From the IMG/VR virus record IMGVR_UViG_2778261069_000008: 25,564 nucleotides of DNA, one strand, 5' to 3'. How positions within the stretch are numbered: the first letter of the stretch is position 1; each line of letters starts with the position of its first letter. Source of the stretch: a virus (taxonomy: Duplodnaviria > Heunggongvirae > Uroviricota > Caudoviricetes). The position numbers and the translations under genes are program-made. The notes below the pieces were generated by a model. That model did not search any database and had not been told where the DNA came from. It worked only from the letters and a program-made list of their open reading frames with translations. This document shows positions 1 to 25,564 of the stretch, in pieces.

Positions 1-78
1 ATTTTCATTCATGCGACCCACGTCATTTACCTGTAAATAATATTCAAAATATTTATCACAAAAATCGTTTTTGGCCAT
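1..78 (-). CDS. 5' end of an unassigned ORF truncated by the window edge
   Basis: Minus-strand ATG at about 76-78 opens a frame (MAKNDFCDKYFEYYLQVNDVGR...) that runs off position 1, downstream of Rz in late-operon direction; no family recognised and no clear SD. Confidence 0.2.
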   Translation of the reverse strand, partial: MAKNDFCDKYFEYYLQVNDVGRMNEN

Positions 79-161
79 GATCTGAGCACACTATAAAGTC
101 CGGAACTGGCTTTTTGTTAAATCCCCCCTAACACAACCATCAACACCTTTATAACAAAACA

Positions 162-629
162 TCACGGTATACACTGGGTACGGATATATTCCTGTGCCCC
201 TTCCAGTTGCTTTTGCATTGTCATCAGCCGTTCTCTGAGGGTGAAATAATCCCGCTCAGCGGTGTCTGCCAGTCGGGGGCTGGTTGCATTATCCACGCGG
301 GTGGGGCCGGTGGCCTCACGCACGGCTGCGGAGCAACTGGCATTGACCCGCAGGCGCTTACGACCAGCGGCAACATCAGCGCGCAGAGTTTCATTTTCAG
401 CTTTCGCATTGGCTAATTCTCTCAAGTACTTTGCATCTAGCGCAGCAACATCACGCTGACGCTGCTGCATGTCAGCGATGGTGGCGATCGCCTGCTTCAG
501 CTCACTGACTTTTTTATCACGCTGTTCTTTGTAGGCGATGGCATTATCACGGTAATGATTGACCGCCAACGACAGGCAGACGATGATGCAGATAACCAGT
601 GTGGAGATAATCGCGGTAACTCTGCTCAT
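162..629 (-). CDS. Rz: Rz i-spanin (inner-membrane spanin subunit)
   Basis: Translation [20 protein letters not shown]...[24 protein letters not shown] closely matches lambda Rz as I recall it; N-terminal TM then coiled coil; start moved to the internal Met matching the Rz N-terminus; 4-nt overlap with upstream endolysin. Confidence 0.9.
224..409 (-). CDS. Rz1: Rz1 o-spanin lipoprotein, embedded in the +1 frame of Rz
   Basis: 61-aa ORF wholly inside Rz: [22 protein letters not shown]... with lipobox-like VSAC and proline-rich [19 protein letters not shown], matching lambda Rz1. Confidence 0.85.
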
Positions 630-1123
630 TGTTGCCCCCATAAACAGACTTCACGCTCAATCTCACGGCGAGTCATCAGTCCTTTCCATTGCTTACCGCC
701 AGCGTATGTCCAGCGCCGTAGCTGATCACATGCGCCTTTGATATCGCCCTGGTTTATTTTGCGAAGAAGCGTCGATGTTCTGAAATTACCAGCACCCACG
801 TTGTAAACGAACGAGTAAAGAGCGCCGCGCGTTGTTTCCGGTATATCGACTTTGATGTACGGGTTAATTTGTCTGGCGACCGTGGCAAGGTCTTTATTCA
901 GGAGGGCTTTGCATTCTGCTTCGGTATACGTTTTACCGGGAATGATGTCTTTTCCGGTGTGTCCGTGACATACAGTCCATACGCCAACGATATCTTTGTA
1001 TGGTATGTAGCTGACACCTTCCAGACCATCGTCACCACTCGGACCAGTGATGAGCACAGACGCTATGGCAACAGCCCCACCACCAATAGCAGCAGCAACA
1101 GCCTTGCGTAATGATGGCGACAT
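626..1123 (-). CDS. R: SAR endolysin (phage-21 R-type lysozyme with signal-anchor-release domain)
   Basis: 165 aa; N-terminal Gly/Ala-rich weakly hydrophobic SAR segment ([20 protein letters not shown]) followed by a lysozyme domain; near-identical to my recollection of R21; placed between holin and Rz. Confidence 0.9.
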
Positions 1124-1338
1124 TATTCACCTCTCGCAGCCTTACGCTTATCTTCTTTAATCTTGAAATAAAGGTTTGTCAGATACGTCAGCAAGCCAAA
1201 TACCAGACTACCCAGCACACCTATTGCCGCCCACTGTGAGGGCGTGACTTTATCGAGCAACTGTAAAAACCAGTACCCGGCACTACCTGCTGAGGTGCCA
1301 TAGGCGACACCCGTTGTTAACTTATCCATGGATTTCAT
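1123..1338 (-). CDS. S: Pinholin S (phage-21 S-type class II holin)
   Basis: [28 protein letters not shown]...[11 protein letters not shown], 71 aa, dual-start MKSM motif and two TM segments as in S21; the track ORF extends upstream in frame but the start is set at the S21-type Met; 1-nt overlap with R. Confidence 0.9.
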
Positions 1339-1741
1339 AACCCCACCTCGCAGATGCGGGTGCTGTGTAATGGAAACAAAAAAAGCCACCAGCGGCCCGC
1401 CCCCCATCAAAGGCACCCGAAGATGCCTTTTGTATAGCGTTATCTGATGTGATGTGCGCCGGGCGTGACGCGGATGTGAAAAAGGCCCGCCGTAGCGAGC
1501 CTCAATACAAAAAACTGATGATTATCCCGATAGCTTCTGATCAGCAATGAAGCACATTAACATTCTCTTAATATACTTAGCTGTTTCTTCGTATCGCTCA
1601 ACCTCTTCTCCTCTGGAAACATATCGCTCAGCCCGTTTATCGCTTCTACCGTTGGATCGCGATATGCAGACTTTTATCAGGTTGTCGCAATACTCCATAG
1701 TTATATATGCCGGAATAAAAAAAACCTGCCGGAGCAGACCT

Positions 1742-1769
1742 CAAAAAAAGCCAGCTTTGGGTAGCTGGC
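1742..1769 (-). terminator. Rho-independent terminator-like hairpin (minus-strand orientation)
   Basis: Plus strand has an A-run followed by GCCAGCTTTGGGTAGCTGGC (7-bp stem); on the minus strand this reads hairpin then U-run. Confidence 0.4.
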
Positions 1770-2052
1770 ATAAATGAAAACAATGACGTTCGAGATTACT
1801 CGTCACAGCGAGATTATCTTCACACAGTCAGCATGCGCTTTTGTTGCGAGCGCCACAACTGAAAACGGTTATTTTCAGATTTCGTTATTCTCTGCACCAA
1901 CGGGAGCCCCCACTATACAGAATGTACATAGTCACACACAGAACACTAAAGAGACAAACAACACAAAAGACAACAAACAGAAACATTACGATACAAAATC
2001 GTAACAATCAGTCATATATGATAACCCAAACCCAACAAACAAGAGGTTGTTT

Positions 2053-2616
2053 ATGTGTAAATGGAATAGCGTAAATCTAAAAATCATACTTTGGGCAACA
2101 CTGGTCGGTGGCGCGATCAGCTCTCTGGTGAAATCAGGAACTGAAGCTAACATGCCCCCAAGAATGGCCGGAGAAATTTCTCCACCAGCAATGAATATCG
2201 ACGCCTGGTTGGGTTTTCTGGGAATAAATTCACACTCGCTGGATTACATTTACCAGGGAGTAACAATTCCCGGAGCTGTTATGCTCTATCATTGGCTTTT
2301 TAGTTTCATTTTTGCCTTTGTATACATATACCTGTCTGTTTTTATTCCACGAGTCCGCATGTGGTATGGGGCTGTATATGGAATTCTTATTACATTAGTC
2401 ATGCATGGTATTTTAATACCCGCGCTGGGCTTCAGATTTCCCGCGTATCTTCCCGGCCATGAAAGAGGGTGGCTATGGAATCTAAACGGCTATGAATTCT
2501 GGAGCGAACTGATTGGACATATATGCTGGTCTGTTTCAATTGAAATATCCTTTATTGCCATTCTGGCAATCTTCTCCAGACCAATTTGTGGTAAATGGAC
2601 GGCGAATAAAAACTAA
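2053..2616 (+). CDS. Inner-membrane protein moron, opposite in orientation to the late operon (tentatively YagU/DUF1440-like)
   Basis: ATG at 2053 preceded by AAGAGG (2041-2046); 187 aa with about four hydrophobic helices; motifs VKSGTEANMPPR and SELIGHICWSVSIE resemble my recollection of YagU; sits between the tRNA cluster and the holin. Confidence 0.55.
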   Translation: MCKWNSVNLKIILWATLVGGAISSLVKSGTEANMPPRMAGEISPPAMNIDAWLGFLGINSHSLDYIYQGVTIPGAVMLYHWLFSFIFAFVYIYLSVFIPRVRMWYGAVYGILITLVMHGILIPALGFRFPAYLPGHERGWLWNLNGYEFWSELIGHICWSVSIEISFIAILAIFSRPICGKWTANKN

Positions 2617-2779
2617 CCATCTCAAATAACATAACCAACTGGTTAGGAACAAAGCAGACTCTAACCGGTTGGCTCCTTAAATCCTATCTCCCTGAAAGGT
2701 GGAGAGTGGATATCAGCCCCGTCAACAGCCCAATACCTCTAACAAAACGGGACTCAAAAGGAAATATGCAGATAAATAC

Positions 2780-2854
<75 letters not shown>

Positions 2855-2857
2855 ATA

Positions 2858-2933
<76 letters not shown>

Positions 2934-2935
2934 AC

Positions 2936-3012
2936 TGGACCGCCACCGGGGACTCGAACCTCGCACACTCAACTTAAAGGGTTGACGCTCTTTCCTGATG
3001 AGCTAGTGGCGG
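2936..3012 (-). tRNA. Atypical tRNA-like gene (anticodon loop CCUUUAA, apparent anticodon UUU with C at position 33)
   Basis: Reverse complement CCGCCACTAGCTCATCAGGAAAGAGCGTCAACCCTTTAAGTTGAGTGTGCGAGGTTCGAGTCCCCGGTGGCGGTCCA; 7-bp acceptor, D-arm with GG, T-loop TTCGAGT, CCA end, but C33 instead of the universal U33 and an A-C mispair in the T-stem. Confidence 0.5.
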
Positions 3013-3013
3013 T

Positions 3014-3089
3014 TGGTGGCCCTTGCTGGATTTGAACCAGCGACCTGGCGATTATGAGTCGCTCGCTCTCACCACTGAGCTAAAGGGCC
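3014..3089 (-). tRNA. tRNA-Ile2-like (anticodon CAU; ileX/ileZ-type, could be annotated Met)
   Basis: Reverse complement GGCCCTTTAGCTCAGTGGTGAGAGCGAGCGACTCATAATCGCCAGGTCGCTGGTTCAAATCCAGCAAGGGCCACCA; loop CUCAUAA; strongly resembles E. coli tRNA-Ile2 as recalled. Confidence 0.8.
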
Positions 3090-3208
3090 GGGTGCAGGAT
3101 AATAACGTTACGAAATCAATGTTGCAAGCATTCAAAAATCACCTGATTAAAAATCACCCTTACTTCCTCCACCAGCGCATTCACCATGTCTATCCGAGAT
3201 AAGTGGCA

Positions 3209-3233
3209 CAAAAAAACCCGCTTGTGGGCGGGT
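3209..3233 (-). terminator. tR'-like rho-independent terminator downstream of the late promoter
   Basis: On the minus strand CCCGCCCACAAGCGGG hairpin followed by a 7-U run; lies about 60 nt downstream of the candidate pR' and upstream of the tRNAs and lysis genes. Confidence 0.6.
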
Positions 3234-3287
3234 TTTGTTTGCTTTTGCCATCACGTACAAAATCGGCAAAATATCAGATTTGCATGA

Positions 3288-3316
3288 AATATATGCCTTT
3301 CAATCTACTTTTGCAA
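3288..3316 (-). promoter_or_regulatory. Candidate late promoter pR' (sigma-70 type) overlapping the 3' end of the Q-like gene
   Basis: Minus strand TTGCAA - 17 nt - TATATT; position just after Q and before the terminator mirrors the lambda pR'/qut/tR' arrangement. Confidence 0.4.
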
Positions 3317-3995
3317 CACTTTGCTTTGAAAATGCCACCTTTTGTTTTGAACGTGTTCTCATTACAAACAATAAAGCCTCACTATCCAGTCGGTAAAAAA
3401 TGTGTTTCATTGCAACCCAGTGACGAGTAAATGTTTTGGACCAGTTTTTAGTTGTCACTCCCGCCAGTAATGCCAGCTCCTGGTATTCATAACCTTCCCC
3501 ACCAAAAAGTTCTGCTTTTACTGCCTGCGCCGCCAGCCAGATTAATTTTTTCAGGCGTTCCTGCGTTTTCCCTGCAATTTTTCTGGTACCGGATTGAGTA
3601 TTAAATTCATTCCACGCCCACTGTGTTATCGCGATCTGATATTCCCAACAAATATTCCCGCTGTAACACCACAACAACCAGGCTTTATGATGTTCTTCAA
3701 GAGACAGAACAGCCCGCCGCCACGATGATGTCGAAAACTCAACCGGACTGACCAGAGGAATTGACGTCCCCTTCGCCAGTGATTGTTTTCCCGGGATTGG
3801 TGGATTATCCCGCGTTATCATTTTTCCAGTCACCTCATCCCGGTACCGGATTTTTTTACGCCTGTAACGCCCTGTATCGAACATGGCATTCTCCTGCCAG
3901 GCTTCAAGCTGACCTTTTGTTGCCCCACTCAAATCAGCGGTGGCGATAATGAGCTGCTCACGCACAAACTGTAAATACTGGCTATTCATGCGCAC
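3300..3995 (-). CDS. Putative late-gene antiterminator Q
   Basis: 231-aa ORF immediately downstream of rusA and upstream of a pR'/tR'-like unit, tRNAs and lysis genes; assigned mainly by position and size; no clear CxxC zinc-finger pair seen. Confidence 0.55.
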   Translation of the reverse strand: MRMNSQYLQFVREQLIIATADLSGATKGQLEAWQENAMFDTGRYRRKKIRYRDEVTGKMITRDNPPIPGKQSLAKGTSIPLVSPVEFSTSSWRRAVLSLEEHHKAWLLWCYSGNICWEYQIAITQWAWNEFNTQSGTRKIAGKTQERLKKLIWLAAQAVKAELFGGEGYEYQELALLAGVTTKNWSKTFTRHWVAMKHIFYRLDSEALLFVMRTRSKQKVAFSKQSVAKVD

Positions 3996-4351
3996 TCCAG
4001 TTCTGTGATTTTTATCCCCAGCCGCCCACCAGGAACGAGCTGACCGCGCACAATATTGATTTCATCAAACTGCTCGTCGTCTATGAGAAGTCCGGCATGC
4101 GTCAGCGCATCCAGTGGTGCTTTCAGGATATTGTCCAGGTCACGACGGCGCTTATCCGGTGGCTCTGCAATAATCTTTATCGCCAGCCTTCCGGACAGGT
4201 TTAATTTCAGCCGCTGCTGGCGAACAATTAGCGCCACATCACGGCGATAACGCTCACCGACTTTTGATACAAAATATGTGTTGCCACGACGTCGCCAGTA
4301 AGTATTCACCGTCGGCGGGTAAGGCAAAACAAATTCTATGCGTTCAGTCAT
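3986..4351 (-). CDS. rusA: RusA Holliday-junction resolvase
   Basis: 121 aa, MTERIEFVLPYPPTVNTYWRRRG...RRDLDNILKAPLDALTHAGLLIDDEQ, characteristic RusA sequence with the catalytic Asp-rich segment. Confidence 0.85.
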   Translation of the reverse strand: MTERIEFVLPYPPTVNTYWRRRGNTYFVSKVGERYRRDVALIVRQQRLKLNLSGRLAIKIIAEPPDKRRRDLDNILKAPLDALTHAGLLIDDEQFDEINIVRGQLVPGGRLGIKITELECA

Positions 4352-5407
4352 TCATGCTTTCCACTTCAGGACACCCGAATTTCTCGCGTGCATTAAAAAA
4401 CGAATCAGCAACAACAGCTGGCTGCCGTGTTTTTCTTCAAAATCTTTTACCCCGGCGTGCAGTTCGTTATGACATTTGCGGCACAGCGGAATAACAAACA
4501 AATCATCAGCCTTTGTTCCCATCCCTCCCAGTCCATGACCAATGATGTGATGCGGATCATCTGCCTGATTACCGCACGTCATGCATTTCTGCGTTTTTAC
4601 CCAGCGCGTGTATACAGGCATCTCTTCCCGTTGTGGTTTCTGGCGCTGGAGATACTGAGCCGGTGACTCCGGATCAACGGCAATGCTGACCACCGTCTTT
4701 TCCTGTGGCGGGTTTTGCTGGTGGGCGTGAGGCAGCGGCGCAAGATTTTTTGTGCGCTGCTTCAGTATGCTGGTGGCGGTCTGCTCTCCCGGTACGATGT
4801 CGCTTTCACGGTACATTGAGCGGATTTTTTCCGCACGCAACCCCAGCGAACGACGTAATACCGCTTCCGGTAGCGCGTCCGCCACCTGATTGCGGACCGC
4901 CCACCAGGATAATTCAGCCAGAGATAATTCACGCTCCTGCGTACCGCTTATTGCGTGACCGATGGCGTCAATCATCCATGCTGACAGGTTTTGATGAGCA
5001 AGTTGCTCGAGTGATTCGGATGTCTGGTCACGCAGCTGGTTGTCGCAGTGCCAGCACAACACCATTGCGCCGGTACCATAACGGTGAATGACGGTTTCGC
5101 TGTGATGATAATCGCCGTGTGGCCACTGGCAGGATTTAATATGGCGCAACAGCCAGTCAGACAATGCACCAGCACCACCAGCAGCACGAATCACCCGTGC
5201 GTTACTGAAAAACGGCAGCAATGTTTTGTCTTCCACCAGCGGCTGGCGAACGGCAGGAACGACCCCGGACGGCAGATTACGCATGCTTTTCGGTTCCGGC
5301 TCCACCAGCACTCGAGGATTGTGAAATACCTGCATGGATTCACGACCTGGCTTAAGGACCACCAGCCCGAGTTCCGGTACCAGAACAGGTCGAAGTAATA
5401 CCCGCAC
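4352..5407 (-). CDS. DUF968-like prophage protein with C-terminal HNH-type Cys/His motif (YdfU-like)
   Basis: 351-aa ORF (GTG start in the track; true start may be internal); C-terminus CMTCGNQADDPHHIIGHGLGG...LCRKCHNELH; size and position match Qin YdfU-type proteins as I recall them. Confidence 0.55.
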   Translation of the reverse strand: MRVLLRPVLVPELGLVVLKPGRESMQVFHNPRVLVEPEPKSMRNLPSGVVPAVRQPLVEDKTLLPFFSNARVIRAAGGAGALSDWLLRHIKSCQWPHGDYHHSETVIHRYGTGAMVLCWHCDNQLRDQTSESLEQLAHQNLSAWMIDAIGHAISGTQERELSLAELSWWAVRNQVADALPEAVLRRSLGLRAEKIRSMYRESDIVPGEQTATSILKQRTKNLAPLPHAHQQNPPQEKTVVSIAVDPESPAQYLQRQKPQREEMPVYTRWVKTQKCMTCGNQADDPHHIIGHGLGGMGTKADDLFVIPLCRKCHNELHAGVKDFEEKHGSQLLLLIRFLMHARNSGVLKWKA

Positions 5408-5408
5408 G

Positions 5409-5816
5409 TTACCTCCAGATTCGTTGCTGGAATGTGCGGGACGGACGCGGTGGGCGTTCGGAGTAAGGAAGCCTGACGGAGATTATCCAGTGACGATAAT
5501 CGAGGCTGAGGGCTTTCTTAACCTCGTATCCGCGCCTGCGGTAACACTGAATTATCCATTCAGCCTGCTCTTCAGTGCATGGAGGATGCTGGAACCAGTC
5601 CGATTTGAATGCGTGAAAACGCCGTCCACACCTGCTGGCAAAGACGGCAGAATCATCAGAATAGTGTAATTTGGTATCGTGCGCCATCGGCTGTCTCTGC
5701 TGGCGCAGCAGGTGCCAGTTGTTCAGGCTGGCGTGCGAATTGTAAACCAGAATGCCAGGAAAAAACAAAACCCGCCGAAACGGGTTAAGTGCGGGTGCGT
5801 TGAGGATGCCTGACAC
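5409..5816 (-). CDS. Hypothetical nin-region protein
   Basis: 135-aa track ORF with non-ATG start; a plausible internal ATG start gives 92 aa (MAHDTKLHYSDD...); Cys/His-containing, no family recognised. Confidence 0.4.
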   Translation of the reverse strand: MSGILNAPALNPFRRVLFFPGILVYNSHASLNNWHLLRQQRQPMAHDTKLHYSDDSAVFASRCGRRFHAFKSDWFQHPPCTEEQAEWIIQCYRRRGYEVKKALSLDYRHWIISVRLPYSERPPRPSRTFQQRIWR

Positions 5817-5854
5817 ATCAAAGGTGGCGAGGGATTTCTCCCTCGCCTGGTCTC

Positions 5855-6010
5855 TTACTCCTCAGGTTCGTAAGCTGTGAAGACAGCGACCTCCGTCTGG
5901 TCGGTTCGGATTCGTACCTCGCAGAGGTCTTTCCTCGTTACCAGTGCCGTCACTATGACGGTTAAACAGATGACGATCAGGGCGATTAACATCGCCTTTT
6001 GCTGCTTCAT
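5855..6010 (-). CDS. hok: Hok/Gef-family type I toxin
   Basis: MKQQKAMLIALIVICLTVIVTALVTRKDLCEVRIRTDQTEVAVFTAYEPEE, 51 aa with a single TM helix; matches HokD/RelF as recalled; the track ORF carries a 19-codon in-frame upstream extension. Confidence 0.85.
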   Translation of the reverse strand: MKQQKAMLIALIVICLTVIVTALVTRKDLCEVRIRTDQTEVAVFTAYEPEE

Positions 6011-6422
6011 AGCCTGCTTCTCCTTGCCTTTCGGCACGTAAGAGGCTAACCTACATGTGTCTAGCATGAAATTGGCCTCAGATTAATGTTAAGCGTCTTG
6101 CAGGACGCGTAATGTTAACTGGGGCTTTTCTCTATCTGCCGTTGGTGTTCATGCCCGAGGCAGATAGCCTCAAGCACCCACAGCCATTCTACTTAACTAC
6201 CGTTACCTCGCCAATATGAAATCAGTCAGAAAGGCGATCCATAAGAACAACAGCAAGGCAATAAATTGCCATTACAGCAGCAATAGCCAGCGCACATTTC
6301 AGAACCAGCACAATGACCTCCCACATTTGACGTACACGTGCATGATTCAATATGTGGCAACCTCCTCCTTGCTTCAATGTAAAATCAAGTATTGTTGTAT
6401 AACTATTTAACCAACTCCCTAT

Positions 6423-6466
6423 CCCCGCATCTCAGGCGCCCAACTTATGTGTGCGGGGCGTTTTTT
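6423..6466 (+). terminator. Plus-strand terminator-like hairpin with T-run
   Basis: CCCCGCA...TGCGGGG arms followed by CGTTTTTT; long loop, so weak; could terminate a plus-strand antisense (Sok-like) transcript. Confidence 0.35.
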
Positions 6467-6472
6467 AATACC

Positions 6473-6556
6473 TTACCCCCAGCGGCAAATCAAATACACC
6501 ACCAGCGCCACCGCCAGTGCAATACCTACTGTTGTGAATGCCTCAGGCCAGCTCAT
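6473..6556 (-). CDS. Candidate 27-aa hydrophobic small protein
   Basis: AAGGAGG 7 nt upstream of ATG; MSWPEAFTTVGIALAVALVVYLICRWG is a single predicted TM helix; immediately downstream of the DUF551 gene; below the track's ORF size cutoff. Confidence 0.3.
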   Translation of the reverse strand: MSWPEAFTTVGIALAVALVVYLICRWG

Positions 6557-6560
6557 TGAT

Positions 6561-6908
6561 TCACCTCCTTCGTGGTTCTGGTAGCGGCATCCAGTCGGTT
6601 ACATTGCGGCTCTGTGTTTCAAAAAATTCATTACCATTGCGGACAATATCGAAAAACTCACCGTCTCGATATTGCGCATGAAGAACGAATGCGCCATCAC
6701 ATAAAATAATTACGTGCTGACCATCACCTGGCATTCGCTCACTACAGCTTATCCAACCGCCCGAAGTTACCGGAGAGTTGCCAGTCTTACGCATGGCAAT
6801 CTCCACGATTTCAACCATATCTCCTGGTGGAATTTTACAGTGCTGACCCAAATGCCTCTGCTGCCAGGCATACTCAAGGATGTGCTCCAGTTTGGTTCGA
6901 TTAATCAT
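6561..6908 (-). CDS. DUF551-like phage protein
   Basis: 115 aa ending ...VTDWMPLPEPRRR, the C-terminal WxPLPEP signature I associate with DUF551. Confidence 0.6.
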   Translation of the reverse strand: MINRTKLEHILEYAWQQRHLGQHCKIPPGDMVEIVEIAMRKTGNSPVTSGGWISCSERMPGDGQHVIILCDGAFVLHAQYRDGEFFDIVRNGNEFFETQSRNVTDWMPLPEPRRR

Positions 6909-7312
6909 GATTTATCTCCCTTAAGCATGGCTGCACGACAGGCCTCTTTGAGCACCCAGTCAACCGCGTCTTTCCATGCTCCGGTTTCGACTGGCGGATT
7001 TTCACGCTTAACCTGTTCATAGAAACGCACTGCTTTAATCAATCCTTCTGGTGTCAGTGACACAGGTGTAGCGGTGAATAGAGGTTTAGGTGTTATCTCT
7101 GCACGTTTTGCGTATGCTTCAACTGTGTCAGGATTAAACAGGATTATGTTTTCGCCGTATTCCCACGCTATCGGCTCTGCTTCCAGCGATGCCAGAGCAA
7201 TTTTGAATAACTCACCCTCTACTCGTGCCACCCCTGAATTGGGGTGGCATTTCGCAATCGCTATTTTTAATTTAGCTTCTTCGATTAATTGCTCTTTTGT
7301 TAATTCAGTCAT
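6905..7312 (-). CDS. Hypothetical phage protein
   Basis: 135-aa ORF with ATGA overlap to the downstream gene; co-oriented in the nin-like operon; no family recognised. Confidence 0.5.
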   Translation of the reverse strand: MTELTKEQLIEEAKLKIAIAKCHPNSGVARVEGELFKIALASLEAEPIAWEYGENIILFNPDTVEAYAKRAEITPKPLFTATPVSLTPEGLIKAVRFYEQVKRENPPVETGAWKDAVDWVLKEACRAAMLKGDKS

Positions 7313-7470
7313 TTTTCATTACCGCCCTTTCGGGCGGCCTCCTGATGTTTTGAGGGTGCAGGAATCCCTCCTGTTAAGGATTAAATTTTATTTACAGTGC
7401 TGAGATTAATTATTCAGATTTGAATTATGTTTTCTCTTTCACTTCACGCAGTCCCGATTGTTAATTTGGC

Positions 7471-7887
7471 TCACAGTACCACCTCCTGCAAACTTCCCTT
7501 CCAGAAAGCCAGCACGCGCTGCATAGTTTCGCTCTGACGGCACTCTCGGCAAATTATGTTCTGTCTCCTGTTGTAACGGCGTATCTCGCTATCTGGCAAT
7601 GAATAAACCAGGTCGGGGTCGTTCTTCTTTTTCACTGCCGCTCTCGACATTTTTTTGCAGGCTTTTATCCAGTCCTTACGAGCCTGTTCTGAAGGAAATA
7701 TTCCATGGCCTGAACCATATAGCGTGCCACTAACTACCAGCTCTTTCGCCAGAACTTCTATCAGGTGTCTCGTTGCTCCGGTTTCATCCTCCAGTTGCTT
7801 ACGTGTTTTCCTCCCATCTCTGCGCACCAGTTCCACAATACGCGCCTTCAGTTGCTCCCGATATTCAGGTGTAAAAACGTTTCTCAT
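7471..7887 (-). CDS. Hypothetical phage protein (start trimmed to internal Met)
   Basis: Track ORF 7471..7944 overlaps the upstream gene by 50 nt; internal start MRNVFTPEY at 7887 avoids the overlap; contains CRECRQ Cys pair; no family recognised. Confidence 0.45.
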   Translation of the reverse strand: MRNVFTPEYREQLKARIVELVRRDGRKTRKQLEDETGATRHLIEVLAKELVVSGTLYGSGHGIFPSEQARKDWIKACKKMSRAAVKKKNDPDLVYSLPDSEIRRYNRRQNIICRECRQSETMQRVLAFWKGSLQEVVL

Positions 7888-7894
7888 AAGTGCC

Positions 7895-8656
7895 TCACCT
7901 TTCCGACACAACGCGACTGGAGGAATCGACAATCTGTCGGACAATATCCCGGTGTTTATTCAGCTCCCGCAGCGCGGCGCAGACGCGCTCCCATTTCTGG
8001 ACATGATTTTTCGCCCGGCGCAGTTCGCGGTTTGCCAGATGCAGCGATGGTAAAATCAGGTCATCCGCCCGCGTTTCGGTGAACGATGGCAGCGACTGCA
8101 CAATGTCCGCCACAGTTTCTGTTTTAATTTCTTCCTGTGTTACAGCTTCCTGTGCTGGTAACGCAACACCTGCTGGCTGAGGAAAGGCTTTACCATCAGT
8201 TTCCGTTACCAATGCGGCTTTCGGCTCTGCTGGTAAATTATCGTCCGGCATGCAGTAACGAAATTTACCGTTCTGATTTACGCGAATCAGGCGACCTTTG
8301 CTGATTGCCTGAGCCAGCGTTGAAGCCACTTTGCGTGATGTGATACCGAACAGCGTAGCCAGCTCATCAGCCGTTTGTGGTCCGCGTTGTTCAATCGTCG
8401 CGGTTAAATCGCACTCTGAGATTTTCGCTACTGTTGCCGTGGTAGTTTCTTCATGAAATTCAGCCCGGGATGCTTGTTCCTGCTGAGCATTGCTACCAGC
8501 CACACGCCAGGTGTACGCGGTTTTATCAACGAAACCAGATTTTTTCAGTTCCCACAGCTCATTCAGTACCTCTTCACGACTGATATCAAGTCGCGCAGCA
8601 AGTTCTATGGATGTGGCTTTTCCCATTGCTTTCAGTGCGTCAAAAACAGTCTCCAT
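7895..8656 (-). CDS. Hypothetical protein with two predicted winged-helix-like segments
   Basis: 253 aa; N-terminal [30 protein letters not shown] and central [32 protein letters not shown] resemble DNA-binding wHTH units; sits between replication and nin-like genes. Confidence 0.5.
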
Positions 8657-8679
8657 TAAATTTTTTCTCCCGGTAAAAA

Positions 8680-9426
8680 TTACTTCGTGATTCCTGGCTG
8701 GACGACATTCTGGCGCCAGCTTTCCCAGTTAAAAGTCACCCAGCGCCCGCCGTTCATGGTCATGCGATCCATAATCCTCTCGCCGAGCAACGTTTTCATG
8801 GCCTCATAGTTCAGGTTTGTCAGCATCCCCATACTGCGCATCGATGCTGTCCGGCGATCAACAATCTGATGCAGCACCACCTGCTCGTTTTTCGTCTCAC
8901 GCTGAATGCCAATTTCATCAAGAACCAGCAGATCCACTTCGCACAGTTCCCGCAAAAATTTTTCGCCTGACTGCCCGTCGTCATAGCTGGCGTGCAGGGC
9001 ACTCATAACATCAGCCACAGTAACCACTATCACTGTCTGGCCGTCTTTCAGCAGGCGATTCCCGATAGCCGCCGCCAGATGGTTTTTTCCGGTACCAGGT
9101 TTTCCGCTGAACGCGAAATTTGTGCATCCGGTCATCAGTTCATCAGCGATGGATTTCGCCTGACTTAACGCGTATCGCTGGCCGTCGTTCTGTACATGGT
9201 AATTCGCAAACGAGCATTTACGGTGCAACGGCTGGATGCCTGAGCGATTCAGAATTTTTTCCACCCGCAACTGGCGATTCAGGCGGTTGATCTCCTCGCT
9301 ACGCTTCTGGCCTTCAGCAAGTTGCCACTCGCGCCACTCCGCTACCGTTCTGAATGGGGCGGTTACATGTAGCGGGGTCAGTCTGCGGATACGATCCAGA
9401 ACGCCGCCTGTCGCAATATTTTTCAT
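8680..9426 (-). CDS. DnaC-like helicase loader / replication protein (IstB-like AAA+ ATPase)
   Basis: 248 aa with Walker [16 protein letters not shown] and Walker B LLVLDEIG; directly downstream of the O-like gene; same size as Rac YdaV. Confidence 0.8.
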
Positions 9427-9432
9427 GGTTCG

Positions 9433-10395
9433 TTACCCCCTGAACCCCGGCGGAATTTCGGTGTCCGGTTCAGAAATATGATTCACACAACGCTGTACAG
9501 GCGAACGCCCCAGGCGGATAACCAGTTCATCCCATTTTTCGCGAAGCTTTGACGGGCTCATGATGTTTTTTACCCAGAATGGATCCCGCTGTACCCGTCC
9601 AAACATTTCGCAAATTTGTCTGTGAGTTCTGCCATCCAGCATCCGCATTGTGCGCACGTCATTGGCCCACGCGGTCCAGTTTGGTTCTTTCGGTCGCGTG
9701 ATCTCGCCATCATCGCTGGCCGCCTGCTCGTAAAGACTCACGATTCGTCCCCAGATCCACTGTGCGCACGCCAAATCTTCCTGACTTCCCCACTGGCGTT
9801 TTTTCGCACTGAACACAACCGCATCAGGGTGTCGGGTTAAAAAATCCTGTTCAGCCGTCTGCGGGTCCGGTTGCGAAGCGTCCGGACAAGAAGATCTTTT
9901 ATCTGACGGATCAGATTTTAATACTGACGGATCGGGGTCAATCATCGCCCCCCTAACCGACCGTTTTTTATCAACGGTTGATCCATCAAAATTTGACGGG
10001 TCAACCGTTGAGGGGTCAATATTTGACGGGTCAACCGTTAACGGGTCATTTTTTGCCGGGCTAATTTTTCTTTTCGGTTTATATGCCTCTCGCGCCGCCG
10101 CTGCTGCAGCTTCGAGTTTTTCCACATTAAGCCGGTAGATATTGCTTACGTTACGTCCGCCAACCTTACGCTCTTCCTTTGTCAGCCAGCCGCTCTTTTC
10201 CAGTTCCGCTATCGCCGCTTTAACCGTTGATTCACTCTTTGCCCCAATCTGACGACGAATGGTCTCTACTGCAGGCCATGACACACCTTCATCATTGCTG
10301 TAGTCTGCAAGACGAGCCATCACTGCCACCCTGGATAAGATCATGCCGGTGAAGGCACACCCTTCCCAGACAAGACCATGAAGCTTGCTGCTCAT
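9433..10395 (-). CDS. Replication initiator (lambda O-like) carrying origin iterons
   Basis: 320 aa; N-terminal HTH-like region; central repeated peptide DPLTVDPSNIDPSTVDPSNFDGSTVD encoded by DNA iterons; followed by the helicase loader. Confidence 0.7.
   Translation of the reverse strand: MSSKLHGLVWEGCAFTGMILSRVAVMARLADYSNDEGVSWPAVETIRRQIGAKSESTVKAAIAELEKSGWLTKEERKVGGRNVSNIYRLNVEKLEAAAAAAREAYKPKRKISPAKNDPLTVDPSNIDPSTVDPSNFDGSTVDKKRSVRGAMIDPDPSVLKSDPSDKRSSCPDASQPDPQTAEQDFLTRHPDAVVFSAKKRQWGSQEDLACAQWIWGRIVSLYEQAASDDGEITRPKEPNWTAWANDVRTMRMLDGRTHRQICEMFGRVQRDPFWVKNIMSPSKLREKWDELVIRLGRSPVQRCVNHISEPDTEIPPGFRG
9900..10085. repeat. Origin-like iteron array plus adjacent AT-rich tract inside the O-like gene
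   Basis: Repeats of ATTTGACGGGTCAACCGTT (two full copies near 9991 and 10021) with partial and inverted copies nearby, followed by ATTTTTTGCCGGGCTAATTTTTCTTTTCGG. Confidence 0.6.
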
Positions 10396-10418
10396 AAAAA
10401 ACCCCGAACACCGTGCTT

Positions 10419-10844
10419 TTAGTGCATCACCACGGCATTTCCTGCCGGGCCACCGCGATTAATCTGGTTGAAACCAGCAATTGCCACCGCAATAAAATCA
10501 TCTGCATCCCTCACCAGCCGCTCCCGCGTCTCCAGCAGCTCCCGAAAATAGGCTGAACTGTGACTGCGCATTCGGGCCACCAGCAGAGGCGGCATTGCCT
10601 TTTCGATCGCAGGTAACAACGCCTGAATTTTTTTAACCGCATCAGGAGTGTCTTTCTCTACCCAGCGGAAAATTTTCTGGGTATTGCGAGCCAGGGCTTC
10701 AGGATGGCTGTTGTCGTACAGTTCAGGAAACGTCATACTCAACTCAAAATAAGCCCGGGTTATTTCAGCTGCCGGAACCTTTTCGCCATCAGGACGCGCC
10801 CAGACATTCATCGCTATGCGGATGTGTTCATGCTTGATTTTCAT
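10419..10844 (-). CDS. ydaT: YdaT-like protein of the Rac-type immunity region
   Basis: 141-aa ORF directly downstream of the ydaS-like gene; size and order match Rac ydaS-ydaT; assignment by position and recollection, not by motif. Confidence 0.5.
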   Translation of the reverse strand: MKIKHEHIRIAMNVWARPDGEKVPAAEITRAYFELSMTFPELYDNSHPEALARNTQKIFRWVEKDTPDAVKKIQALLPAIEKAMPPLLVARMRSHSSAYFRELLETRERLVRDADDFIAVAIAGFNQINRGGPAGNAVVMH

Positions 10845-10866
10845 GAATCATTTGCCTCTTGATGTT

Positions 10867-11163
10867 TCAGGTATGATCAAATGAGGATTTGTTACTGTCA
10901 TTTAGTTGCTTCACTGACATATTCTGCGAATAACATGCCGAACGTCGTAAATATGACCAGTCAATATCAGGACGAAGTTCTTCGCACAGAACGTCACCTC
11001 TTGTTGCACGTTCAATTGCTGGACATCTCTCTGCAGGCAATTGACGTACCCCTTTGATCCATTGATTTACGCTTGGAGGTGATACACCTAAAAGCCTAGC
11101 CATTGCTGATTGCCCACCGACAACAGCACAAGCTCGCTTGAATGAATAGTTCTCTTTTTTCAT
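10867..11163 (-). CDS. ydaS: Cro-like HTH regulator (YdaS-like), divergent from the repressor
   Basis: 98 aa; HTH segment QSAMARLLGVSPPSVNQWIKG; divergently transcribed from racR across an operator-bearing intergenic region. Confidence 0.6.
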   Translation of the reverse strand: MKKENYSFKRACAVVGGQSAMARLLGVSPPSVNQWIKGVRQLPAERCPAIERATRGDVLCEELRPDIDWSYLRRSACYSQNMSVKQLNDSNKSSFDHT

Positions 11164-11286
11164 CGAATGAACTCCAAAAACACACAGAGATATTAGGCGA
11201 CGCCTAATACTAATGTCAATAGGCTATGCCTAATGTAGTAAGGGTAGGGATTGCCTAATACAATGAGCATAGGAGAATATTAAGCA
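11164..11286. promoter_or_regulatory. Divergent promoter/operator region between ydaS-like and racR (OR-like)
   Basis: Three operator-like inverted repeats sharing TAGGC-N3-GCCTAAT: ATTAGGCGACGCCTAAT (11192-11208), ATAGGCTATGCCTAAT (11218-11234), TAGGGATTGCCTAAT (11245-11259); AGGAG SD before racR ATG. Confidence 0.6.
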
Positions 11287-11763
11287 ATGCTTAGTGGTAA
11301 AGACTTAGGCCGAGCAATAGAGCAGGCCATTAACAAAAAAATCGCATCGGGATCCGTCAAATCAAAGGCGGAGGTCGCTCGCCACTTCAAAGTCCAACCA
11401 CCATCAATCTATGACTGGATTAAGAAAGGCTCCATAAGTAAAGATAAACTTCCAGAATTATGGCGTTTCTTTTCTGATGTTGTTGGTCCAGAGCATTGGG
11501 GGCTTAACGAATACCCCATACCAACCCCCACCAACTCAGATACAAAAAGTGAACTTTTAGACATAAACAACCTTTATCAGGCAGCCTCTGATGAAATAAG
11601 AGCGATTGTAGCTTTCCTGTTATCAGGAAATGCTACAGAACCAGACTGGGTTGACCACGATGTTCGCGCCTACATAGCAGCGATGGAAATGAAAGTTGGT
11701 AAGTATCTGAAAGTTCTAGAATCTGAACGGAAAAGCCAGAACATCACAAAAACTGGAACTTAA
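11287..11763 (+). CDS. racR: Prophage repressor, RacR-like
   Basis: 158 aa, MLSGKDLGRAIEQAINKKIASGSVKSKAEVARHFKVQPPSIYDWIKKG..., N-terminal HTH; matches RacR in length and sequence as recalled; flanked by operator repeats. Confidence 0.7.
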   Translation: MLSGKDLGRAIEQAINKKIASGSVKSKAEVARHFKVQPPSIYDWIKKGSISKDKLPELWRFFSDVVGPEHWGLNEYPIPTPTNSDTKSELLDINNLYQAASDEIRAIVAFLLSGNATEPDWVDHDVRAYIAAMEMKVGKYLKVLESERKSQNITKTGT

Positions 11764-11858
11764 ACTTATATGGTCTGACGGAAAACTCCTGGATTCCGTT
11801 ATTTAATCCCTCCCATCACTTTTTTCATTCGCATCACCTATTGGGTTACGCCCAGAAC

Positions 11859-11902
11859 ATTAGGCAAAGCCTATTGACAATCAATTAGGCATTACCTATA
11901 GT
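11859..11902 (+). promoter_or_regulatory. pL-like early-left promoter with overlapping operator repeats
   Basis: TTGACA (11874-11879) - 17 nt - TATAGT (11897-11902); two more TAGGC-N3-(G/A)CCTA operator-like repeats at 11859-11874 and 11884-11900 overlapping the -35 and spacer. Confidence 0.55.
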
Positions 11903-12079
11903 TCCAGCATGCCACCCACCCCGCCCCACAGCACGCAGGGCAATACTTCGAGTTACCAGGCAGTGGTCAGGGGTTAAGTAGCCAGCCCGAGGCGTAAGAA
12001 CATGACGGCAGGGTTCAACTTTAACTATGCAGCAGGTTTTTGTTCCGCTACCCCGGCGTTAAGGGGAAATGAGGTCAGC

Positions 12080-12232
12080 ATGGATACTATCGATCTTGGC
12101 AACAACGAATCTCTGGTGTACGGCGTGTTTCCCAACCAGGACGGCACGTTCACCGCGATGACGTATACCAAAAGTAAAACGTTTAAAACCGAAGCTGGCG
12201 CGCATCGCTGGTTAGCAAGAAACTCTGACTGA
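12080..12232 (+). CDS. Small early-left protein (YdaF-like)
   Basis: 50 aa from the internal Met with GAGG SD: MDTIDLGNNESLVYGVFPNQDGTFTAMTYTKSKTFKTEAGAHRWLARNSD; first gene after the pL-like promoter. Confidence 0.5.
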   Translation: MDTIDLGNNESLVYGVFPNQDGTFTAMTYTKSKTFKTEAGAHRWLARNSD

Positions 12233-12243
12233 TGAGGTTGACG

Positions 12244-12882
12244 ATGGAATTTAAAGATTTACCTACTTCAATCCAGGAGATTGCAGCACACACACTTCGT
12301 CATCGTCTGAACGAACTTGCATTGGAATCGGTAACGAAAAAAGACACTGATAATATGGCTCGTAATGTGCGCGATGCGTTTACCGGATTGTATTTCTGTG
12401 CGTCTGTAAATAAACACGACTCAGAGAGTGTGGCAAATAAAATTGCAGAAACGACAGCGCAAAACATCAATACGAAACCAACGGAAGAAGAAATTGATCA
12501 GTTTGCTCATGATGCTGGTTTAAAAAACAAGAAAGAAAAATCGCCATATGCGGGGAACATGTTTGTTTATGACAATCTCATCAGAATTCGTGGCGAAATT
12601 CCGGCGGAATACCTGGCAAGAGTCCATCAGGCATTGCTTAAAAATCTGGAAACAGAATTATTTGATGGCAACACTAACGGTTTCTTCATGGTATCAGGCC
12701 TTGAGAAAGACTGGGATGCAGAAAAACGCTGGAATGTTGCTACATGGTTATTCAGTAACAGAGCCGCTGCCCTGGAAGCTTCGGCATGTATTTGCGGCCT
12801 GTTCTTAACAGACCACAAATATAATCTGGATGTGTACAGTTATATTTACGCTGAACACGGTCCGCTCTGGATTGACTGGTAA
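12244..12882 (+). CDS. Hypothetical early-left cargo protein (212 aa), unrecognised
   Basis: ORF with GAGG SD 6 nt before the ATG at 12244 (alternative ATG at 12232 overlaps the upstream stop); no TM helices or motifs I recognise; occupies the position where lambdoid phages carry exclusion genes such as sieB. Confidence 0.55.
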   Translation: MEFKDLPTSIQEIAAHTLRHRLNELALESVTKKDTDNMARNVRDAFTGLYFCASVNKHDSESVANKIAETTAQNINTKPTEEEIDQFAHDAGLKNKKEKSPYAGNMFVYDNLIRIRGEIPAEYLARVHQALLKNLETELFDGNTNGFFMVSGLEKDWDAEKRWNVATWLFSNRAAALEASACICGLFLTDHKYNLDVYSYIYAEHGPLWIDW

Positions 12883-13092
12883 TTATAAGGAAACACCAGC
12901 AGGGCCGCGGCGACCAACAGAACGATTAAAATCAATAATGCCATTATAAAGGACATTATTTAATTTATCGTCGAATGCTGATTCTGTGAGCCTCAACTCT
13001 GAATGAGTTTTTAATAACCCTGATTGCCTGAGTTGATTTACTAGGCATTCAATCTGTTTTTCAATAAGCGGATTTCTTTTTTTGTTTGGCAT
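12883..13092 (-). CDS. Small basic protein (69 aa) convergent with the early-left operon
   Basis: Strong SD GGAGG 5-6 nt before the ATG at 13092; MPNKKRNPLIEKQIECLVNQLRQSGLLKTHSELRL...; its stop abuts the stop of the 212-aa gene. Confidence 0.45.
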   Translation of the reverse strand: MPNKKRNPLIEKQIECLVNQLRQSGLLKTHSELRLTESAFDDKLNNVLYNGIIDFNRSVGRRGPAGVSL

Positions 13093-13442
13093 TTTATCCT
13101 CCATTGAGGTTCTGGGTTAAAAATGGAGACCAACACGCTGTCACGTGTGGTCGTGCGCCGGACACGGATAAGAATCCGGTACTGACAGTTTACTGAAAGG
13201 ATATATCCCTGAAAAGCCAGGGCATAACGCGAAAGCACACGGCGAAATTGGTCTCTCTGTACGGTGTCGTTAAATTTAATTCGACCGTGCGCTTCCGGTT
13301 GTGGCACTCCGCGAAATGGCGCGGCGGTAAGTATGGCGGGGTTATTCCTTCCCCGTTGAGGACACCGGGTTGTCAGGTTGACCATACGCTTAAGTGACAA
13401 CCCCGCTACAACGCCCTCTGTTATCAATTTTCTGGTGGCGTT

Positions 13443-13485
13443 TGGCGGTATCAGTTTTACTCCGTGACTGCTCTGCCGCCCTTTT
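13443..13485 (+). terminator. Terminator-like hairpin upstream of the KilR-like gene
   Basis: GGCGG...CTGCCGCC arms followed by CTTTTT; irregular stem, weak call. Confidence 0.3.
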
Positions 13486-13659
13486 TAAAGTGAATTTTGT
13501 GATGCGGTGAATGCGGCTAAGCGCACGCGGAACAGTTAAAACCAAAAACAGTGTTATGGGTGGATTCTCTGTATCCGGCGTTAATTGTTAACTGGTTAAC
13601 GTCACCTGGAGGCACCAGGCACCGCATCAACAAAGTTCATTTGTAAAAATGGAGATAAT

Positions 13660-13882
13660 TATGATTGCTCATCACTTCGGAACTGATGAGATTCCTCGTC
13701 AGTGCGTGACTCCCGGTGATTATGTTATTCATAAAGGAAGAACATATATTGCTTCGGTAAACAACATTAAAAAACAACGGCTCTATATTCGTGATTTTTC
13801 CACACAACACTGTATTAAGGAAACCATGATTAAAGTCTTCCTTGGTCGTGATGGTTTACCTGTAAAAGCAGAGTCATGGTGA
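13660..13882 (+). CDS. Small early-left protein, possibly KilR-like
   Basis: 73 aa from the ATG preceded by [39 protein letters not shown]...; size and position match Rac kilR, but the sequence identity is not confirmed from memory. Confidence 0.5.
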
Positions 13883-14005
13883 GCAGTAATAAAATAACTG
13901 CCACAATACGACATTCAGCTTAATGAATACATCAGATTTGATTCTTATATGCCAGCAATGGCAGGGATTTGTTCATCCTTAAATCTGTCATGAGGTTAAA
14001 ACAAA

Positions 14006-16477
14006 ATGAGTAAAGTCTTTATTTGCGCCGCCATTCCGGACGAACAGGCAATAAAGGAAGAAGGTGCAATTGCTGTAGCCACTGCCATTGAAGCCGGTGA
14101 CGAACGCCGCGCCCGTGCCAAATTTACCTGGCAATTCCTGGAGCAATATCCGGCTGCTCAGGACTGCGCTTATAAATTTCTTGTCTGCGAGGATAAACCC
14201 GGCATGCCCCGCCCTGCTATCGACTCTTGGGATACCGAATATATGCAGGAAAACCGCTGGGATGAGGAATCCGCTTCCTTTATTCCGGTCGAACCAGAAT
14301 CCGATCCGATGAACGTCAATTTTGACAAGCTGTCCCTTGAAGTACAGAACGCGGTCCTGGTTAAGTTCGGTACATGTGAAAACATCACCGTTGATATGGT
14401 GATTAGTGCTCAGGAATTACTGCAGGAGGACATGGCAACATTCGACGGGCATATCGTTGAGGCATTGATGAAAATGCCTGAAGTTAACGTCATGTATTCA
14501 GAGCTTAAGCTGCTCGCCATCGGGTGGGTTAAACATAAATGTAAGCCGGGTGCAAAATGGCCTGAGATCCAGACAGAATTACGCACCTGGAAAAAACGTC
14601 GCGAAGCCGAACGCAAAGAAACCGGGAAATACACGTCTGTTGTTGATCTTGCCCGCGCCAGAGTCAACCGGCAGAACACTGAAAACTCAGTAGCGAAAAT
14701 CCCCCCAGCCACTGCCACCATTCGTCGCGAATACAAGCAGACATGGAAAACACTGGATGATGAACTGGCCTACGCTCTGTGGCCTGGTGACATTGATGCC
14801 GGAAACATTGACGGCAGCATCCATCGCTGGGCAAAAAATGAAGTTATCGACAACGACCGCGAAGACTGGAAGCGTATCTCGGCATCAATGCGCAAACAGC
14901 CTGATGCCCTTCGCTACGACCGCCAGACTATTTTTGGCCTTGTCCGTGAACGTCCGATCGACATTCACAAAGCCCCTGTGGCACTGAACAAATACATTAC
15001 TGAATACCTGACTACAAAGGGCGTGTTTGAAGATGAAGGAACAAATCAGAGCGCAACTGATACTCTCTCGTCGCCAGTACCAGAAACTGATGCAGTGGAA
15101 ACGGCAATTCCGGACAACGAAAAAACCGAATGCAAAGTGGAAGTCGAACCATCTGTAGAGCGTGAAGGGCCGTTCTACTTCCTCTTCACCGACAAGGATG
15201 GCGAAAAATATGGTCGCGCAAACAAACTTTCTGGTCTGAATAAGGCGCTGACTGCAGGGGCTACTGAAATCACGAAAGAAGAATATTTTGCCCGCAAAAA
15301 CGGTACATACTCAGGTTCACAACAAAATACTGGTGCATCTGACACGACCGCACAACCAGAGCCGGTAAAAGTTACCGCTGAAGAAGTAAACAAAATTATG
15401 CAGGCAGCCAATATCAGCCAGCCTGACGCCGATAAGTTGCTTGCTGCCTCTCGCGGAGAATTTGTTGCAGGGATTAGCGACCCGAATGATCCGAAATGGG
15501 TGAAGGGGATTGAAACCCGCGACTCTGTAAACCAGAACCAGCAAGAATCGGAACAGAACGACCAGAAAACGGAACAAAACAGCCCAAATGCGCAACAAAA
15601 CGAGCCAGAAACGAAACAGGTTGAACCAGTAGCGCAACAGGAGCCGGAAAAAGCCTGCACCGCCTGCGGTCAGACCGGCGGCGGTAGCTGCCCTGATTGT
15701 GGTGCGGTGATGGGCGACGCAACATACCAGGAAATATTCGATGAAGAGAATCAGCCTGAAGTTCAGGAAAATGATCCGGAGGAAATGGAAGGCACTGCGC
15801 ATCAGCACAAGGAGAACACTGGCGGCAATCAGCATCATGCCAGCGATAGTGAAACTGGCGAGGCGTCAGATCCCTTAATTAAGGCGAACGGTCATCATAA
15901 TCTCACATCCACCAGCAGAGCGGGGATTCATCTGATGATCGACCTTGAAACCATGGGAAAAAATCCTGATGCCCCGATTATCTCAATAGGTGCAATATTT
16001 TTCGATCCGCAAACCGGAGATATGGGACCGGAATTTAGTAAGACTGTCGATCTGGAAACTGCTGGCGGAGTCATTGATCGGGACACCATTAAATGGTGGC
16101 TTAAGCAATCACGCGAAGCGCAATCTGCCATTATGACCGATGAAATCCCGTTAGATGATGCACTGTTACAATTGCGGGAATTTATCGACGAAAACTCCGG
16201 TGAATTTTTTGTTCAGGTCTGGGGAAATGGAGCAAACTTCGACAACACGATTTTGCGCCGTTCATACGAACGGCAGGGGATCCCCTGCCCGTGGCGTTAC
16301 TACAACGATCGCGATATACGCACAATCGTTGAGCTGGGGAAAGCCATAGACTTCGATGCCAGAACTGCTATCCCATTCGAAGGTGAGCGCCATAATGCAC
16401 TTGATGACGCTCGTTACCAGGCAAAATACGTTTCAGCTATCTGGCAAAAACTGATCCCGAGTCAGGCTGATTTTTAA
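14006..16477 (+). CDS. Large protein with C-terminal DEDDh (DnaQ-like) 3'-5' exonuclease domain, at the RecE position
   Basis: 823 aa; C-terminal motifs Exo I MIDLETMG, Exo II VWGNGANFDNTIL, Exo III HNALDDARYQAKY; internal CTACGQTGGGSCPDCG (CxxC-x7-CxxC); long acidic Gln/Glu-rich linker. Confidence 0.7.
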   Translation: MSKVFICAAIPDEQAIKEEGAIAVATAIEAGDERRARAKFTWQFLEQYPAAQDCAYKFLVCEDKPGMPRPAIDSWDTEYMQENRWDEESASFIPVEPESDPMNVNFDKLSLEVQNAVLVKFGTCENITVDMVISAQELLQEDMATFDGHIVEALMKMPEVNVMYSELKLLAIGWVKHKCKPGAKWPEIQTELRTWKKRREAERKETGKYTSVVDLARARVNRQNTENSVAKIPPATATIRREYKQTWKTLDDELAYALWPGDIDAGNIDGSIHRWAKNEVIDNDREDWKRISASMRKQPDALRYDRQTIFGLVRERPIDIHKAPVALNKYITEYLTTKGVFEDEGTNQSATDTLSSPVPETDAVETAIPDNEKTECKVEVEPSVEREGPFYFLFTDKDGEKYGRANKLSGLNKALTAGATEITKEEYFARKNGTYSGSQQNTGASDTTAQPEPVKVTAEEVNKIMQAANISQPDADKLLAASRGEFVAGISDPNDPKWVKGIETRDSVNQNQQESEQNDQKTEQNSPNAQQNEPETKQVEPVAQQEPEKACTACGQTGGGSCPDCGAVMGDATYQEIFDEENQPEVQENDPEEMEGTAHQHKENTGGNQHHASDSETGEASDPLIKANGHHNLTSTSRAGIHLMIDLETMGKNPDAPIISIGAIFFDPQTGDMGPEFSKTVDLETAGGVIDRDTIKWWLKQSREAQSAIMTDEIPLDDALLQLREFIDENSGEFFVQVWGNGANFDNTILRRSYERQGIPCPWRYYNDRDIRTIVELGKAIDFDARTAIPFEGERHNALDDARYQAKYVSAIWQKLIPSQADF

Positions 16478-16529
16478 TGTTCAACCCTAATTGCCGCTAA
16501 CCGTATATAGTTAGCGGCGGTTATGAGAT

Positions 16530-16739
16530 ATGGCTATGAGCAGCTTATTTTTAACCGAAGATGAATTGCTAATATTAACGGGCTGCAAATATGCAAGCCA
16601 CCAGCGAAAATGGTTAATGGAAAACGGGCTTCCGTTCTATACCAATCGTAGTGGCAAACCGATTGTCAGCCGGGATCTATTTACCTGCAATAAAACTTTA
16701 CCACCGCGCGAGGTAGAGCCGAATTTTGGTGCAATCTGA
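16530..16739 (+). CDS. Excisionase-like small protein
   Basis: 69-aa ORF immediately upstream of and overlapping (ATGA) the integrase gene; LTEDELLILTGCKYASHQRKWLMENGLPFY is typical of small Xis-like DNA-binding proteins. Confidence 0.55.
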   Translation: MAMSSLFLTEDELLILTGCKYASHQRKWLMENGLPFYTNRSGKPIVSRDLFTCNKTLPPREVEPNFGAI

Positions 16740-24574: not shown

Positions 24575-25041
24575 ACGACCACCTCGCCGATAAATTTCAC
24601 GCCGTCGGCGGTACGCAGCCAGCGCGGGGCTTTCAGCCCTTCAGTAAGGTACCAGACCAATTCACATAACAACCCGGTCAGGGTTTGTTCGGTTTTGGGT
24701 TCCAGCGTGCGCTCCATCAGTAGCCGGAGCAACGCGAGGCTGTATTCACATAACAAATCTGGTTCGGGATCAAAGTGCGCTGGCGCGGCGGGAAGCGTGT
24801 CAACGGTAAGGCTTTCAATAAGATGTGGCGGGATGGGGTCGTTGAGCGTGGGTTGCAGTAGCGCAAGACAGGCGTGAAGCCGTCCGCAGAGCGCCAGCCG
24901 CAGCGCGGGTTCGTCGGTTTCTATCAGGGTTTCAGCGAAGCGGGCGCAGTAGTCGGCAAGGACGGTGAAATCCGTGGCGGCGCTAAAGGGAACAGACAAC
25001 AGATCGAGTAAATCGCAGTCAGGGGTGAGGATTGTAGCCAT
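24571..25041 (-). CDS. Hypothetical 156-aa protein, translationally coupled to the Ner-like gene
   Basis: GGAGG SD about 8 nt upstream of the ATG; Leu/Ala/Pro-rich (MATILTPDCDLLDLL...); stop TGA overlaps the Ner-like ATG (ATGA); no family recognised. Confidence 0.5.
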   Translation of the reverse strand: MATILTPDCDLLDLLSVPFSAATDFTVLADYCARFAETLIETDEPALRLALCGRLHACLALLQPTLNDPIPPHLIESLTVDTLPAAPAHFDPEPDLLCEYSLALLRLLMERTLEPKTEQTLTGLLCELVWYLTEGLKAPRWLRTADGVKFIGEVVV

Positions 25042-25437
25042 AGGGCAACCTCCGATGAGTATTATTCATTACCACCACCAGAGGTTCCAATCTCATGGGT
25101 GGTGGAACCGGACGGGGTTGGAACTACCGGCCTCATCGACACCGGCGCGTCTTGCGACGCCCCCGCCCGGCCCACCATTGAGATGCAGCCAAGCGCACGA
25201 CACAAAAAAAGCGCTAACGCGCCTTGTGTCGTCGATGAAGTTAGCCAGGGGTTCCAATCCCGACGCCTGATTTTGCAGGCGCAGGGGAAGGATACTGCGA
25301 TGGATAAACAGTGGCAAGAATTAACAACAAAAAAAGAATGACGCAGAAGTCTGTCGAGATTTCAATCTATTATTGAACACCGCGTTCCAACAGGCATACA
25401 CTCCTCAGTGAGACTCAGACTGAGCCAGCCTGTGAAC

Positions 25438-25564
25438 TGAACCGCCCCGGGAATCCTGGAGACTAAACTTCCTGAGAAAGAGGTAAACAGGATGACTAAA
25501 AATACTCGTTTTTCCCCCGAAGTCCGTCAACGGGCAGTCCGTATGGTTCTGGAAAGTCAGAGCG
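25438..25564 (+). mobile_element. Left end of an IS3-family insertion sequence (IS629/IS1203-like), truncated by the window
   Basis: Terminal inverted repeat begins TGAACCGCCCCGGGAATCCTGGAGACTAAAC; orfA starts 54 nt in. Confidence 0.75.
25492..25564 (+). CDS. IS3-family transposase OrfA (N-terminal fragment)
   Basis: MTKNTRFSPEVRQRAVRMVLESQS... matches the OrfA N-terminus of IS629/IS1203-type elements as recalled; SD AAGAGG upstream. Confidence 0.75.
   Translation, partial: MTKNTRFSPEVRQRAVRMVLESQS

Follow-up and report, generated by a model that had tools for sequence, protein, structure and literature searches.

A gene that runs against its neighbours in the late region of a lambdoid prophage raises the question of what it encodes, how it came to lie there, and whether the phage or its bacterial host would profit from it. 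The gene studied here is found in the first 4 kb of a 25.5-kb stretch of viral DNA (25,564 nucleotides, referred to as the window), a part in which a lambdoid prophage encodes its late control and its lysis genes on the minus strand. The features of this region are listed in order of position.

162-641, minus strand: Rz (Rz/Rz1)
626-1123, minus strand: lysozyme
1123-1338, minus strand: S21-type holin, the first lysis gene and downstream edge of the slot (Pfam PF04971, E 2e-35)
1721-1769, minus strand: two tandem intrinsic terminators on the late-gene strand (terminator scan and fold)
1892-2779, no strand assigned: inserted cassette of ~0.89 kb, comprising upstream tract, coding sequence, 3' hairpin and spacer (edges by homology to related prophages)
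1933-2040 (to 2046 including the Shine-Dalgarno sequence), plus strand: CA-rich, G-poor tract (composition, tandem repeat)
1986-2004, no strand assigned: small hairpin TTACGAT-ACAAA-ATCGTAA (allele comparison; centroid structure of the minus-strand fold)
2041-2046, plus strand: Shine-Dalgarno sequence AAGAGG, 6 nt before ATG 2053 (sequence itself; invariant in 10/10 alleles)
2053-2616, plus strand: coding sequence of a 187-aa short-form DUF1440/YagU-family inner-membrane protein (Pfam, RefSeq, hydropathy, AF2)
2635-2672, plus strand: 3' hairpin with a 13-bp stem and a 12-nt loop, 19 nt past the stop codon (fold, allele comparison)
2780-3089, minus strand: phage tRNA array with a CAT anticodon, Lys-UUU, Thr-UGU and Gly-UCC (ARAGORN, Rfam, RefSeq annotation)
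3213-3240, minus strand: tR'-like terminator after Q (fold dG -19, z -3.4)
3300-3995, minus strand: antiterminator Q, the upstream edge of the slot (Pfam PF06323, E 1e-91)

The open reading frame at 2047/2053-2616 is the sole sizeable one on the plus strand within the region singled out by the original prediction, and a start at ATG 2053 agrees with the N-termini of aligned homologues. The locus had been predicted to hold a four-helix inner-membrane protein on the strand opposite to the phage genes, and both statements hold true. Q, the tRNAs, holin, lysozyme and Rz all reside on the minus strand, and the hydropathy profile of the 187-aa product contains four hydrophobic segments, with membrane helices at residues 6-28, 75-95, 103-124 and 146-174 and a short loop helix at 44-56 in an AlphaFold2 model. 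Note that this model is of moderate quality (pLDDT 75.5), with high values in the helices and low values in the first loop, and that a structure search with it returned no meaningful match in the PDB or among viral structures. The HMM search for DUF1440/YagU that had been recommended as a check was carried out, and with Pfam PF07274 (DUF1440), for which the cut-off is 34.7, the protein scored 130 bits at an E of 8e-38, covering profile positions 2-135 of 135. In agreement with this, the same protein already carries the name 'YagU family protein' in RefSeq (WP_024246368.1), and its 187 residues and four helices correspond to the ~180-205 aa and four transmembrane helices that were taken to define the family. 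The positive-inside rule predicts that the four transmembrane helices are arranged N-in/C-in, which would place the two conserved loops and a cluster of His and Glu residues at the periplasmic face. A 'long' ORF of 280 aa that runs through the CA-rich tract in Logan assemblies (P0001) was also considered and found not to be coding, as evidenced by an in-frame TAA at 2002-2004 in the window and by upstream indels in the allele L002; open frames across the tract are to be expected because the sequence is poor in T.

The relationship to YagU of E. coli K-12 (b0287) is one of family rather than of orthology. The two proteins share 30% identity with 37 gap positions, values that rule out an orthologue of the K-12 acid-resistance protein, and a segment of ~24 residues in the first loop is missing. 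The residues that do align with K-12 YagU include H80, H118 and H156 as well as S162-I163-E164, the SIE motif of helix 4; the three histidines, S162 and E164 are invariant and I163 is nearly invariant among 32 homologues. The alignment of these 32 sequences has 55 invariant columns, every one of which (55/55) is kept in the window protein, and they comprise His80, His118, His156, Glu152 and Glu164 together with long motifs in both predicted periplasmic loops. The protein belongs to a distinct, mostly chromosomal short-form subfamily of DUF1440 with ~183 aa. The short form is remarkably stable in sequence (63-81% identity in gamma-, beta- and alpha-proteobacteria), and its members are mostly found in host-associated genera such as Serratia, Erwinia, Yersinia, Vibrio, Photobacterium, Gilliamella, Neisseria, Wohlfahrtiimonas and Paracoccus. 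The phage markers tested were absent at 78 of 80 species-representative short-form loci, and no conserved partner gene was found in the gene neighbourhoods of the homologues. The Photobacterium gene is located on a plasmid-like contig, and the one from Cedecea adjoins an IS.

According to Tree et al. (2014; PMC4104026), lambdoid prophages have their moron site downstream of PR', at the position that is also occupied by stx. The assignment of the gene to this classic slot between tRNAs and lysis genes, as originally proposed, is borne out by that study and by the variable occupancy of the slot in related phages. Homology with the moron-less prophage L008 stops at 1891, the left edge of the cassette, and homology with phage vB_EcoM-606R7 and with L009 begins at 2777-2778, the end of tRNA-Gly and the right edge. 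In vB_EcoM-606R7 the same Q and tRNA array are present, with 98% identity that extends to the final base of tRNA-Gly, and the DUF1440 gene is absent; tRNA-Gly is followed by ~300 bp of unrelated sequence and then by the holin. In L008, which also has no such gene, the homologues of window positions 1714-1891 and 2934-3400 are only ~50 bp apart, whereas L009 holds a different insert of 1.3 kb in the slot. As this position is thus either empty or differently filled in phages that share the Q and tRNA backbone, the gene is a moron. The GC content of the cassette is 0.43, as against 0.46-0.54 for the genes of holin, lysozyme, Rz, Q and DUF968. One further relative, L002, has the same DUF1440 gene and, in an insert next to it, a split gene of the AraC family. 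A link between these two genes was ruled out, since the AraC gene lies in a separate insert, beyond the backbone common to the moron-less phages.

The remaining features of the slot belong to the phage. The two terminators at 1721-1769 are part of the backbone common to the gene-less prophages, as 1714-1891 is homologous to L008. On the side of Q, sub-threshold Rfam matches to isrK/isrJ-like RNAs at 3207-3291 are weak and resemble a PR' leader, and the CAT-anticodon tRNA of the array is read as Met by ARAGORN but as Ile by RefSeq. With regard to its kind, the gene is an ordinary and already annotated object, a membrane-protein moron in the classic lambdoid slot.

The prophage ends at a tRNA-Ser that adjoins mtfA, and this host gene is only ~80% identical to the mtfA of 5306 out of 5426 complete E. 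coli genomes, so that the host is not an ordinary E. coli. In the databases, copies of the protein go under the name of Escherichia albertii or 'MULTISPECIES Escherichia'; the identical protein sequence occurs on 592 public contigs, mostly from Escherichia albertii. It appears in 601 assembly blocks, among which there are >20 complete genomes of 4.7-4.9 Mb. Among the complete E. coli genomes a mere 2 of 5426 carry the gene. An Escherichia albertii-like host with integration of the lambdoid prophage at tRNA-Ser/mtfA is part of the overall explanation that we put forward below, which as a whole has a somewhat better than even chance of being correct.

A comparison of alleles then allowed us to assess how the gene is maintained. 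The coding sequence is 100% identical to that of L001 and differs from that of L002 by five synonymous and two non-synonymous codon changes, while the 120 nt upstream are 87.5% identical to L002. Among close alleles there are 4 variable sites within the 564 nt of coding sequence, but 8 within 161 nt upstream. As the coding sequence is far more conserved than its flanks and the changes are mostly synonymous, the gene is under purifying selection.

An observation that had not been foreseen in the original prediction is that DUF1440 genes have been captured at this slot more than once. Lambdoid prophages of Klebsiella carry a true YagU, 91% identical to the K-12 protein, between Q and holin and co-directional with the late genes. 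Q is located directly upstream of this Klebsiella-type YagU in 49 of 62 IMG/VR loci, and the phage protein corresponds to PHROG 25162, annotated as function unknown. In Providencia-type prophages the gene is of the short form, with a product that shares 65-66% identity with the window protein; it starts 80-95 bp after a Q of the PF03589 type and precedes the holin; the species representative of Providencia alcalifaciens (L077) has the same arrangement of Q and short form, and a remnant of Q is present at the short-form locus of Morganella. Taken with the present prophage, the Klebsiella and Providencia-type arrangements imply at least three phage lineages in which the slot was entered by DUF1440 genes, drawn from two subfamilies. 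This recurrence, together with an unexplained and lineage-specific CA-rich tract, raises the locus slightly above the routine.

The orientation of the gene has consequences for its expression. Because it is antisense to the late operon it cannot be expressed from PR'/Q, and any expression must come from the lysogen side; we infer that the gene would be active in the lysogen. A scan for the sigma-70 consensus found no plus-strand promoter upstream of the gene. The best score of a sigma-70 weight matrix (PWM) on the plus strand of 1700-2060 was 6.6 bits, compared to a median best of 7.7 for equal-sized pieces of the window, and a promoter search with consensus scan and PWM on both strands yielded nothing above background. 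The sole conserved -10-like hexamer, TATGAT at 2017-2022, is combined with a poor -35 element. A CpxR box of the form GTAAA-N5-GTAAA, with up to 2 mismatches, had no match in 1700-2052.

At the other end of the gene a long imperfect inverted repeat had been predicted at about 2632-2681. An inverted repeat is indeed present, at 2635-2672, but it is short and nearly perfect, with one G-U pair in the stem of the plus-strand RNA. Folding distinguishes the strands, with a dG of -21.2 kcal/mol and a z of -3.4 on the plus strand versus a z of -0.85 on the minus strand. The tail that follows the stem, CUCCUUAAAU, has no U-run, for which reason the hairpin is not a canonical intrinsic terminator, and the terminator scan made no call on either strand. 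The stem is identical in 10 alleles, with the loop and closing pair differing in L002 only, and an invariant stem gives no covariation evidence either way. The hairpin probably ends or stabilises the mRNA and would form a barrier between the gene and the convergent tRNA array, limiting read-through in both directions.

On balance, the explanation that we favour as a whole is that of a horizontally acquired moron of a lambdoid prophage, encoding a short-form DUF1440 protein to the benefit of the lysogen. The 0.89-kb cassette is flanked by the tRNA array of the phage and by the holin, its gene runs antisense to the late transcript that depends on Q, and its product is a four-helix inner-membrane protein whose two highly conserved loops and conserved His/Glu cluster are predicted to face the periplasm. 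If expressed at all, the gene would be expressed in the lysogen, from a non-consensus and probably activator-dependent promoter, while upon induction antiterminated late transcription would pass head-on across it. The 3' hairpin would stop or stabilise the end of the mRNA and insulate the gene from the convergent tRNA genes. The likeliest benefit for the lysogen would be tolerance of external acid or envelope stress. In E. coli K-12, a yagU mutant showed 19% survival at pH 2 versus 70% for the parent, three-fold lower (PMC1626474), few genes are induced more strongly by external acid than yagU (PMC2270276), and yagU is a direct target of CpxR (PMC7657598). As these are the sole functional data for a relative, a role of the moron in acid or envelope stress is favoured by analogy and with low confidence, given that 30% identity and a missing loop segment of ~24 residues make the transfer of function from K-12 YagU a weak one.

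The cassette might also be a silent passenger, unexpressed or neutral in the lysogen, that persists as the slot tolerates insertions. The lack of a recognisable plus-strand promoter would be in line with this, as would the rarity of the gene among complete E. coli genomes and a substitution hot spot at 1988-2028, to which 5 of the 14 differences to the nearest relative belong (counted before the divergence near 6300). A neutral passenger is hard to reconcile, however, with a coding sequence that is conserved much better than its flanks and changes mostly at synonymous sites, with the integrity of all family-invariant residues, with the occurrence of the exact protein on so many contigs, and with the capture of DUF1440 genes in the same slot at least three times. 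We consider it unlikely that the gene is without effect.

A different beneficiary would be the phage itself, if the protein acted in superinfection exclusion, in defence or in modulating lysis at the inner membrane, and not in host physiology. Small inner-membrane proteins are common exclusion factors, the DUF1440 gene is always found next to the lysis cassette, and the copies in Klebsiella and Providencia follow Q immediately and point the same way as the late genes, a position in which they would be expressed by late transcription. The gene described here, in contrast, is antisense to the late operon, no family among the PADLOC defence models matched the protein at E values up to 0.01, and the corresponding PHROG has no function assigned to it in its annotation. 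Moreover, the virtual absence of the tested phage markers from the species-representative loci and the conservation of the family across three proteobacterial classes indicate a cellular function, and with these points taken together a phage-directed role seems quite improbable.

The last reading to be weighed concerns not the protein, but the sequence in front of it. The CA-rich stretch that had been noted before the gene is real, and the 32-mer quoted for it was found at 1954-1985, but its length is ~114 bp (1933-2046) instead of the ~130 bp claimed. Its A+C content of 0.80 is the maximum of all 111-nt segments in the 25.5 kb (mean 0.51, z 4.8), and with a G content of 0.08 it is also the most G-poor of them; at 1942-1979 an 18-nt unit within it is imperfectly duplicated in tandem. 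The 120 nt upstream of the gene have an A+C content of 0.75, as compared to 0.50 +/- 0.06 (maximum 0.66) for 79 homologues, and the tract is absent from all 79. BLAST with the tract gave no match beyond this prophage lineage, the species-representative genomes contained no exact match, and the IMG/VR matches were copies of the same prophage only. By these searches the tract is lineage-specific and unique to this prophage lineage.

Such a tract could be a phage-borne RNA module that acts on the Hfq/GcvB network of the host. It might serve as an Hfq/GcvB-binding 5' UTR fused to the cargo gene, in the role of a target, a translational enhancer or a sponge, and hence as a long, fused analogue of AgvB, or its GU-rich complement in the late transcript might mimic GcvB R1, preceded by a conserved minus-strand hairpin. 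Besides the extreme and lineage-specific composition, this reading can draw on a 10-nt match, AAACAACACA, between the tract and GcvB R1, on a density of the Hfq motif ARN4m1 that is 5x the window average, and on the AgvB-type sRNAs that occupy the same slot in O157 prophages (PMC4104026). In addition, the hairpin at 1986-2004 stays paired as minus-strand RNA, with pair 1988:2002 realized as GU, AU or GC (GU:5, AU:1, GC:1, 100% paired), and in the plus-strand fold the tract base-pairs with the region of the start codon, with a z of -2.9 in the window. However, this z value drops to only -0.8 in the allele L115, the tract differs at 9 positions in L002, and the covariation test of the hairpin was not significant and no better than shuffles.

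The pairing with GcvB was evaluated with an accessibility-corrected duplex model and positive controls in place of plain duplexfold, which was uninformative for this pair. The tract reached -11.6 kcal/mol with GcvB R1, in contrast to -18.1 for dppA, -16.7 for gltI and -14.1 for oppA, while other DUF1440 leaders scored -6 to -9 kcal/mol. As many as 6.0% of 480 genomic windows pair with GcvB as well as the tract or better, and the tract contains no exact CACAACA. An anti-sRNA of the AgvB/AsxR type was ruled out, as the conserved 3' module of ~42 nt (AGTATCTCATGC..TTGCCCGAACCCAYTCGGGC, with sequences taken from the supplement of PMC4104026) is absent from the whole window even with up to 3 mismatches allowed. 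Similarly, a rut site for loading of Rho or an Hfq ARN site was rejected, since the ARN4m1 density is high yet not extreme and the C/G ratio is outside the top windows. An Rfam scan retrieved only the tRNAs and the weak matches resembling a PR' leader, with none in the tract, and no riboswitch was found upstream of homologues; an M-box near the copy in Klebsiella michiganensis belongs to the divergent mgtE. With no promoter found on either strand as well, a regulatory RNA at this position must be regarded as very unlikely. The CA-rich tract would matter only if it were such an RNA, and in that case carriage of the prophage would rewire the control of amino-acid and peptide transport.

For the moron with a benefit to the lysogen, the explanation that we prefer, the consequences are of a different nature. 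If the gene is expressed, the E. albertii/E. coli prophage would add a periplasm-facing membrane protein from a family that in K-12 is tied to the Cpx response to envelope stress and to survival at stomach-like acidity, and this would be a plausible aid to colonisation for an emerging enteric pathogen. With two subfamilies in at least three phage lineages, the uncharacterised DUF1440 family appears as a recurrent phage cargo, and this recurrent carriage offers natural gain-of-function strains for working out the function of the family.

In comparison with known systems, the window protein is like K-12 YagU in Pfam family and four-helix layout, and shares with it the histidines of helices 2-4 as well as the helix-4 SIE motif. 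It differs in being the product of a prophage-borne short-form gene without a CpxR box, whereas yagU of K-12 is chromosomal, acid-induced and bound by CpxR. As morons, bor of lambda and nmpC of DLP12 are, like stx, extra late-region genes that are dispensable for phage growth and vary between related phages, and nmpC shares with stx the position in the slot between Q and the lysis genes. The product families of bor, nmpC and stx are different ones, and for these genes promoters and phenotypes have been demonstrated, while a promoter and a phenotype of the window gene are putative. A third parallel are the anti-sRNAs AgvB and AsxR (PMC4104026), which occupy the same slot antisense to the late transcript and provide a C/A-rich complement of GcvB R1. 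Unlike these, the window is devoid of the conserved 42-nt 3' terminator module, the tract is devoid of the CACAACA consensus, and with ~110 nt it is fused upstream of a coding sequence, whereas AgvB and AsxR are free RNAs of 51-60 nt.

With respect to position, the DUF1440 genes in Klebsiella prophages (ST13-OXA48phi12.4, ST405-OXA48phi1.3; PHROG 25162) are located in the equivalent slot between antiterminator Q and holin. They are true YagU orthologues, however, that are co-directional and followed by an STnc100-like sRNA, while the window gene shares 30% identity with them and has the reverse orientation. Prophages of the Providencia/Moellerella type (IMG/VR L128-L130; L077) likewise hold a gene of the short form, 65-66% identical, beside Q and upstream of the holin. 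In contrast to the window gene, those copies are co-directional, follow a PF03589-type Q at a distance of ~80-95 bp without a CA-rich tract, and are part of a different phage backbone.

Late transcription in the window must rely on Q antitermination to pass two strong terminators that lie ahead of the holin gene, and the backbone bearing them is common to prophages without the cargo gene. These and the other local features are as follows.

Sequence features around the cargo gene
1519-1713: second small insert relative to L008, a related prophage without the cargo gene; contains a 58-aa ORF
1522-1698, minus (late) strand: the 58-aa ORF of the second insert
1721-1769, minus strand: two strong tandem intrinsic terminators upstream of the holin, on the late-gene strand
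1860-1878: perfect 7-6-7 palindrome CTGAAAA-N6-TTTTCAG in the common backbone, immediately left of the cassette border
3099-3127 region, minus strand: promoter-like site TTGCAA-17-TATTAT, just upstream of the first tRNA
3207-3316 region, minus strand: promoter-like site TTGCAA-17-TATATT, overlapping the 3' end of Q

The site overlapping Q is probably PR', and the short RNA running from PR' to tR' gave sub-threshold Rfam matches to isrK and isrJ, two sRNAs of Salmonella prophages. The 58-aa ORF had no match in Pfam, NCBIfam, PHROG or PADLOC; at the position of the second insert, the related genome L002, which has the cargo gene, carries a split AraC-family regulator gene instead.

Upstream of the cargo gene, variation is concentrated in a short interval. 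The window differs from its nearest relative by 14 substitutions before the sequences diverge near position 6300, and five of these fall within the 41 nt at 1988-2028; at each of the five the window has A/T in place of G/C. One of them, T2002, is the source of an in-frame TAA that closes an 'extended' reading frame of 280 aa annotated in some public assemblies. Note that codons of the adjacent phage tRNAs (2780-3089) are abundant in the cargo gene (2053-2616), with ATA used for 6 of 23 Ile, GGA for 7 of 17 Gly, ACA for 3 of 5 Thr and AAA for all 5 Lys residues. The same tRNA array is found in a phage without the cargo gene, and the two were therefore not acquired together.

The prophage is integrated at a tRNA-Ser beside mtfA (17817-18973 region). 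Compared with the mtfA of almost every complete E. coli genome, the gene in the window shows only about 80% identity, and the cargo protein is listed in databases under the name E. albertii. The host is thus probably E. albertii, and the two 'E. coli' genomes with the locus may be wrongly labelled. Past tRNA-Asn (18898-18973), a second island with an integrase lies in the 19000-23000 region and is 85-91% identical to islands of some E. coli genomes.

DUF1440 genes also occur in other prophages. Behind the YagU gene of Klebsiella prophages lies a match to the STnc100 sRNA that covers the full Rfam model (82 bits; 5669-5872 of locus L031, phage ST13-OXA48phi12.4), and this adjacency suggests that a chromosomal block of yagU and sRNA was captured whole. 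In Providencia-type prophages (L128, 3113-4543; L129, 3123-4546; and L077, from P. alcalifaciens) only 80-95 bp separate the stop codon of a PF03589-type Q from the start of the short-form DUF1440 gene, which would accordingly either head the late transcript as its first gene or lie just upstream of it, an expression logic opposite to that of the copy in the window.

Follow-up and report, generated by a model that had tools for sequence, protein, structure and literature searches.

A probable complete hok/mok/sok toxin-antitoxin cassette of the hokD/hokW type in a lambdoid prophage

Positions 5758 to 6214 of the window, by which we mean the whole 25,564-nucleotide stretch of viral (Caudoviricetes) DNA analyzed here (IMG/VR record IMGVR_UViG_2778261069_000008), most probably form a complete hok/mok/sok type I toxin-antitoxin cassette of the hokD/hokW type, lying in the part of a lambdoid (Rac/Qin-like) prophage that is equivalent to the nin region. 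We put the probability of this sequence-based reading at roughly 90%. The cassette is an ordinary, intact, RNA-controlled hok/sok copy and belongs to an already known system, since such genes are routinely labeled hokD or MokW, a 94%-identical hokW-sokW locus has been studied by experiment (PMC8621323), and the enrichment of prophages for hok is documented (bioRxiv 10.1101/2025.08.07.668861). Its discovery value is accordingly small; it confirms that prophage cassettes of the hokD/hokW type are complete type I toxin-antitoxin systems, with the textbook K-12 relBE-hokD arrangement as a truncated exception. It also marks an annotation gap. Pipelines label the 51-aa open reading frame (ORF) hokD alone, which is the RefSeq label for the homologous genes, and leave Sok, mok, and the leader unannotated, so that records covering the leader show "none." The coordinates are collected in Table 1.

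Table 1. Elements of the candidate hok/mok/sok cassette and a neighboring hairpin, by position in the window
Feature	Positions	Strand	Description
hok/mok mRNA promoter	6186..6214	-	-35 TTGGCG (6214-6209), 17-nt spacer, -10 TAGAAT (6191-6186)
Full-length hok mRNA	5766..6179	-	About 414 nt; 5' end placed at the Rfam model start, 3' end at the terminator
hok mRNA leader	6005..6179	-	tac, tac-stem, ucb, mok initiation region, dcb, hok Shine-Dalgarno
tac (translational activator element)	6168..6179	-	GGGUGCUUGAGG; invariant in 64 relatives
ucb/anti-Shine-Dalgarno element GCCCC	6121..6125	-	Assigned by analogy with the R1 model summarized in PMC9841398
mok reading frame	5855..6067	-	70-aa ORF; Shine-Dalgarno GAGG 6079-6076, ATG 6067, in frame with hok
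dcb GCCUC	6042..6046	-	Within family-invariant AGCCUCUUAC; invariant across hokB, hokC, hokD, and R1
hok toxin coding sequence	5855..6010	-	51 aa plus stop, internal ATG 6010; HokD-type with G37D
3'-UTR hairpin	5826..5847	-	GGCGAGGGA / UCCCUCGCC; perfect 9-bp inverted repeat
fbi (fold-back inhibitory element)	5793..5805	-	CCUCAACGCACCC; 12 bp with tac, one bulged C
Intrinsic terminator of hok mRNA	5758..5786	-	Stem 5786-5769, then T-run; found by terminator scan; coincides with lower cassette boundary
Sok promoter	6024..6052	+	-35 TTGCCT (6024-6029), 17-nt spacer, -10 TAACCT (6047-6052); read from sequence
Predicted Sok antisense RNA	6059..~6135	+	71-77 nt; single-stranded 5' tail, long hairpin, U-rich tail
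Terminator-like hairpin	6423..6466	+	GC stem 6423-6431/6451-6458, then T6; outside the hok/sok cassette

The 51-aa Hok protein, MKQQKAMLIALIVICLTVIVTALVTRKDLCEVRIRTDQTEVAVFTAYEPEE, a membrane toxin of the Hok/Gef type, matched the Pfam family HOK_GEF (PF01848; E value of 2.8e-21, 75.3 bits against a cutoff of 22) and PHROG 251, "MokW-like host killing" (E value of 8e-32). It is identical to K-12 HokD at 50 of 51 positions (98%), G37D being the sole difference, and it retains the family-invariant residues C15, T17, T25, R26, L29, E31, R35, E40, V41, and A42. A preliminary description, made from the letters of this DNA, had called the protein HokD/RelF-like, had pointed to an in-frame 19-codon upstream extension, and had proposed mok-type coupling. 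The family match and the identity to HokD bear out the first of these, the extension is exactly as described (6067..6011), and the coupling is supported by a mok frame that has its own Shine-Dalgarno sequence, stays open through hok, and has a start homologous to that of mokC. Indeed, in the alignment the mok ATG shares its columns with the annotated start of mokC and with that in Sakai prophage 5 (Sp5). The mok frame is in frame with hok here, in Sp5, and in hokC but is out of frame in Rac-442/2, through a 1-nt insertion, and in the annotated K-12 mokB. Such differences between loci fit the published view that it is translation through the hok initiation region that matters, rather than the Mok product (PMC9841398). 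Near the end of the toxin gene, codon 47 (5869-5872, minus strand) is a Tyr codon, UAC, followed by G; the resulting UACG is the context reported for TadA A-to-I (Tyr-to-Cys) recoding of hok mRNAs, and hokC, hokD, and hokE are reported to be edited at the codon corresponding to Tyr47 (bioRxiv 10.1101/2025.08.07.668861).

The hok promoter was the only sigma-70-like site called by a consensus scan of positions 5600 to 6700, and its -10 element and the start GGGTGC align with those of the hokC, hokB, Sp5, and R1-type loci. A search with sok/mok covariance models, which had been suggested as a check, gave a match of the leader to Rfam RF01794 ("sok") with 115.3 bits (gathering score, 59) and an E value of 6e-26, over the full model length (1-157) and on the hok-sense strand; model position 1 falls at 6179. 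Nothing else credible was found by Rfam at an E value of ≤1 over 5700-6700. The same model matched the R1-type plasmid locus (87 bits, hok-sense strand), the Sp5-type locus (113.5 bits), and Rac-442/2, and it gave no match to K-12 hokD. Because the matches here and in the R1-type plasmid are to the hok-sense strand, RF01794, named "sok antitoxin," models the hok mRNA leader rather than the antisense RNA. An Rfam "sok" match thus marks the hok leader, and the real Sok lies on the opposite strand, covering about half of the match.

The full transcript (6179..5766) folds at -174.3 kcal/mol, with a z score of -8.6 against shuffled sequences. Pairing of tac with fbi, with a duplex energy of -21.5 kcal/mol, is present in the full-length minimum-energy fold, where ucb (6125-6121) also pairs with the mok Shine-Dalgarno region (6079-6075). 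Among 64 distinct close relatives, 97.6% of cells were paired, and double changes occurred in seven pairs, compared with 2.7 in shuffles. In the tac stem, for example, A-U became G-C, and pair 339:352 of the 3'-UTR hairpin changed from A-U to G-U in 18 sequences and to G-C in 2. Most base pairs are uninformative for or against structure, because the 64 relatives are 97% identical and these pairs never vary. A broader comparison took 78 loci from species-representative genomes and sought the best duplex of each 5' end with the 130 nt that follow the hok stop. The loci fall into four mRNA 5'-end classes, each of which pairs best with its own 3' region (-19.6 kcal/mol for cognate against -14.9 kcal/mol for noncognate combinations). 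Thus tac and fbi covary family-wide, as expected. A lack of conserved fbi- and tac-like elements had been named beforehand as a reason to give up the hok/sok assignment; both elements are present, as a 12-bp helix, and cognate pairs are the strongest.

Trimmed transcripts were also folded. With 60 nt removed from the 3' end, the thermodynamic fold has tac predicted to pair with ucb (GGG/CCC and GCUU/AAGC) and the mok Shine-Dalgarno GAGGC with dcb, and the predicted hairpin that results has a loop, CUAGACA, which carries a YUNR-type CUAG and is complementary to the 5' end of Sok. This outcome depends on trim length; with 45 nt removed, tac is predicted to pair with 6161-6151, an arrangement that resembles the metastable 5' hairpin in the R1 model. 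The predicted folds match the R1 scheme as summarized in PMC9841398. The inverted repeat TGCCTCGGGCA, singled out earlier in the leader, does exist. It occurs once, at 6162..6152 on the minus strand (0.03 matches expected by chance), and lies in the stretch with which tac is predicted to pair in the metastable 5' hairpin; it is not, however, a conserved palindrome, as R1 and hokC are without it. A CUCUUAC/GUAAGAG helix is likewise predicted, with no varying pairs. Other candidates were rejected. The helices of the full-length minimum-energy fold that join mok region 6067-6055 to 5818-5806 and GAAA to UUUC are broken in 25 of the 64 relatives. An assignment of GCCUCUUAC as ucb and of GUAAGAG at the hok stop as dcb is ruled out by the definitions in PMC9841398, which reserve the name ucb for the anti-Shine-Dalgarno GCCCC upstream of mok and the name dcb for GCCUC.

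On the plus strand, within the leader, we predict a cis-encoded sok gene that has a promoter and a terminator hairpin of its own. An alignment was made of the window and K-12 hokC/mokC/sokC, hokB, an Sp5-type Stx phage, Rac-442/2, and an R1-type locus. The putative Sok promoter occupies the position of TTGCGC/TATCCT in the R1-type locus, and positions 6024-6057 are identical in the Sp5-type locus; its -35 element overlaps the complement of the hok Shine-Dalgarno sequence. Matching the consensus at 7 of 12 positions, it falls below the threshold of the consensus scan and went uncalled, and it was therefore assigned by homology. In Sp5, mutations in the -10 element or promoter abolished the antitoxin activity of sokW and unmasked HokW toxicity (PMC8621323). 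The ends of Sok were transferred by alignment from the annotated K-12 sokC, which places the 5' end at G6059, 7 nt beyond TAACCT, and the 3' end at 6135. The region from 6057 to 6135 folds at -30.6 kcal/mol (z score of -5.6 against shuffles), and the predicted RNA is fully complementary to positions +45 to +121 of the mRNA, spanning the mok Shine-Dalgarno sequence and ATG; sokW is likewise described as having a 71-nt stretch complementary to the hokW 5' UTR (PMC8621323). The Sok-like antisense locus proposed earlier is thus supported, at the sequence level, by homology to sokC, sokW, and R1, but at 6059..~6135 rather than with an end at 6423-6466.

The mok initiation region, which is also the Sok 5' tail (6055-6075), varies more than any other part of the cassette, which is otherwise 97% conserved. 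At least six distinct alleles were seen among the 64 relatives, including the type of the window, GGCCAATTTCATGCTAGAC, and the hokW type, GGCTCAATCCATGCTGAAC. These alleles may represent distinct Sok specificity classes.

The following regulation of the cassette is proposed from its homologs, R1 hok/sok and Sp5 hokW-sokW. The full-length mRNA would be locked by 5'-3' pairing of tac with fbi, with ucb holding the mok Shine-Dalgarno sequence, and in this state neither translation nor binding of Sok would occur. Once fbi had been lost through slow trimming of the 3' end, tac would pair with ucb and the mok initiation region would be presented in a hairpin loop. The short-lived Sok would bind this loop via its 5' tail and block translation of mok, and with it the coupled translation of hok, and the Sok/mRNA duplex would be cut by RNase III. 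Should the supply of Sok stop, either because the element is lost or upon prophage induction (as has been shown for sokW), Hok would be made and the inner membrane depolarized. Hok toxicity, Sok-dependent repression, and the short half-life of Sok have been shown for the homolog hokW-sokW (PMC8621323) and for R1.

The surroundings are those of a typical early right region of a Rac/Qin-like lambdoid prophage. Upstream are genes for DUF1627 (YdaW-like), DUF977 (Ren-like), and DUF551 proteins, the last of which (6561..6908) is the next gene upstream of the hok region. Downstream are a PHROG-1212 protein, a DUF968/HNH protein 81% identical to K-12 YdfU, a weak match of the RusA type, and a cluster of four tRNA genes. 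Homology blocks shared with differing or unrelated prophage contexts start or end at 5761/5768 and at 6180-6199, where the transcription unit itself ends. Close relatives of the 70-aa Mok-Hok product are encoded on at least 594 IMG/VR contigs, and two of these relatives are 100% identical to it.

Several features lie farther off in the window. The four tRNA genes (2780-3089, minus strand; Gly-UCC, Thr-UGU, Lys-UUU, and Met-CAU) lie about 200 nt downstream, on the same strand, of an ORF at 3300-3995 that sits where related loci have the Q antiterminator, the family match being absent here; the tRNA arrangement is as in Stx-type lambdoid phages. A full-length DicF small RNA (13430-13481, plus strand; 76.4 bits) places the prophage in the Qin/dicBF-type group. 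An integrase ORF (16739-17764) adjoins tRNA-Ser(CGA) (17817-17906) and is followed by mtfA, tRNA-Asn (18898-18973), and a second integrase ORF (19033-20397); the order of features from 16739 to 20397 suggests two elements integrated next to each other. The chromosomal stretch shares only about 88% identity with E. coli, and the host is for this reason probably a non-coli Escherichia such as E. albertii. Beyond the second integrase, matches above Rfam gathering scores were obtained for EFASI RNA (22681-22809), C4 antisense RNA (25095-25182), and isrK (25204-25282), all on the minus strand, and the adjacent C4 and isrK would fit a P4-like element.

The alternative that survives best, and one that we consider unlikely, is that the architecture is intact and the cassette functionally inert or attenuated, a decaying passenger like the K-12 chromosomal hok loci, with G37D or weak promoters as the cause. 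Position 37 is Gly in all five Hok proteins compared (HokB, HokC, HokD, HokW, and R1 Hok), and D37 was found in 3 of 64 relatives. Because the substitution is rare and hits a family-conserved Gly, the toxin may be attenuated; a search of PMC9841398 for data on the equivalent Gly found none. The Sok -10 element, TAACCT, matches the consensus at 3 of 6 positions, and several chromosomal hok loci that have been assayed showed no postsegregational killing, hokA, hokB, and hokC being unable to mediate it (bioRxiv 10.1101/2025.08.07.668861). Against decay, every regulatory element is present and conserved, several E. coli genomes carry copies of the leader with 100% identity, two independent IMG/VR contigs encode the identical 70-aa product, and the near-identical hokW is toxic and regulated (PMC8621323). 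We favor the reading of a complete cassette under ordinary RNA control.

Just upstream of the cassette is an unannotated 29-aa hydrophobic ORF (6222-6311, minus strand; GTG start, MLVLKCALAIAAVMAIYCLAVVLMDRLSD, Shine-Dalgarno GGGAGG), which ends 8 nt before the hok -35 element. The conserved segment around it (6200-6382) matches 3,537 of 5,426 E. coli genomes, mostly without annotation, and the database labels that exist are only "putative membrane protein" or "hypothetical." Its variable sites are distributed 5/5/12 over the three codon positions, the frame is open, with in-frame 3-nt deletions in some copies, and a large share of Escherichia prophages carry the ORF together with the cassette. 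A 27-aa ORF (6473-6556, minus strand; MSWPEAFTTVGIALAVALVVYLICRWG) with a strong Shine-Dalgarno sequence, AAGGAGGTGA, directly follows the DUF551 stop, and its variable sites are distributed 7/7/16 in eight distinct homologs. Searches of Pfam, PHROGs, and NCBIfam with these two small ORFs and a plus-strand ORF at 6216-6410 yielded no families. It is conceivable, though we regard it as doubtful, that the 29-aa membrane-peptide gene is coupled to hok/sok, through read-through into the hok unit or as a peptide that modulates Hok; a related and equally doubtful possibility is that the Sok 5'-tail/mok alleles are orthogonal specificity classes. If so, orthogonal Sok classes would let several prophage hok/sok copies share one cell.

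The two small minus-strand ORFs flank the terminator-like hairpin at 6423-6466, which the preliminary description had taken for the terminator of Sok. The structure exists, but it is not that of Sok, which is predicted to end near 6135 in its own hairpin and U-tract. The hairpin folds at -14.0 kcal/mol with an unremarkable z score of -0.96 against shuffles, and the region from 6415 to 6470, folded on either strand, gave a z score of about -1; the terminator scan missed the hairpin, whose loop exceeds 8 nt, and no Rfam model matched it, even at an E value of ≤1. It starts 288 nt past the predicted 3' end of Sok and, at 244 nt upstream of the point where hok transcription begins, lies beyond the cassette boundary that recurs at 6180-6199. 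It was found in only 4 of about 84 related loci, in which some hairpin and T-run persist at -12 to -18 kcal/mol. That the antitoxin is instead a long plus-strand RNA running over the hok leader and terminating at this hairpin is very improbable. The GC stem and T6 are on the appropriate plus strand, some hairpin and T-run are kept in the four relatives that have the segment, and the hairpin could stop read-through from the Sok promoter. Yet the Sok hairpin and U-tract near 6135 are homologous to those of the 59-nt sokC and the 71-nt sokW (PMC8621323), and the 6423-6466 hairpin, with its modest fold score, lies beyond the cassette boundary and is absent from about 95% of related hok loci. The hairpin may serve to end plus-strand (antisense) transcription.

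That hok is the distal gene of a degraded relBE-hokD operon such as that of K-12 Qin can be dismissed almost outright, despite the 98% identity of Hok to K-12 HokD and the 81% identity of the flanking DUF968 protein to YdfU, since similarity to RelB and RelE is absent at both the protein and DNA levels, a full leader and its own promoter stand where relBE would be, and the homology to K-12 breaks at 6024, K-12 being the rearranged copy. A tblastn search of the whole window with the K-12 RelB and RelE proteins returned only noise with E values of >1, a blastn search with relBE DNA found only the 14 nt directly upstream of the hok ATG, and the minus-strand ORFs in 6068-6560 reach at most 51 aa. 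These searches agree with the earlier remark that the 500 bp upstream of hok on the same strand hold no RelB/RelE-sized ORFs, and they found in the window none of the degraded relBE remnants that had been named as an explanation contrary to it. The K-12-type relE-hokD junction is also absent from the window.

The comparison with K-12 Qin hokD (relF), the third gene after relBE, accounts for this absence. The coding sequence, 3' UTR, fbi, and terminator are common to both loci, as is the DUF968 (ydfU) neighbor, although K-12 has rem between hokD and ydfU and the window does not. With 50 of 51 amino acids identical and a conserved downstream region (97.4% DNA identity over 5761-6024), the gene belongs to the HokD orthologue group. 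The homology to K-12 Qin spans 5761-6024 only and stops 14 nt upstream of the hok ATG, and because it breaks there, K-12 is the rearranged copy. The hok promoter, tac, ucb, mok start, and Sok all lie upstream of 6024 and are missing from K-12 hokD, which, judged by this alignment, is a truncated derivative of this type of cassette with its leader replaced by relBE. The window holds the untruncated form, in which the absence of relBE is expected. The leader segment missing from K-12 (6025-6179) was found at ≥80% coverage in 4,287 of 5,426 complete E. coli genomes, some copies being 100% identical, compared with 1,173 of the same 5,426 for the relE-hokD junction. A hok gene without relBE is therefore the normal state in E. 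coli. The gene had been described as a "standalone" hok; this holds insofar as relBE is absent, but it is not unusual, the relBE-hokD form being the truncated and less common one.

Relative to K-12 hokC/mokC/sokC (gef), mok is likewise in frame, the mok ATG, Sok start, and leader elements align, and Hok is 80% identical. The hokC leader is without an 18-nt hairpin insertion present in the window, which is why sokC is 59 nt, and the K-12 hokC copy is disrupted downstream by IS186. The hok/sok (parB) system of plasmid R1 is the plasmid-borne paradigm and is used for postsegregational killing. It resembles the window in gene order, leader model, tac/fbi logic, and Sok promoter position. Its Hok is only 39% identical, and its 5' end is GGCGCUU, whereas that of the window is GGGUGCUU, each with a matching fbi.

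Also among the closest known systems is hokW-sokW of Sakai prophage 5 and Stx-converting phages, an experimentally shown type I toxin-antitoxin system (PMC8621323). It is the same cassette in the early right lambdoid region, with about 94% DNA identity over 5783-6198, and it shares the in-frame mok, an identical Sok promoter stretch, and, in the Sok hairpin, a 16- to 18-nt insertion that hokC and R1 are without. The Stx2 phage I record differs at its lower end, where it is without the GCGGGTT terminator stem. The Hok C terminus reads TAYEPEE in the window and VDYESEK in hokW, and G37D is found in the window protein. The two loci differ as well at several positions of the Sok 5' tail and mok initiation region, each having the allele given above, a difference that may give the window cassette a Sok specificity distinct from that of hokW-sokW.

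Follow-up and report, generated by a model that had tools for sequence, protein, structure and literature searches.

The immunity region of the Rac prophage of E. coli K-12 (racR-ydaS-ydaT, b1356-b1358) is the closest described relative of the region analysed here, and its ydaS-side operators, promoters and regulators have already been dissected, beginning in 2017. Binding of RacR to the K-12 intergenic region was established by EMSA and ChIP-qPCR (PMC5700373) and by DNase I footprinting, which was reported together with an ATTAGGC motif and promoter mapping (PMC9638921), and four inverted repeats and a RacR octamer have been described (PMC11014345). RacR is now treated as an analogue of CI and YdaS and YdaT as analogues of Cro and CII, rather than as a toxin system (PMC5917428, PMC11014345, PMC11879457). 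YdaT, a DNA-binding tetramer of the POU-like/HTH kind, takes the place of CII (PMC9986795), and activator function of this type has been demonstrated in K-12 and CP-933P (PMC11879457, PMC9986795).

The region described here lies within a 25.5-kb stretch of prophage DNA, referred to as the window. It is an ordinary lambdoid immunity region, and we read it, with a probability of about 85%, as the lysis/lysogeny switch of a lambdoid prophage with Rac-type immunity. It shares all six operator sites and the YdaT-box sequence with K-12 Rac, and hardly any bases differ in the stretch that starts at the racR stop codon and takes in OL, PL and the leader. The two prophages differ in that ydaT here belongs to the CP-933P type (35% identical to that of K-12), the O-like replication gene bears no relation to ydaU, there is no ydaG, a full DicF, a kilR-like gene and a 3'-5' exonuclease take the place of recE and recT in the leftward operon, and the prophage lies beside tRNA-Ser(cga) rather than in ttcA.

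The CP-933P prophage of O157:H7 (paaR2-paaA2-parE2/ydaS-ydaT) also has a divergent, octameric repressor, multiple OR operators and YdaT as a CII analogue, as well as a second promoter with PR-like -35 and -10 hexamers and OL operators of its own; this promoter, PL933P, and OL1-3 have been tested experimentally (PMC8630535). However, its repressor is PaaR2, its operators are 18-bp palindromes of the GTTTAGTAA type, and its repressor operon carries the paaA2-parE2 toxin-antitoxin pair, whereas the racR-OL stretch here contains no toxin-antitoxin pair. The cI-cro-cII region of lambda likewise has a divergent repressor and cro gene, adjacent operators about 24-26 bp apart over PR and PRM, and OL operators over PL downstream of the repressor operon; its leaderless repressor mRNA, octameric repressor, CII and PRE all have analogues. 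In contrast to lambda, the region described here has four OR and two clear OL sites, the OL-OR distance is about 0.65 kb rather than 2.4 kb, and the C-terminal domain of RacR is unrelated to that of CI and lacks the S24 autocleavage domain. K-12 YdaS, moreover, reportedly lacks Cro-like repression of racR (PMC9638921).

RacR and the operators on the ydaS side

The gene calls of the first-pass annotation were correct: racR occupies 11287-11763 on the plus strand, and ydaS (10867-11163) and the ydaT-family gene (10419-10844) lie on the minus strand. Its identification of a RacR-like repressor was borne out by the 158-aa product of racR, which aligns to K-12 RacR (P76062) at 157 of 158 residues (99.4%) and reaches 244 bits with the NCBIfam model NF049929 for RacR equivalogs (cutoff 200). 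The gene context is that of a RacR orthologue, with a divergent Cro-family ydaS and TAGGC-N3-GCCTA operators between the two genes. A Pfam search found no Peptidase_S24 self-cleavage domain in RacR, so the way in which the switch is flipped differs from that of lambda. On its domain content, the switch would work in a lambda-like manner with a repressor whose C-terminal half lies outside the CI family. A PDB sequence search with RacR returned no solved relative; structure models of RacR have already been published.

Five near-perfect TAGGC-N3-GCCTA palindromes form two clusters, three in the ydaS-racR intergenic region and two past racR. A search of the window for TAGGCNNNGCCTAAT with at most one mismatch gave eight strand-wise matches, which resolve to five sites, the number given in the first reading (11192-11208, 11218-11234, 11243-11259, 11859-11875 and 11884-11900), with none elsewhere. 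The chance expectation at this threshold was 0.06 (sd 0.31), and eight matches were reached in none of 100 shuffles. Pairs of sites spaced 24-26 bp apart occurred three times in the window and in none of 200 Markov shuffles. At three mismatches the motif was not above background (24 matches vs 18 expected), and a site at 12628-12640 with two mismatches, inside a 216-aa ORF, was therefore dismissed as a chance match.

The intergenic region is 96% identical to that of K-12, where all four of its OR sites are found. OR1 (11192-11208, ATTAGGCGACGCCTAAT) is a perfect 7+3+7 palindrome without mismatches that lies over the spacer and -10 of the ydaS promoter, is the same in K-12 save for the last flanking base, and corresponds to the region protected there at the lowest RacR concentration (PMC9638921). 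OR2 (11218-11234, 0 to 1 mismatches), placed by cassette alignment, abuts the -35 of the same promoter. The promoter itself, PydaS (11190-11219, minus strand), is the PR analogue; it reads TTGACA-18-TAATAT, matches 10 of 12 positions in a promoter scan, and has hexamers that were mapped in K-12 by primer extension and mutagenesis (PMC9638921). OR3 (11243-11259, TAGGGATTGCCTAAT, one mismatch) lies over the racR promoter region and is identical in K-12; the -10 hexamer of K-12 PracR2, AGTAAG, falls at 11237-11242, and that of the leaderless PracR3, GAGAAT, at 11273-11278. The first-pass inventory of five sites was right as far as it went, but it overlooked a sixth, weaker site, OR4 (11279-11295, TAAGCAATGCTTA, two mismatches), which straddles the racR ATG at 11287. 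This site is kept in every RacR-family locus examined, and an operator over the racR ATG has been published for K-12 (PMC9638921). The four OR sites are spaced 25-36 bp from centre to centre, and they overlap the divergent PR- and PRM-type promoters, with OR1 and OR2 on the PydaS hexamers and OR3 and OR4 on the racR promoters and start codon. Compared with the footprinted K-12 system, one residue of RacR and a few bases of DNA outside the half-sites differ.

ydaS, ydaT and the addiction reading

The product of ydaS (98 aa) is identical to K-12 YdaS at 95 of 98 residues; it matches Pfam YdaS_toxin with 105 bits and also P22_Cro with 35.5 bits (cutoff 30.2). The 141-aa product of the ydaT-family gene matches Pfam YdaT_toxin (E 1.2e-9) and represents the CP-933P allele type, with full-length matches to PDB 3c4r (E 4e-85) and 8bt1 (E 2e-77). 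It is about 90% identical to these solved structures and only 35% identical to K-12 YdaT. A YdaT-box (TTGATTTTCATGAATCAT, 10834-10851) spans the ydaT start codon and is the sole match to TTGATT-N6-AATCAA with at most one mismatch in the window; its reverse complement is the footprinted K-12 YdaT-box ATGATTCATGAAAATCAA (PMC11879457). Within ydaS, a PRE-like promoter on the plus strand (11041-11101) corresponds to K-12 PracR4 (PMC11879457), with the -35 TTGACG conserved at 11041-11046 and an in vitro transcript start near 11076, where the Sen-lab primer at the transcription start site, GAGGTGATACACCTAAAAGCCTAGCC, also maps. A CII-type activator, its site and a reverse promoter are thus all present at the sequence level.

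The first-pass annotation had proposed that the switch guards toxic ydaS/ydaT genes in an addiction-like circuit, in which RacR holds off two toxins and loss of the repressor kills the host. Its factual basis stands, in that racR is essential in K-12 and can be deleted there only when ydaS and the intergenic region are removed as well, and YdaS or YdaT kills the cell when expressed ectopically (PMC5700373, PMC5700377); RacR and YdaS here are nearly identical to the K-12 proteins, and the Pfam families still carry the names YdaS_toxin and YdaT_toxin. The reading of a toxin guard has partial support in this sense; as the essential function of the module, however, it is improbable. YdaS falls above threshold in the Cro family, and YdaT is a tetrameric POU/HTH DNA binder acting as an activator at a PRE-like promoter (PMC9986795; PMC11879457). 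Whereas a type II toxin-antitoxin module would pair a toxin with a cellular target and a labile antitoxin, YdaS and YdaT belong to DNA-binding families and RacR acts by transcriptional repression. Homologues of ydaS and ydaT adjoin CI repressors of the RacR N-terminal-domain type in isolated Pseudomonas phages, and in Betaproteobacteria cro genes of the ydaS family adjoin repressors in which the RacR N-terminal domain is joined to S24. A lethal effect of repressor loss is, moreover, general among prophage repressors, and the toxin status is disputed, with the Jobling critique and an earlier negative toxin-antitoxin test summarised in PMC5917428. The allele studied for toxicity was that of K-12, to which the protein here is so distant that the K-12 effect, exerted via host rcsA, is not simply transferable. 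We therefore keep to an immunity switch with YdaS and YdaT in the Cro and CII roles.

The operator pair and promoter downstream of racR

The second cluster and its promoter lie 98 bp after racR. OL2 (11859-11875, ATTAGGCAAAGCCTATT, 0 to 1 mismatches) abuts the -35 of a predicted PL analogue (11874-11902, plus strand), and OL1 (11884-11900, ATTAGGCATTACCTATA, one mismatch) lies over its spacer and -10. This promoter reads TTGACA-17-TATAGT, matches 11 of 12 positions in the promoter scan and is identical in K-12, where OL1 and OL2 lie at 1419628-1419644 and 1419653-1419669, respectively. The earlier description of two repeats over a strong promoter past racR, and of an OR/OL-like architecture around the repressor, was accurate, and both clusters are shared with K-12. 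The suggestion that both clusters guard ydaS and ydaT holds for the OR cluster, which lies at ydaS, but not for the OL cluster, which would guard another operon, made up of a ydaF-like gene, DicF, a kilR-like gene, an exonuclease and the integrase. A possible degenerate third left site (11838-11854, three mismatches) has only its left half-site, ATTGGGT, whose counterpart in K-12 and further loci of E. coli is ATTAGGT, and the site as a whole has two mismatches in loci L005 and L016; its status is uncertain, since it lies 19-20 bp from OL2 instead of 25 bp.

The predicted start of PL lies near 11909 and is followed by a C-rich, G-poor leader. The first gene of the leftward operon is the ydaF-like gene (12002-12232, plus strand; Pfam DUF1391, E 1.2e-28), whose product is 82% identical to K-12 YdaF over 49 aa and whose real start is likely at 12080. 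Further along the plus strand lie the DicF sRNA (13430-13481; Rfam 76.4 bits, gathering score 48) and a KilR-family FtsZ inhibitor (13649-13882; NCBIfam PRK11354, 139.7 bits, cutoff 92). A terminator scan found no intrinsic terminator between racR and OL, only an 8-bp hairpin (z = -0.16). The leader after PL contained no structured or nut-like element, folding no better than shuffles (z = +1.3), and Rfam returned no family in either the racR-OL stretch or the leader.

In a survey of 5426 complete E. coli genomes, racR was present in 1086, in 582 of them at 95-99% identity; the OL segment was likewise found in 582, a comparison of counts and not of identity genome by genome. In two sampled loci of the class with about 88-89% racR identity (one from O157:H7), OL is still present at +96 and +121; the N3 spacers and the bases between the operators differ there, but the half-sites and the -35 do not. 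The conserved cassette, [TAGGC-N3-GCCTA]TTGACA-N6-[TAGGC-N3-nCCTA]ATAT, follows repressors of the RacR family that are 57-62% identical in Mixta, Morganella, Proteus and Klebsiella phage KpF5, and, in Achromobacter and Pigmentiphaga, repressors that are related in the N-terminal domain alone; a TTTACA version occurs in Pseudomonas phages. It lies between 65 bp and about 1.4 kb from the repressor gene. For every locus, operator pairs of this kind occurred in none of 200 shuffles, a second operator set over a leftward early promoter was found at the sequence level in at least 11 loci, and the register of OL1 and OL2 was kept in 11. In Klebsiella sp. L008 no downstream pair was found within 2.5 kb, and the PR -35 is also degenerate there. 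All relatives found keep the TAGGC/GCCTA specificity, so the comparison of OR and OL half-sites across the diverged repressors demonstrates conservation and not co-variation.

On the opposite strand, the same cassette constitutes PR, the ydaS promoter, and PL is thus a near-duplicate of PR. Such duplication, together with the cryptic state of K-12 Rac, would fit a non-functional relic of the PR cassette in a decaying prophage, but we consider this very improbable, because the half-sites and the -35 are kept while flanks, N3 spacers and distance from the repressor vary, and this retention spans Gamma- and Betaproteobacteria and the isolated phages KpF5 and vB_EcoS-683R6 and those of Pseudomonas. 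Alternatively, the downstream palindromes could serve mainly as anchors for an octamer loop that tightens control at OR, or as a roadblock to racR read-through into kil/dicF, with the promoter secondary or weak. RacR is octameric in solution (PMC11014345), OL-OR looping has been discussed with reference to the octamers of lambda CI and PaaR2 (PMC8630535), the racR-OL stretch is without an intrinsic terminator, and read-through toward kilR is lethal in rho mutants (PMC4150792). An irrelevant promoter is hard to reconcile, however, with a TTGACA -35 and a -10-like hexamer whose register relative to the operators is the same in distant genera, and both functions are compatible with repression of PL, as they coexist in lambda; as the main role of the sites, anchoring or roadblocking therefore seems rather unlikely. 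A Rho-dependent terminator inside racR has been reported to limit read-through (PMC4150792).

Depletion of RacR in K-12 raises expression of ydaG, ydaF, kilR, ydaE and racC 40- to 70-fold, or in parallel with a more than 100-fold response of ydaS/T (PMC6765115; bioRxiv 2026.09.06.749655). Derepression of the leftward genes could be indirect, through YdaS/YdaT or racR read-through. Published experiments showing RacR on OL, or a mapped transcription start at PL, were not found. The literature search, beyond which lay the older Rac/sbcA papers, EcoCyc and RegulonDB, returned no named Rac OL or PL, no RacR looping and no RacR ChIP-seq or SELEX. The Sen-lab 'PRM-racR/trac' construct (PMC4150792) was suspected from its 210-nt leader to start at PL, but its primer maps to about 11076; the start lies in ydaS, at the PRE-like promoter, and the construct therefore gives PL no experimental support.

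The proposed switch

We propose that RacR acts in the role of CI, binding as dimers to 17-bp ATTAGGC-N3-GCCTAAT palindromes. With RacR on OR1 and OR2, which overlie the PydaS -10 and -35, ydaS (Cro), ydaT (CII) and the replication genes would be shut off. At high RacR levels, OR3 and OR4, over the racR promoters and the leaderless start, would be filled and give negative autoregulation. With OL2 at the PL -35 and OL1 across the -10, RacR would by the same logic also silence the leftward early operon, comprising the ydaF-like gene, the 216-aa ORF, DicF, the kilR-like gene, the 3'-5' exonuclease and the integrase. YdaT, bound to the box at the ydaT start codon, would activate the PRE-like promoter inside ydaS and so raise racR expression. 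The OR footprints, promoter positions, RacR octamer, YdaT-box and 40- to 100-fold derepression of both arms are experimental in K-12, on near-identical DNA and protein; direct binding of RacR at OL1 and OL2, the activity and repression of PL and any OL-OR cooperation are what we infer from them and from the arrangement of sites.

In the published view, the four intergenic repeats are occupied by four adjacent RacR dimers. The OL pair may instead provide partner sites for the octamer; we suggest tentatively that two dimers at OL1-OL2 and two at OR1-OR2 close a loop of about 0.65 kb that encloses racR, an arrangement that is possible but somewhat less than an even prospect. Such a loop would represent lambda-style long-range cooperativity achieved through a C-terminal oligomerisation domain unrelated to that of CI. 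In Betaproteobacteria (Achromobacter and Pigmentiphaga), the RacR N-terminal domain and the operator cassette have recombined with SOS-cleavable S24 C-terminal domains, absent from RacR itself, so that the family would represent a natural experiment in which induction modules are swapped on a fixed OR/OL scaffold.

Annotations of racR, ydaS and ydaT occur in roughly one in five complete E. coli genomes. The picture of a guard against toxins is corrected to one of Cro and CII analogues, with a ydaT allele that differs from the one studied for toxicity. The downstream OL pair over a strong promoter is the only detail of the region that is possibly unreported, and the published models of RacR regulation within reach of our search omit this conserved second operator pair and its promoter. 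Together, the OL pair and PL probably explain why ydaG, ydaF, kilR, racC and recE are derepressed 40- to 100-fold upon RacR depletion.

Operators and promoters around racR

The immunity region encodes a 158-aa RacR (11287-11763, + strand) that matches K-12 RacR at 157 of 158 residues and scores 244 bits against the NCBIfam RacR equivalog model (cutoff 200), in agreement with its first-pass annotation as RacR-like. On the opposite strand lie ydaS (98 aa, 10867-11163; 95/98 identical to K-12 YdaS) and a ydaT-family gene (141 aa, 10419-10844), an allele of the CP-933P type with 35% identity to K-12 YdaT. Domain searches assigned YdaS to the Cro family and found no S24 domain in RacR.

A search of the whole 25.5-kb window for TAGGCNNNGCCTAAT at no more than one mismatch, for which 0.06 chance matches are expected, returned exactly five sites: OR1 (11192-11208), OR2 (11218-11234) and OR3 (11243-11259) on the racR/ydaS side, and OL2 (11859-11875) and OL1 (11884-11900) downstream of racR. 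The first-pass annotation had described five repeats, three on the racR/ydaS side and two over a downstream TTGACA-N17-TATAGT promoter, and was correct in every particular, but it missed a weaker sixth operator, OR4 (11279-11295), which has two mismatches and straddles the racR ATG. At three mismatches the motif is at background level. A consensus promoter scan placed PL (TTGACA-17-TATAGT) at 11874-11902 (+) and PydaS (TTGACA-18-TAATAT) at 11219-11190 (-). Neighbouring operators are spaced 25-26 bp centre to centre, close to the 23-24 bp of the lambda operators. A lone conserved half-site (11838-11854) lies 19-20 bp upstream of OL2, reading ATTAGGT in K-12, E. ruysiae, O157:H7 and phage 683R6, and ATTGGGT in the window; it may be a degenerate OL3, with a spacing that departs from the 25-bp rule.

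The K-12 Rac precedent and the toxin reading

Alignment of the racR-ydaS intergenic region with K-12, as the first-pass annotation had proposed, gave 96% identity with all operators kept. Downstream, the segment running from the racR stop through both palindromes and the promoter into a leader of ~170 nt is nearly identical to K-12, homology ending only where K-12 carries ydaG. The K-12 cluster has been characterised as three GCCTAA/TTAGGC repeats that give three complexes in EMSA and are enriched in ChIP-qPCR (PMC5700373), and as four inverted repeats, with RacR an octamer by size-exclusion chromatography (PMC11014345). DNase I footprints were published together with an ATTAGGC monomer motif and W-TAGGC-n3-GCCTA-W operators, OR1/OR2 being protected ahead of the other sites; the same work gave a PydaS of -35 TTGACA and -10 TAATAT, three racR promoters, one of them leaderless, and an operator over the racR ATG (PMC9638921). 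Depletion of RacR strongly derepresses ydaG, ydaF, kilR, ydaE, racC, recE, recT, xis and int (PMC6765115; bioRxiv 2026.09.06.749655). Among the papers searched, none names a promoter or operator sites past the 3' end of racR in Rac. The immunity switch as a whole is of a known type, and in essence it is also a known instance.

YdaT was shown in K-12 to be an activator of the CII kind: its binding site, ATGATTCATGAAAATCAA, is at the ydaT start codon, and its target is a reverse promoter within ydaS (PMC11879457). The window carries the same box as K-12 (10834-10851), and the -35 of the reverse promoter was placed at 11041. The 'PRM-racR/trac' template of a Rho-termination study (PMC4150792) was rejected as evidence for PL: its transcript starts at ~11076, inside ydaS, which accounts for the reported 210-nt 'untranslated leader', and its 'PRM' is the PRE-like reverse promoter (window 11041-11287). 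Names of racR promoters vary between laboratories.

The first-pass annotation also proposed an addiction-like guard by RacR over toxic ydaS/ydaT. RacR is essential in K-12 (PMC5700373, PMC5700377) and, by analogy, may well be essential in this prophage too. The toxin mechanism did not hold: YdaS is of the Cro family, the CP-933P-type YdaT structure is a DNA-binding tetramer (PMC9986795), and the toxin label is explicitly contested (PMC5917428). Toxicity through rcsA has been studied for K-12 YdaT (bioRxiv 2026.09.06.749655), to which the window's YdaT is only 35% identical. Mechanistically, RacR acts as a prophage repressor rather than as an antitoxin. The annotation's observation is confirmed and its interpretation partly supported.

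A mosaic prophage

The element is a mosaic, joining Rac immunity and a CP-933P-type ydaT to an O-like initiator of another kind and to a ydaV that is DnaC-like. The initiator (Pfam HTH_36; 9433-10395, -) is unrelated to K-12 ydaU, and next to it the DnaC-like gene shares 94% identity with ydaV. Within the O-like gene, at least 5-6 repeats of the iteron type, recurring every 15 bp (TCAAnnnTTGAnGGG) and showing overlapping inverted symmetry (9971-10060), probably mark the prophage origin. Two FtsZ-directed inhibitors stand in tandem in the leftward operon: a full-scoring DicF sRNA (13430-13481, +; 76 bits) and, ~170 nt downstream, a KilR-family gene (13649-13882, +). The equivalent position in K-12 Rac (L001, 7411-7466, -), annotated as the kilS sRNA, gave a sub-threshold DicF match (39 bits vs 48), which suggests that KilS is a diverged DicF homologue.

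Because the tyrosine integrase (16739-17764, +) directly adjoins tRNA-Ser(cga) (17817-17906, -), this Rac-immunity prophage is placed at a tRNA-Ser locus near mtfA, whereas K-12 Rac is integrated in ttcA. A tRNA-Asn follows at 18898-18973. Among the complete E. coli genomes in the collection, coverage of the window never exceeds 60%. Four tRNA genes (Gly, Thr, Lys, Met) lie upstream of the lysis genes in the late region, which also holds a hok/sok-type sok RNA. Past the attachment site, an EFASI RNA together with C4 antisense and isrK RNAs points to a second mobile element. These RNA features of the two regions fall at 2780-3089, 6005-6179, 22681-22809 and 25095-25282 (all -).

The downstream cassette in the RacR family

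Among 5426 complete E. coli genomes, racR was found in 1086. At 95-99% identity it occurs in 582, and the OL segment also in 582, a match of totals rather than of genome-by-genome overlap. In the ~88-89% racR class, sampled at two loci (one O157:H7), the pair lies at +96 and +121 with half-sites and -35 intact, while the N3 spacers and inter-operator bases differ. The pair was also found past the repressor gene in Mixta (RacR 62% identical; 91 bp), Morganella (57%; 65 bp), Proteus (60%; 151 bp) and Klebsiella phage KpF5 (56%; ~1.4 kb), and past the stop codons of a 365-aa Achromobacter repressor (74 bp) and a 301-aa Pigmentiphaga repressor (~1.2 kb) whose N-terminal domains are ~75% identical. 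All six loci carry [TAGGC-N3-GCCTA]TTGACA-N6-[TAGGC-N3-nCCTA]ATAT on the repressor strand, and in every locus compared the cassette is repeated on the opposite strand as the ydaS promoter. A TTTACA version occurs in two Pseudomonas phages with CI repressors resembling the RacR N-terminal domain (RacR-NTD), one of which carries annotated ydaS and ydaT genes. Spaced operator pairs arose 0 times at any locus in 200 shuffles per locus. In one Klebsiella sp. locus (L008) the downstream pair was not found within 2.5 kb, and the PR -35 is degenerate too.

The Achromobacter (L010, 2501-3598) and Pigmentiphaga (L011, 2501-3406) repressors fuse RacR-NTD (~75% identical, aa 1-77) to a LexA/CI-type Peptidase_S24, and both loci also have a cro gene of the YdaS family and this OR/OL cassette. 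The operator scaffold is thus common to SOS-cleavable repressors and those without a cleavage domain, and the arrangement is a domain swap between the two on a fixed scaffold. In KpF5, the repressor and the OL pair are separated by a gene for a 384-aa HSDR_N/DUF450 protein (L015, 3149-4303), which takes the place that rexAB has in lambda and may be a lysogen-expressed defence gene.

A lambda-like switch is the best-supported reading of the region, and the OR/OL-like architecture proposed in the first-pass annotation stands as two operator clusters around RacR, with a predicted binding function at OL/PL. RacR dimers at OR1 and OR2 would block PydaS, binding at OR3 and OR4 would autoregulate racR, and binding at OL2 and OL1 would block PL, which is predicted to head an operon of a ydaF-like DUF1391 gene, a 216-aa ORF, DicF, the KilR-family inhibitor, a 3'-5' exonuclease and the integrase. 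As RacR lacks an S24 domain, induction does not proceed through RecA-stimulated self-cleavage. In CP-933P, a PL933P promoter with OL1-3 has been identified, repressed by PaaR2 and YdaS (PMC8630535), so an OL/PL feature is expected for this class. The modest addition made here is that the OL/PL cassette is documented, and conserved, for the RacR family; its conservation suggests a testable OL-OR octamer loop.

Follow-up and report, generated by a model that had tools for sequence, protein, structure and literature searches.

An allele of a polymorphic pair of convergent genes in the opening part of the early-left operon of Rac/Qin-type lambdoid prophages

The window analysed here is the whole 25,564-nt stretch of the Caudoviricetes virus record IMGVR_UViG_2778261069_000008, a Rac/Qin-type E. 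coli prophage. At the start of its pL operon, a gene for a 212-aa protein and a gene for a 69-aa protein converge on each other, and these are one allele of a polymorphic, recombination-shuffled convergent pair found in Rac/Qin-type lambdoid prophages. What is conserved as a unit is an acidic domain of ~112 aa, here the C-terminus of the 212-aa protein, together with the gene for a 64-69-aa basic protein and its leader.

The locus and its exchanged cassette

The layout given in a preliminary description of this DNA holds. A 50-aa ORF (12080-12232, plus strand) is followed by the 212-aa ORF (12244-12882, plus strand) and by the 69-aa ORF on the opposite strand (12883-13092, minus strand). The last two are convergent with no spacer between their stops: the TAA of the 212-aa gene occupies 12880-12882 and the 69-aa stop 12883-12885. 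The pL-like promoter reported upstream was likewise recovered, as a predicted sigma-70 promoter on the plus strand (11874-11902, TTGACA-17-TATAGT, 11/12 by consensus scan) close to the gene for a 158-aa RacR homologue (11287-11763). The DNA around it shows 91.6% identity with the stretch between racR and ydaG in K-12 Rac. Since this promoter would drive the early-left operon, its transcripts should read through the whole module. Intrinsic-terminator-like sites were absent from both strands in 11700-13700, including the junction of the 212-aa and 69-aa genes, and from this we infer that the transcripts of the two genes must overlap in antisense. The pair lies directly upstream of DicF (13430-13481), DicB and Kil.

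The 50-aa gene had been counted as unrecognised cargo. Its product is in fact a DUF1391 protein (PF07151, E 3.5e-29; 100.6 bits vs a cutoff of 27.3), 94% identical to YdfA of Qin and 82% identical to YdaF of Rac, and the gene is conserved backbone outside the variable cassette. In K-12 Qin, ydfB-ydfC fill the slot that follows. By blastn, homology with Qin is limited to 12042-12225 and 13152-13641, flanks that are 92-93% identical, and the exchanged cassette is what lies between them (12226-13151, a segment to which no strand applies). The block common to the window and the Salmonella lineage runs from 12524 to 13179 (blastn). The borders of the cassette fall in conserved flanks, one formed by N-domain DNA and the other by the leader. 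In Rac, the same slot holds a convergent sieB that overlaps ydaF by 4 nt. The slot was expected to carry exclusion, abortive-infection or host-takeover genes; it is indeed variable, as Qin ydfB-ydfC and Rac sieB illustrate, but the window pair resembles no exclusion, abortive-infection or toxin/antitoxin family in PADLOC, Pfam or NCBIfam. No report of a function was found in the literature on ybl81, the protein accessions of the pair or DUF1391, and papers on ydfA, ydfB and ydfC concern the Qin alleles only.

The 212-aa protein

The N-terminal domain (aa 1-65, MEFKDLP...NMxRNVRDAF; 12244-12438, plus strand) is the conserved left flank of the variable region and is common to many small early-left proteins with differing C-termini. 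For example, four further PHROGs match the 212-aa protein over aa 1-50/75 only, and some 40 library representatives match only positions 1-35/93, their tails being different. The dN/dS of this domain is 0.32-0.66. Alignment shows the same C-domain combined with two N-domain alleles, so that reshuffling of N- and C-domains is visible at the locus. The charged linker that follows (aa 66-99; 12439-12540, plus strand) carries indels in alignment A1 and is helical, with pLDDT ~52-68, in a low-confidence full-length AF2 model that was set aside as unusable (mean pLDDT 61).

The C-terminal domain (aa 100-212 plus the stop codon; 12541-12882, plus strand) is acidic, with a pI of 4.9, and is the conserved partner of the 69-aa protein. 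Its ~112 residues are predicted to fold as a two-layer alpha/beta sandwich in the order beta-beta-alpha-beta-beta-alpha-beta, and its dN/dS of 0.17-0.25 indicates purifying selection. The top Foldseek matches for the domain are Prp-like (E 7.6e-3 in the PDB and 5.7e-4 in BFVD, TM 0.35-0.44), for a fold that is generic. Assignment as a Prp-like cysteine protease was rejected because alignments A4 and A5 contain no invariant Cys or His, the catalytic His/Cys dyad thus being absent.

The only family matches of the 212-aa and 69-aa proteins are to phrog_2151 and phrog_4274, PHROG groups without an assigned function. Searches with both proteins and their alignments against Pfam, NCBIfam, PADLOC and PDB sequences gave nothing usable, in keeping with the earlier view that the 212-aa protein has no recognisable family. 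Profile searches had been proposed as a check on that view, and neither protein matched a housekeeping family or any other in Pfam or NCBIfam. In PADLOC-DB v2 there was no match for the 212-aa protein, the 69-aa protein or eight alternative cargo proteins; P0177, a relative described below, gave generic HTH matches only.

The 69-aa basic protein

The 69-aa protein (pI 9.7, GRAVY -0.53) has no hydrophobic stretch and is soluble and basic. Its conserved features are an SGLLK turn and a C-terminal RRGPAGVxL tail. The ATG (13092-13090) follows a GGAGG Shine-Dalgarno (SD) sequence at a 5-nt spacing (minus strand ...ATGGAGGATAAAATG). The strong SD reported previously is present as a motif, but prediction places it in the stem of a conserved hairpin (see below).

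Homologues fall into 36 clusters. Even at 46-52% identity they keep the length, motifs and SD, and they lie convergent with homologues of the C-domain. In its own frame the gene has a dN/dS of 0.24-0.25, the lowest of the six frames; four others exceed 1, and the opposite-strand frame that shares the third codon positions gives 0.35-0.40. Given the low own-frame value and the same-length homologues, the ORF is, as judged from sequence comparison, not a chance ORF, and it is conserved in relatives as the preliminary description required.

The gene is not always kept. It is broken beside an intact 211-212-aa gene in 9 of ~80 informative loci (~11%), by a 162-bp deletion in three and by an A7-to-A6 frameshift in six, the counts being lower bounds. 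The A7 run lies inside the gene at 13077-13083, and the frameshifts may be sequencing errors. As the 69-aa gene can be lost beside an intact partner, that partner is not lethal without it in the lysogen. The large gene is repressed in lysogens, a caveat on reading loss of the 69-aa gene as dispensability.

Conservation and distribution of the pair

The C-domain and small protein occur together in four architectures, all convergent and either abutting or overlapping; two of these are diverged Salmonella-type lineages. In the E. coli form, the 212-aa and 69-aa genes are separated by a 0-nt gap. A standalone Salmonella C-domain (81% identity) faces a 69-aa protein (77% identity) across 3 nt. P0177, in which another N-terminus and an HTH_3 domain precede the C-domain (39%), is paired with a 64-aa protein (46%) and an 11-nt overlap, and the P0190 type (35%) with a 69-aa protein (52%) and a 53-nt overlap. 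Since this geometry is kept across four architectures down to 35-52% identity, the convergent coupling of the two genes, on the comparative sequence evidence, is not accidental. Coupling like that of toxin/antidote pairs had been suggested. The coupling itself is conserved, but it extends only to the C-domain, the 69-aa gene and the leader, and an essential antitoxin is unlikely given the broken genes in 9 of ~80 loci.

Among 5,426 complete E. coli genomes, 600 (11%), O157:H7 included, contain a match to the pair, and in 594 of the 600 the C-domain DNA and the 69-aa DNA are found together. Carriers include O157:H7 EDL933/ATCC 43894 (proteins WP_000394548 and WP_001133037) and strain 377323_2f. 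A pairing matrix places the 69-aa family always opposite the C-domain (at least 34 distinct DNA variants, counts again being lower bounds). One-to-one pairing at the locus has an exception, in that members of a single C-terminal tail family are found with two different small genes. Either gene of the pair can be broken while the other stays intact. The partners carry opposite charges, with a pI of 4.7-4.9 for the C-domain vs 9.4-9.9 for the small protein. Several of the "variable C-termini" at other loci are brief read-throughs into sequence antisense to the small gene.

Neither protein is present in 50,697 deposited phage genomes, and carriers of the pair may be mostly defective prophages. 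No C-domain was detected in the GTDB species representatives. An exhaustive search of representatives added only two further C-domain contexts, and the profile word-search for homologues was saturated by close relatives.

The three-hairpin leader and its predicted promoter

The 69-aa gene is preceded by a 92-nt 5' leader (13090-13181, minus strand) for which RNAalifold predicts three hairpins. HP1 (13179-13158, minus strand) is invariant and HP2 (13151-13129, minus strand) covaries. In HP3, of only 6 bp and on the same strand, the anti-SD CUCCAU (13128-13123) pairs with AUGGAG (13104-13099), within which the SD lies. This predicted pairing is conserved in 28 distinct full leaders, and the SD of the 69-aa gene is thus predicted to be occluded. 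The leader and the polymorphism of the locus had both escaped the preliminary description.

A covariance model of the leader, R1, scores 112 bits on the window copy and finds 101 matches in 100 loci; the leader is found even in the diverged L008 and L011 lineages. Leader cells are paired in 93% of cases vs 82% in shuffles and 31-44% in slid controls, and double-change cells number 49 vs 10. The balance of G-U against A-C (35 against 4) and an invariant U-G pair in HP1 favour the small-gene strand. A put-like antitermination element on the pL strand, of the kind known from HK022, was rejected on the same U-G pair and balance.

A promoter for the small gene is predicted at 13187-13215 (minus strand), with a -35 hexamer TTTTCA (13215-13210), a 17-nt spacer and a -10 hexamer TAAACT (13192-13187). 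The window version matches the consensus at 8/12 positions and would start transcription at about 13181-13180, the foot of HP1. A -10-like hexamer ends 6-7 nt upstream of HP1 in five otherwise unrelated upstream contexts. For example, the phiP27 type has TTGAGA-17-GATAAT (10/12) upstream of HP1. An inverted repeat overlaps the upstream region of the 69-aa gene.

In prophages of Enterobacterales (Escherichia, Salmonella, Edwardsiella, Raoultella and Pluralibacter), the same leader precedes at least ten small, unrelated ORFs. One of these cargoes is a GhoS-like protein (PF11080, 21.2 bits, at the cutoff). The genes opposite the leader ORFs mostly have the N-domain of the 212-aa protein but different C-termini. 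In 28 distinct variants, SD and ATG stand at a fixed distance 3' of the leader. The promoter and HP1 are also kept in at least 39 Qin-type sequence variants with neither SD nor ORF behind them, so the leader may have another role.

Within 13090-13181 no Rfam model matched at its gathering threshold, and none did when E was relaxed to 5. The Pas sRNA preprint places AgvB among the Rfam families. Identity of the leader with AgvB or the Pas sRNAs was rejected, since the Rfam search, which covers AgvB, was negative and the Pas sRNAs map to late regions.

A proposed reciprocally expressed pair and its alternatives

As laid out in the DNA, the small gene would be a separate transcription unit that runs antisense inside the pL operon, and for this reason the two genes would be expressed reciprocally. 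In the lysogen, RacR would hold pL off, and the leader would restrict the small protein to a low level. Upon induction, transcription from pL would cross the small gene and leader, causing transcriptional interference and forming fully complementary RNA, and would also yield the C-domain protein.

The C-domain of the 212-aa protein and the 69-aa protein may then be a cognate, antagonistic binding pair with reciprocal expression, a tentative reading to which we give slightly less than an even chance. One of the two, the basic small protein or the acidic C-domain, would neutralise the other; this is the least certain part. In one version, the small protein would be a lysogen-phase safety or exclusion factor directed against the early protein, whether leaked by its own prophage or made by a superinfecting relative. 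In the other, it would be a lysogen-expressed effector, and the cognate early "escape" partner would free the prophage's own lytic cycle. This second version is analogous to lambda SieB/Esc, and the sieB of Rac holds the same antisense position. In favour of this reading are the convergent, tightly apposed pairing in every architecture, the purifying selection on both genes, the complementary charges, the covarying leader with promoter-like hexamers at a constant distance, the lack of terminators and the convergent sieB in the Rac slot. Loss of the small gene beside an intact partner, pairing that is not strict and the generic fold all count against an antagonistic pair, as do the C-termini that are short read-throughs, the Qin-type promoter and HP1 kept without an ORF, the shortness of HP3 and the absence of both proteins from deposited phage genomes.

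It is also conceivable, if rather doubtful, that the two are accessory genes (morons) with no tie beyond linkage. In that case the 69-aa gene would be a stand-alone lysogen gene with a promoter and leader to itself, and the C-domain part of an unrelated early gene; they would stay together only because their 3' ends touch and recombination occurs in the conserved flanks. Four observations fit: the shared leader drives at least ten unrelated small ORFs, one partner tail family is found with two different small genes, one gene can be broken while the other is intact, and known interaction domains were not found. However, the linkage has outlived divergence to 35-39% and 46-52% identity, and the tight convergent geometry was kept through three changes in the N-terminal architecture of the large protein. 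The N- and C-domains, moreover, are visibly reshuffled at this same locus, so recombination has been frequent enough to have split unlinked functions.

An unlikely third explanation makes the pair regulatory. The small protein would be a nucleic-acid-binding lysogen regulator and the C-domain an oligomerisation or sensor domain, the two tuning early-left expression (DicF, a DicB remnant, Kil and a RecE-like exonuclease) instead of attacking host or phage. P0177 does have HTH_3 (PF01381, 26.2 bits) between its N-terminus and C-domain, but this is missing from the E. coli, P0190-type and standalone Salmonella forms. The high pI of the small protein (9.4-9.9) and its conserved RRGPAG tail would suit nucleic-acid binding, whereas no DNA-binding family is detectable in it. 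The inverted repeat over the gene's own upstream region would fit such a scheme, but the inverted repeats act like RNA hairpins, with covariation and G-U pairs on one strand.

Classical addiction is very unlikely. Here the 212-aa protein would be a toxin by virtue of its C-domain and the 69-aa protein a labile, essential antitoxin, with antisense coupling as an extra level of control. A strict relation of this sort is, from the surveyed loci, unlikely because ~11% of them (9/~80) have a deleted or frameshifted small gene next to an intact large one. The two genes converge and so form no operon, and neither Pfam, NCBIfam nor PADLOC gave a toxin or antitoxin family match. The putative toxin would also be under repressor-controlled pL, and hence silent in the very state where addiction would act. 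What speaks for the idea is the pairing of two genes whose products, one of them small, are oppositely charged, the convergent 3' overlap known from some type I systems, the GhoS-like cargo under the same leader and, speculatively, a conserved C-terminal tail that could be a protease tag.

That the 69-aa ORF is untranslated, and that the antisense transcript or leader alone counts, acting on the pL transcript as an antisense RNA in cis, is hardly credible: the promoter and HP1 kept without an ORF in Qin-type prophages, the predicted SD occlusion and the frameshifted alleles would agree with it, but the dN/dS is low in the ORF frame, above 1 in four others and intermediate in the third-position-sharing frame, diverged homologues retain length, motifs and SD, and SD and ATG stand at a fixed distance after the leader in the 28 distinct variants.

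Comparison with known systems

The SieB of lambda and P22 acts in exclusion and is expressed by the lysogen, while Esc is the escape factor produced by the phage. The logic proposed for the antagonistic pair would be the same. Rac ydaF/sieB resembles the window in prophage type and slot, with an opposite-strand gene downstream of a RacR-controlled promoter and a DUF1391 gene. In contrast, neither window protein matches Rac SieB (BLASTP) or a Pfam family; SieB has 162 aa vs the soluble, basic 69-aa protein, and Rac sieB is without the three-hairpin leader (no R1 match in L003). The Qin ydfA-ydfB-ydfC-dicF-dicB operon shares the order of ydfA, variable slot, dicF and division inhibitors. Its ydfB and ydfC, however, are co-oriented with pL and unrelated in sequence to the pair, and only a relic of the leader remains there (31.6 bits, L004 2546-2632, minus strand).

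Several type I loci have a convergent 3' overlap (par Fst/RNAII, TxpA/RatA, BsrG/SR4) or leaders that sequester the SD (hok, tisB, zorO). The window shares convergent units with overlapping 3' ends and a structured 5' leader predicted to occlude the ribosome-binding site of a small ORF. In contrast to type I toxins, the 69-aa protein is hydrophilic and basic, not a membrane peptide, and its antisense partner is a coding mRNA (dN/dS 0.17-0.25), not a small RNA; nor is there an Rfam family. As in type II systems, the unit is prophage-borne, has two genes and a small partner of opposite charge, and possibly forms an inhibitor-target pair. Unlike those, it is convergent and not bicistronic, matches no family, and in several loci has dispensed with its small gene while the partner is intact.

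Polymorphic toxin/immunity systems (CdiA-CT/CdiI, Rhs-CT/RhsI) are built from a constant N-terminus, a variable C-terminus and an adjacent, co-varying small gene, exchanged through conserved flanks, a layout that this locus may share. Here, tails after the N-domain mostly change along with the small-gene family, a single exception aside, and several tails are short antisense read-throughs. The differences are that no secretion or delivery domain and no recognisable toxin domain is found, the proteins are tiny (212 aa), the small gene is convergent and the pairing is not strictly one-to-one. Like a phage moron, the small gene is inserted between backbone genes at a fixed site whose content varies; it has a predicted promoter to itself and is presumably expressed while the prophage is repressed. 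The small gene differs in that no terminator was found, in lying antisense within an operon and in its dedicated structured leader, common to many unrelated cargo ORFs. To our knowledge, a dedicated, shared structured leader is not a described feature of morons.

Significance for temperate phages of Enterobacterales

DicF, DicB and Kil, directly downstream, are prophage products that affect cell division, phage resistance and the regulation of EHEC virulence. DicF is among the prophage products with such effects (PMC5069750). Two "hypothetical proteins" just upstream of them now become a defined unit comprising one domain and its partner, along with a leader and a predicted start site.

A wider view is possible, though somewhat unlikely, namely a polymorphic "self/non-self" system of temperate Enterobacterales phages. 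The shared riboregulatory leader, on this view a new RNA motif, would express alternative small proteins from the repressed prophage, each matched to the variable C-domain of the early protein on the opposite strand; convergent transcription would flip the balance at induction, and competition between related phages would drive the polymorphism. The small protein of the lysogen would disable the matching early protein made by a superinfecting relative or, alternatively, the early domain would be an escape factor for the phage's own lysogen-phase effector.

A portable structured leader stands ahead of at least ten unrelated dark small proteins. Should the pairs prove antagonistic, they would be a new source of conflict genes between phages or between phage and host, with coupling at the protein and antisense levels in one cassette. 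If they are not, the leader would still be a candidate for a new cis-regulatory RNA of lysogen-expressed genes.

Prophage Setting and Cassette Borders

The window is a lambdoid prophage of E. coli type, of the same kind as Rac and Qin, whose early region carries ydaT (10419-10844, minus), ydaS (10867-11163, minus) and a RacR homologue (11287-11763, plus), the last preceding the genes for proteins of 50, 212 and 69 amino acids (aa). A predicted pL-like (early-left) promoter, TTGACA-17-TATAGT (11874-11902, plus), lies in DNA 91.6% identical to the racR-ydaG intergenic region of Rac. The three open reading frames of the preliminary description are found at 12080-12232 (plus, 50 aa), 12244-12882 (plus, 212 aa) and 12883-13092 (minus, 69 aa), the stop codons of the last two adjacent with zero spacer, and the 69-aa or small gene has the strong SD ascribed to it, GGAGG 5 nt ahead of the ATG. 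The module as a whole had been called unrecognised. This holds for the 212- and 69-aa proteins, for which profile searches returned only the function-unknown families phrog_2151 and phrog_4274, respectively, with zero matches in Pfam, NCBIfam, PADLOC and PDB sequences. It does not hold for the 50-aa protein, a DUF1391 member 94% identical to YdfA of Qin, whose gene belongs to the conserved backbone. An in-frame ATG upstream (12002-12079, plus) would lengthen this frame to 76 aa; RefSeq and relatives annotate 50 aa.

DicF sRNA (13430-13481, plus; full-length Rfam match, 76.4 bits) maps to the pL strand some 340 nt past the module, so that the module falls within the DicF precursor transcript. 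A KilR homologue and then an 823-aa RecE-like exonuclease follow. The segment 13493-13634 (plus) corresponds by homology to the Rac stretch in which the sRNA kilS is annotated, and has a sub-threshold STnc100-like match (38 bits; gathering score 47).

Relative to Qin, homology ends at 12225 and restarts at 13152, so window segment 12226-13151 replaces ydfB-ydfC. The block common with the Salmonella lineage (12524-13179) comprises the part encoding the C-terminal domain of the 212-aa protein, plus the small gene with about 87 nt of its upstream DNA.

Several other RNA genes were detected. A sok antitoxin RNA (6005-6179, minus; 115 bits) marks a hok/sok locus in the same prophage, and a four-tRNA cluster lies at 2783-3089 (minus). 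Of two further tRNAs, at 17820-17906 (minus) and 18898-18970 (plus), comparison with locus L001 makes the first the probable attachment site, a tRNA-Ser gene adjoining mtfA. Matches to EFASI RNA (22681-22809), C4 antisense RNA (25095-25182) and isrK (25204-25282), all minus and at the window's right end, point to a second mobile element past the prophage end.

The 212-aa Protein

Alignment of relatives divides this protein into an N-domain (aa 1-65) whose two alleles differ greatly, a charged linker, and a well conserved C-domain (aa 100-212). The first 50-75 residues alone are matched by four further PHROGs, and in an exhaustive search of 1.84 billion representatives only the N-domain was common to about 40 proteins of 42-201 aa. 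The C-domain occurred there in just two other contexts: P0177 (286 aa), with an N-terminus of another type, an HTH_3 domain and the C-domain, and P0190 (220 aa), with the same layout but without the HTH. The AF2 model of the C-domain alone is confident (pLDDT 79.6, pTM 0.73), with predicted topology beta-beta-alpha-beta-beta-alpha-beta; fold searches gave generic two-layer alpha/beta matches only. Weak Foldseek matches to Prp-like proteases (TM 0.35-0.44) were rejected because the family has zero invariant Cys or His.

Values of dN/dS were 0.17-0.25 for the C-domain and 0.32-0.66 for the N-domain. In the 69-aa region dN/dS was 0.24-0.25 in the gene's own frame, 0.35-0.40 in the opposite-strand frame with common third positions and >1 in the four other frames. 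Both genes are, by this codon-level measure, coding. The pI is 9.4-9.9 for the small proteins, which are basic, and 4.7-4.9 for the acidic C-domains; the small proteins conserve an SGLLK turn and, at the C-terminus, the tail RRGPAGVxL.

The Convergent Pair

Sequence comparison indicates that the unit is the C-domain together with the 69-aa protein, the contexts of distant relatives being decisive. Downstream of P0177 lies a convergent 64-aa gene (11-nt overlap) whose protein is 46% identical to the 69-aa protein; after the P0190 type comes a 69-aa homologue (52% identical), likewise convergent, with a 53-nt overlap. In Salmonella (L005-L007) a 69-aa homologue (77%) lies opposite an uncalled frame consisting of the C-domain alone (81%), 3 nt apart, with the N-domain on a separate 119-aa gene at the other side. 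One of these prophages, L005, holds two leader-plus-small-gene units in tandem (5225-5508 and 5914-6210): a 64-aa MSEQELK gene is convergent with the gene for the 119-aa N-domain protein, and the standalone C-domain is the convergent partner of the 69-aa gene.

C-domain and 69-aa DNA was detected in 600 of 5,426 complete E. coli genomes, 594 of which had both genes together; an O157:H7 laboratory strain among the carriers has an identical 69-aa protein. The 212- and 69-aa proteins had no tblastn match in 50,697 deposited phage genomes and were not found in GTDB species-representative genomes.

Intactness was tallied over 83 E. coli-type loci (L046, L069 and L090, whose contigs end too early, were left out). 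Both genes were intact in about 67, both broken in two, and both altered at their C-termini at the junction in one; the large gene was frameshifted beside an intact small gene in one. The small gene was lost beside an intact large gene in nine, by a 162-bp deletion (window 12929-13090) in three and by an A7 to A6 frameshift in six. The toxin/antidote idea of the preliminary description, read as an essential 69-aa antitoxin, is argued against by these nine losses. The A7 run (13077-13083, minus) covers codons 4-6; A6, giving a 17-aa product, occurs in eight IMG/VR loci of different backgrounds. It reflects either an error in sequencing the homopolymer or a slip, recurrent or inherited, that turns the gene off.

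The Conserved Leader

Small-gene upstream regions were compared on the gene's own strand across four lineages. They contain a 92-nt leader (13090-13181, minus) with three hairpins, all predicted by RNAalifold. HP1 is invariant (CCGGAU...GUCCGG). HP2 forms a hairpin in every case, from at least six different sequences. HP3 has CUCCAU and, 15-20 nt later, AUGGAGG, of which AUGGAG is complementary to CUCCAU, then the ATG at fixed distance. HP2 also has mirror forms, GACCACACG-TGACAG-CGTGTTGGTC and GACAACACG-CTGTCA-CGTGTGGTC (window 13129-13151, minus; L106, L120, L141, L178), the second matching the first when reverse-complemented, but short of one C, as though the hairpin had been turned round.

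A covariance model scored 112 bits in the window; it detected the leader twice in Salmonella L005 and once in phage phiP27, as a relic in K-12 Qin, and not at all in Rac. Over 100 fetched loci it gave 101 matches; a weak window match at 21488-21573 (minus; 11.8 bits, E 0.22) is probably chance. In an alignment that had been fitted to the model, paired cells reached 93% (82% in shuffles, 31-44% in slid controls) and double-change cells 49 versus 10; HP3 is essentially invariant among full leaders, its apparent covariation being inflated by Qin-type relics. The excess of G-U over A-C pairs (35 versus 4) favours the small-gene strand. In the single-sequence MFE fold CAUUUU pairs with AAAAUG instead of CUCCAU with AUGGAG; either pairing is predicted to occlude the translation start.

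Five unrelated sequence types occur upstream of HP1, and each has a -10-like hexamer at a distance of 6-7 nt from it. Such a fixed position suggests that transcription starts at HP1 and that the element is a 5' UTR. The putative promoter, by consensus match, is TTTTCA-17-TAAACT (13215-13187, minus), with TTGAGA-17-GATAAT as the phiP27-type counterpart. In K-12 Qin (L004 2546-2632, minus) the promoter-like region and HP1 are kept just downstream of ydfC, without SD or ORF, as in about 39 Qin-type variants (L099-L183); HP1 there may be a relic, or it may have its own role. No Rfam family matches the leader; it is not AgvB, and Pas sRNAs sit in other prophage regions.

Leader Distribution and Cargo

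At least 120 IMG/VR contigs contain the HP1 pattern. Among species-representative genomes, full leaders were detected in two Edwardsiella species, Pluralibacter and Raoultella. In Escherichia albertii there is just a Qin-type relic (41.7 bits). A full enterobacterial-type leader with a proline-rich ORF in an assembly labelled Chryseobacterium sp. 18061 (Bacteroidota; L216) probably reflects contamination or mislabelling.

The leader precedes, at fixed distance, at least 10 unrelated small ORFs: the 69-aa and 64-aa families, a Cys-rich family (61-80 aa), families of 57 aa, 75 aa and 94-100 aa (the last with a borderline GhoS match), two related families (59 and 61 aa), a 30-33-aa proline-rich peptide and a 104-aa protein. 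All are in function-unknown PHROGs, with no PADLOC match for any. The peptide, M[LR]INQFG...PDGQVPYRPxPxPxP, follows the leader in Edwardsiella, Raoultella and some IMG/VR contigs (L215, L216, L218, L219, L111, L171, L176), and by eye resembles proline-rich antimicrobial peptides. In phiP27, P27p09 (L092 2396-2575, minus) is annotated as a 59-aa ORF with a GVS start; the start is probably the leader-positioned ATG, giving 35 aa only (MINEEQLEKE...). A 75-aa version occurs in relatives.

The gene that converges on the small ORF in E. coli-type loci usually begins with the MEFKDLP N-domain, and its C-terminus varies along with the small-ORF family. The match is imperfect: one tail family occurs with two different small genes, and some tails are only short read-throughs into small-gene antisense. 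The general picture is a variable middle (C-terminal part and small gene) between conserved flanks (N-domain DNA and leader).

Mechanism and Function

The locus is real and more structured than first described, combining co-inheritance, convergent geometry, purifying selection and a leader with covariation; the pairing and shared leader appear undescribed in Rfam, Pfam and the literature searched. The small gene would be transcribed from its own predicted promoter. No terminator was found between the 212- and 69-aa genes, so pL transcripts must run antisense across the small gene and leader, and those of the small gene must continue into the C-domain coding sequence. From this overlap, expression of the two genes should be reciprocal.

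That the two proteins bind each other antagonistically is the most tentative step. It is preferred over mere linkage of C-domain and small gene because the two stayed paired while diverging to 35-52% identity and while the N-terminal architecture changed three times, at a locus where N- and C-domains are visibly reshuffled. In Rac, sieB is convergent on ydaF, and in lambda SieB/Esc follows an exclusion and escape logic; by this analogy an exclusion-plus-escape reading of the pair is an attractive possibility. A cassette exchanged by recombination would be expected to show such a variable middle between conserved flanks, and the locus is rated as a prophage accessory cassette with antisense coupling, both protein families being orphans.

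Follow-up and report, generated by a model that had tools for sequence, protein, structure and literature searches.

The DNA analysed here, which we call the window, is a stretch of 25,564 nucleotides from a Caudoviricetes record (IMG/VR record IMGVR_UViG_2778261069_000008). In its early-left operon, a gap of about 550 bp separates a convergent small ORF on the - strand from a kil gene on the + strand. What does this gap encode? The antisense ORF extends over 12883-13104 in the ORF list and over 12883-13092 in the PGAP annotation of a 99.7%-identical genome; kil occupies 13661-13882, and there is no credible gene between them. Fold prediction with the RNA of 13105-13665 gave -202.8 kcal/mol (z = -4.34 against shuffled controls), and the part from 13425 to 13665 gave z = -4.88 against the same type of control. 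We conclude with high confidence that a lambdoid (Qin/Rac-like) E. coli prophage has its DicF locus in this gap, in other words, an RNA-processing cassette in a repressor-controlled early-left operon. What we observed directly is which RNA this is (DicF), how the RNA around it is conserved and predicted to fold, and which genes surround it; these results are described below.

An Rfam scan of the whole window detected DicF (RF00039) at 13430-13481 on the + strand with 76.4 bits (E = 1.7e-15). The gathering score of this family is 48 bits and the match covers the full model (1-52 of 52), so that the covariance-model search proposed in the initial annotation gave a result well above the threshold. 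The gene is as follows.

13429-13481 (53 nt) plus U-run to 13486, + strand: DicF sRNA gene (RF00039); a 5′ single-stranded seed and then an intrinsic terminator hairpin.

This DicF is identical to E. coli K-12 DicF at 52 of 53 nt, and the target-pairing sequences are those of K-12 to this extent. The single change, A10G, falls in the 5′ seed; the 3′ pairing and terminator part is identical to that of K-12. In K-12, the 3′ part of DicF pairs with ftsZ and pykA and the 5′ part pairs with xylR (PMC5069750). Because A10G is located in the 5′ seed, the pairing of this copy with xylR may differ from that in K-12. The terminator is a composite hairpin (13434-13440/13474-13480 and 13444-13449/13467-13472) followed by TTTTT at 13482-13486. 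In the predicted fold of 13429-13486, the 5′ UUUCU is unpaired and the hairpin has an energy of -18.5 kcal/mol (z = -2.59) on the + strand, in contrast to -11.1 kcal/mol on the - strand. Thus, the RNA has the expected form of a DicF, namely about 53 nt with a single-stranded 5′ part, a Rho-independent terminator and a U-run. A simple terminator scan missed this terminator only because the hairpin has internal loops, and the miss is not evidence against it.

The RF00039 match and the identity to K-12 DicF together explain several features that had been noted from the letters of the sequence. The terminator-like element at about 13443-13485 is the DicF 3′ hairpin. The tL-type terminator that had been suspected in the gap exists as an intrinsic terminator in the early-left operon, and it is DicF's own. 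Likewise, the proposed small antisense-type regulatory RNA is DicF. The name DicF had not been given, and therefore the novelty that was implied is absent: DicF has been described since 1989-1990 and is present in most E. coli genomes. The more specific suggestion of an antitoxin sRNA did not hold. DicF acts in trans on host mRNAs such as ftsZ (PMC5069750) and is encoded on the same strand as kil. A type I toxin-antitoxin antisense RNA was rejected on this ground. Between DicF and kil, the fold predicts a single contact, in cis, in which the Shine-Dalgarno sequence of kil forms 6 bp with the 5′ end of DicF; dicB-type loci do not conserve it.

The operon around DicF contains the following elements.

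11874-11902, + strand: promoter-like site TTGACA-17-TATAGT, matching the sigma-70 consensus at 11/12, between the repressor-like and DUF1391/ydfA-like genes.
13651-13654, + strand: kil Shine-Dalgarno sequence (GGAG), 6 nt 5′ of the ATG at 13661.
13661-13882, + strand: kil, 73-aa FtsZ inhibitor (NCBIfam NF008465 'FtsZ inhibitor protein'; PGAP).

The kil product matched NF008465 with 140 bits (cut-off 92). Because the PGAP start is at 13661 and the NCBIfam model aligned over residues 1-73 of 73, the kil start is most likely 13661 and not 13649. On the + strand, a helix-turn-helix repressor-like gene is followed by the promoter-like site, a DUF1391/YdfA homologue and a 216-aa ORF. The convergent small ORF, the gap, kil and an 823-aa exonuclease with an Rv2179c-like domain lie 3′ of the 216-aa ORF. 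Judging from the consensus match and its position, the 11874-11902 site is likely the promoter of the operon transcript that yields DicF and the counterpart of dicBp. A consensus scan found no promoter-like site on the + strand inside the gap. This agrees with the published absence in Qin, where DicF has no internal promoter of its own (PMC10448788). Gene order and consensus scans therefore place this DicF, like other DicF RNAs, in a prophage early operon under a CI/DicA-type repressor and without its own promoter. By gene order, the layout is that of a dicBF operon in which kil replaces dicB/ydfD. The Qin dicBF operon (ydfABC-dicF-dicB-ydfD) and the window share DicF (52/53 nt), a module of about 490 bp, the precursor hairpins and the post-terminator leader. 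In both, the early operon is repressor-controlled and DicF lies 3′ of a DUF1391/ydfA-like gene and 5′ of a division inhibitor and an exonuclease gene. In contrast, the window has kil instead of dicB/ydfD, the 216-aa ORF and the convergent 69-73-aa ORF instead of ydfB/ydfC, the seed substitution A10G and one mismatch in the upstream helix.

The RNA 5′ of DicF is predicted to fold into two domains and a linker.

13226-13300 (13226-13246 with 13280-13300), + strand: long hairpin with an 18-bp basal helix and a variable apical cassette (fold); candidate RNase III site.
13298-13412, + strand: multibranch precursor domain, with closing helix 13298-13305/13405-13412 and three inner hairpins.
13309-13313/13320-13324, + strand: multibranch-domain hairpin (fold).
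13335-13341/13351-13357, + strand: multibranch-domain hairpin (fold), containing GGGG/CCCC.
13367-13375/13395-13403, + strand: multibranch-domain hairpin, the 9-bp stem GGGTTGTCA/TGACAACCC (exact pairing).
13413-13428, + strand: AU-rich single-stranded linker (…CUCUGUUAUCAAU), unpaired in folds, ending at the mature DicF 5′ end.

The basal helix of the long hairpin is predicted in all 32 sequence alleles, and the apical portion of about 35 nt consists of several unrelated cassettes. The allele in the window has one A-C mismatch in this helix, and its + strand fold is no better than shuffles (z = -0.91). DicF and the leader described below fold better on the + strand than on the - strand, as expected for RNA that contains G-U pairs. 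The window's upstream helix does not show this bias because of its A-C mismatch. In the multibranch domain, 98.2% of the cells were paired across 63 homologues, and most of the changes are compatible with wobble pairing, as with UA/UG at 13302/13408. Three loci have another hairpin in place of the GGGG/CCCC one. The stems listed in the initial annotation are all present: the 9-bp stem at 13367-13403 is exact, GGGG/CCCC lies within the helix given above, and CCGGA/TCCGG is present at 13158-13162/13175-13179. In the predicted structure, the 9-bp stem is part of the folded 5′ portion of the DicF precursor.

Between the DicF terminator and kil, the transcript would carry a structured leader.

13487-13643, + strand: structured 157-nt leader, closed by a 22-bp duplex (13488-13509 with 13620-13642), with four inner hairpins.
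13513-13517/13523-13528, + strand: inner hairpin (fold).
13529-13535/13569-13576, + strand: inner hairpin with a variable apex (fold).
13577-13586/13594-13603, + strand: inner hairpin (fold).
13605-13609/13615-13619, + strand: inner hairpin (fold).

The leader fold is -62.7 kcal/mol (z = -6.0) on the + strand versus -50.6 kcal/mol on the - strand. We counted pairs in the 63 homologues, which are close relatives (at least 88% identical). For DicF and the leader, 95.0% of the cells were paired as compared with 33-43% when the partners were slid, a percentage that is inflated because the structure under test came from the sequence of the window itself. Nine pairs were changed on both sides versus 2.3 in shuffles (0/500), and this covariation signal is thin because the homologues are so similar. 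A comparison of folds across homologous prophages had been suggested as a check on the stems; it gave pairing that is kept in the 63 homologues, some double compensatory changes and hairpin-for-hairpin swaps. In subsets of the homologues, unrelated replacement sequence is found at about 13241-13279, at 13341-13362 and at 13536-13568, with the flanking helix arms retained.

A species-wide scan for diverged DicF gave matches only in Escherichia, Shigella and metagenome bins. With matches of this range only, the divergence available for covariation is low. The metagenome matches were in bins labelled Peptostreptococcaceae, Veillonella and Collinsella (L127, L129 and L131). L127 was excluded as a DicF locus: it is a chance match with unrelated flanks. 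L129 and L131 may be mis-binned E. coli prophage contigs.

The sequence AAGC(A/G)CACG occurs twice, at 13233-13241 upstream of DicF and at 13519-13527 downstream, and both copies are complementary to CCGTGCGCTT (13285-13294). With two complementary copies, the pairing may differ between terminated and read-through transcripts: CCGTGCGCTT, which lies at the expected RNase III site, has the downstream AAGCGCACG (13519-13527) as an alternative partner to the upstream copy (13233-13241). In the full-length fold, the pairing of CCGTGCGCTT with the downstream AAGCGCACG was not chosen, and the alignment columns concerned are invariant or mismatched at the ends.

The part of the gap that is conserved by BLAST is wider than DicF.

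13152-13641, + strand: conserved 'DicF module' of about 490 bp, counterpart of the Qin ydfC-dicB intergenic region.

Copies of this module with 88-97% identity are present in about 4,630-4,720 of 5,426 complete E. coli genomes (approximately 85%), with a median of two per genome. In a K-12 derivative, the module fills the ydfC-dicB spacer of prophage Qin. In phage Tritos, it lies between ydfC and dicB, and 'DicF antisense sRNA' is annotated there. In contrast, a query spanning the junction from DicF to kil was covered by 80% or more in only 134 of the 5,426 genomes, and the downstream gene is dicB in most others. IMG/VR, phage and genome records provided 114 DicF contexts that were informative. 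Downstream of DicF, dicB was found in 107 of them, kil in five and another gene in two; upstream, ydfC was found 66 times, other genes 51 times and the pair of the 216-aa ORF and the antisense ORF five times. Phage Evi has the same DicF-kil arrangement as the window. The variable neighbours indicate that the DicF block is a portable cassette and that its pairing with kil is a minority recombinant. Multiple dicF copies in different prophage contexts have been described in O157:H7 Sakai and EDL933 (PMC5069750). There, as here, DicF and parts of the operon are recombined into various lambdoid prophages; the neighbours described there are of the dicB type, whereas the window has kil.

The leader has a separate distribution. 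In Rac-SA53 and in the Stx phages 75/02 and phiSTEC1589, the leader, the ribosome-binding site and kil/kilR are nearly invariant, except that the apex of an inner hairpin is replaced while its base is kept. In all three, a terminator hairpin with another 5′ tail occupies the DicF slot directly before the leader.

L135:2490-2544, Rac-SA53: hairpin in the DicF slot, 41.1 bits with the DicF model (threshold 48).
L134:2670-2720, phiSTEC1589-Stx1c: hairpin in the DicF slot, 35.6 bits, also sub-threshold.
L133, about 2560-2620, 75/02: hairpin in the DicF slot; no match to the DicF model reported.

Upstream of the slot hairpin, Rac-SA53 and 75/02 do not align with the window's precursor part, whereas phiSTEC1589 keeps part of this precursor. 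The Rac-type arrangement is present in 1,838 of the 5,426 E. coli genomes, and kilR is the sole annotation there. From their sequences and position, the slot hairpins of the Rac and Stx kil prophages may be uncharacterised DicF paralogues.

How the RNA would be processed can be proposed by analogy with Qin; work on that prophage supplies the enzymes, the sites at which they cut, the binding to Hfq and the target mRNAs (ftsZ, pykA, xylR and manX). In Qin, DicF is cut from a polycistronic transcript (PMC10448788; PMC5069750; PMC9438474, citing Faubladier et al. 1990). The 53-nt DicF has a 3′ end formed by Rho-independent termination and a 5′ end made by RNase E (PMC10448788, PMC5069750). RNase III makes the 5′ end of a species of about 190 nt (PMC10448788); when transcription reads through the terminator, the same enzyme makes the 3′ end of a species of 72 nt (PMC5069750, PMC9438474). 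We extrapolated the cut positions from the K-12 RNA lengths, as the window and the K-12 locus align here without indels. The resulting cuts, near 13292 and near 13500, fall inside the two longest predicted conserved helices (18 bp and 22 bp). Therefore, the 13226-13300 hairpin is a candidate RNase III site for the 5′ end of pre-DicF of about 190 nt, and the 13488-13509/13620-13642 duplex is a candidate RNase III site for the 3′ end of the 72-nt DicF. RNase E cleavage is expected at 13428/13429 in the linker, a position set by homology with annotated DicF. The published '813/814' cleavage coordinate could not be placed, because the K-12 locus showed no consensus promoter.

On this basis, transcription from the promoter 5′ of the ydfA-like gene would pass through the gap, and most transcripts would end at the intrinsic terminator 13434-13486, which would form the DicF 3′ end. 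A cut by RNase III in the conserved long hairpin near 13292 would yield the precursor of about 190 nt, and a cut by RNase E in the AU-rich linker at 13428/13429 would release the 53-nt, Hfq-binding DicF. This RNA would pair with host mRNAs (ftsZ and pykA via its 3′ part, xylR via its 5′ part, and manX), resulting in a block of division and altered metabolism. Transcripts that read through the terminator would carry the 157-nt folded leader, and its 22-bp closing duplex would be the likely second RNase III site; a cut there would produce the 72-nt form of DicF and a trimmed mRNA of the next gene, here kil and not dicB. We compared the predicted accessibility of the ribosome-binding site in unprocessed RNA and in RNA cut in the duplex. 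The unpaired probability increased modestly after the cut for K-12 dicB (from 0.04-0.06 to 0.33-0.37) and for Rac-SA53 (from 0.51 to 0.74-0.88), and that of the kil Shine-Dalgarno sequence in the window, which is mostly paired throughout, was 0.13-0.34 in every construct.

Other readings of the gap were weighed against the DicF locus. We give almost no credence to the idea that it holds a decayed protein gene, such as a dicB or sieB remnant, or a hidden small protein gene. ORFs of 26-128 aa do overlap the gap on both strands, and in the RefSeq/PGAP annotation of the 99.7%-identical genome (NZ_CP039404), DicF is unannotated and the only gene in the gap is a 'partial DicB' pseudogene at window positions 13551-13634. 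None of these ORFs had a Pfam or NCBIfam match. Relative to one another, the homologous copies of the gap have 1-nt indels and exchanged whole cassettes, which is incompatible with a conserved reading frame, and their conservation pattern is that of a paired RNA. The earlier statement that neither strand contains a convincing ORF was therefore correct. The 'partial DicB' call appears to be an annotation artefact, because, as we read the alignment, the leader of dicB-type loci shares the reading frame of dicB; moreover, its GTG start lies inside a variable cassette that is replaced in several loci. Nut-like boxA/boxB sites for an N-type antiterminator, which had also been suggested, are scarcely more credible. 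The hairpin CCCTGAAAAGCCAGGG at 13207-13222 resembles lambda boxB, which is GCCCTGAAAAAGGGC, and a related Stx1c phage with the same upstream segment encodes N. A lambda-type nut site needs a boxB with a 5-bp stem and a GAAAA/GAAGA pentaloop, together with an N antiterminator gene in the operon. The hairpin in the window has a 6-nt loop in place of a GNRA-like pentaloop, and its outer pairs (13207/13222 and 13208/13221) are mismatched in most homologues. Family searches of the ORFs between the promoter-like site at 11874-11902 and the gap found no N-like gene. Furthermore, the Qin operon works without N (PMC10448788). From the boxB-like hairpin and the search for N, a lambda-type nut site was rejected.

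It is also highly improbable that the gap is only a terminator and a spacer, that is, a tL-type attenuator that limits the toxic kil, with the DicF-like sequence being a relic that has no role in trans here. In favor of this, the terminator is directly 5′ of a toxic gene, and Rac kilR is silenced at the level of transcription read-through (PMC5793797, PMC10798246); the different hairpin in the same slot in Rac and the Stx phages suggests that terminator function is the common denominator. In contrast, the seed and the ftsZ-pairing part agree at 52 of 53 nt with the functional K-12 DicF, and DicF is nearly invariant in 63 diverse copies, far beyond the needs of a terminator. Moreover, the roles of terminator and sRNA can coexist. 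For the leader alone, we consider it unlikely, to a lesser degree, that 13487-13643 is an independent sRNA gene of the STnc100/PasD type and not a cis-acting kil leader. STnc100 is reported to be related to PasD and both are prophage sRNAs (bioRxiv 10.64898/2026.05.13.724894). The region 13483-13668 matched STnc100 (RF02076) with 38.3 bits (E = 1.3e-6), and Rac-SA53 gave 43.8 bits and two Stx phages 32.9 and 30.8 bits; all of these are below the gathering score of 47, although the matches of 38.3-43.8 bits are significant (E about 1e-6). The leader folds very strongly and has the architecture of the model, with a long closing stem, several inner hairpins and the conserved CACC-GGAGGCACC-GGCACC hairpin (CACCnGGAGGCACCnGGCACC). 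However, the 3′ terminal hairpin of the model is barely aligned and would overlap the kil start codon, no + strand promoter-like site precedes the segment, and a kil or dicB ribosome-binding site lies directly 3′ of it in every locus examined. Furthermore, STnc100/PasD genes stand on their own at other places in the phage, such as downstream of stx2 (PMC12370729), whereas this segment is positioned as the 5′ leader of kil/dicB. The leader was thus not assigned to STnc100.

With the DicF locus as the preferred reading, the leader may have a wider role. Tentatively, we propose that it is a distinct and widely shared cis-regulatory RNA, distantly related to STnc100/PasD, which always precedes genes for division inhibitors (dicB of Qin, kilR of Rac, and the kil gene of Stx phages and other lambdoid phages) and always follows a slot for a terminator-type sRNA (DicF, or a diverged DicF-like RNA, with different 5′ tails). 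The whole would then be a modular cassette of an sRNA plus an RNase III-gated leader that sets the level of a toxic inhibitor. This proposal is possible but less likely than not. In the literature that we searched, including the work on kilR read-through, no description of the 157-nt leader was found.

Several other RNA features were detected in the window. A sok antitoxin RNA (RF01794, 115.3 bits) at 6005-6179 on the - strand implies a hok/sok-type toxin-antitoxin locus in the prophage. On the same strand, C4 antisense RNA (RF01695, 76.1 bits) at 25095-25182 adjoins isrK (RF01394, 63.3 bits) at 25204-25282, and this pair suggests a P1/P7- or Gifsy-type immunity/antirepressor control region in a second mobile element. 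An EFASI RNA (RF02957, 94.8 bits) is located at 22681-22809 (- strand). A cluster of four tRNA genes (Gly-TCC, Thr-TGT, Lys-TTT and Met-CAT) lies at 2780-3089 (- strand), inside a prophage-like region. Just past the end of the early-left operon, there are genes for tRNA-Ser (CGA; 17817-17906, - strand) and tRNA-Asn (GTT; 18898-18973, + strand). The prophage may plausibly have integrated at the tRNA-Ser gene, which would then mark its boundary.

Thus, an apparently empty stretch of the operon is accounted for by the well-characterised DicF, and a false lead to a novel sRNA is removed. RefSeq leaves DicF unmarked here and places in the leader a 'partial DicB' pseudogene that appears to be spurious. 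Three points are mildly new. One is that the published RNase III-dependent ends can be mapped, by extrapolation, onto two conserved helices. Another is the rare coupling of DicF and kil. The third is the STnc100-like leader that is common to loci with possible DicF-like paralogues in Rac-type prophages. Through DicF, a prophage halts host cell division and rewires metabolism, and in EHEC this RNA feeds into virulence control. The coupling with kil would place two independent FtsZ-directed inhibitors in one operon, an RNA that acts on ftsZ mRNA and a protein that acts on FtsZ. The leader is common to Rac kilR, whose expression depends on transcription read-through (PMC5793797, PMC10798246), a control that matters physiologically in the OxyS/NusG pathway. 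If the modular cassette is true, a DicF paralogue that is still uncharacterised would be encoded by Rac-type prophages, which are present in 1,838 of the 5,426 E. coli genomes.

What the first reader, a model, noticed from the sequence alone, without database searches (positions are those of the whole stretch)
14006..16477. 823-aa protein with DnaQ-like exonuclease domain, Cys4 motif and acidic linker at the RecE slot, without a RecT-like partner
The C-terminal about 190 aa carry clear DEDDh motifs (DLETMG, NFDNTIL, HNALDDARY), whereas Rac RecE is a lambda-exonuclease-like nuclease as far as I recall. The protein also has a CxxC-x7-CxxC element and a long Glu/Gln/Asn-rich low-complexity segment. 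No annealing protein gene follows; the Xis-like gene comes next. This may be a different class of recombination or anti-defence nuclease.
Basis: partly seen in the sequence, partly recalled or inferred. Interest (0 to 1): 0.5.

Follow-up and report, generated by a model that had tools for sequence, protein, structure and literature searches.

The report
Common prophage RecE-like 3'-5' exonuclease
This is a very common, already catalogued E. coli prophage gene: a RecE-like protein whose usual 5'-3' nuclease end has been replaced by a T4 DexA-type 3'-5' exonuclease. It works without an annealing partner in a phage that appears to rely on the host's RecBCD/Chi recombination, and its exact job has never been tested.

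Summary
The ORF at 14006-16477 encodes 823 aa with an intact DEDDh domain, a CxxC-x7-CxxC element and an acidic linker. The excisionase gene starts 53 bp after it, and no annealase is found in the early-left operon.

It is not rare or unannotated:
- Full-length copies occur in 3531 of 5426 complete E. coli genomes and in phages mEp460, Tritos, HannyBb and Evi.
- It matches PHROG 2082 over its whole length.
- Tritos is the published prototype of "nuclease-only, no annealase, Chi-rich" lambdoid phages (Zheng et al. 2025). That paper also notes DnaQ-like nucleases next to int.

The Cys4 element and acidic linker are not distinctive, because K-12 RecE has them at about 80% identity. What differs is the N-terminal domain and the nuclease head.

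Heads and partners co-vary. PD-(D/E)XK heads are each followed by a RecT gene and sit in Chi-free DNA. DEDDh heads are followed directly by xis and sit in Chi-bearing DNA; this prophage has 13 Chi sites where 0.8 are expected.

Best reading: a 3'-5' DNA-end exonuclease on a RecE-type scaffold, not a RecET-type recombinase. Its biological role is still untested. Verdict: already known, modest interest.

The parts
14006..16477 (+). 823-aa mosaic RecE-family protein with a DEDDh head (whole ORF, stop codon included)
   Evidence: ORF list. PHROG 2082 matches 1-823 of 823. Database proteins are 99% identical.
14006..14620 (+). N-terminal alpha/beta domain, residues 1-205. It differs from the PF06630 N-terminal domain of Rac RecE.
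14723..15040 (+). Helical domain, residues 240-345. This is the start of the region shared with RecE (RecE from residue 278).
   Evidence: AlphaFold2, BLASTP against K-12 RecE, and NCBIfam PRK09709 matching residues 217-626.
15158..15310 (+). Small beta-alpha domain, residues 385-435, flanked by disordered segments
   Evidence: AlphaFold2 pLDDT is about 93-96. Residues 346-383 and 439-455 are below 50.
15425..15505 (+). Conserved peptide DKLLAASRGEFVAGISDPNDPKWVKG, residues 474-500. It lies at the junction where the nuclease heads are exchanged.
   Evidence: The motif occurs in at least 10 of 51 long family representatives, across different head types. In L007 homology to the query ends at residue 499 and a PD-(D/E)XK head follows.
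15503..15925 (+). Acidic, Gln/Asn-rich disordered linker, residues 500-640, net charge -20
   Evidence: Composition. AlphaFold2 pLDDT is below 50. About 80% identical to RecE residues 480-591.
15656..15700 (+). Cys4 element CxxC-x7-CxxC, residues 551-565, a possible zinc knuckle inside the linker
   Evidence: Sequence. Identical spacing in K-12 RecE. Present in only 6 of 51 long representatives. The structure model is low-confidence here.
15929..16444 (+). DEDDh 3'-5' exonuclease domain, residues 642-813. Catalytic residues are D646, E648, D746, H796 and D801.
   Evidence: Pfam PF16473 at E=7e-67. PDB 8kel, which I identify as T4 DexA, at E=1.3e-6. Alignments with DexA, EcD and the phage sal3 protein.
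16530..16739 (+). Excisionase (DUF4224). It starts 53 bp after the exonuclease stop codon, leaving no room for an annealase gene.
   Evidence: Pfam PF13986 at E=2e-15.
16739..17764 (+). Tyrosine integrase. The prophage end lies at tRNA-Ser (17817-17906, minus strand), next to mtfA.
   Evidence: Pfam PF00589, tRNA scan, and annotation of a 99.4% identical locus.
13649..13882 (+). Kil-like cell-division inhibitor, the gene immediately upstream in the same operon
   Evidence: PHROG 294 at E=2.6e-34.
11874..11902 (+). Sigma-70 promoter-like site (TTGACA-17-TATAGT, 11 of 12 matches) after the RacR-like repressor gene. It is the likely early-left promoter that drives the operon.
   Evidence: Consensus scan. 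No other plus-strand promoter-like site lies between it and the exonuclease gene. This is an inference, not shown.

Best explanation
The gene encodes a mosaic member of the RecE (exonuclease VIII) protein family. A RecE-type non-catalytic body makes up residues 1-640: two confidently folded domains, a small beta-alpha domain, a conserved RGEFVxGISDPNDPKW peptide and a disordered acidic linker with a Cys4 knuckle. Instead of RecE's PD-(D/E)XK 5'-3' nuclease, this body carries a DexA/Rv2179c-type DEDDh domain.

Shown here:
- The five metal-binding and general-base residues of the DEDDh domain are intact.
- The whole protein is under purifying selection.
- The gene is the last one before xis-int in the early-left (lytic) operon.
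- Family members with a PD-(D/E)XK head are followed by a RecT gene, and those with a DEDDh head never are.
- DEDDh-type loci carry oriented Chi sites, and PD-(D/E)XK+RecT loci carry none.

Inferred:
- The protein removes nucleotides from free 3' ends of DNA by two-metal-ion hydrolysis, as T4 DexA and E. coli EcD do.
- The N-terminal body targets it to the same substrate or partner as RecE, probably double-strand DNA ends.
- It is not half of an exonuclease/annealase recombinase. The phage belongs to the published 'Tritos-type' lambdoids, which have no annealase and no RecBCD inhibitor and are proposed to depend on host RecBCD-Chi-RecA.

Most speculative step (about 0.25): the enzyme trims 3' tails so that phage DNA ends become substrates on which RecBCD can load. 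Alternatively, it simply clears 3'-ended DNA fragments.
For: Domain content:
- PF16473 matches residues 642-813 at E=7e-67.
- PDB 8kel/8ken, which I identify as T4 DexA, match at E=1e-6.
- The catalytic D, E, D, H and D residues are conserved.
- Residues 262-625 match K-12 RecE 278-591, with about 80% identity over 470-625.
- The NCBIfam exonuclease VIII model matches only the middle of the protein.

Modularity:
- All four combinations of N-terminal type and head type exist among 1.84 billion representative proteins.
- P0129 combines K-12 RecE residues 1-450 at 94-100% identity with this DEDDh head at 97%.
- L007 has the query's N-terminal type (87% identical over residues 1-260), a PD-(D/E)XK head and a RecT gene.

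Partner co-variation:
- A RecT-family gene follows the PD-(D/E)XK head in 3 of 3 loci: Rac, L007 and L014.
- xis follows the DEDDh domain within 50-150 bp, with no RecT, in 9 loci. One of these is a standalone DEDDh gene and one is a pseudogene.

Chi sites:
- The window has 13 where 0.83 are expected. All 13 lie in the prophage part and 11 are on one strand.
- DEDDh loci have 2-11 one-strand Chi sites. PD-(D/E)XK+RecT loci have 0.

Literature:
- PMC12315714, Table 1, names Tritos as the prototype of lambdoids with a nuclease but no annealase, SSB or anti-RecBCD, and with abundant Chi. The paper also reports DnaQ-like nucleases near int.
- Tritos carries this gene at 89.5% nucleotide identity.

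Constraint: dN/dS is 0.12-0.35 in all regions.
Against: - No biochemical or genetic data exist for this protein, and the substrate (DNA or RNA) is only inferred.
- NCBI and Pfam name the domain after an exoribonuclease (Rv2179c).
- 3'-5' exonucleases usually depress recombination by destroying 3' tails, as PMC12315714 itself remarks. A pro-RecBCD role is therefore not obvious.
- The head/partner/Chi co-variation rests on about a dozen loci that I could fetch, not on a census.
- The function of the N-terminal body is unknown even for RecE (PMC11611040). No fold relative was found, so 'targeting' is an assumption.
Confidence: 0.6

Rival explanations
1. Prophage-encoded defence or superinfection exclusion of the HREX/EcD kind. 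The DEDDh head would selectively digest the modified (5hmC-type) DNA of incoming T-even phages and so protect the lysogen.
For: - EcD, a 189-aa E. coli DexA homologue, protects against T4 and digests 5hmC DNA (PMC12153337).
- I recovered an exact match to EcD's forward cloning primer in phage contigs; the ORF there is a 189-aa DEDDh protein (taken here as EcD) that is 37% identical to this domain.
- The gene is retained in 65-75% of E. coli genomes, often in several copies and under purifying selection. That fits a benefit to the host.
Against: - The two residues the paper ties to 5hmC recognition (DexA W152 and D169, which are W and E in EcD) are Y and K here.
- The tetramer residue D90, which is absent in EcD, is D here.
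- The gene lies after kil in the repressor-controlled lytic operon, and no promoter-like site of its own was found.
- EcD lacks the 630-aa RecE-type body.
- PADLOC gives only generic DEDDh matches.
Confidence: 0.15
2. A ribonuclease. The head would act on RNA 3' ends as Rv2179c does, for example by turning over or processing phage or host RNAs during early lytic growth.
For: - The Pfam family is named after the M. tuberculosis exoribonuclease Rv2179c.
- NCBI calls many copies '3'-5' exoribonuclease'.
- Related operons carry the DicF small RNA just upstream.
- DEDDh enzymes often accept both RNA and DNA; this is general knowledge of the superfamily.
Against: - The only homologues found in the solved-structure search are the T4 DexA chains, and the E. 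coli homologue EcD was assayed on DNA; both are DNA exonucleases.
- The domain is fused to the body of a DNA-end nuclease.
- The names are homology transfers, not tests.
Confidence: 0.1
3. Anti-defence nuclease. It would destroy a 3'-ended nucleic-acid component of a host immune system, such as retron msDNA or a guide or signal nucleic acid, early in infection.
For: The gene has an early-operon position and is widespread in temperate phages. From my own recollection, not checked here, Rac RecE has been linked to retron msDNA degradation.
Against: Nothing found here links it to any defence system. The neighbouring genes are kil, dicB and xis, and the literature search found no such report.
Confidence: 0.08
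4. A true RecE-like recombination initiator that uses an annealase supplied in trans, for example RecT from a co-resident Rac prophage.
For: The body is shared with RecE and the gene occupies the same slot. About 32% of E. coli genomes carry recE-recT, so a trans partner is sometimes available.
Against: - The polarity is wrong: a 3'-5' enzyme leaves 5' tails that annealases and RecA do not use.
- Complete phages mEp460, Tritos and HannyBb have no annotated annealase.
- The head and recT are exchanged as one cassette.
- The surrounding DNA is Chi-rich, the published signature of phages that use host RecBCD instead.
Confidence: 0.04

Closest known systems
Rac prophage RecE (exonuclease VIII), E. 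coli K-12 b1350
   Same: - It occupies the same slot in the early-left operon, after kil and before xis-int.
- The central region is homologous: query residues 262-625 match RecE 278-591.
- Both have the RGEFVxGISDPNDPKW peptide, the Cys4 element and the acidic linker, at about 80% identity.
   Different: - RecE has a PF06630 N-terminal domain and a PD-(D/E)XK 5'-3' nuclease head (PF12684), and it is followed by recT.
- The query has a different N-terminal domain, a DEDDh 3'-5' head and no recT.
- The NCBIfam equivalog score is 269 bits against a cut-off of 1269.
Exonuclease of phage Tritos (TRITO_27) and of mEp460, HannyBb and Evi; PHROG 2082
   Same: - Same 823-aa architecture, at 89-94% nucleotide identity.
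- Same position directly upstream of xis-int.
- These phages have 5-9 Chi sites on one strand and 2 on the other, and no annotated annealase.
- Tritos is the published prototype of the nuclease-only lambdoid class (PMC12315714).
   Different: The differences are allelic, plus a different xis/int module (DUF4224 xis and the tRNA-Ser site here). Per-segment dS ranges from 0.05 to 0.59, which shows a mosaic history.
T4 DexA (PDB 8kel) and its E. coli homologue EcD ('HREX', PMC12153337)
   Same: Same DEDDh fold family and the same five catalytic residues. These are 3'-5' DNA exonucleases encoded by phages or prophages.
   Different: - The domain is 25% identical to DexA and 37% to EcD.
- DexA and EcD are standalone proteins of 227 and 189 aa.
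- The residues equivalent to the 5hmC-recognition pair W152/D169 are Y and K here.
Standalone 3'-5' exonuclease of Salmonella phage 118970_sal3 (gp042, 189 aa)
   Same: It is the closest standalone relative of the head, at 58% identity. It also sits immediately upstream of excisionase and integrase.
   Different: It has no RecE-type body at all.
'RecE-2' proteins of Zheng et al. 2025 (RecE relatives without a nuclease domain)
   Same: They share the N-terminal and central body. Examples are P0126, P0131, P0134 and P0136, and loci L011 and L012.
   Different: Their C-terminal 250-350 aa have no Pfam match. The query has a clear DEDDh head.

Membership tests
RecE / exodeoxyribonuclease VIII (NCBIfam NF007259 equivalog) | Full-length match above the curated cut-off | tested here: not met
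   The score is 269 bits against a cut-off of 1269. Only residues 217-626 match, to model positions 241-603 of 877.
RecE / exodeoxyribonuclease VIII | C-terminal PD-(D/E)XK 5'-3' nuclease domain (PF12684 in RecE residues 615-850) | tested here: not met
   The query has no PF12684 match and carries PF16473 instead. BLASTP with the RecE head finds nothing in the query.
RecE / exodeoxyribonuclease VIII | PF06630 N-terminal domain | tested here: not met
   RecE matches PF06630 at residues 2-178. The query has no match.
RecE / exodeoxyribonuclease VIII | Adjacent RecT-family annealase gene | tested here: not met
   xis starts 53 bp after the stop codon. No RecT or other annealase is found by Pfam, PHROGs or tblastn.
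RecE / exodeoxyribonuclease VIII | Shared non-catalytic central region (helical domain, conserved peptide, Cys4, acidic linker) | tested here: met
   BLASTP E=2e-60 for query 262-625 against RecE 278-591.
DEDDh (DnaQ-like) 3'-5' exonucleases, Pfam PF16473 Rv2179c-like | Profile match above the gathering score | tested here: met
   225 bits against a cut-off of 27, covering profile positions 2-177 of 177.
DEDDh (DnaQ-like) 3'-5' exonucleases | Four acidic residues plus the general-base histidine in motifs Exo I-III | tested here: met
   D646, E648, D746, H796 and D801 align with DexA D7, E9, D119, H186 and D191.
DEDDh (DnaQ-like) 3'-5' exonucleases | 3'-5' exonuclease activity | not testable with these tools
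   This needs an enzyme assay.
HREX (DexA/EcD modified-DNA exonucleases, PMC12153337) | Trp and acidic residue proposed to recognise 5hmC (DexA W152 and D169) | tested here: not met
   The aligned residues are Y and K in the query and W and E in EcD. The alignment around D169 crosses an indel-rich region, so the Lys assignment is less certain than the Tyr.
HREX (EcD-type defence variant) | Loss of the tetramer contact residue (DexA D90, which is Ala in EcD) | tested here: not met
   The query has Asp in that column.
HREX (EcD-type defence variant) | Protection of cells against T4 | not testable with these tools
   This needs a plating assay.
'Tritos-type' lambdoids: nuclease only, no annealase, SSB or anti-RecBCD, abundant Chi (PMC12315714, Table 1) | Early-left operon with a nuclease but no annealase, SSB or RecBCD inhibitor | tested here: met
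   The operon from repressor to int lies wholly in the window. It contains DUF1391, phrog_2151 (unknown function), Kil, the exonuclease, xis and int.
'Tritos-type' lambdoids | Four or more Chi sites on the strand of late or rightward transcription | tested here: met
   There are 11 Chi sites on the minus strand, which is the strand of the replication, Q and lysis genes here, and 2 on the plus strand, within 17.8 kb. The 7.8 kb of host flank has none, and 0.83 are expected for the whole window. Only part of the prophage is in the window.

The most novel reading that the evidence does not exclude
The RecE-family body may be a general 'DNA-end adaptor' that phages equip with interchangeable heads of opposite polarity. 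Phages that bring their own annealase would use a 5'-3' PD-(D/E)XK head plus RecT. Phages that lean on the host would use the 3'-5' DEDDh head as a RecBCD helper. That head would blunt 3'-tailed phage DNA ends so that RecBCD can load and run to the phage's oriented Chi sites. This would be the first phage-encoded factor that promotes RecBCD action rather than blocking it.
Probability: 0.1. Interest if true: 0.6.

Novelty: already known. Interest (0 to 1): 0.28.

Why it matters
This gene is one of the most widespread prophage genes in E. coli. The DEDDh head is found in 75% of complete genomes, against 32% for genuine recE-recT. It is frequently mislabelled 'exonuclease VIII', which wrongly implies RecET-type recombination.

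Recognising it as a RecE body with a swapped 3'-5' head, never paired with an annealase and embedded in Chi-bearing phage DNA, has three consequences:
- It corrects the annotation.
- It fits the recently described class of lambdoid phages that depend on host RecBCD.
- It points to simple experiments on phages already in hand (mEp460, Tritos, HannyBb).

The discovery itself is not new. The function is still open.

Tried and rejected
- AlphaFold2 on residues 440-823 gave a low-confidence model (mean pLDDT 53.5). It is usable only to say that the linker is disordered and that the head has the expected beta-beta-beta-alpha core. It does not show whether the Cys4 element folds.
- PADLOC gave only generic DEDDh matches.
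- The search for related loci with a 34-sequence alignment failed for lack of conserved stretches. A narrower alignment returned only 9 loci from genome contigs, so the head/partner/Chi co-variation rests on few loci.
- tblastn with K-12 RecT alone missed the divergent RecT genes of L007 and L014. A Pfam scan of the downstream ORFs found them, and I then repeated the negative test with three RecT queries.
- Literature searches for 'Rv2179c', 'PF16473' and 'exodeoxyribonuclease VIII + DnaQ' found nothing on this protein. One search was wasted because 'RecE' matched 'receptor'.
- I considered and rejected the idea that one of the unknown ORFs is a hidden annealase (12232-12882, 216 aa, phrog_2151; or 12883-13104). 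They have no match to any annealase family, but this was not tested by structure.
- I considered that the ORF might be a decaying pseudogene. I rejected this because it is intact, has dN/dS of 0.12-0.35 and is 99% identical to other full-length copies. A Shigella flexneri copy (L010) is fragmented.
Full report
**1. The observation**

It has a GAGG ribosome-binding site 10 nt upstream of the ATG.

- The only Pfam family above its curated cut-off is PF16473 (Rv2179c-like 3'-5' exonuclease) on residues 642-813, at E=7e-67.
- The five DEDDh residues are intact: D646, E648, D746, H796 and D801. They align with the catalytic residues of T4-type DexA.
- The CxxC-x7-CxxC element lies at residues 551-565.
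- It sits inside a 140-residue linker rich in Glu, Gln and Asn, with a net charge of -20. AlphaFold2 predicts this linker to be disordered.
- The next gene is a DUF4224 excisionase that starts 53 bp downstream, followed by the integrase, tRNA-Ser and mtfA.
- No ORF between the RacR-like repressor gene (11287) and int matches an annealase family in Pfam or PHROGs. tblastn with three diverse RecT proteins finds nothing in the window.

**2. How common the gene is**

| Query | Complete E. coli genomes with a match covering at least 80% of the query (of 5426) |
|---|---|
| Whole gene | 3531 |
| DEDDh segment alone | 4048 (up to 7 copies per genome; 95-99% identical in 3923 records) |
| Canonical recE nuclease domain plus recT | 1728 |

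- The copies are annotated 'exonuclease', '3'-5' exonuclease' or '3'-5' exoribonuclease'.
- The gene is present in isolated phages mEp460, Tritos, Evi, HannyBb and PhiR42_1 and in the PPompW prophages. There it is variously called 'exonuclease' or, wrongly, 'exodeoxyribonuclease VIII'.
- PHROG 2082 matches it end to end.
- Database homologues already carry three precomputed Pfam families: PF27430, PF16473 and PF27432.

**3. Anatomy and relation to RecE**

BLASTP against K-12 RecE aligns query residues 262-625 with RecE 278-591 at E=2e-60. Identity is about 80% from residue 470 onward. That stretch includes three shared elements:
- the peptide DKLLAASRGEFVxGISDPNDPKWVKG;
- the same Cys4 element;
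- the acidic linker.

What differs is at the two ends. RecE has a PF06630 N-terminal domain and a PD-(D/E)XK head, PF12684. The query has an unrelated N-terminal domain and the DEDDh head. The NCBIfam exonuclease VIII equivalog accordingly matches only the middle of the protein, at 269 bits against a cut-off of 1269.

**4. A family with exchangeable heads**

An exhaustive HMMER search with residues 1-640 against 1.84 billion representative proteins found only 255 clusters. Mapping domains onto the long hits and onto fetched loci shows every combination:

| N-terminal type | Head | Examples |
|---|---|---|
| Query-type | DEDDh | query, P0121, P0123 |
| RecE-type | DEDDh | P0129, P0141, P0249, L044 |
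| RecE-type | PD-(D/E)XK | RecE, P0238, P0244, L014 |
| Query-type | PD-(D/E)XK | P0132, P0188, P0243, L007 |
| Either | No Pfam-recognisable C-terminal domain | P0126, P0131, P0134, P0136 and others |

- The members with no recognisable head probably correspond to the 'RecE-2' proteins of Zheng et al.
- P0129 is a recent chimera. It combines K-12 RecE residues 1-450 at 94-100% identity with this DEDDh head at 97%.
- In L007, homology to the query ends at residue 499, right after the conserved peptide. A PD-(D/E)XK head follows.
- Synonymous divergence differs up to about tenfold between segments: dS is 0.05-0.09 in the head and 0.42-0.59 in residues 1-260. dN/dS is 0.12-0.35 throughout. The gene is therefore a mosaic of segments with different histories, all under purifying selection.

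**5. The head and the partner change together**

- Every PD-(D/E)XK-headed gene I could inspect is followed at once by a RecT-family gene. These are Rac, L007 and L014 (PF03837 at E=3e-44 and 5e-42).
- Every DEDDh-headed gene is followed within 50-150 bp by an excisionase, with no RecT. These are the window, L001, mEp460, Tritos, HannyBb, L008, L044 (which has a RecE-type N-terminal domain) and the broken Shigella copy L010.
- The closest standalone homologue of the head also sits just upstream of xis-int. It is 58% identical and comes from Salmonella phage 118970_sal3.

The unit that is exchanged is therefore 'PD-(D/E)XK head plus recT' against 'DEDDh head alone'. This argues that the DEDDh form is not half of an exonuclease/annealase recombinase. 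Its 3'-5' polarity would in any case leave 5' tails, which annealases and RecA do not use; that point comes from established knowledge of these pathways. The sample is about a dozen loci, not a census.

**6. Chi sites and the published context**

The window holds 13 Chi sequences (GCTGGTGG) where 0.83 are expected. All lie in the prophage part, at 1386-16605. Eleven are on the strand of the replication, Q and lysis genes, and none lies in the 7.8 kb of host flank.

| Locus type | Chi sites |
|---|---|
| Other DEDDh-type loci | 2-11 on one strand |
| Complete phages mEp460, Tritos, HannyBb | 5-9 on the top strand, 2 on the bottom |
| Three PD-(D/E)XK+RecT loci (10-11 kb each) | 0 |

This matches Zheng, Casjens, Smith and colleagues (Genome Res 2025, PMC12315714):
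- Lambdoid phages with an annealase and a RecBCD inhibitor avoid Chi. Those without accumulate oriented Chi sites and are proposed to use host RecBCD-Chi recombination.
- Their Table 1 lists 'Tritos' as the prototype of a small group with a nuclease but no annealase, SSB or anti-RecBCD, and with 7-21 top-strand Chi sites. Tritos carries this very gene.
[quoted passage not shown] It does not count those as recombination-module members, and it remarks that such nucleases usually inhibit recombination.

**7. Relation to DexA and EcD**

The only solved-structure relatives by sequence are PDB 8kel and 8ken (E=1e-6). They are deposited as a 227-aa 'exodeoxyribonuclease', which I identify as T4 DexA. 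A 2025 NAR paper (PMC12153337) shows that DexA cuts both unmodified and 5hmC DNA. It also shows that a standalone E. coli homologue, EcD, cuts only 5hmC DNA and protects cells from T4, a strategy the authors call 'HREX'.

Using the published cloning primer, I recovered what I take to be EcD from phage contigs.
- It is 189 aa long and 37% identical to the head studied here.
- It has Trp and Glu at the positions of DexA W152 and D169, which the paper ties to 5hmC recognition. The query has Tyr and Lys there.
- The query also keeps Asp at the tetramer position, where EcD has Ala.
- EcD is itself a phage gene. It lies in an operon with a DNA methyltransferase and near an integrase.

A defence role of the HREX type is thus possible by homology. 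It is not supported by the signature residues, by the gene's position after kil in the repressor-controlled operon, or by any promoter-like site of its own.

**8. Most likely mechanism**

Shown:
- an intact DEDDh head on a RecE-type body;
- purifying selection on the whole protein;
- no annealase;
- oriented Chi sites in the surrounding phage DNA.

Inferred:
- The protein is a Mg2+-dependent 3'-5' exonuclease that acts on free DNA 3' ends during lytic growth.
- It is held by a long flexible acidic tether on a body that targets it as RecE is targeted.
- The phage relies on host RecBCD, Chi and RecA rather than on its own recombinase.

The specific role is speculative. It could be trimming 3' tails so that RecBCD can load on phage ends, or clearing 3'-ended fragments. 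I put that part at about 0.25, and the overall identity-and-mode statement at about 0.6.

The rivals are HREX-like defence (0.15), an RNA-directed activity as the Pfam name suggests (0.1), an anti-defence nuclease (0.08), and a recombinase that uses an annealase in trans (0.04).

**9. Novelty and verdict**

The sequence, the family, its annotation and its partner-less position next to int in Chi-rich lambdoid phages are all already known. What this analysis adds is small:
- The Cys4 element and linker are RecE features.
- Heads of opposite polarity are swapped on a common body at a conserved peptide.
- recT travels with the PD-(D/E)XK head.
- The DEDDh form is the commoner occupant of the 'RecE slot' in E. 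coli.

The function is still untested, so the gene is a reasonable target for simple experiments. As a scan finding it is ordinary. Novelty: already known. Interest: 0.28.

Noticed in passing
window 1386-16605 (Chi at 1386, 2182, 3169, 5175, 5233, 5302, 5359, 6499, 10577, 15909, 16598 on the minus strand; 4717 and 4769 on the plus strand): There are 13 Chi sites (GCTGGTGG) where 0.83 are expected. All are in the prophage part and none in the host flank. Eleven lie on the strand of the rightward or late genes. This is the signature of the published annealase-less, RecBCD-dependent lambdoid class.
   Followed up: partly
window 4352-5407 (minus-strand gene, PHROG 96 'HNH endonuclease' / DUF968); Chi at 4717-5366: Six Chi sites lie within about 650 bp inside one gene, four on one strand at roughly 60-bp spacing and two on the other. 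A Chi cluster also lies in the late-regulatory region (Q / DUF968 genes) of mEp460 (36926-37568), Tritos (38518-39160) and HannyBb (35321-35963). It looks like a conserved Chi cluster or a repeat that encodes Chi.
   Followed up: no
window 16493-16518: A perfect 9-bp inverted repeat (GCCGCTAAC, then 8 nt, then GTTAGCGGC) lies in the 53-bp gap between the exonuclease stop codon and the xis start codon. No T-run follows it. It might be an RNA-processing or attenuation element.
   Followed up: no
window 2780-3089 (minus strand): The prophage carries a cluster of four tRNA genes (Gly-tcc, Thr-tgt, Lys-ttt and a CAT-anticodon tRNA called Met here and Ile in RefSeq). They lie between the Q antiterminator gene and the lysis genes.
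   Followed up: no
window 12232-12882 (+) and 12883-13104 (-): A 216-aa early-left ORF (PHROG 2151) and a convergent 73-aa ORF (PHROG 4274) have no known function and no Pfam match. I did not test by structure whether either is an unrecognised DNA-transaction protein.
   Followed up: partly
loci L020, L025, L035, L038, L041 (for example L041:6404-6970, minus strand): The 189-aa protein I recovered with the cloning primer published for EcD (the 'bacterial' defence exonuclease of PMC12153337) is encoded on IMG/VR phage contigs. It lies in an operon with a DNA methyltransferase and a deoxyribosyltransferase-like gene, near regulators and an integrase. It is therefore a prophage gene.
   Followed up: partly
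proteins P0126, P0131, P0134, P0136, P0150, P0167, P0179, P0184, P0205; loci L011:7347-9620 and L012:7347-9608: Many RecE-family members share the N-terminal body but end in 250-350 aa with no Pfam match. They probably correspond to the 'RecE-2' proteins said to lack a nuclease domain. What these C-terminal regions are remains open.
   Followed up: partly
protein P0129 (805 aa); locus L044:4663-7107: These are natural chimeras. P0129 joins K-12 RecE residues 1-450 (94-100% identical) to this DEDDh head (97% identical). The L044 protein joins a RecE-type body (66-83% identical) to a DEDDh head (78% identical). L044 lies at the same tRNA-Ser/mtfA site, and there xis follows the gene directly.
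   Followed up: yes
locus L010 (Shigella flexneri SFBU0723), 7597-9668: The Shigella copy of the gene is broken into several short ORFs and is a pseudogene. The Escherichia copies inspected here (E. coli, E. albertii, E. ruysiae) are intact.
   Followed up: no
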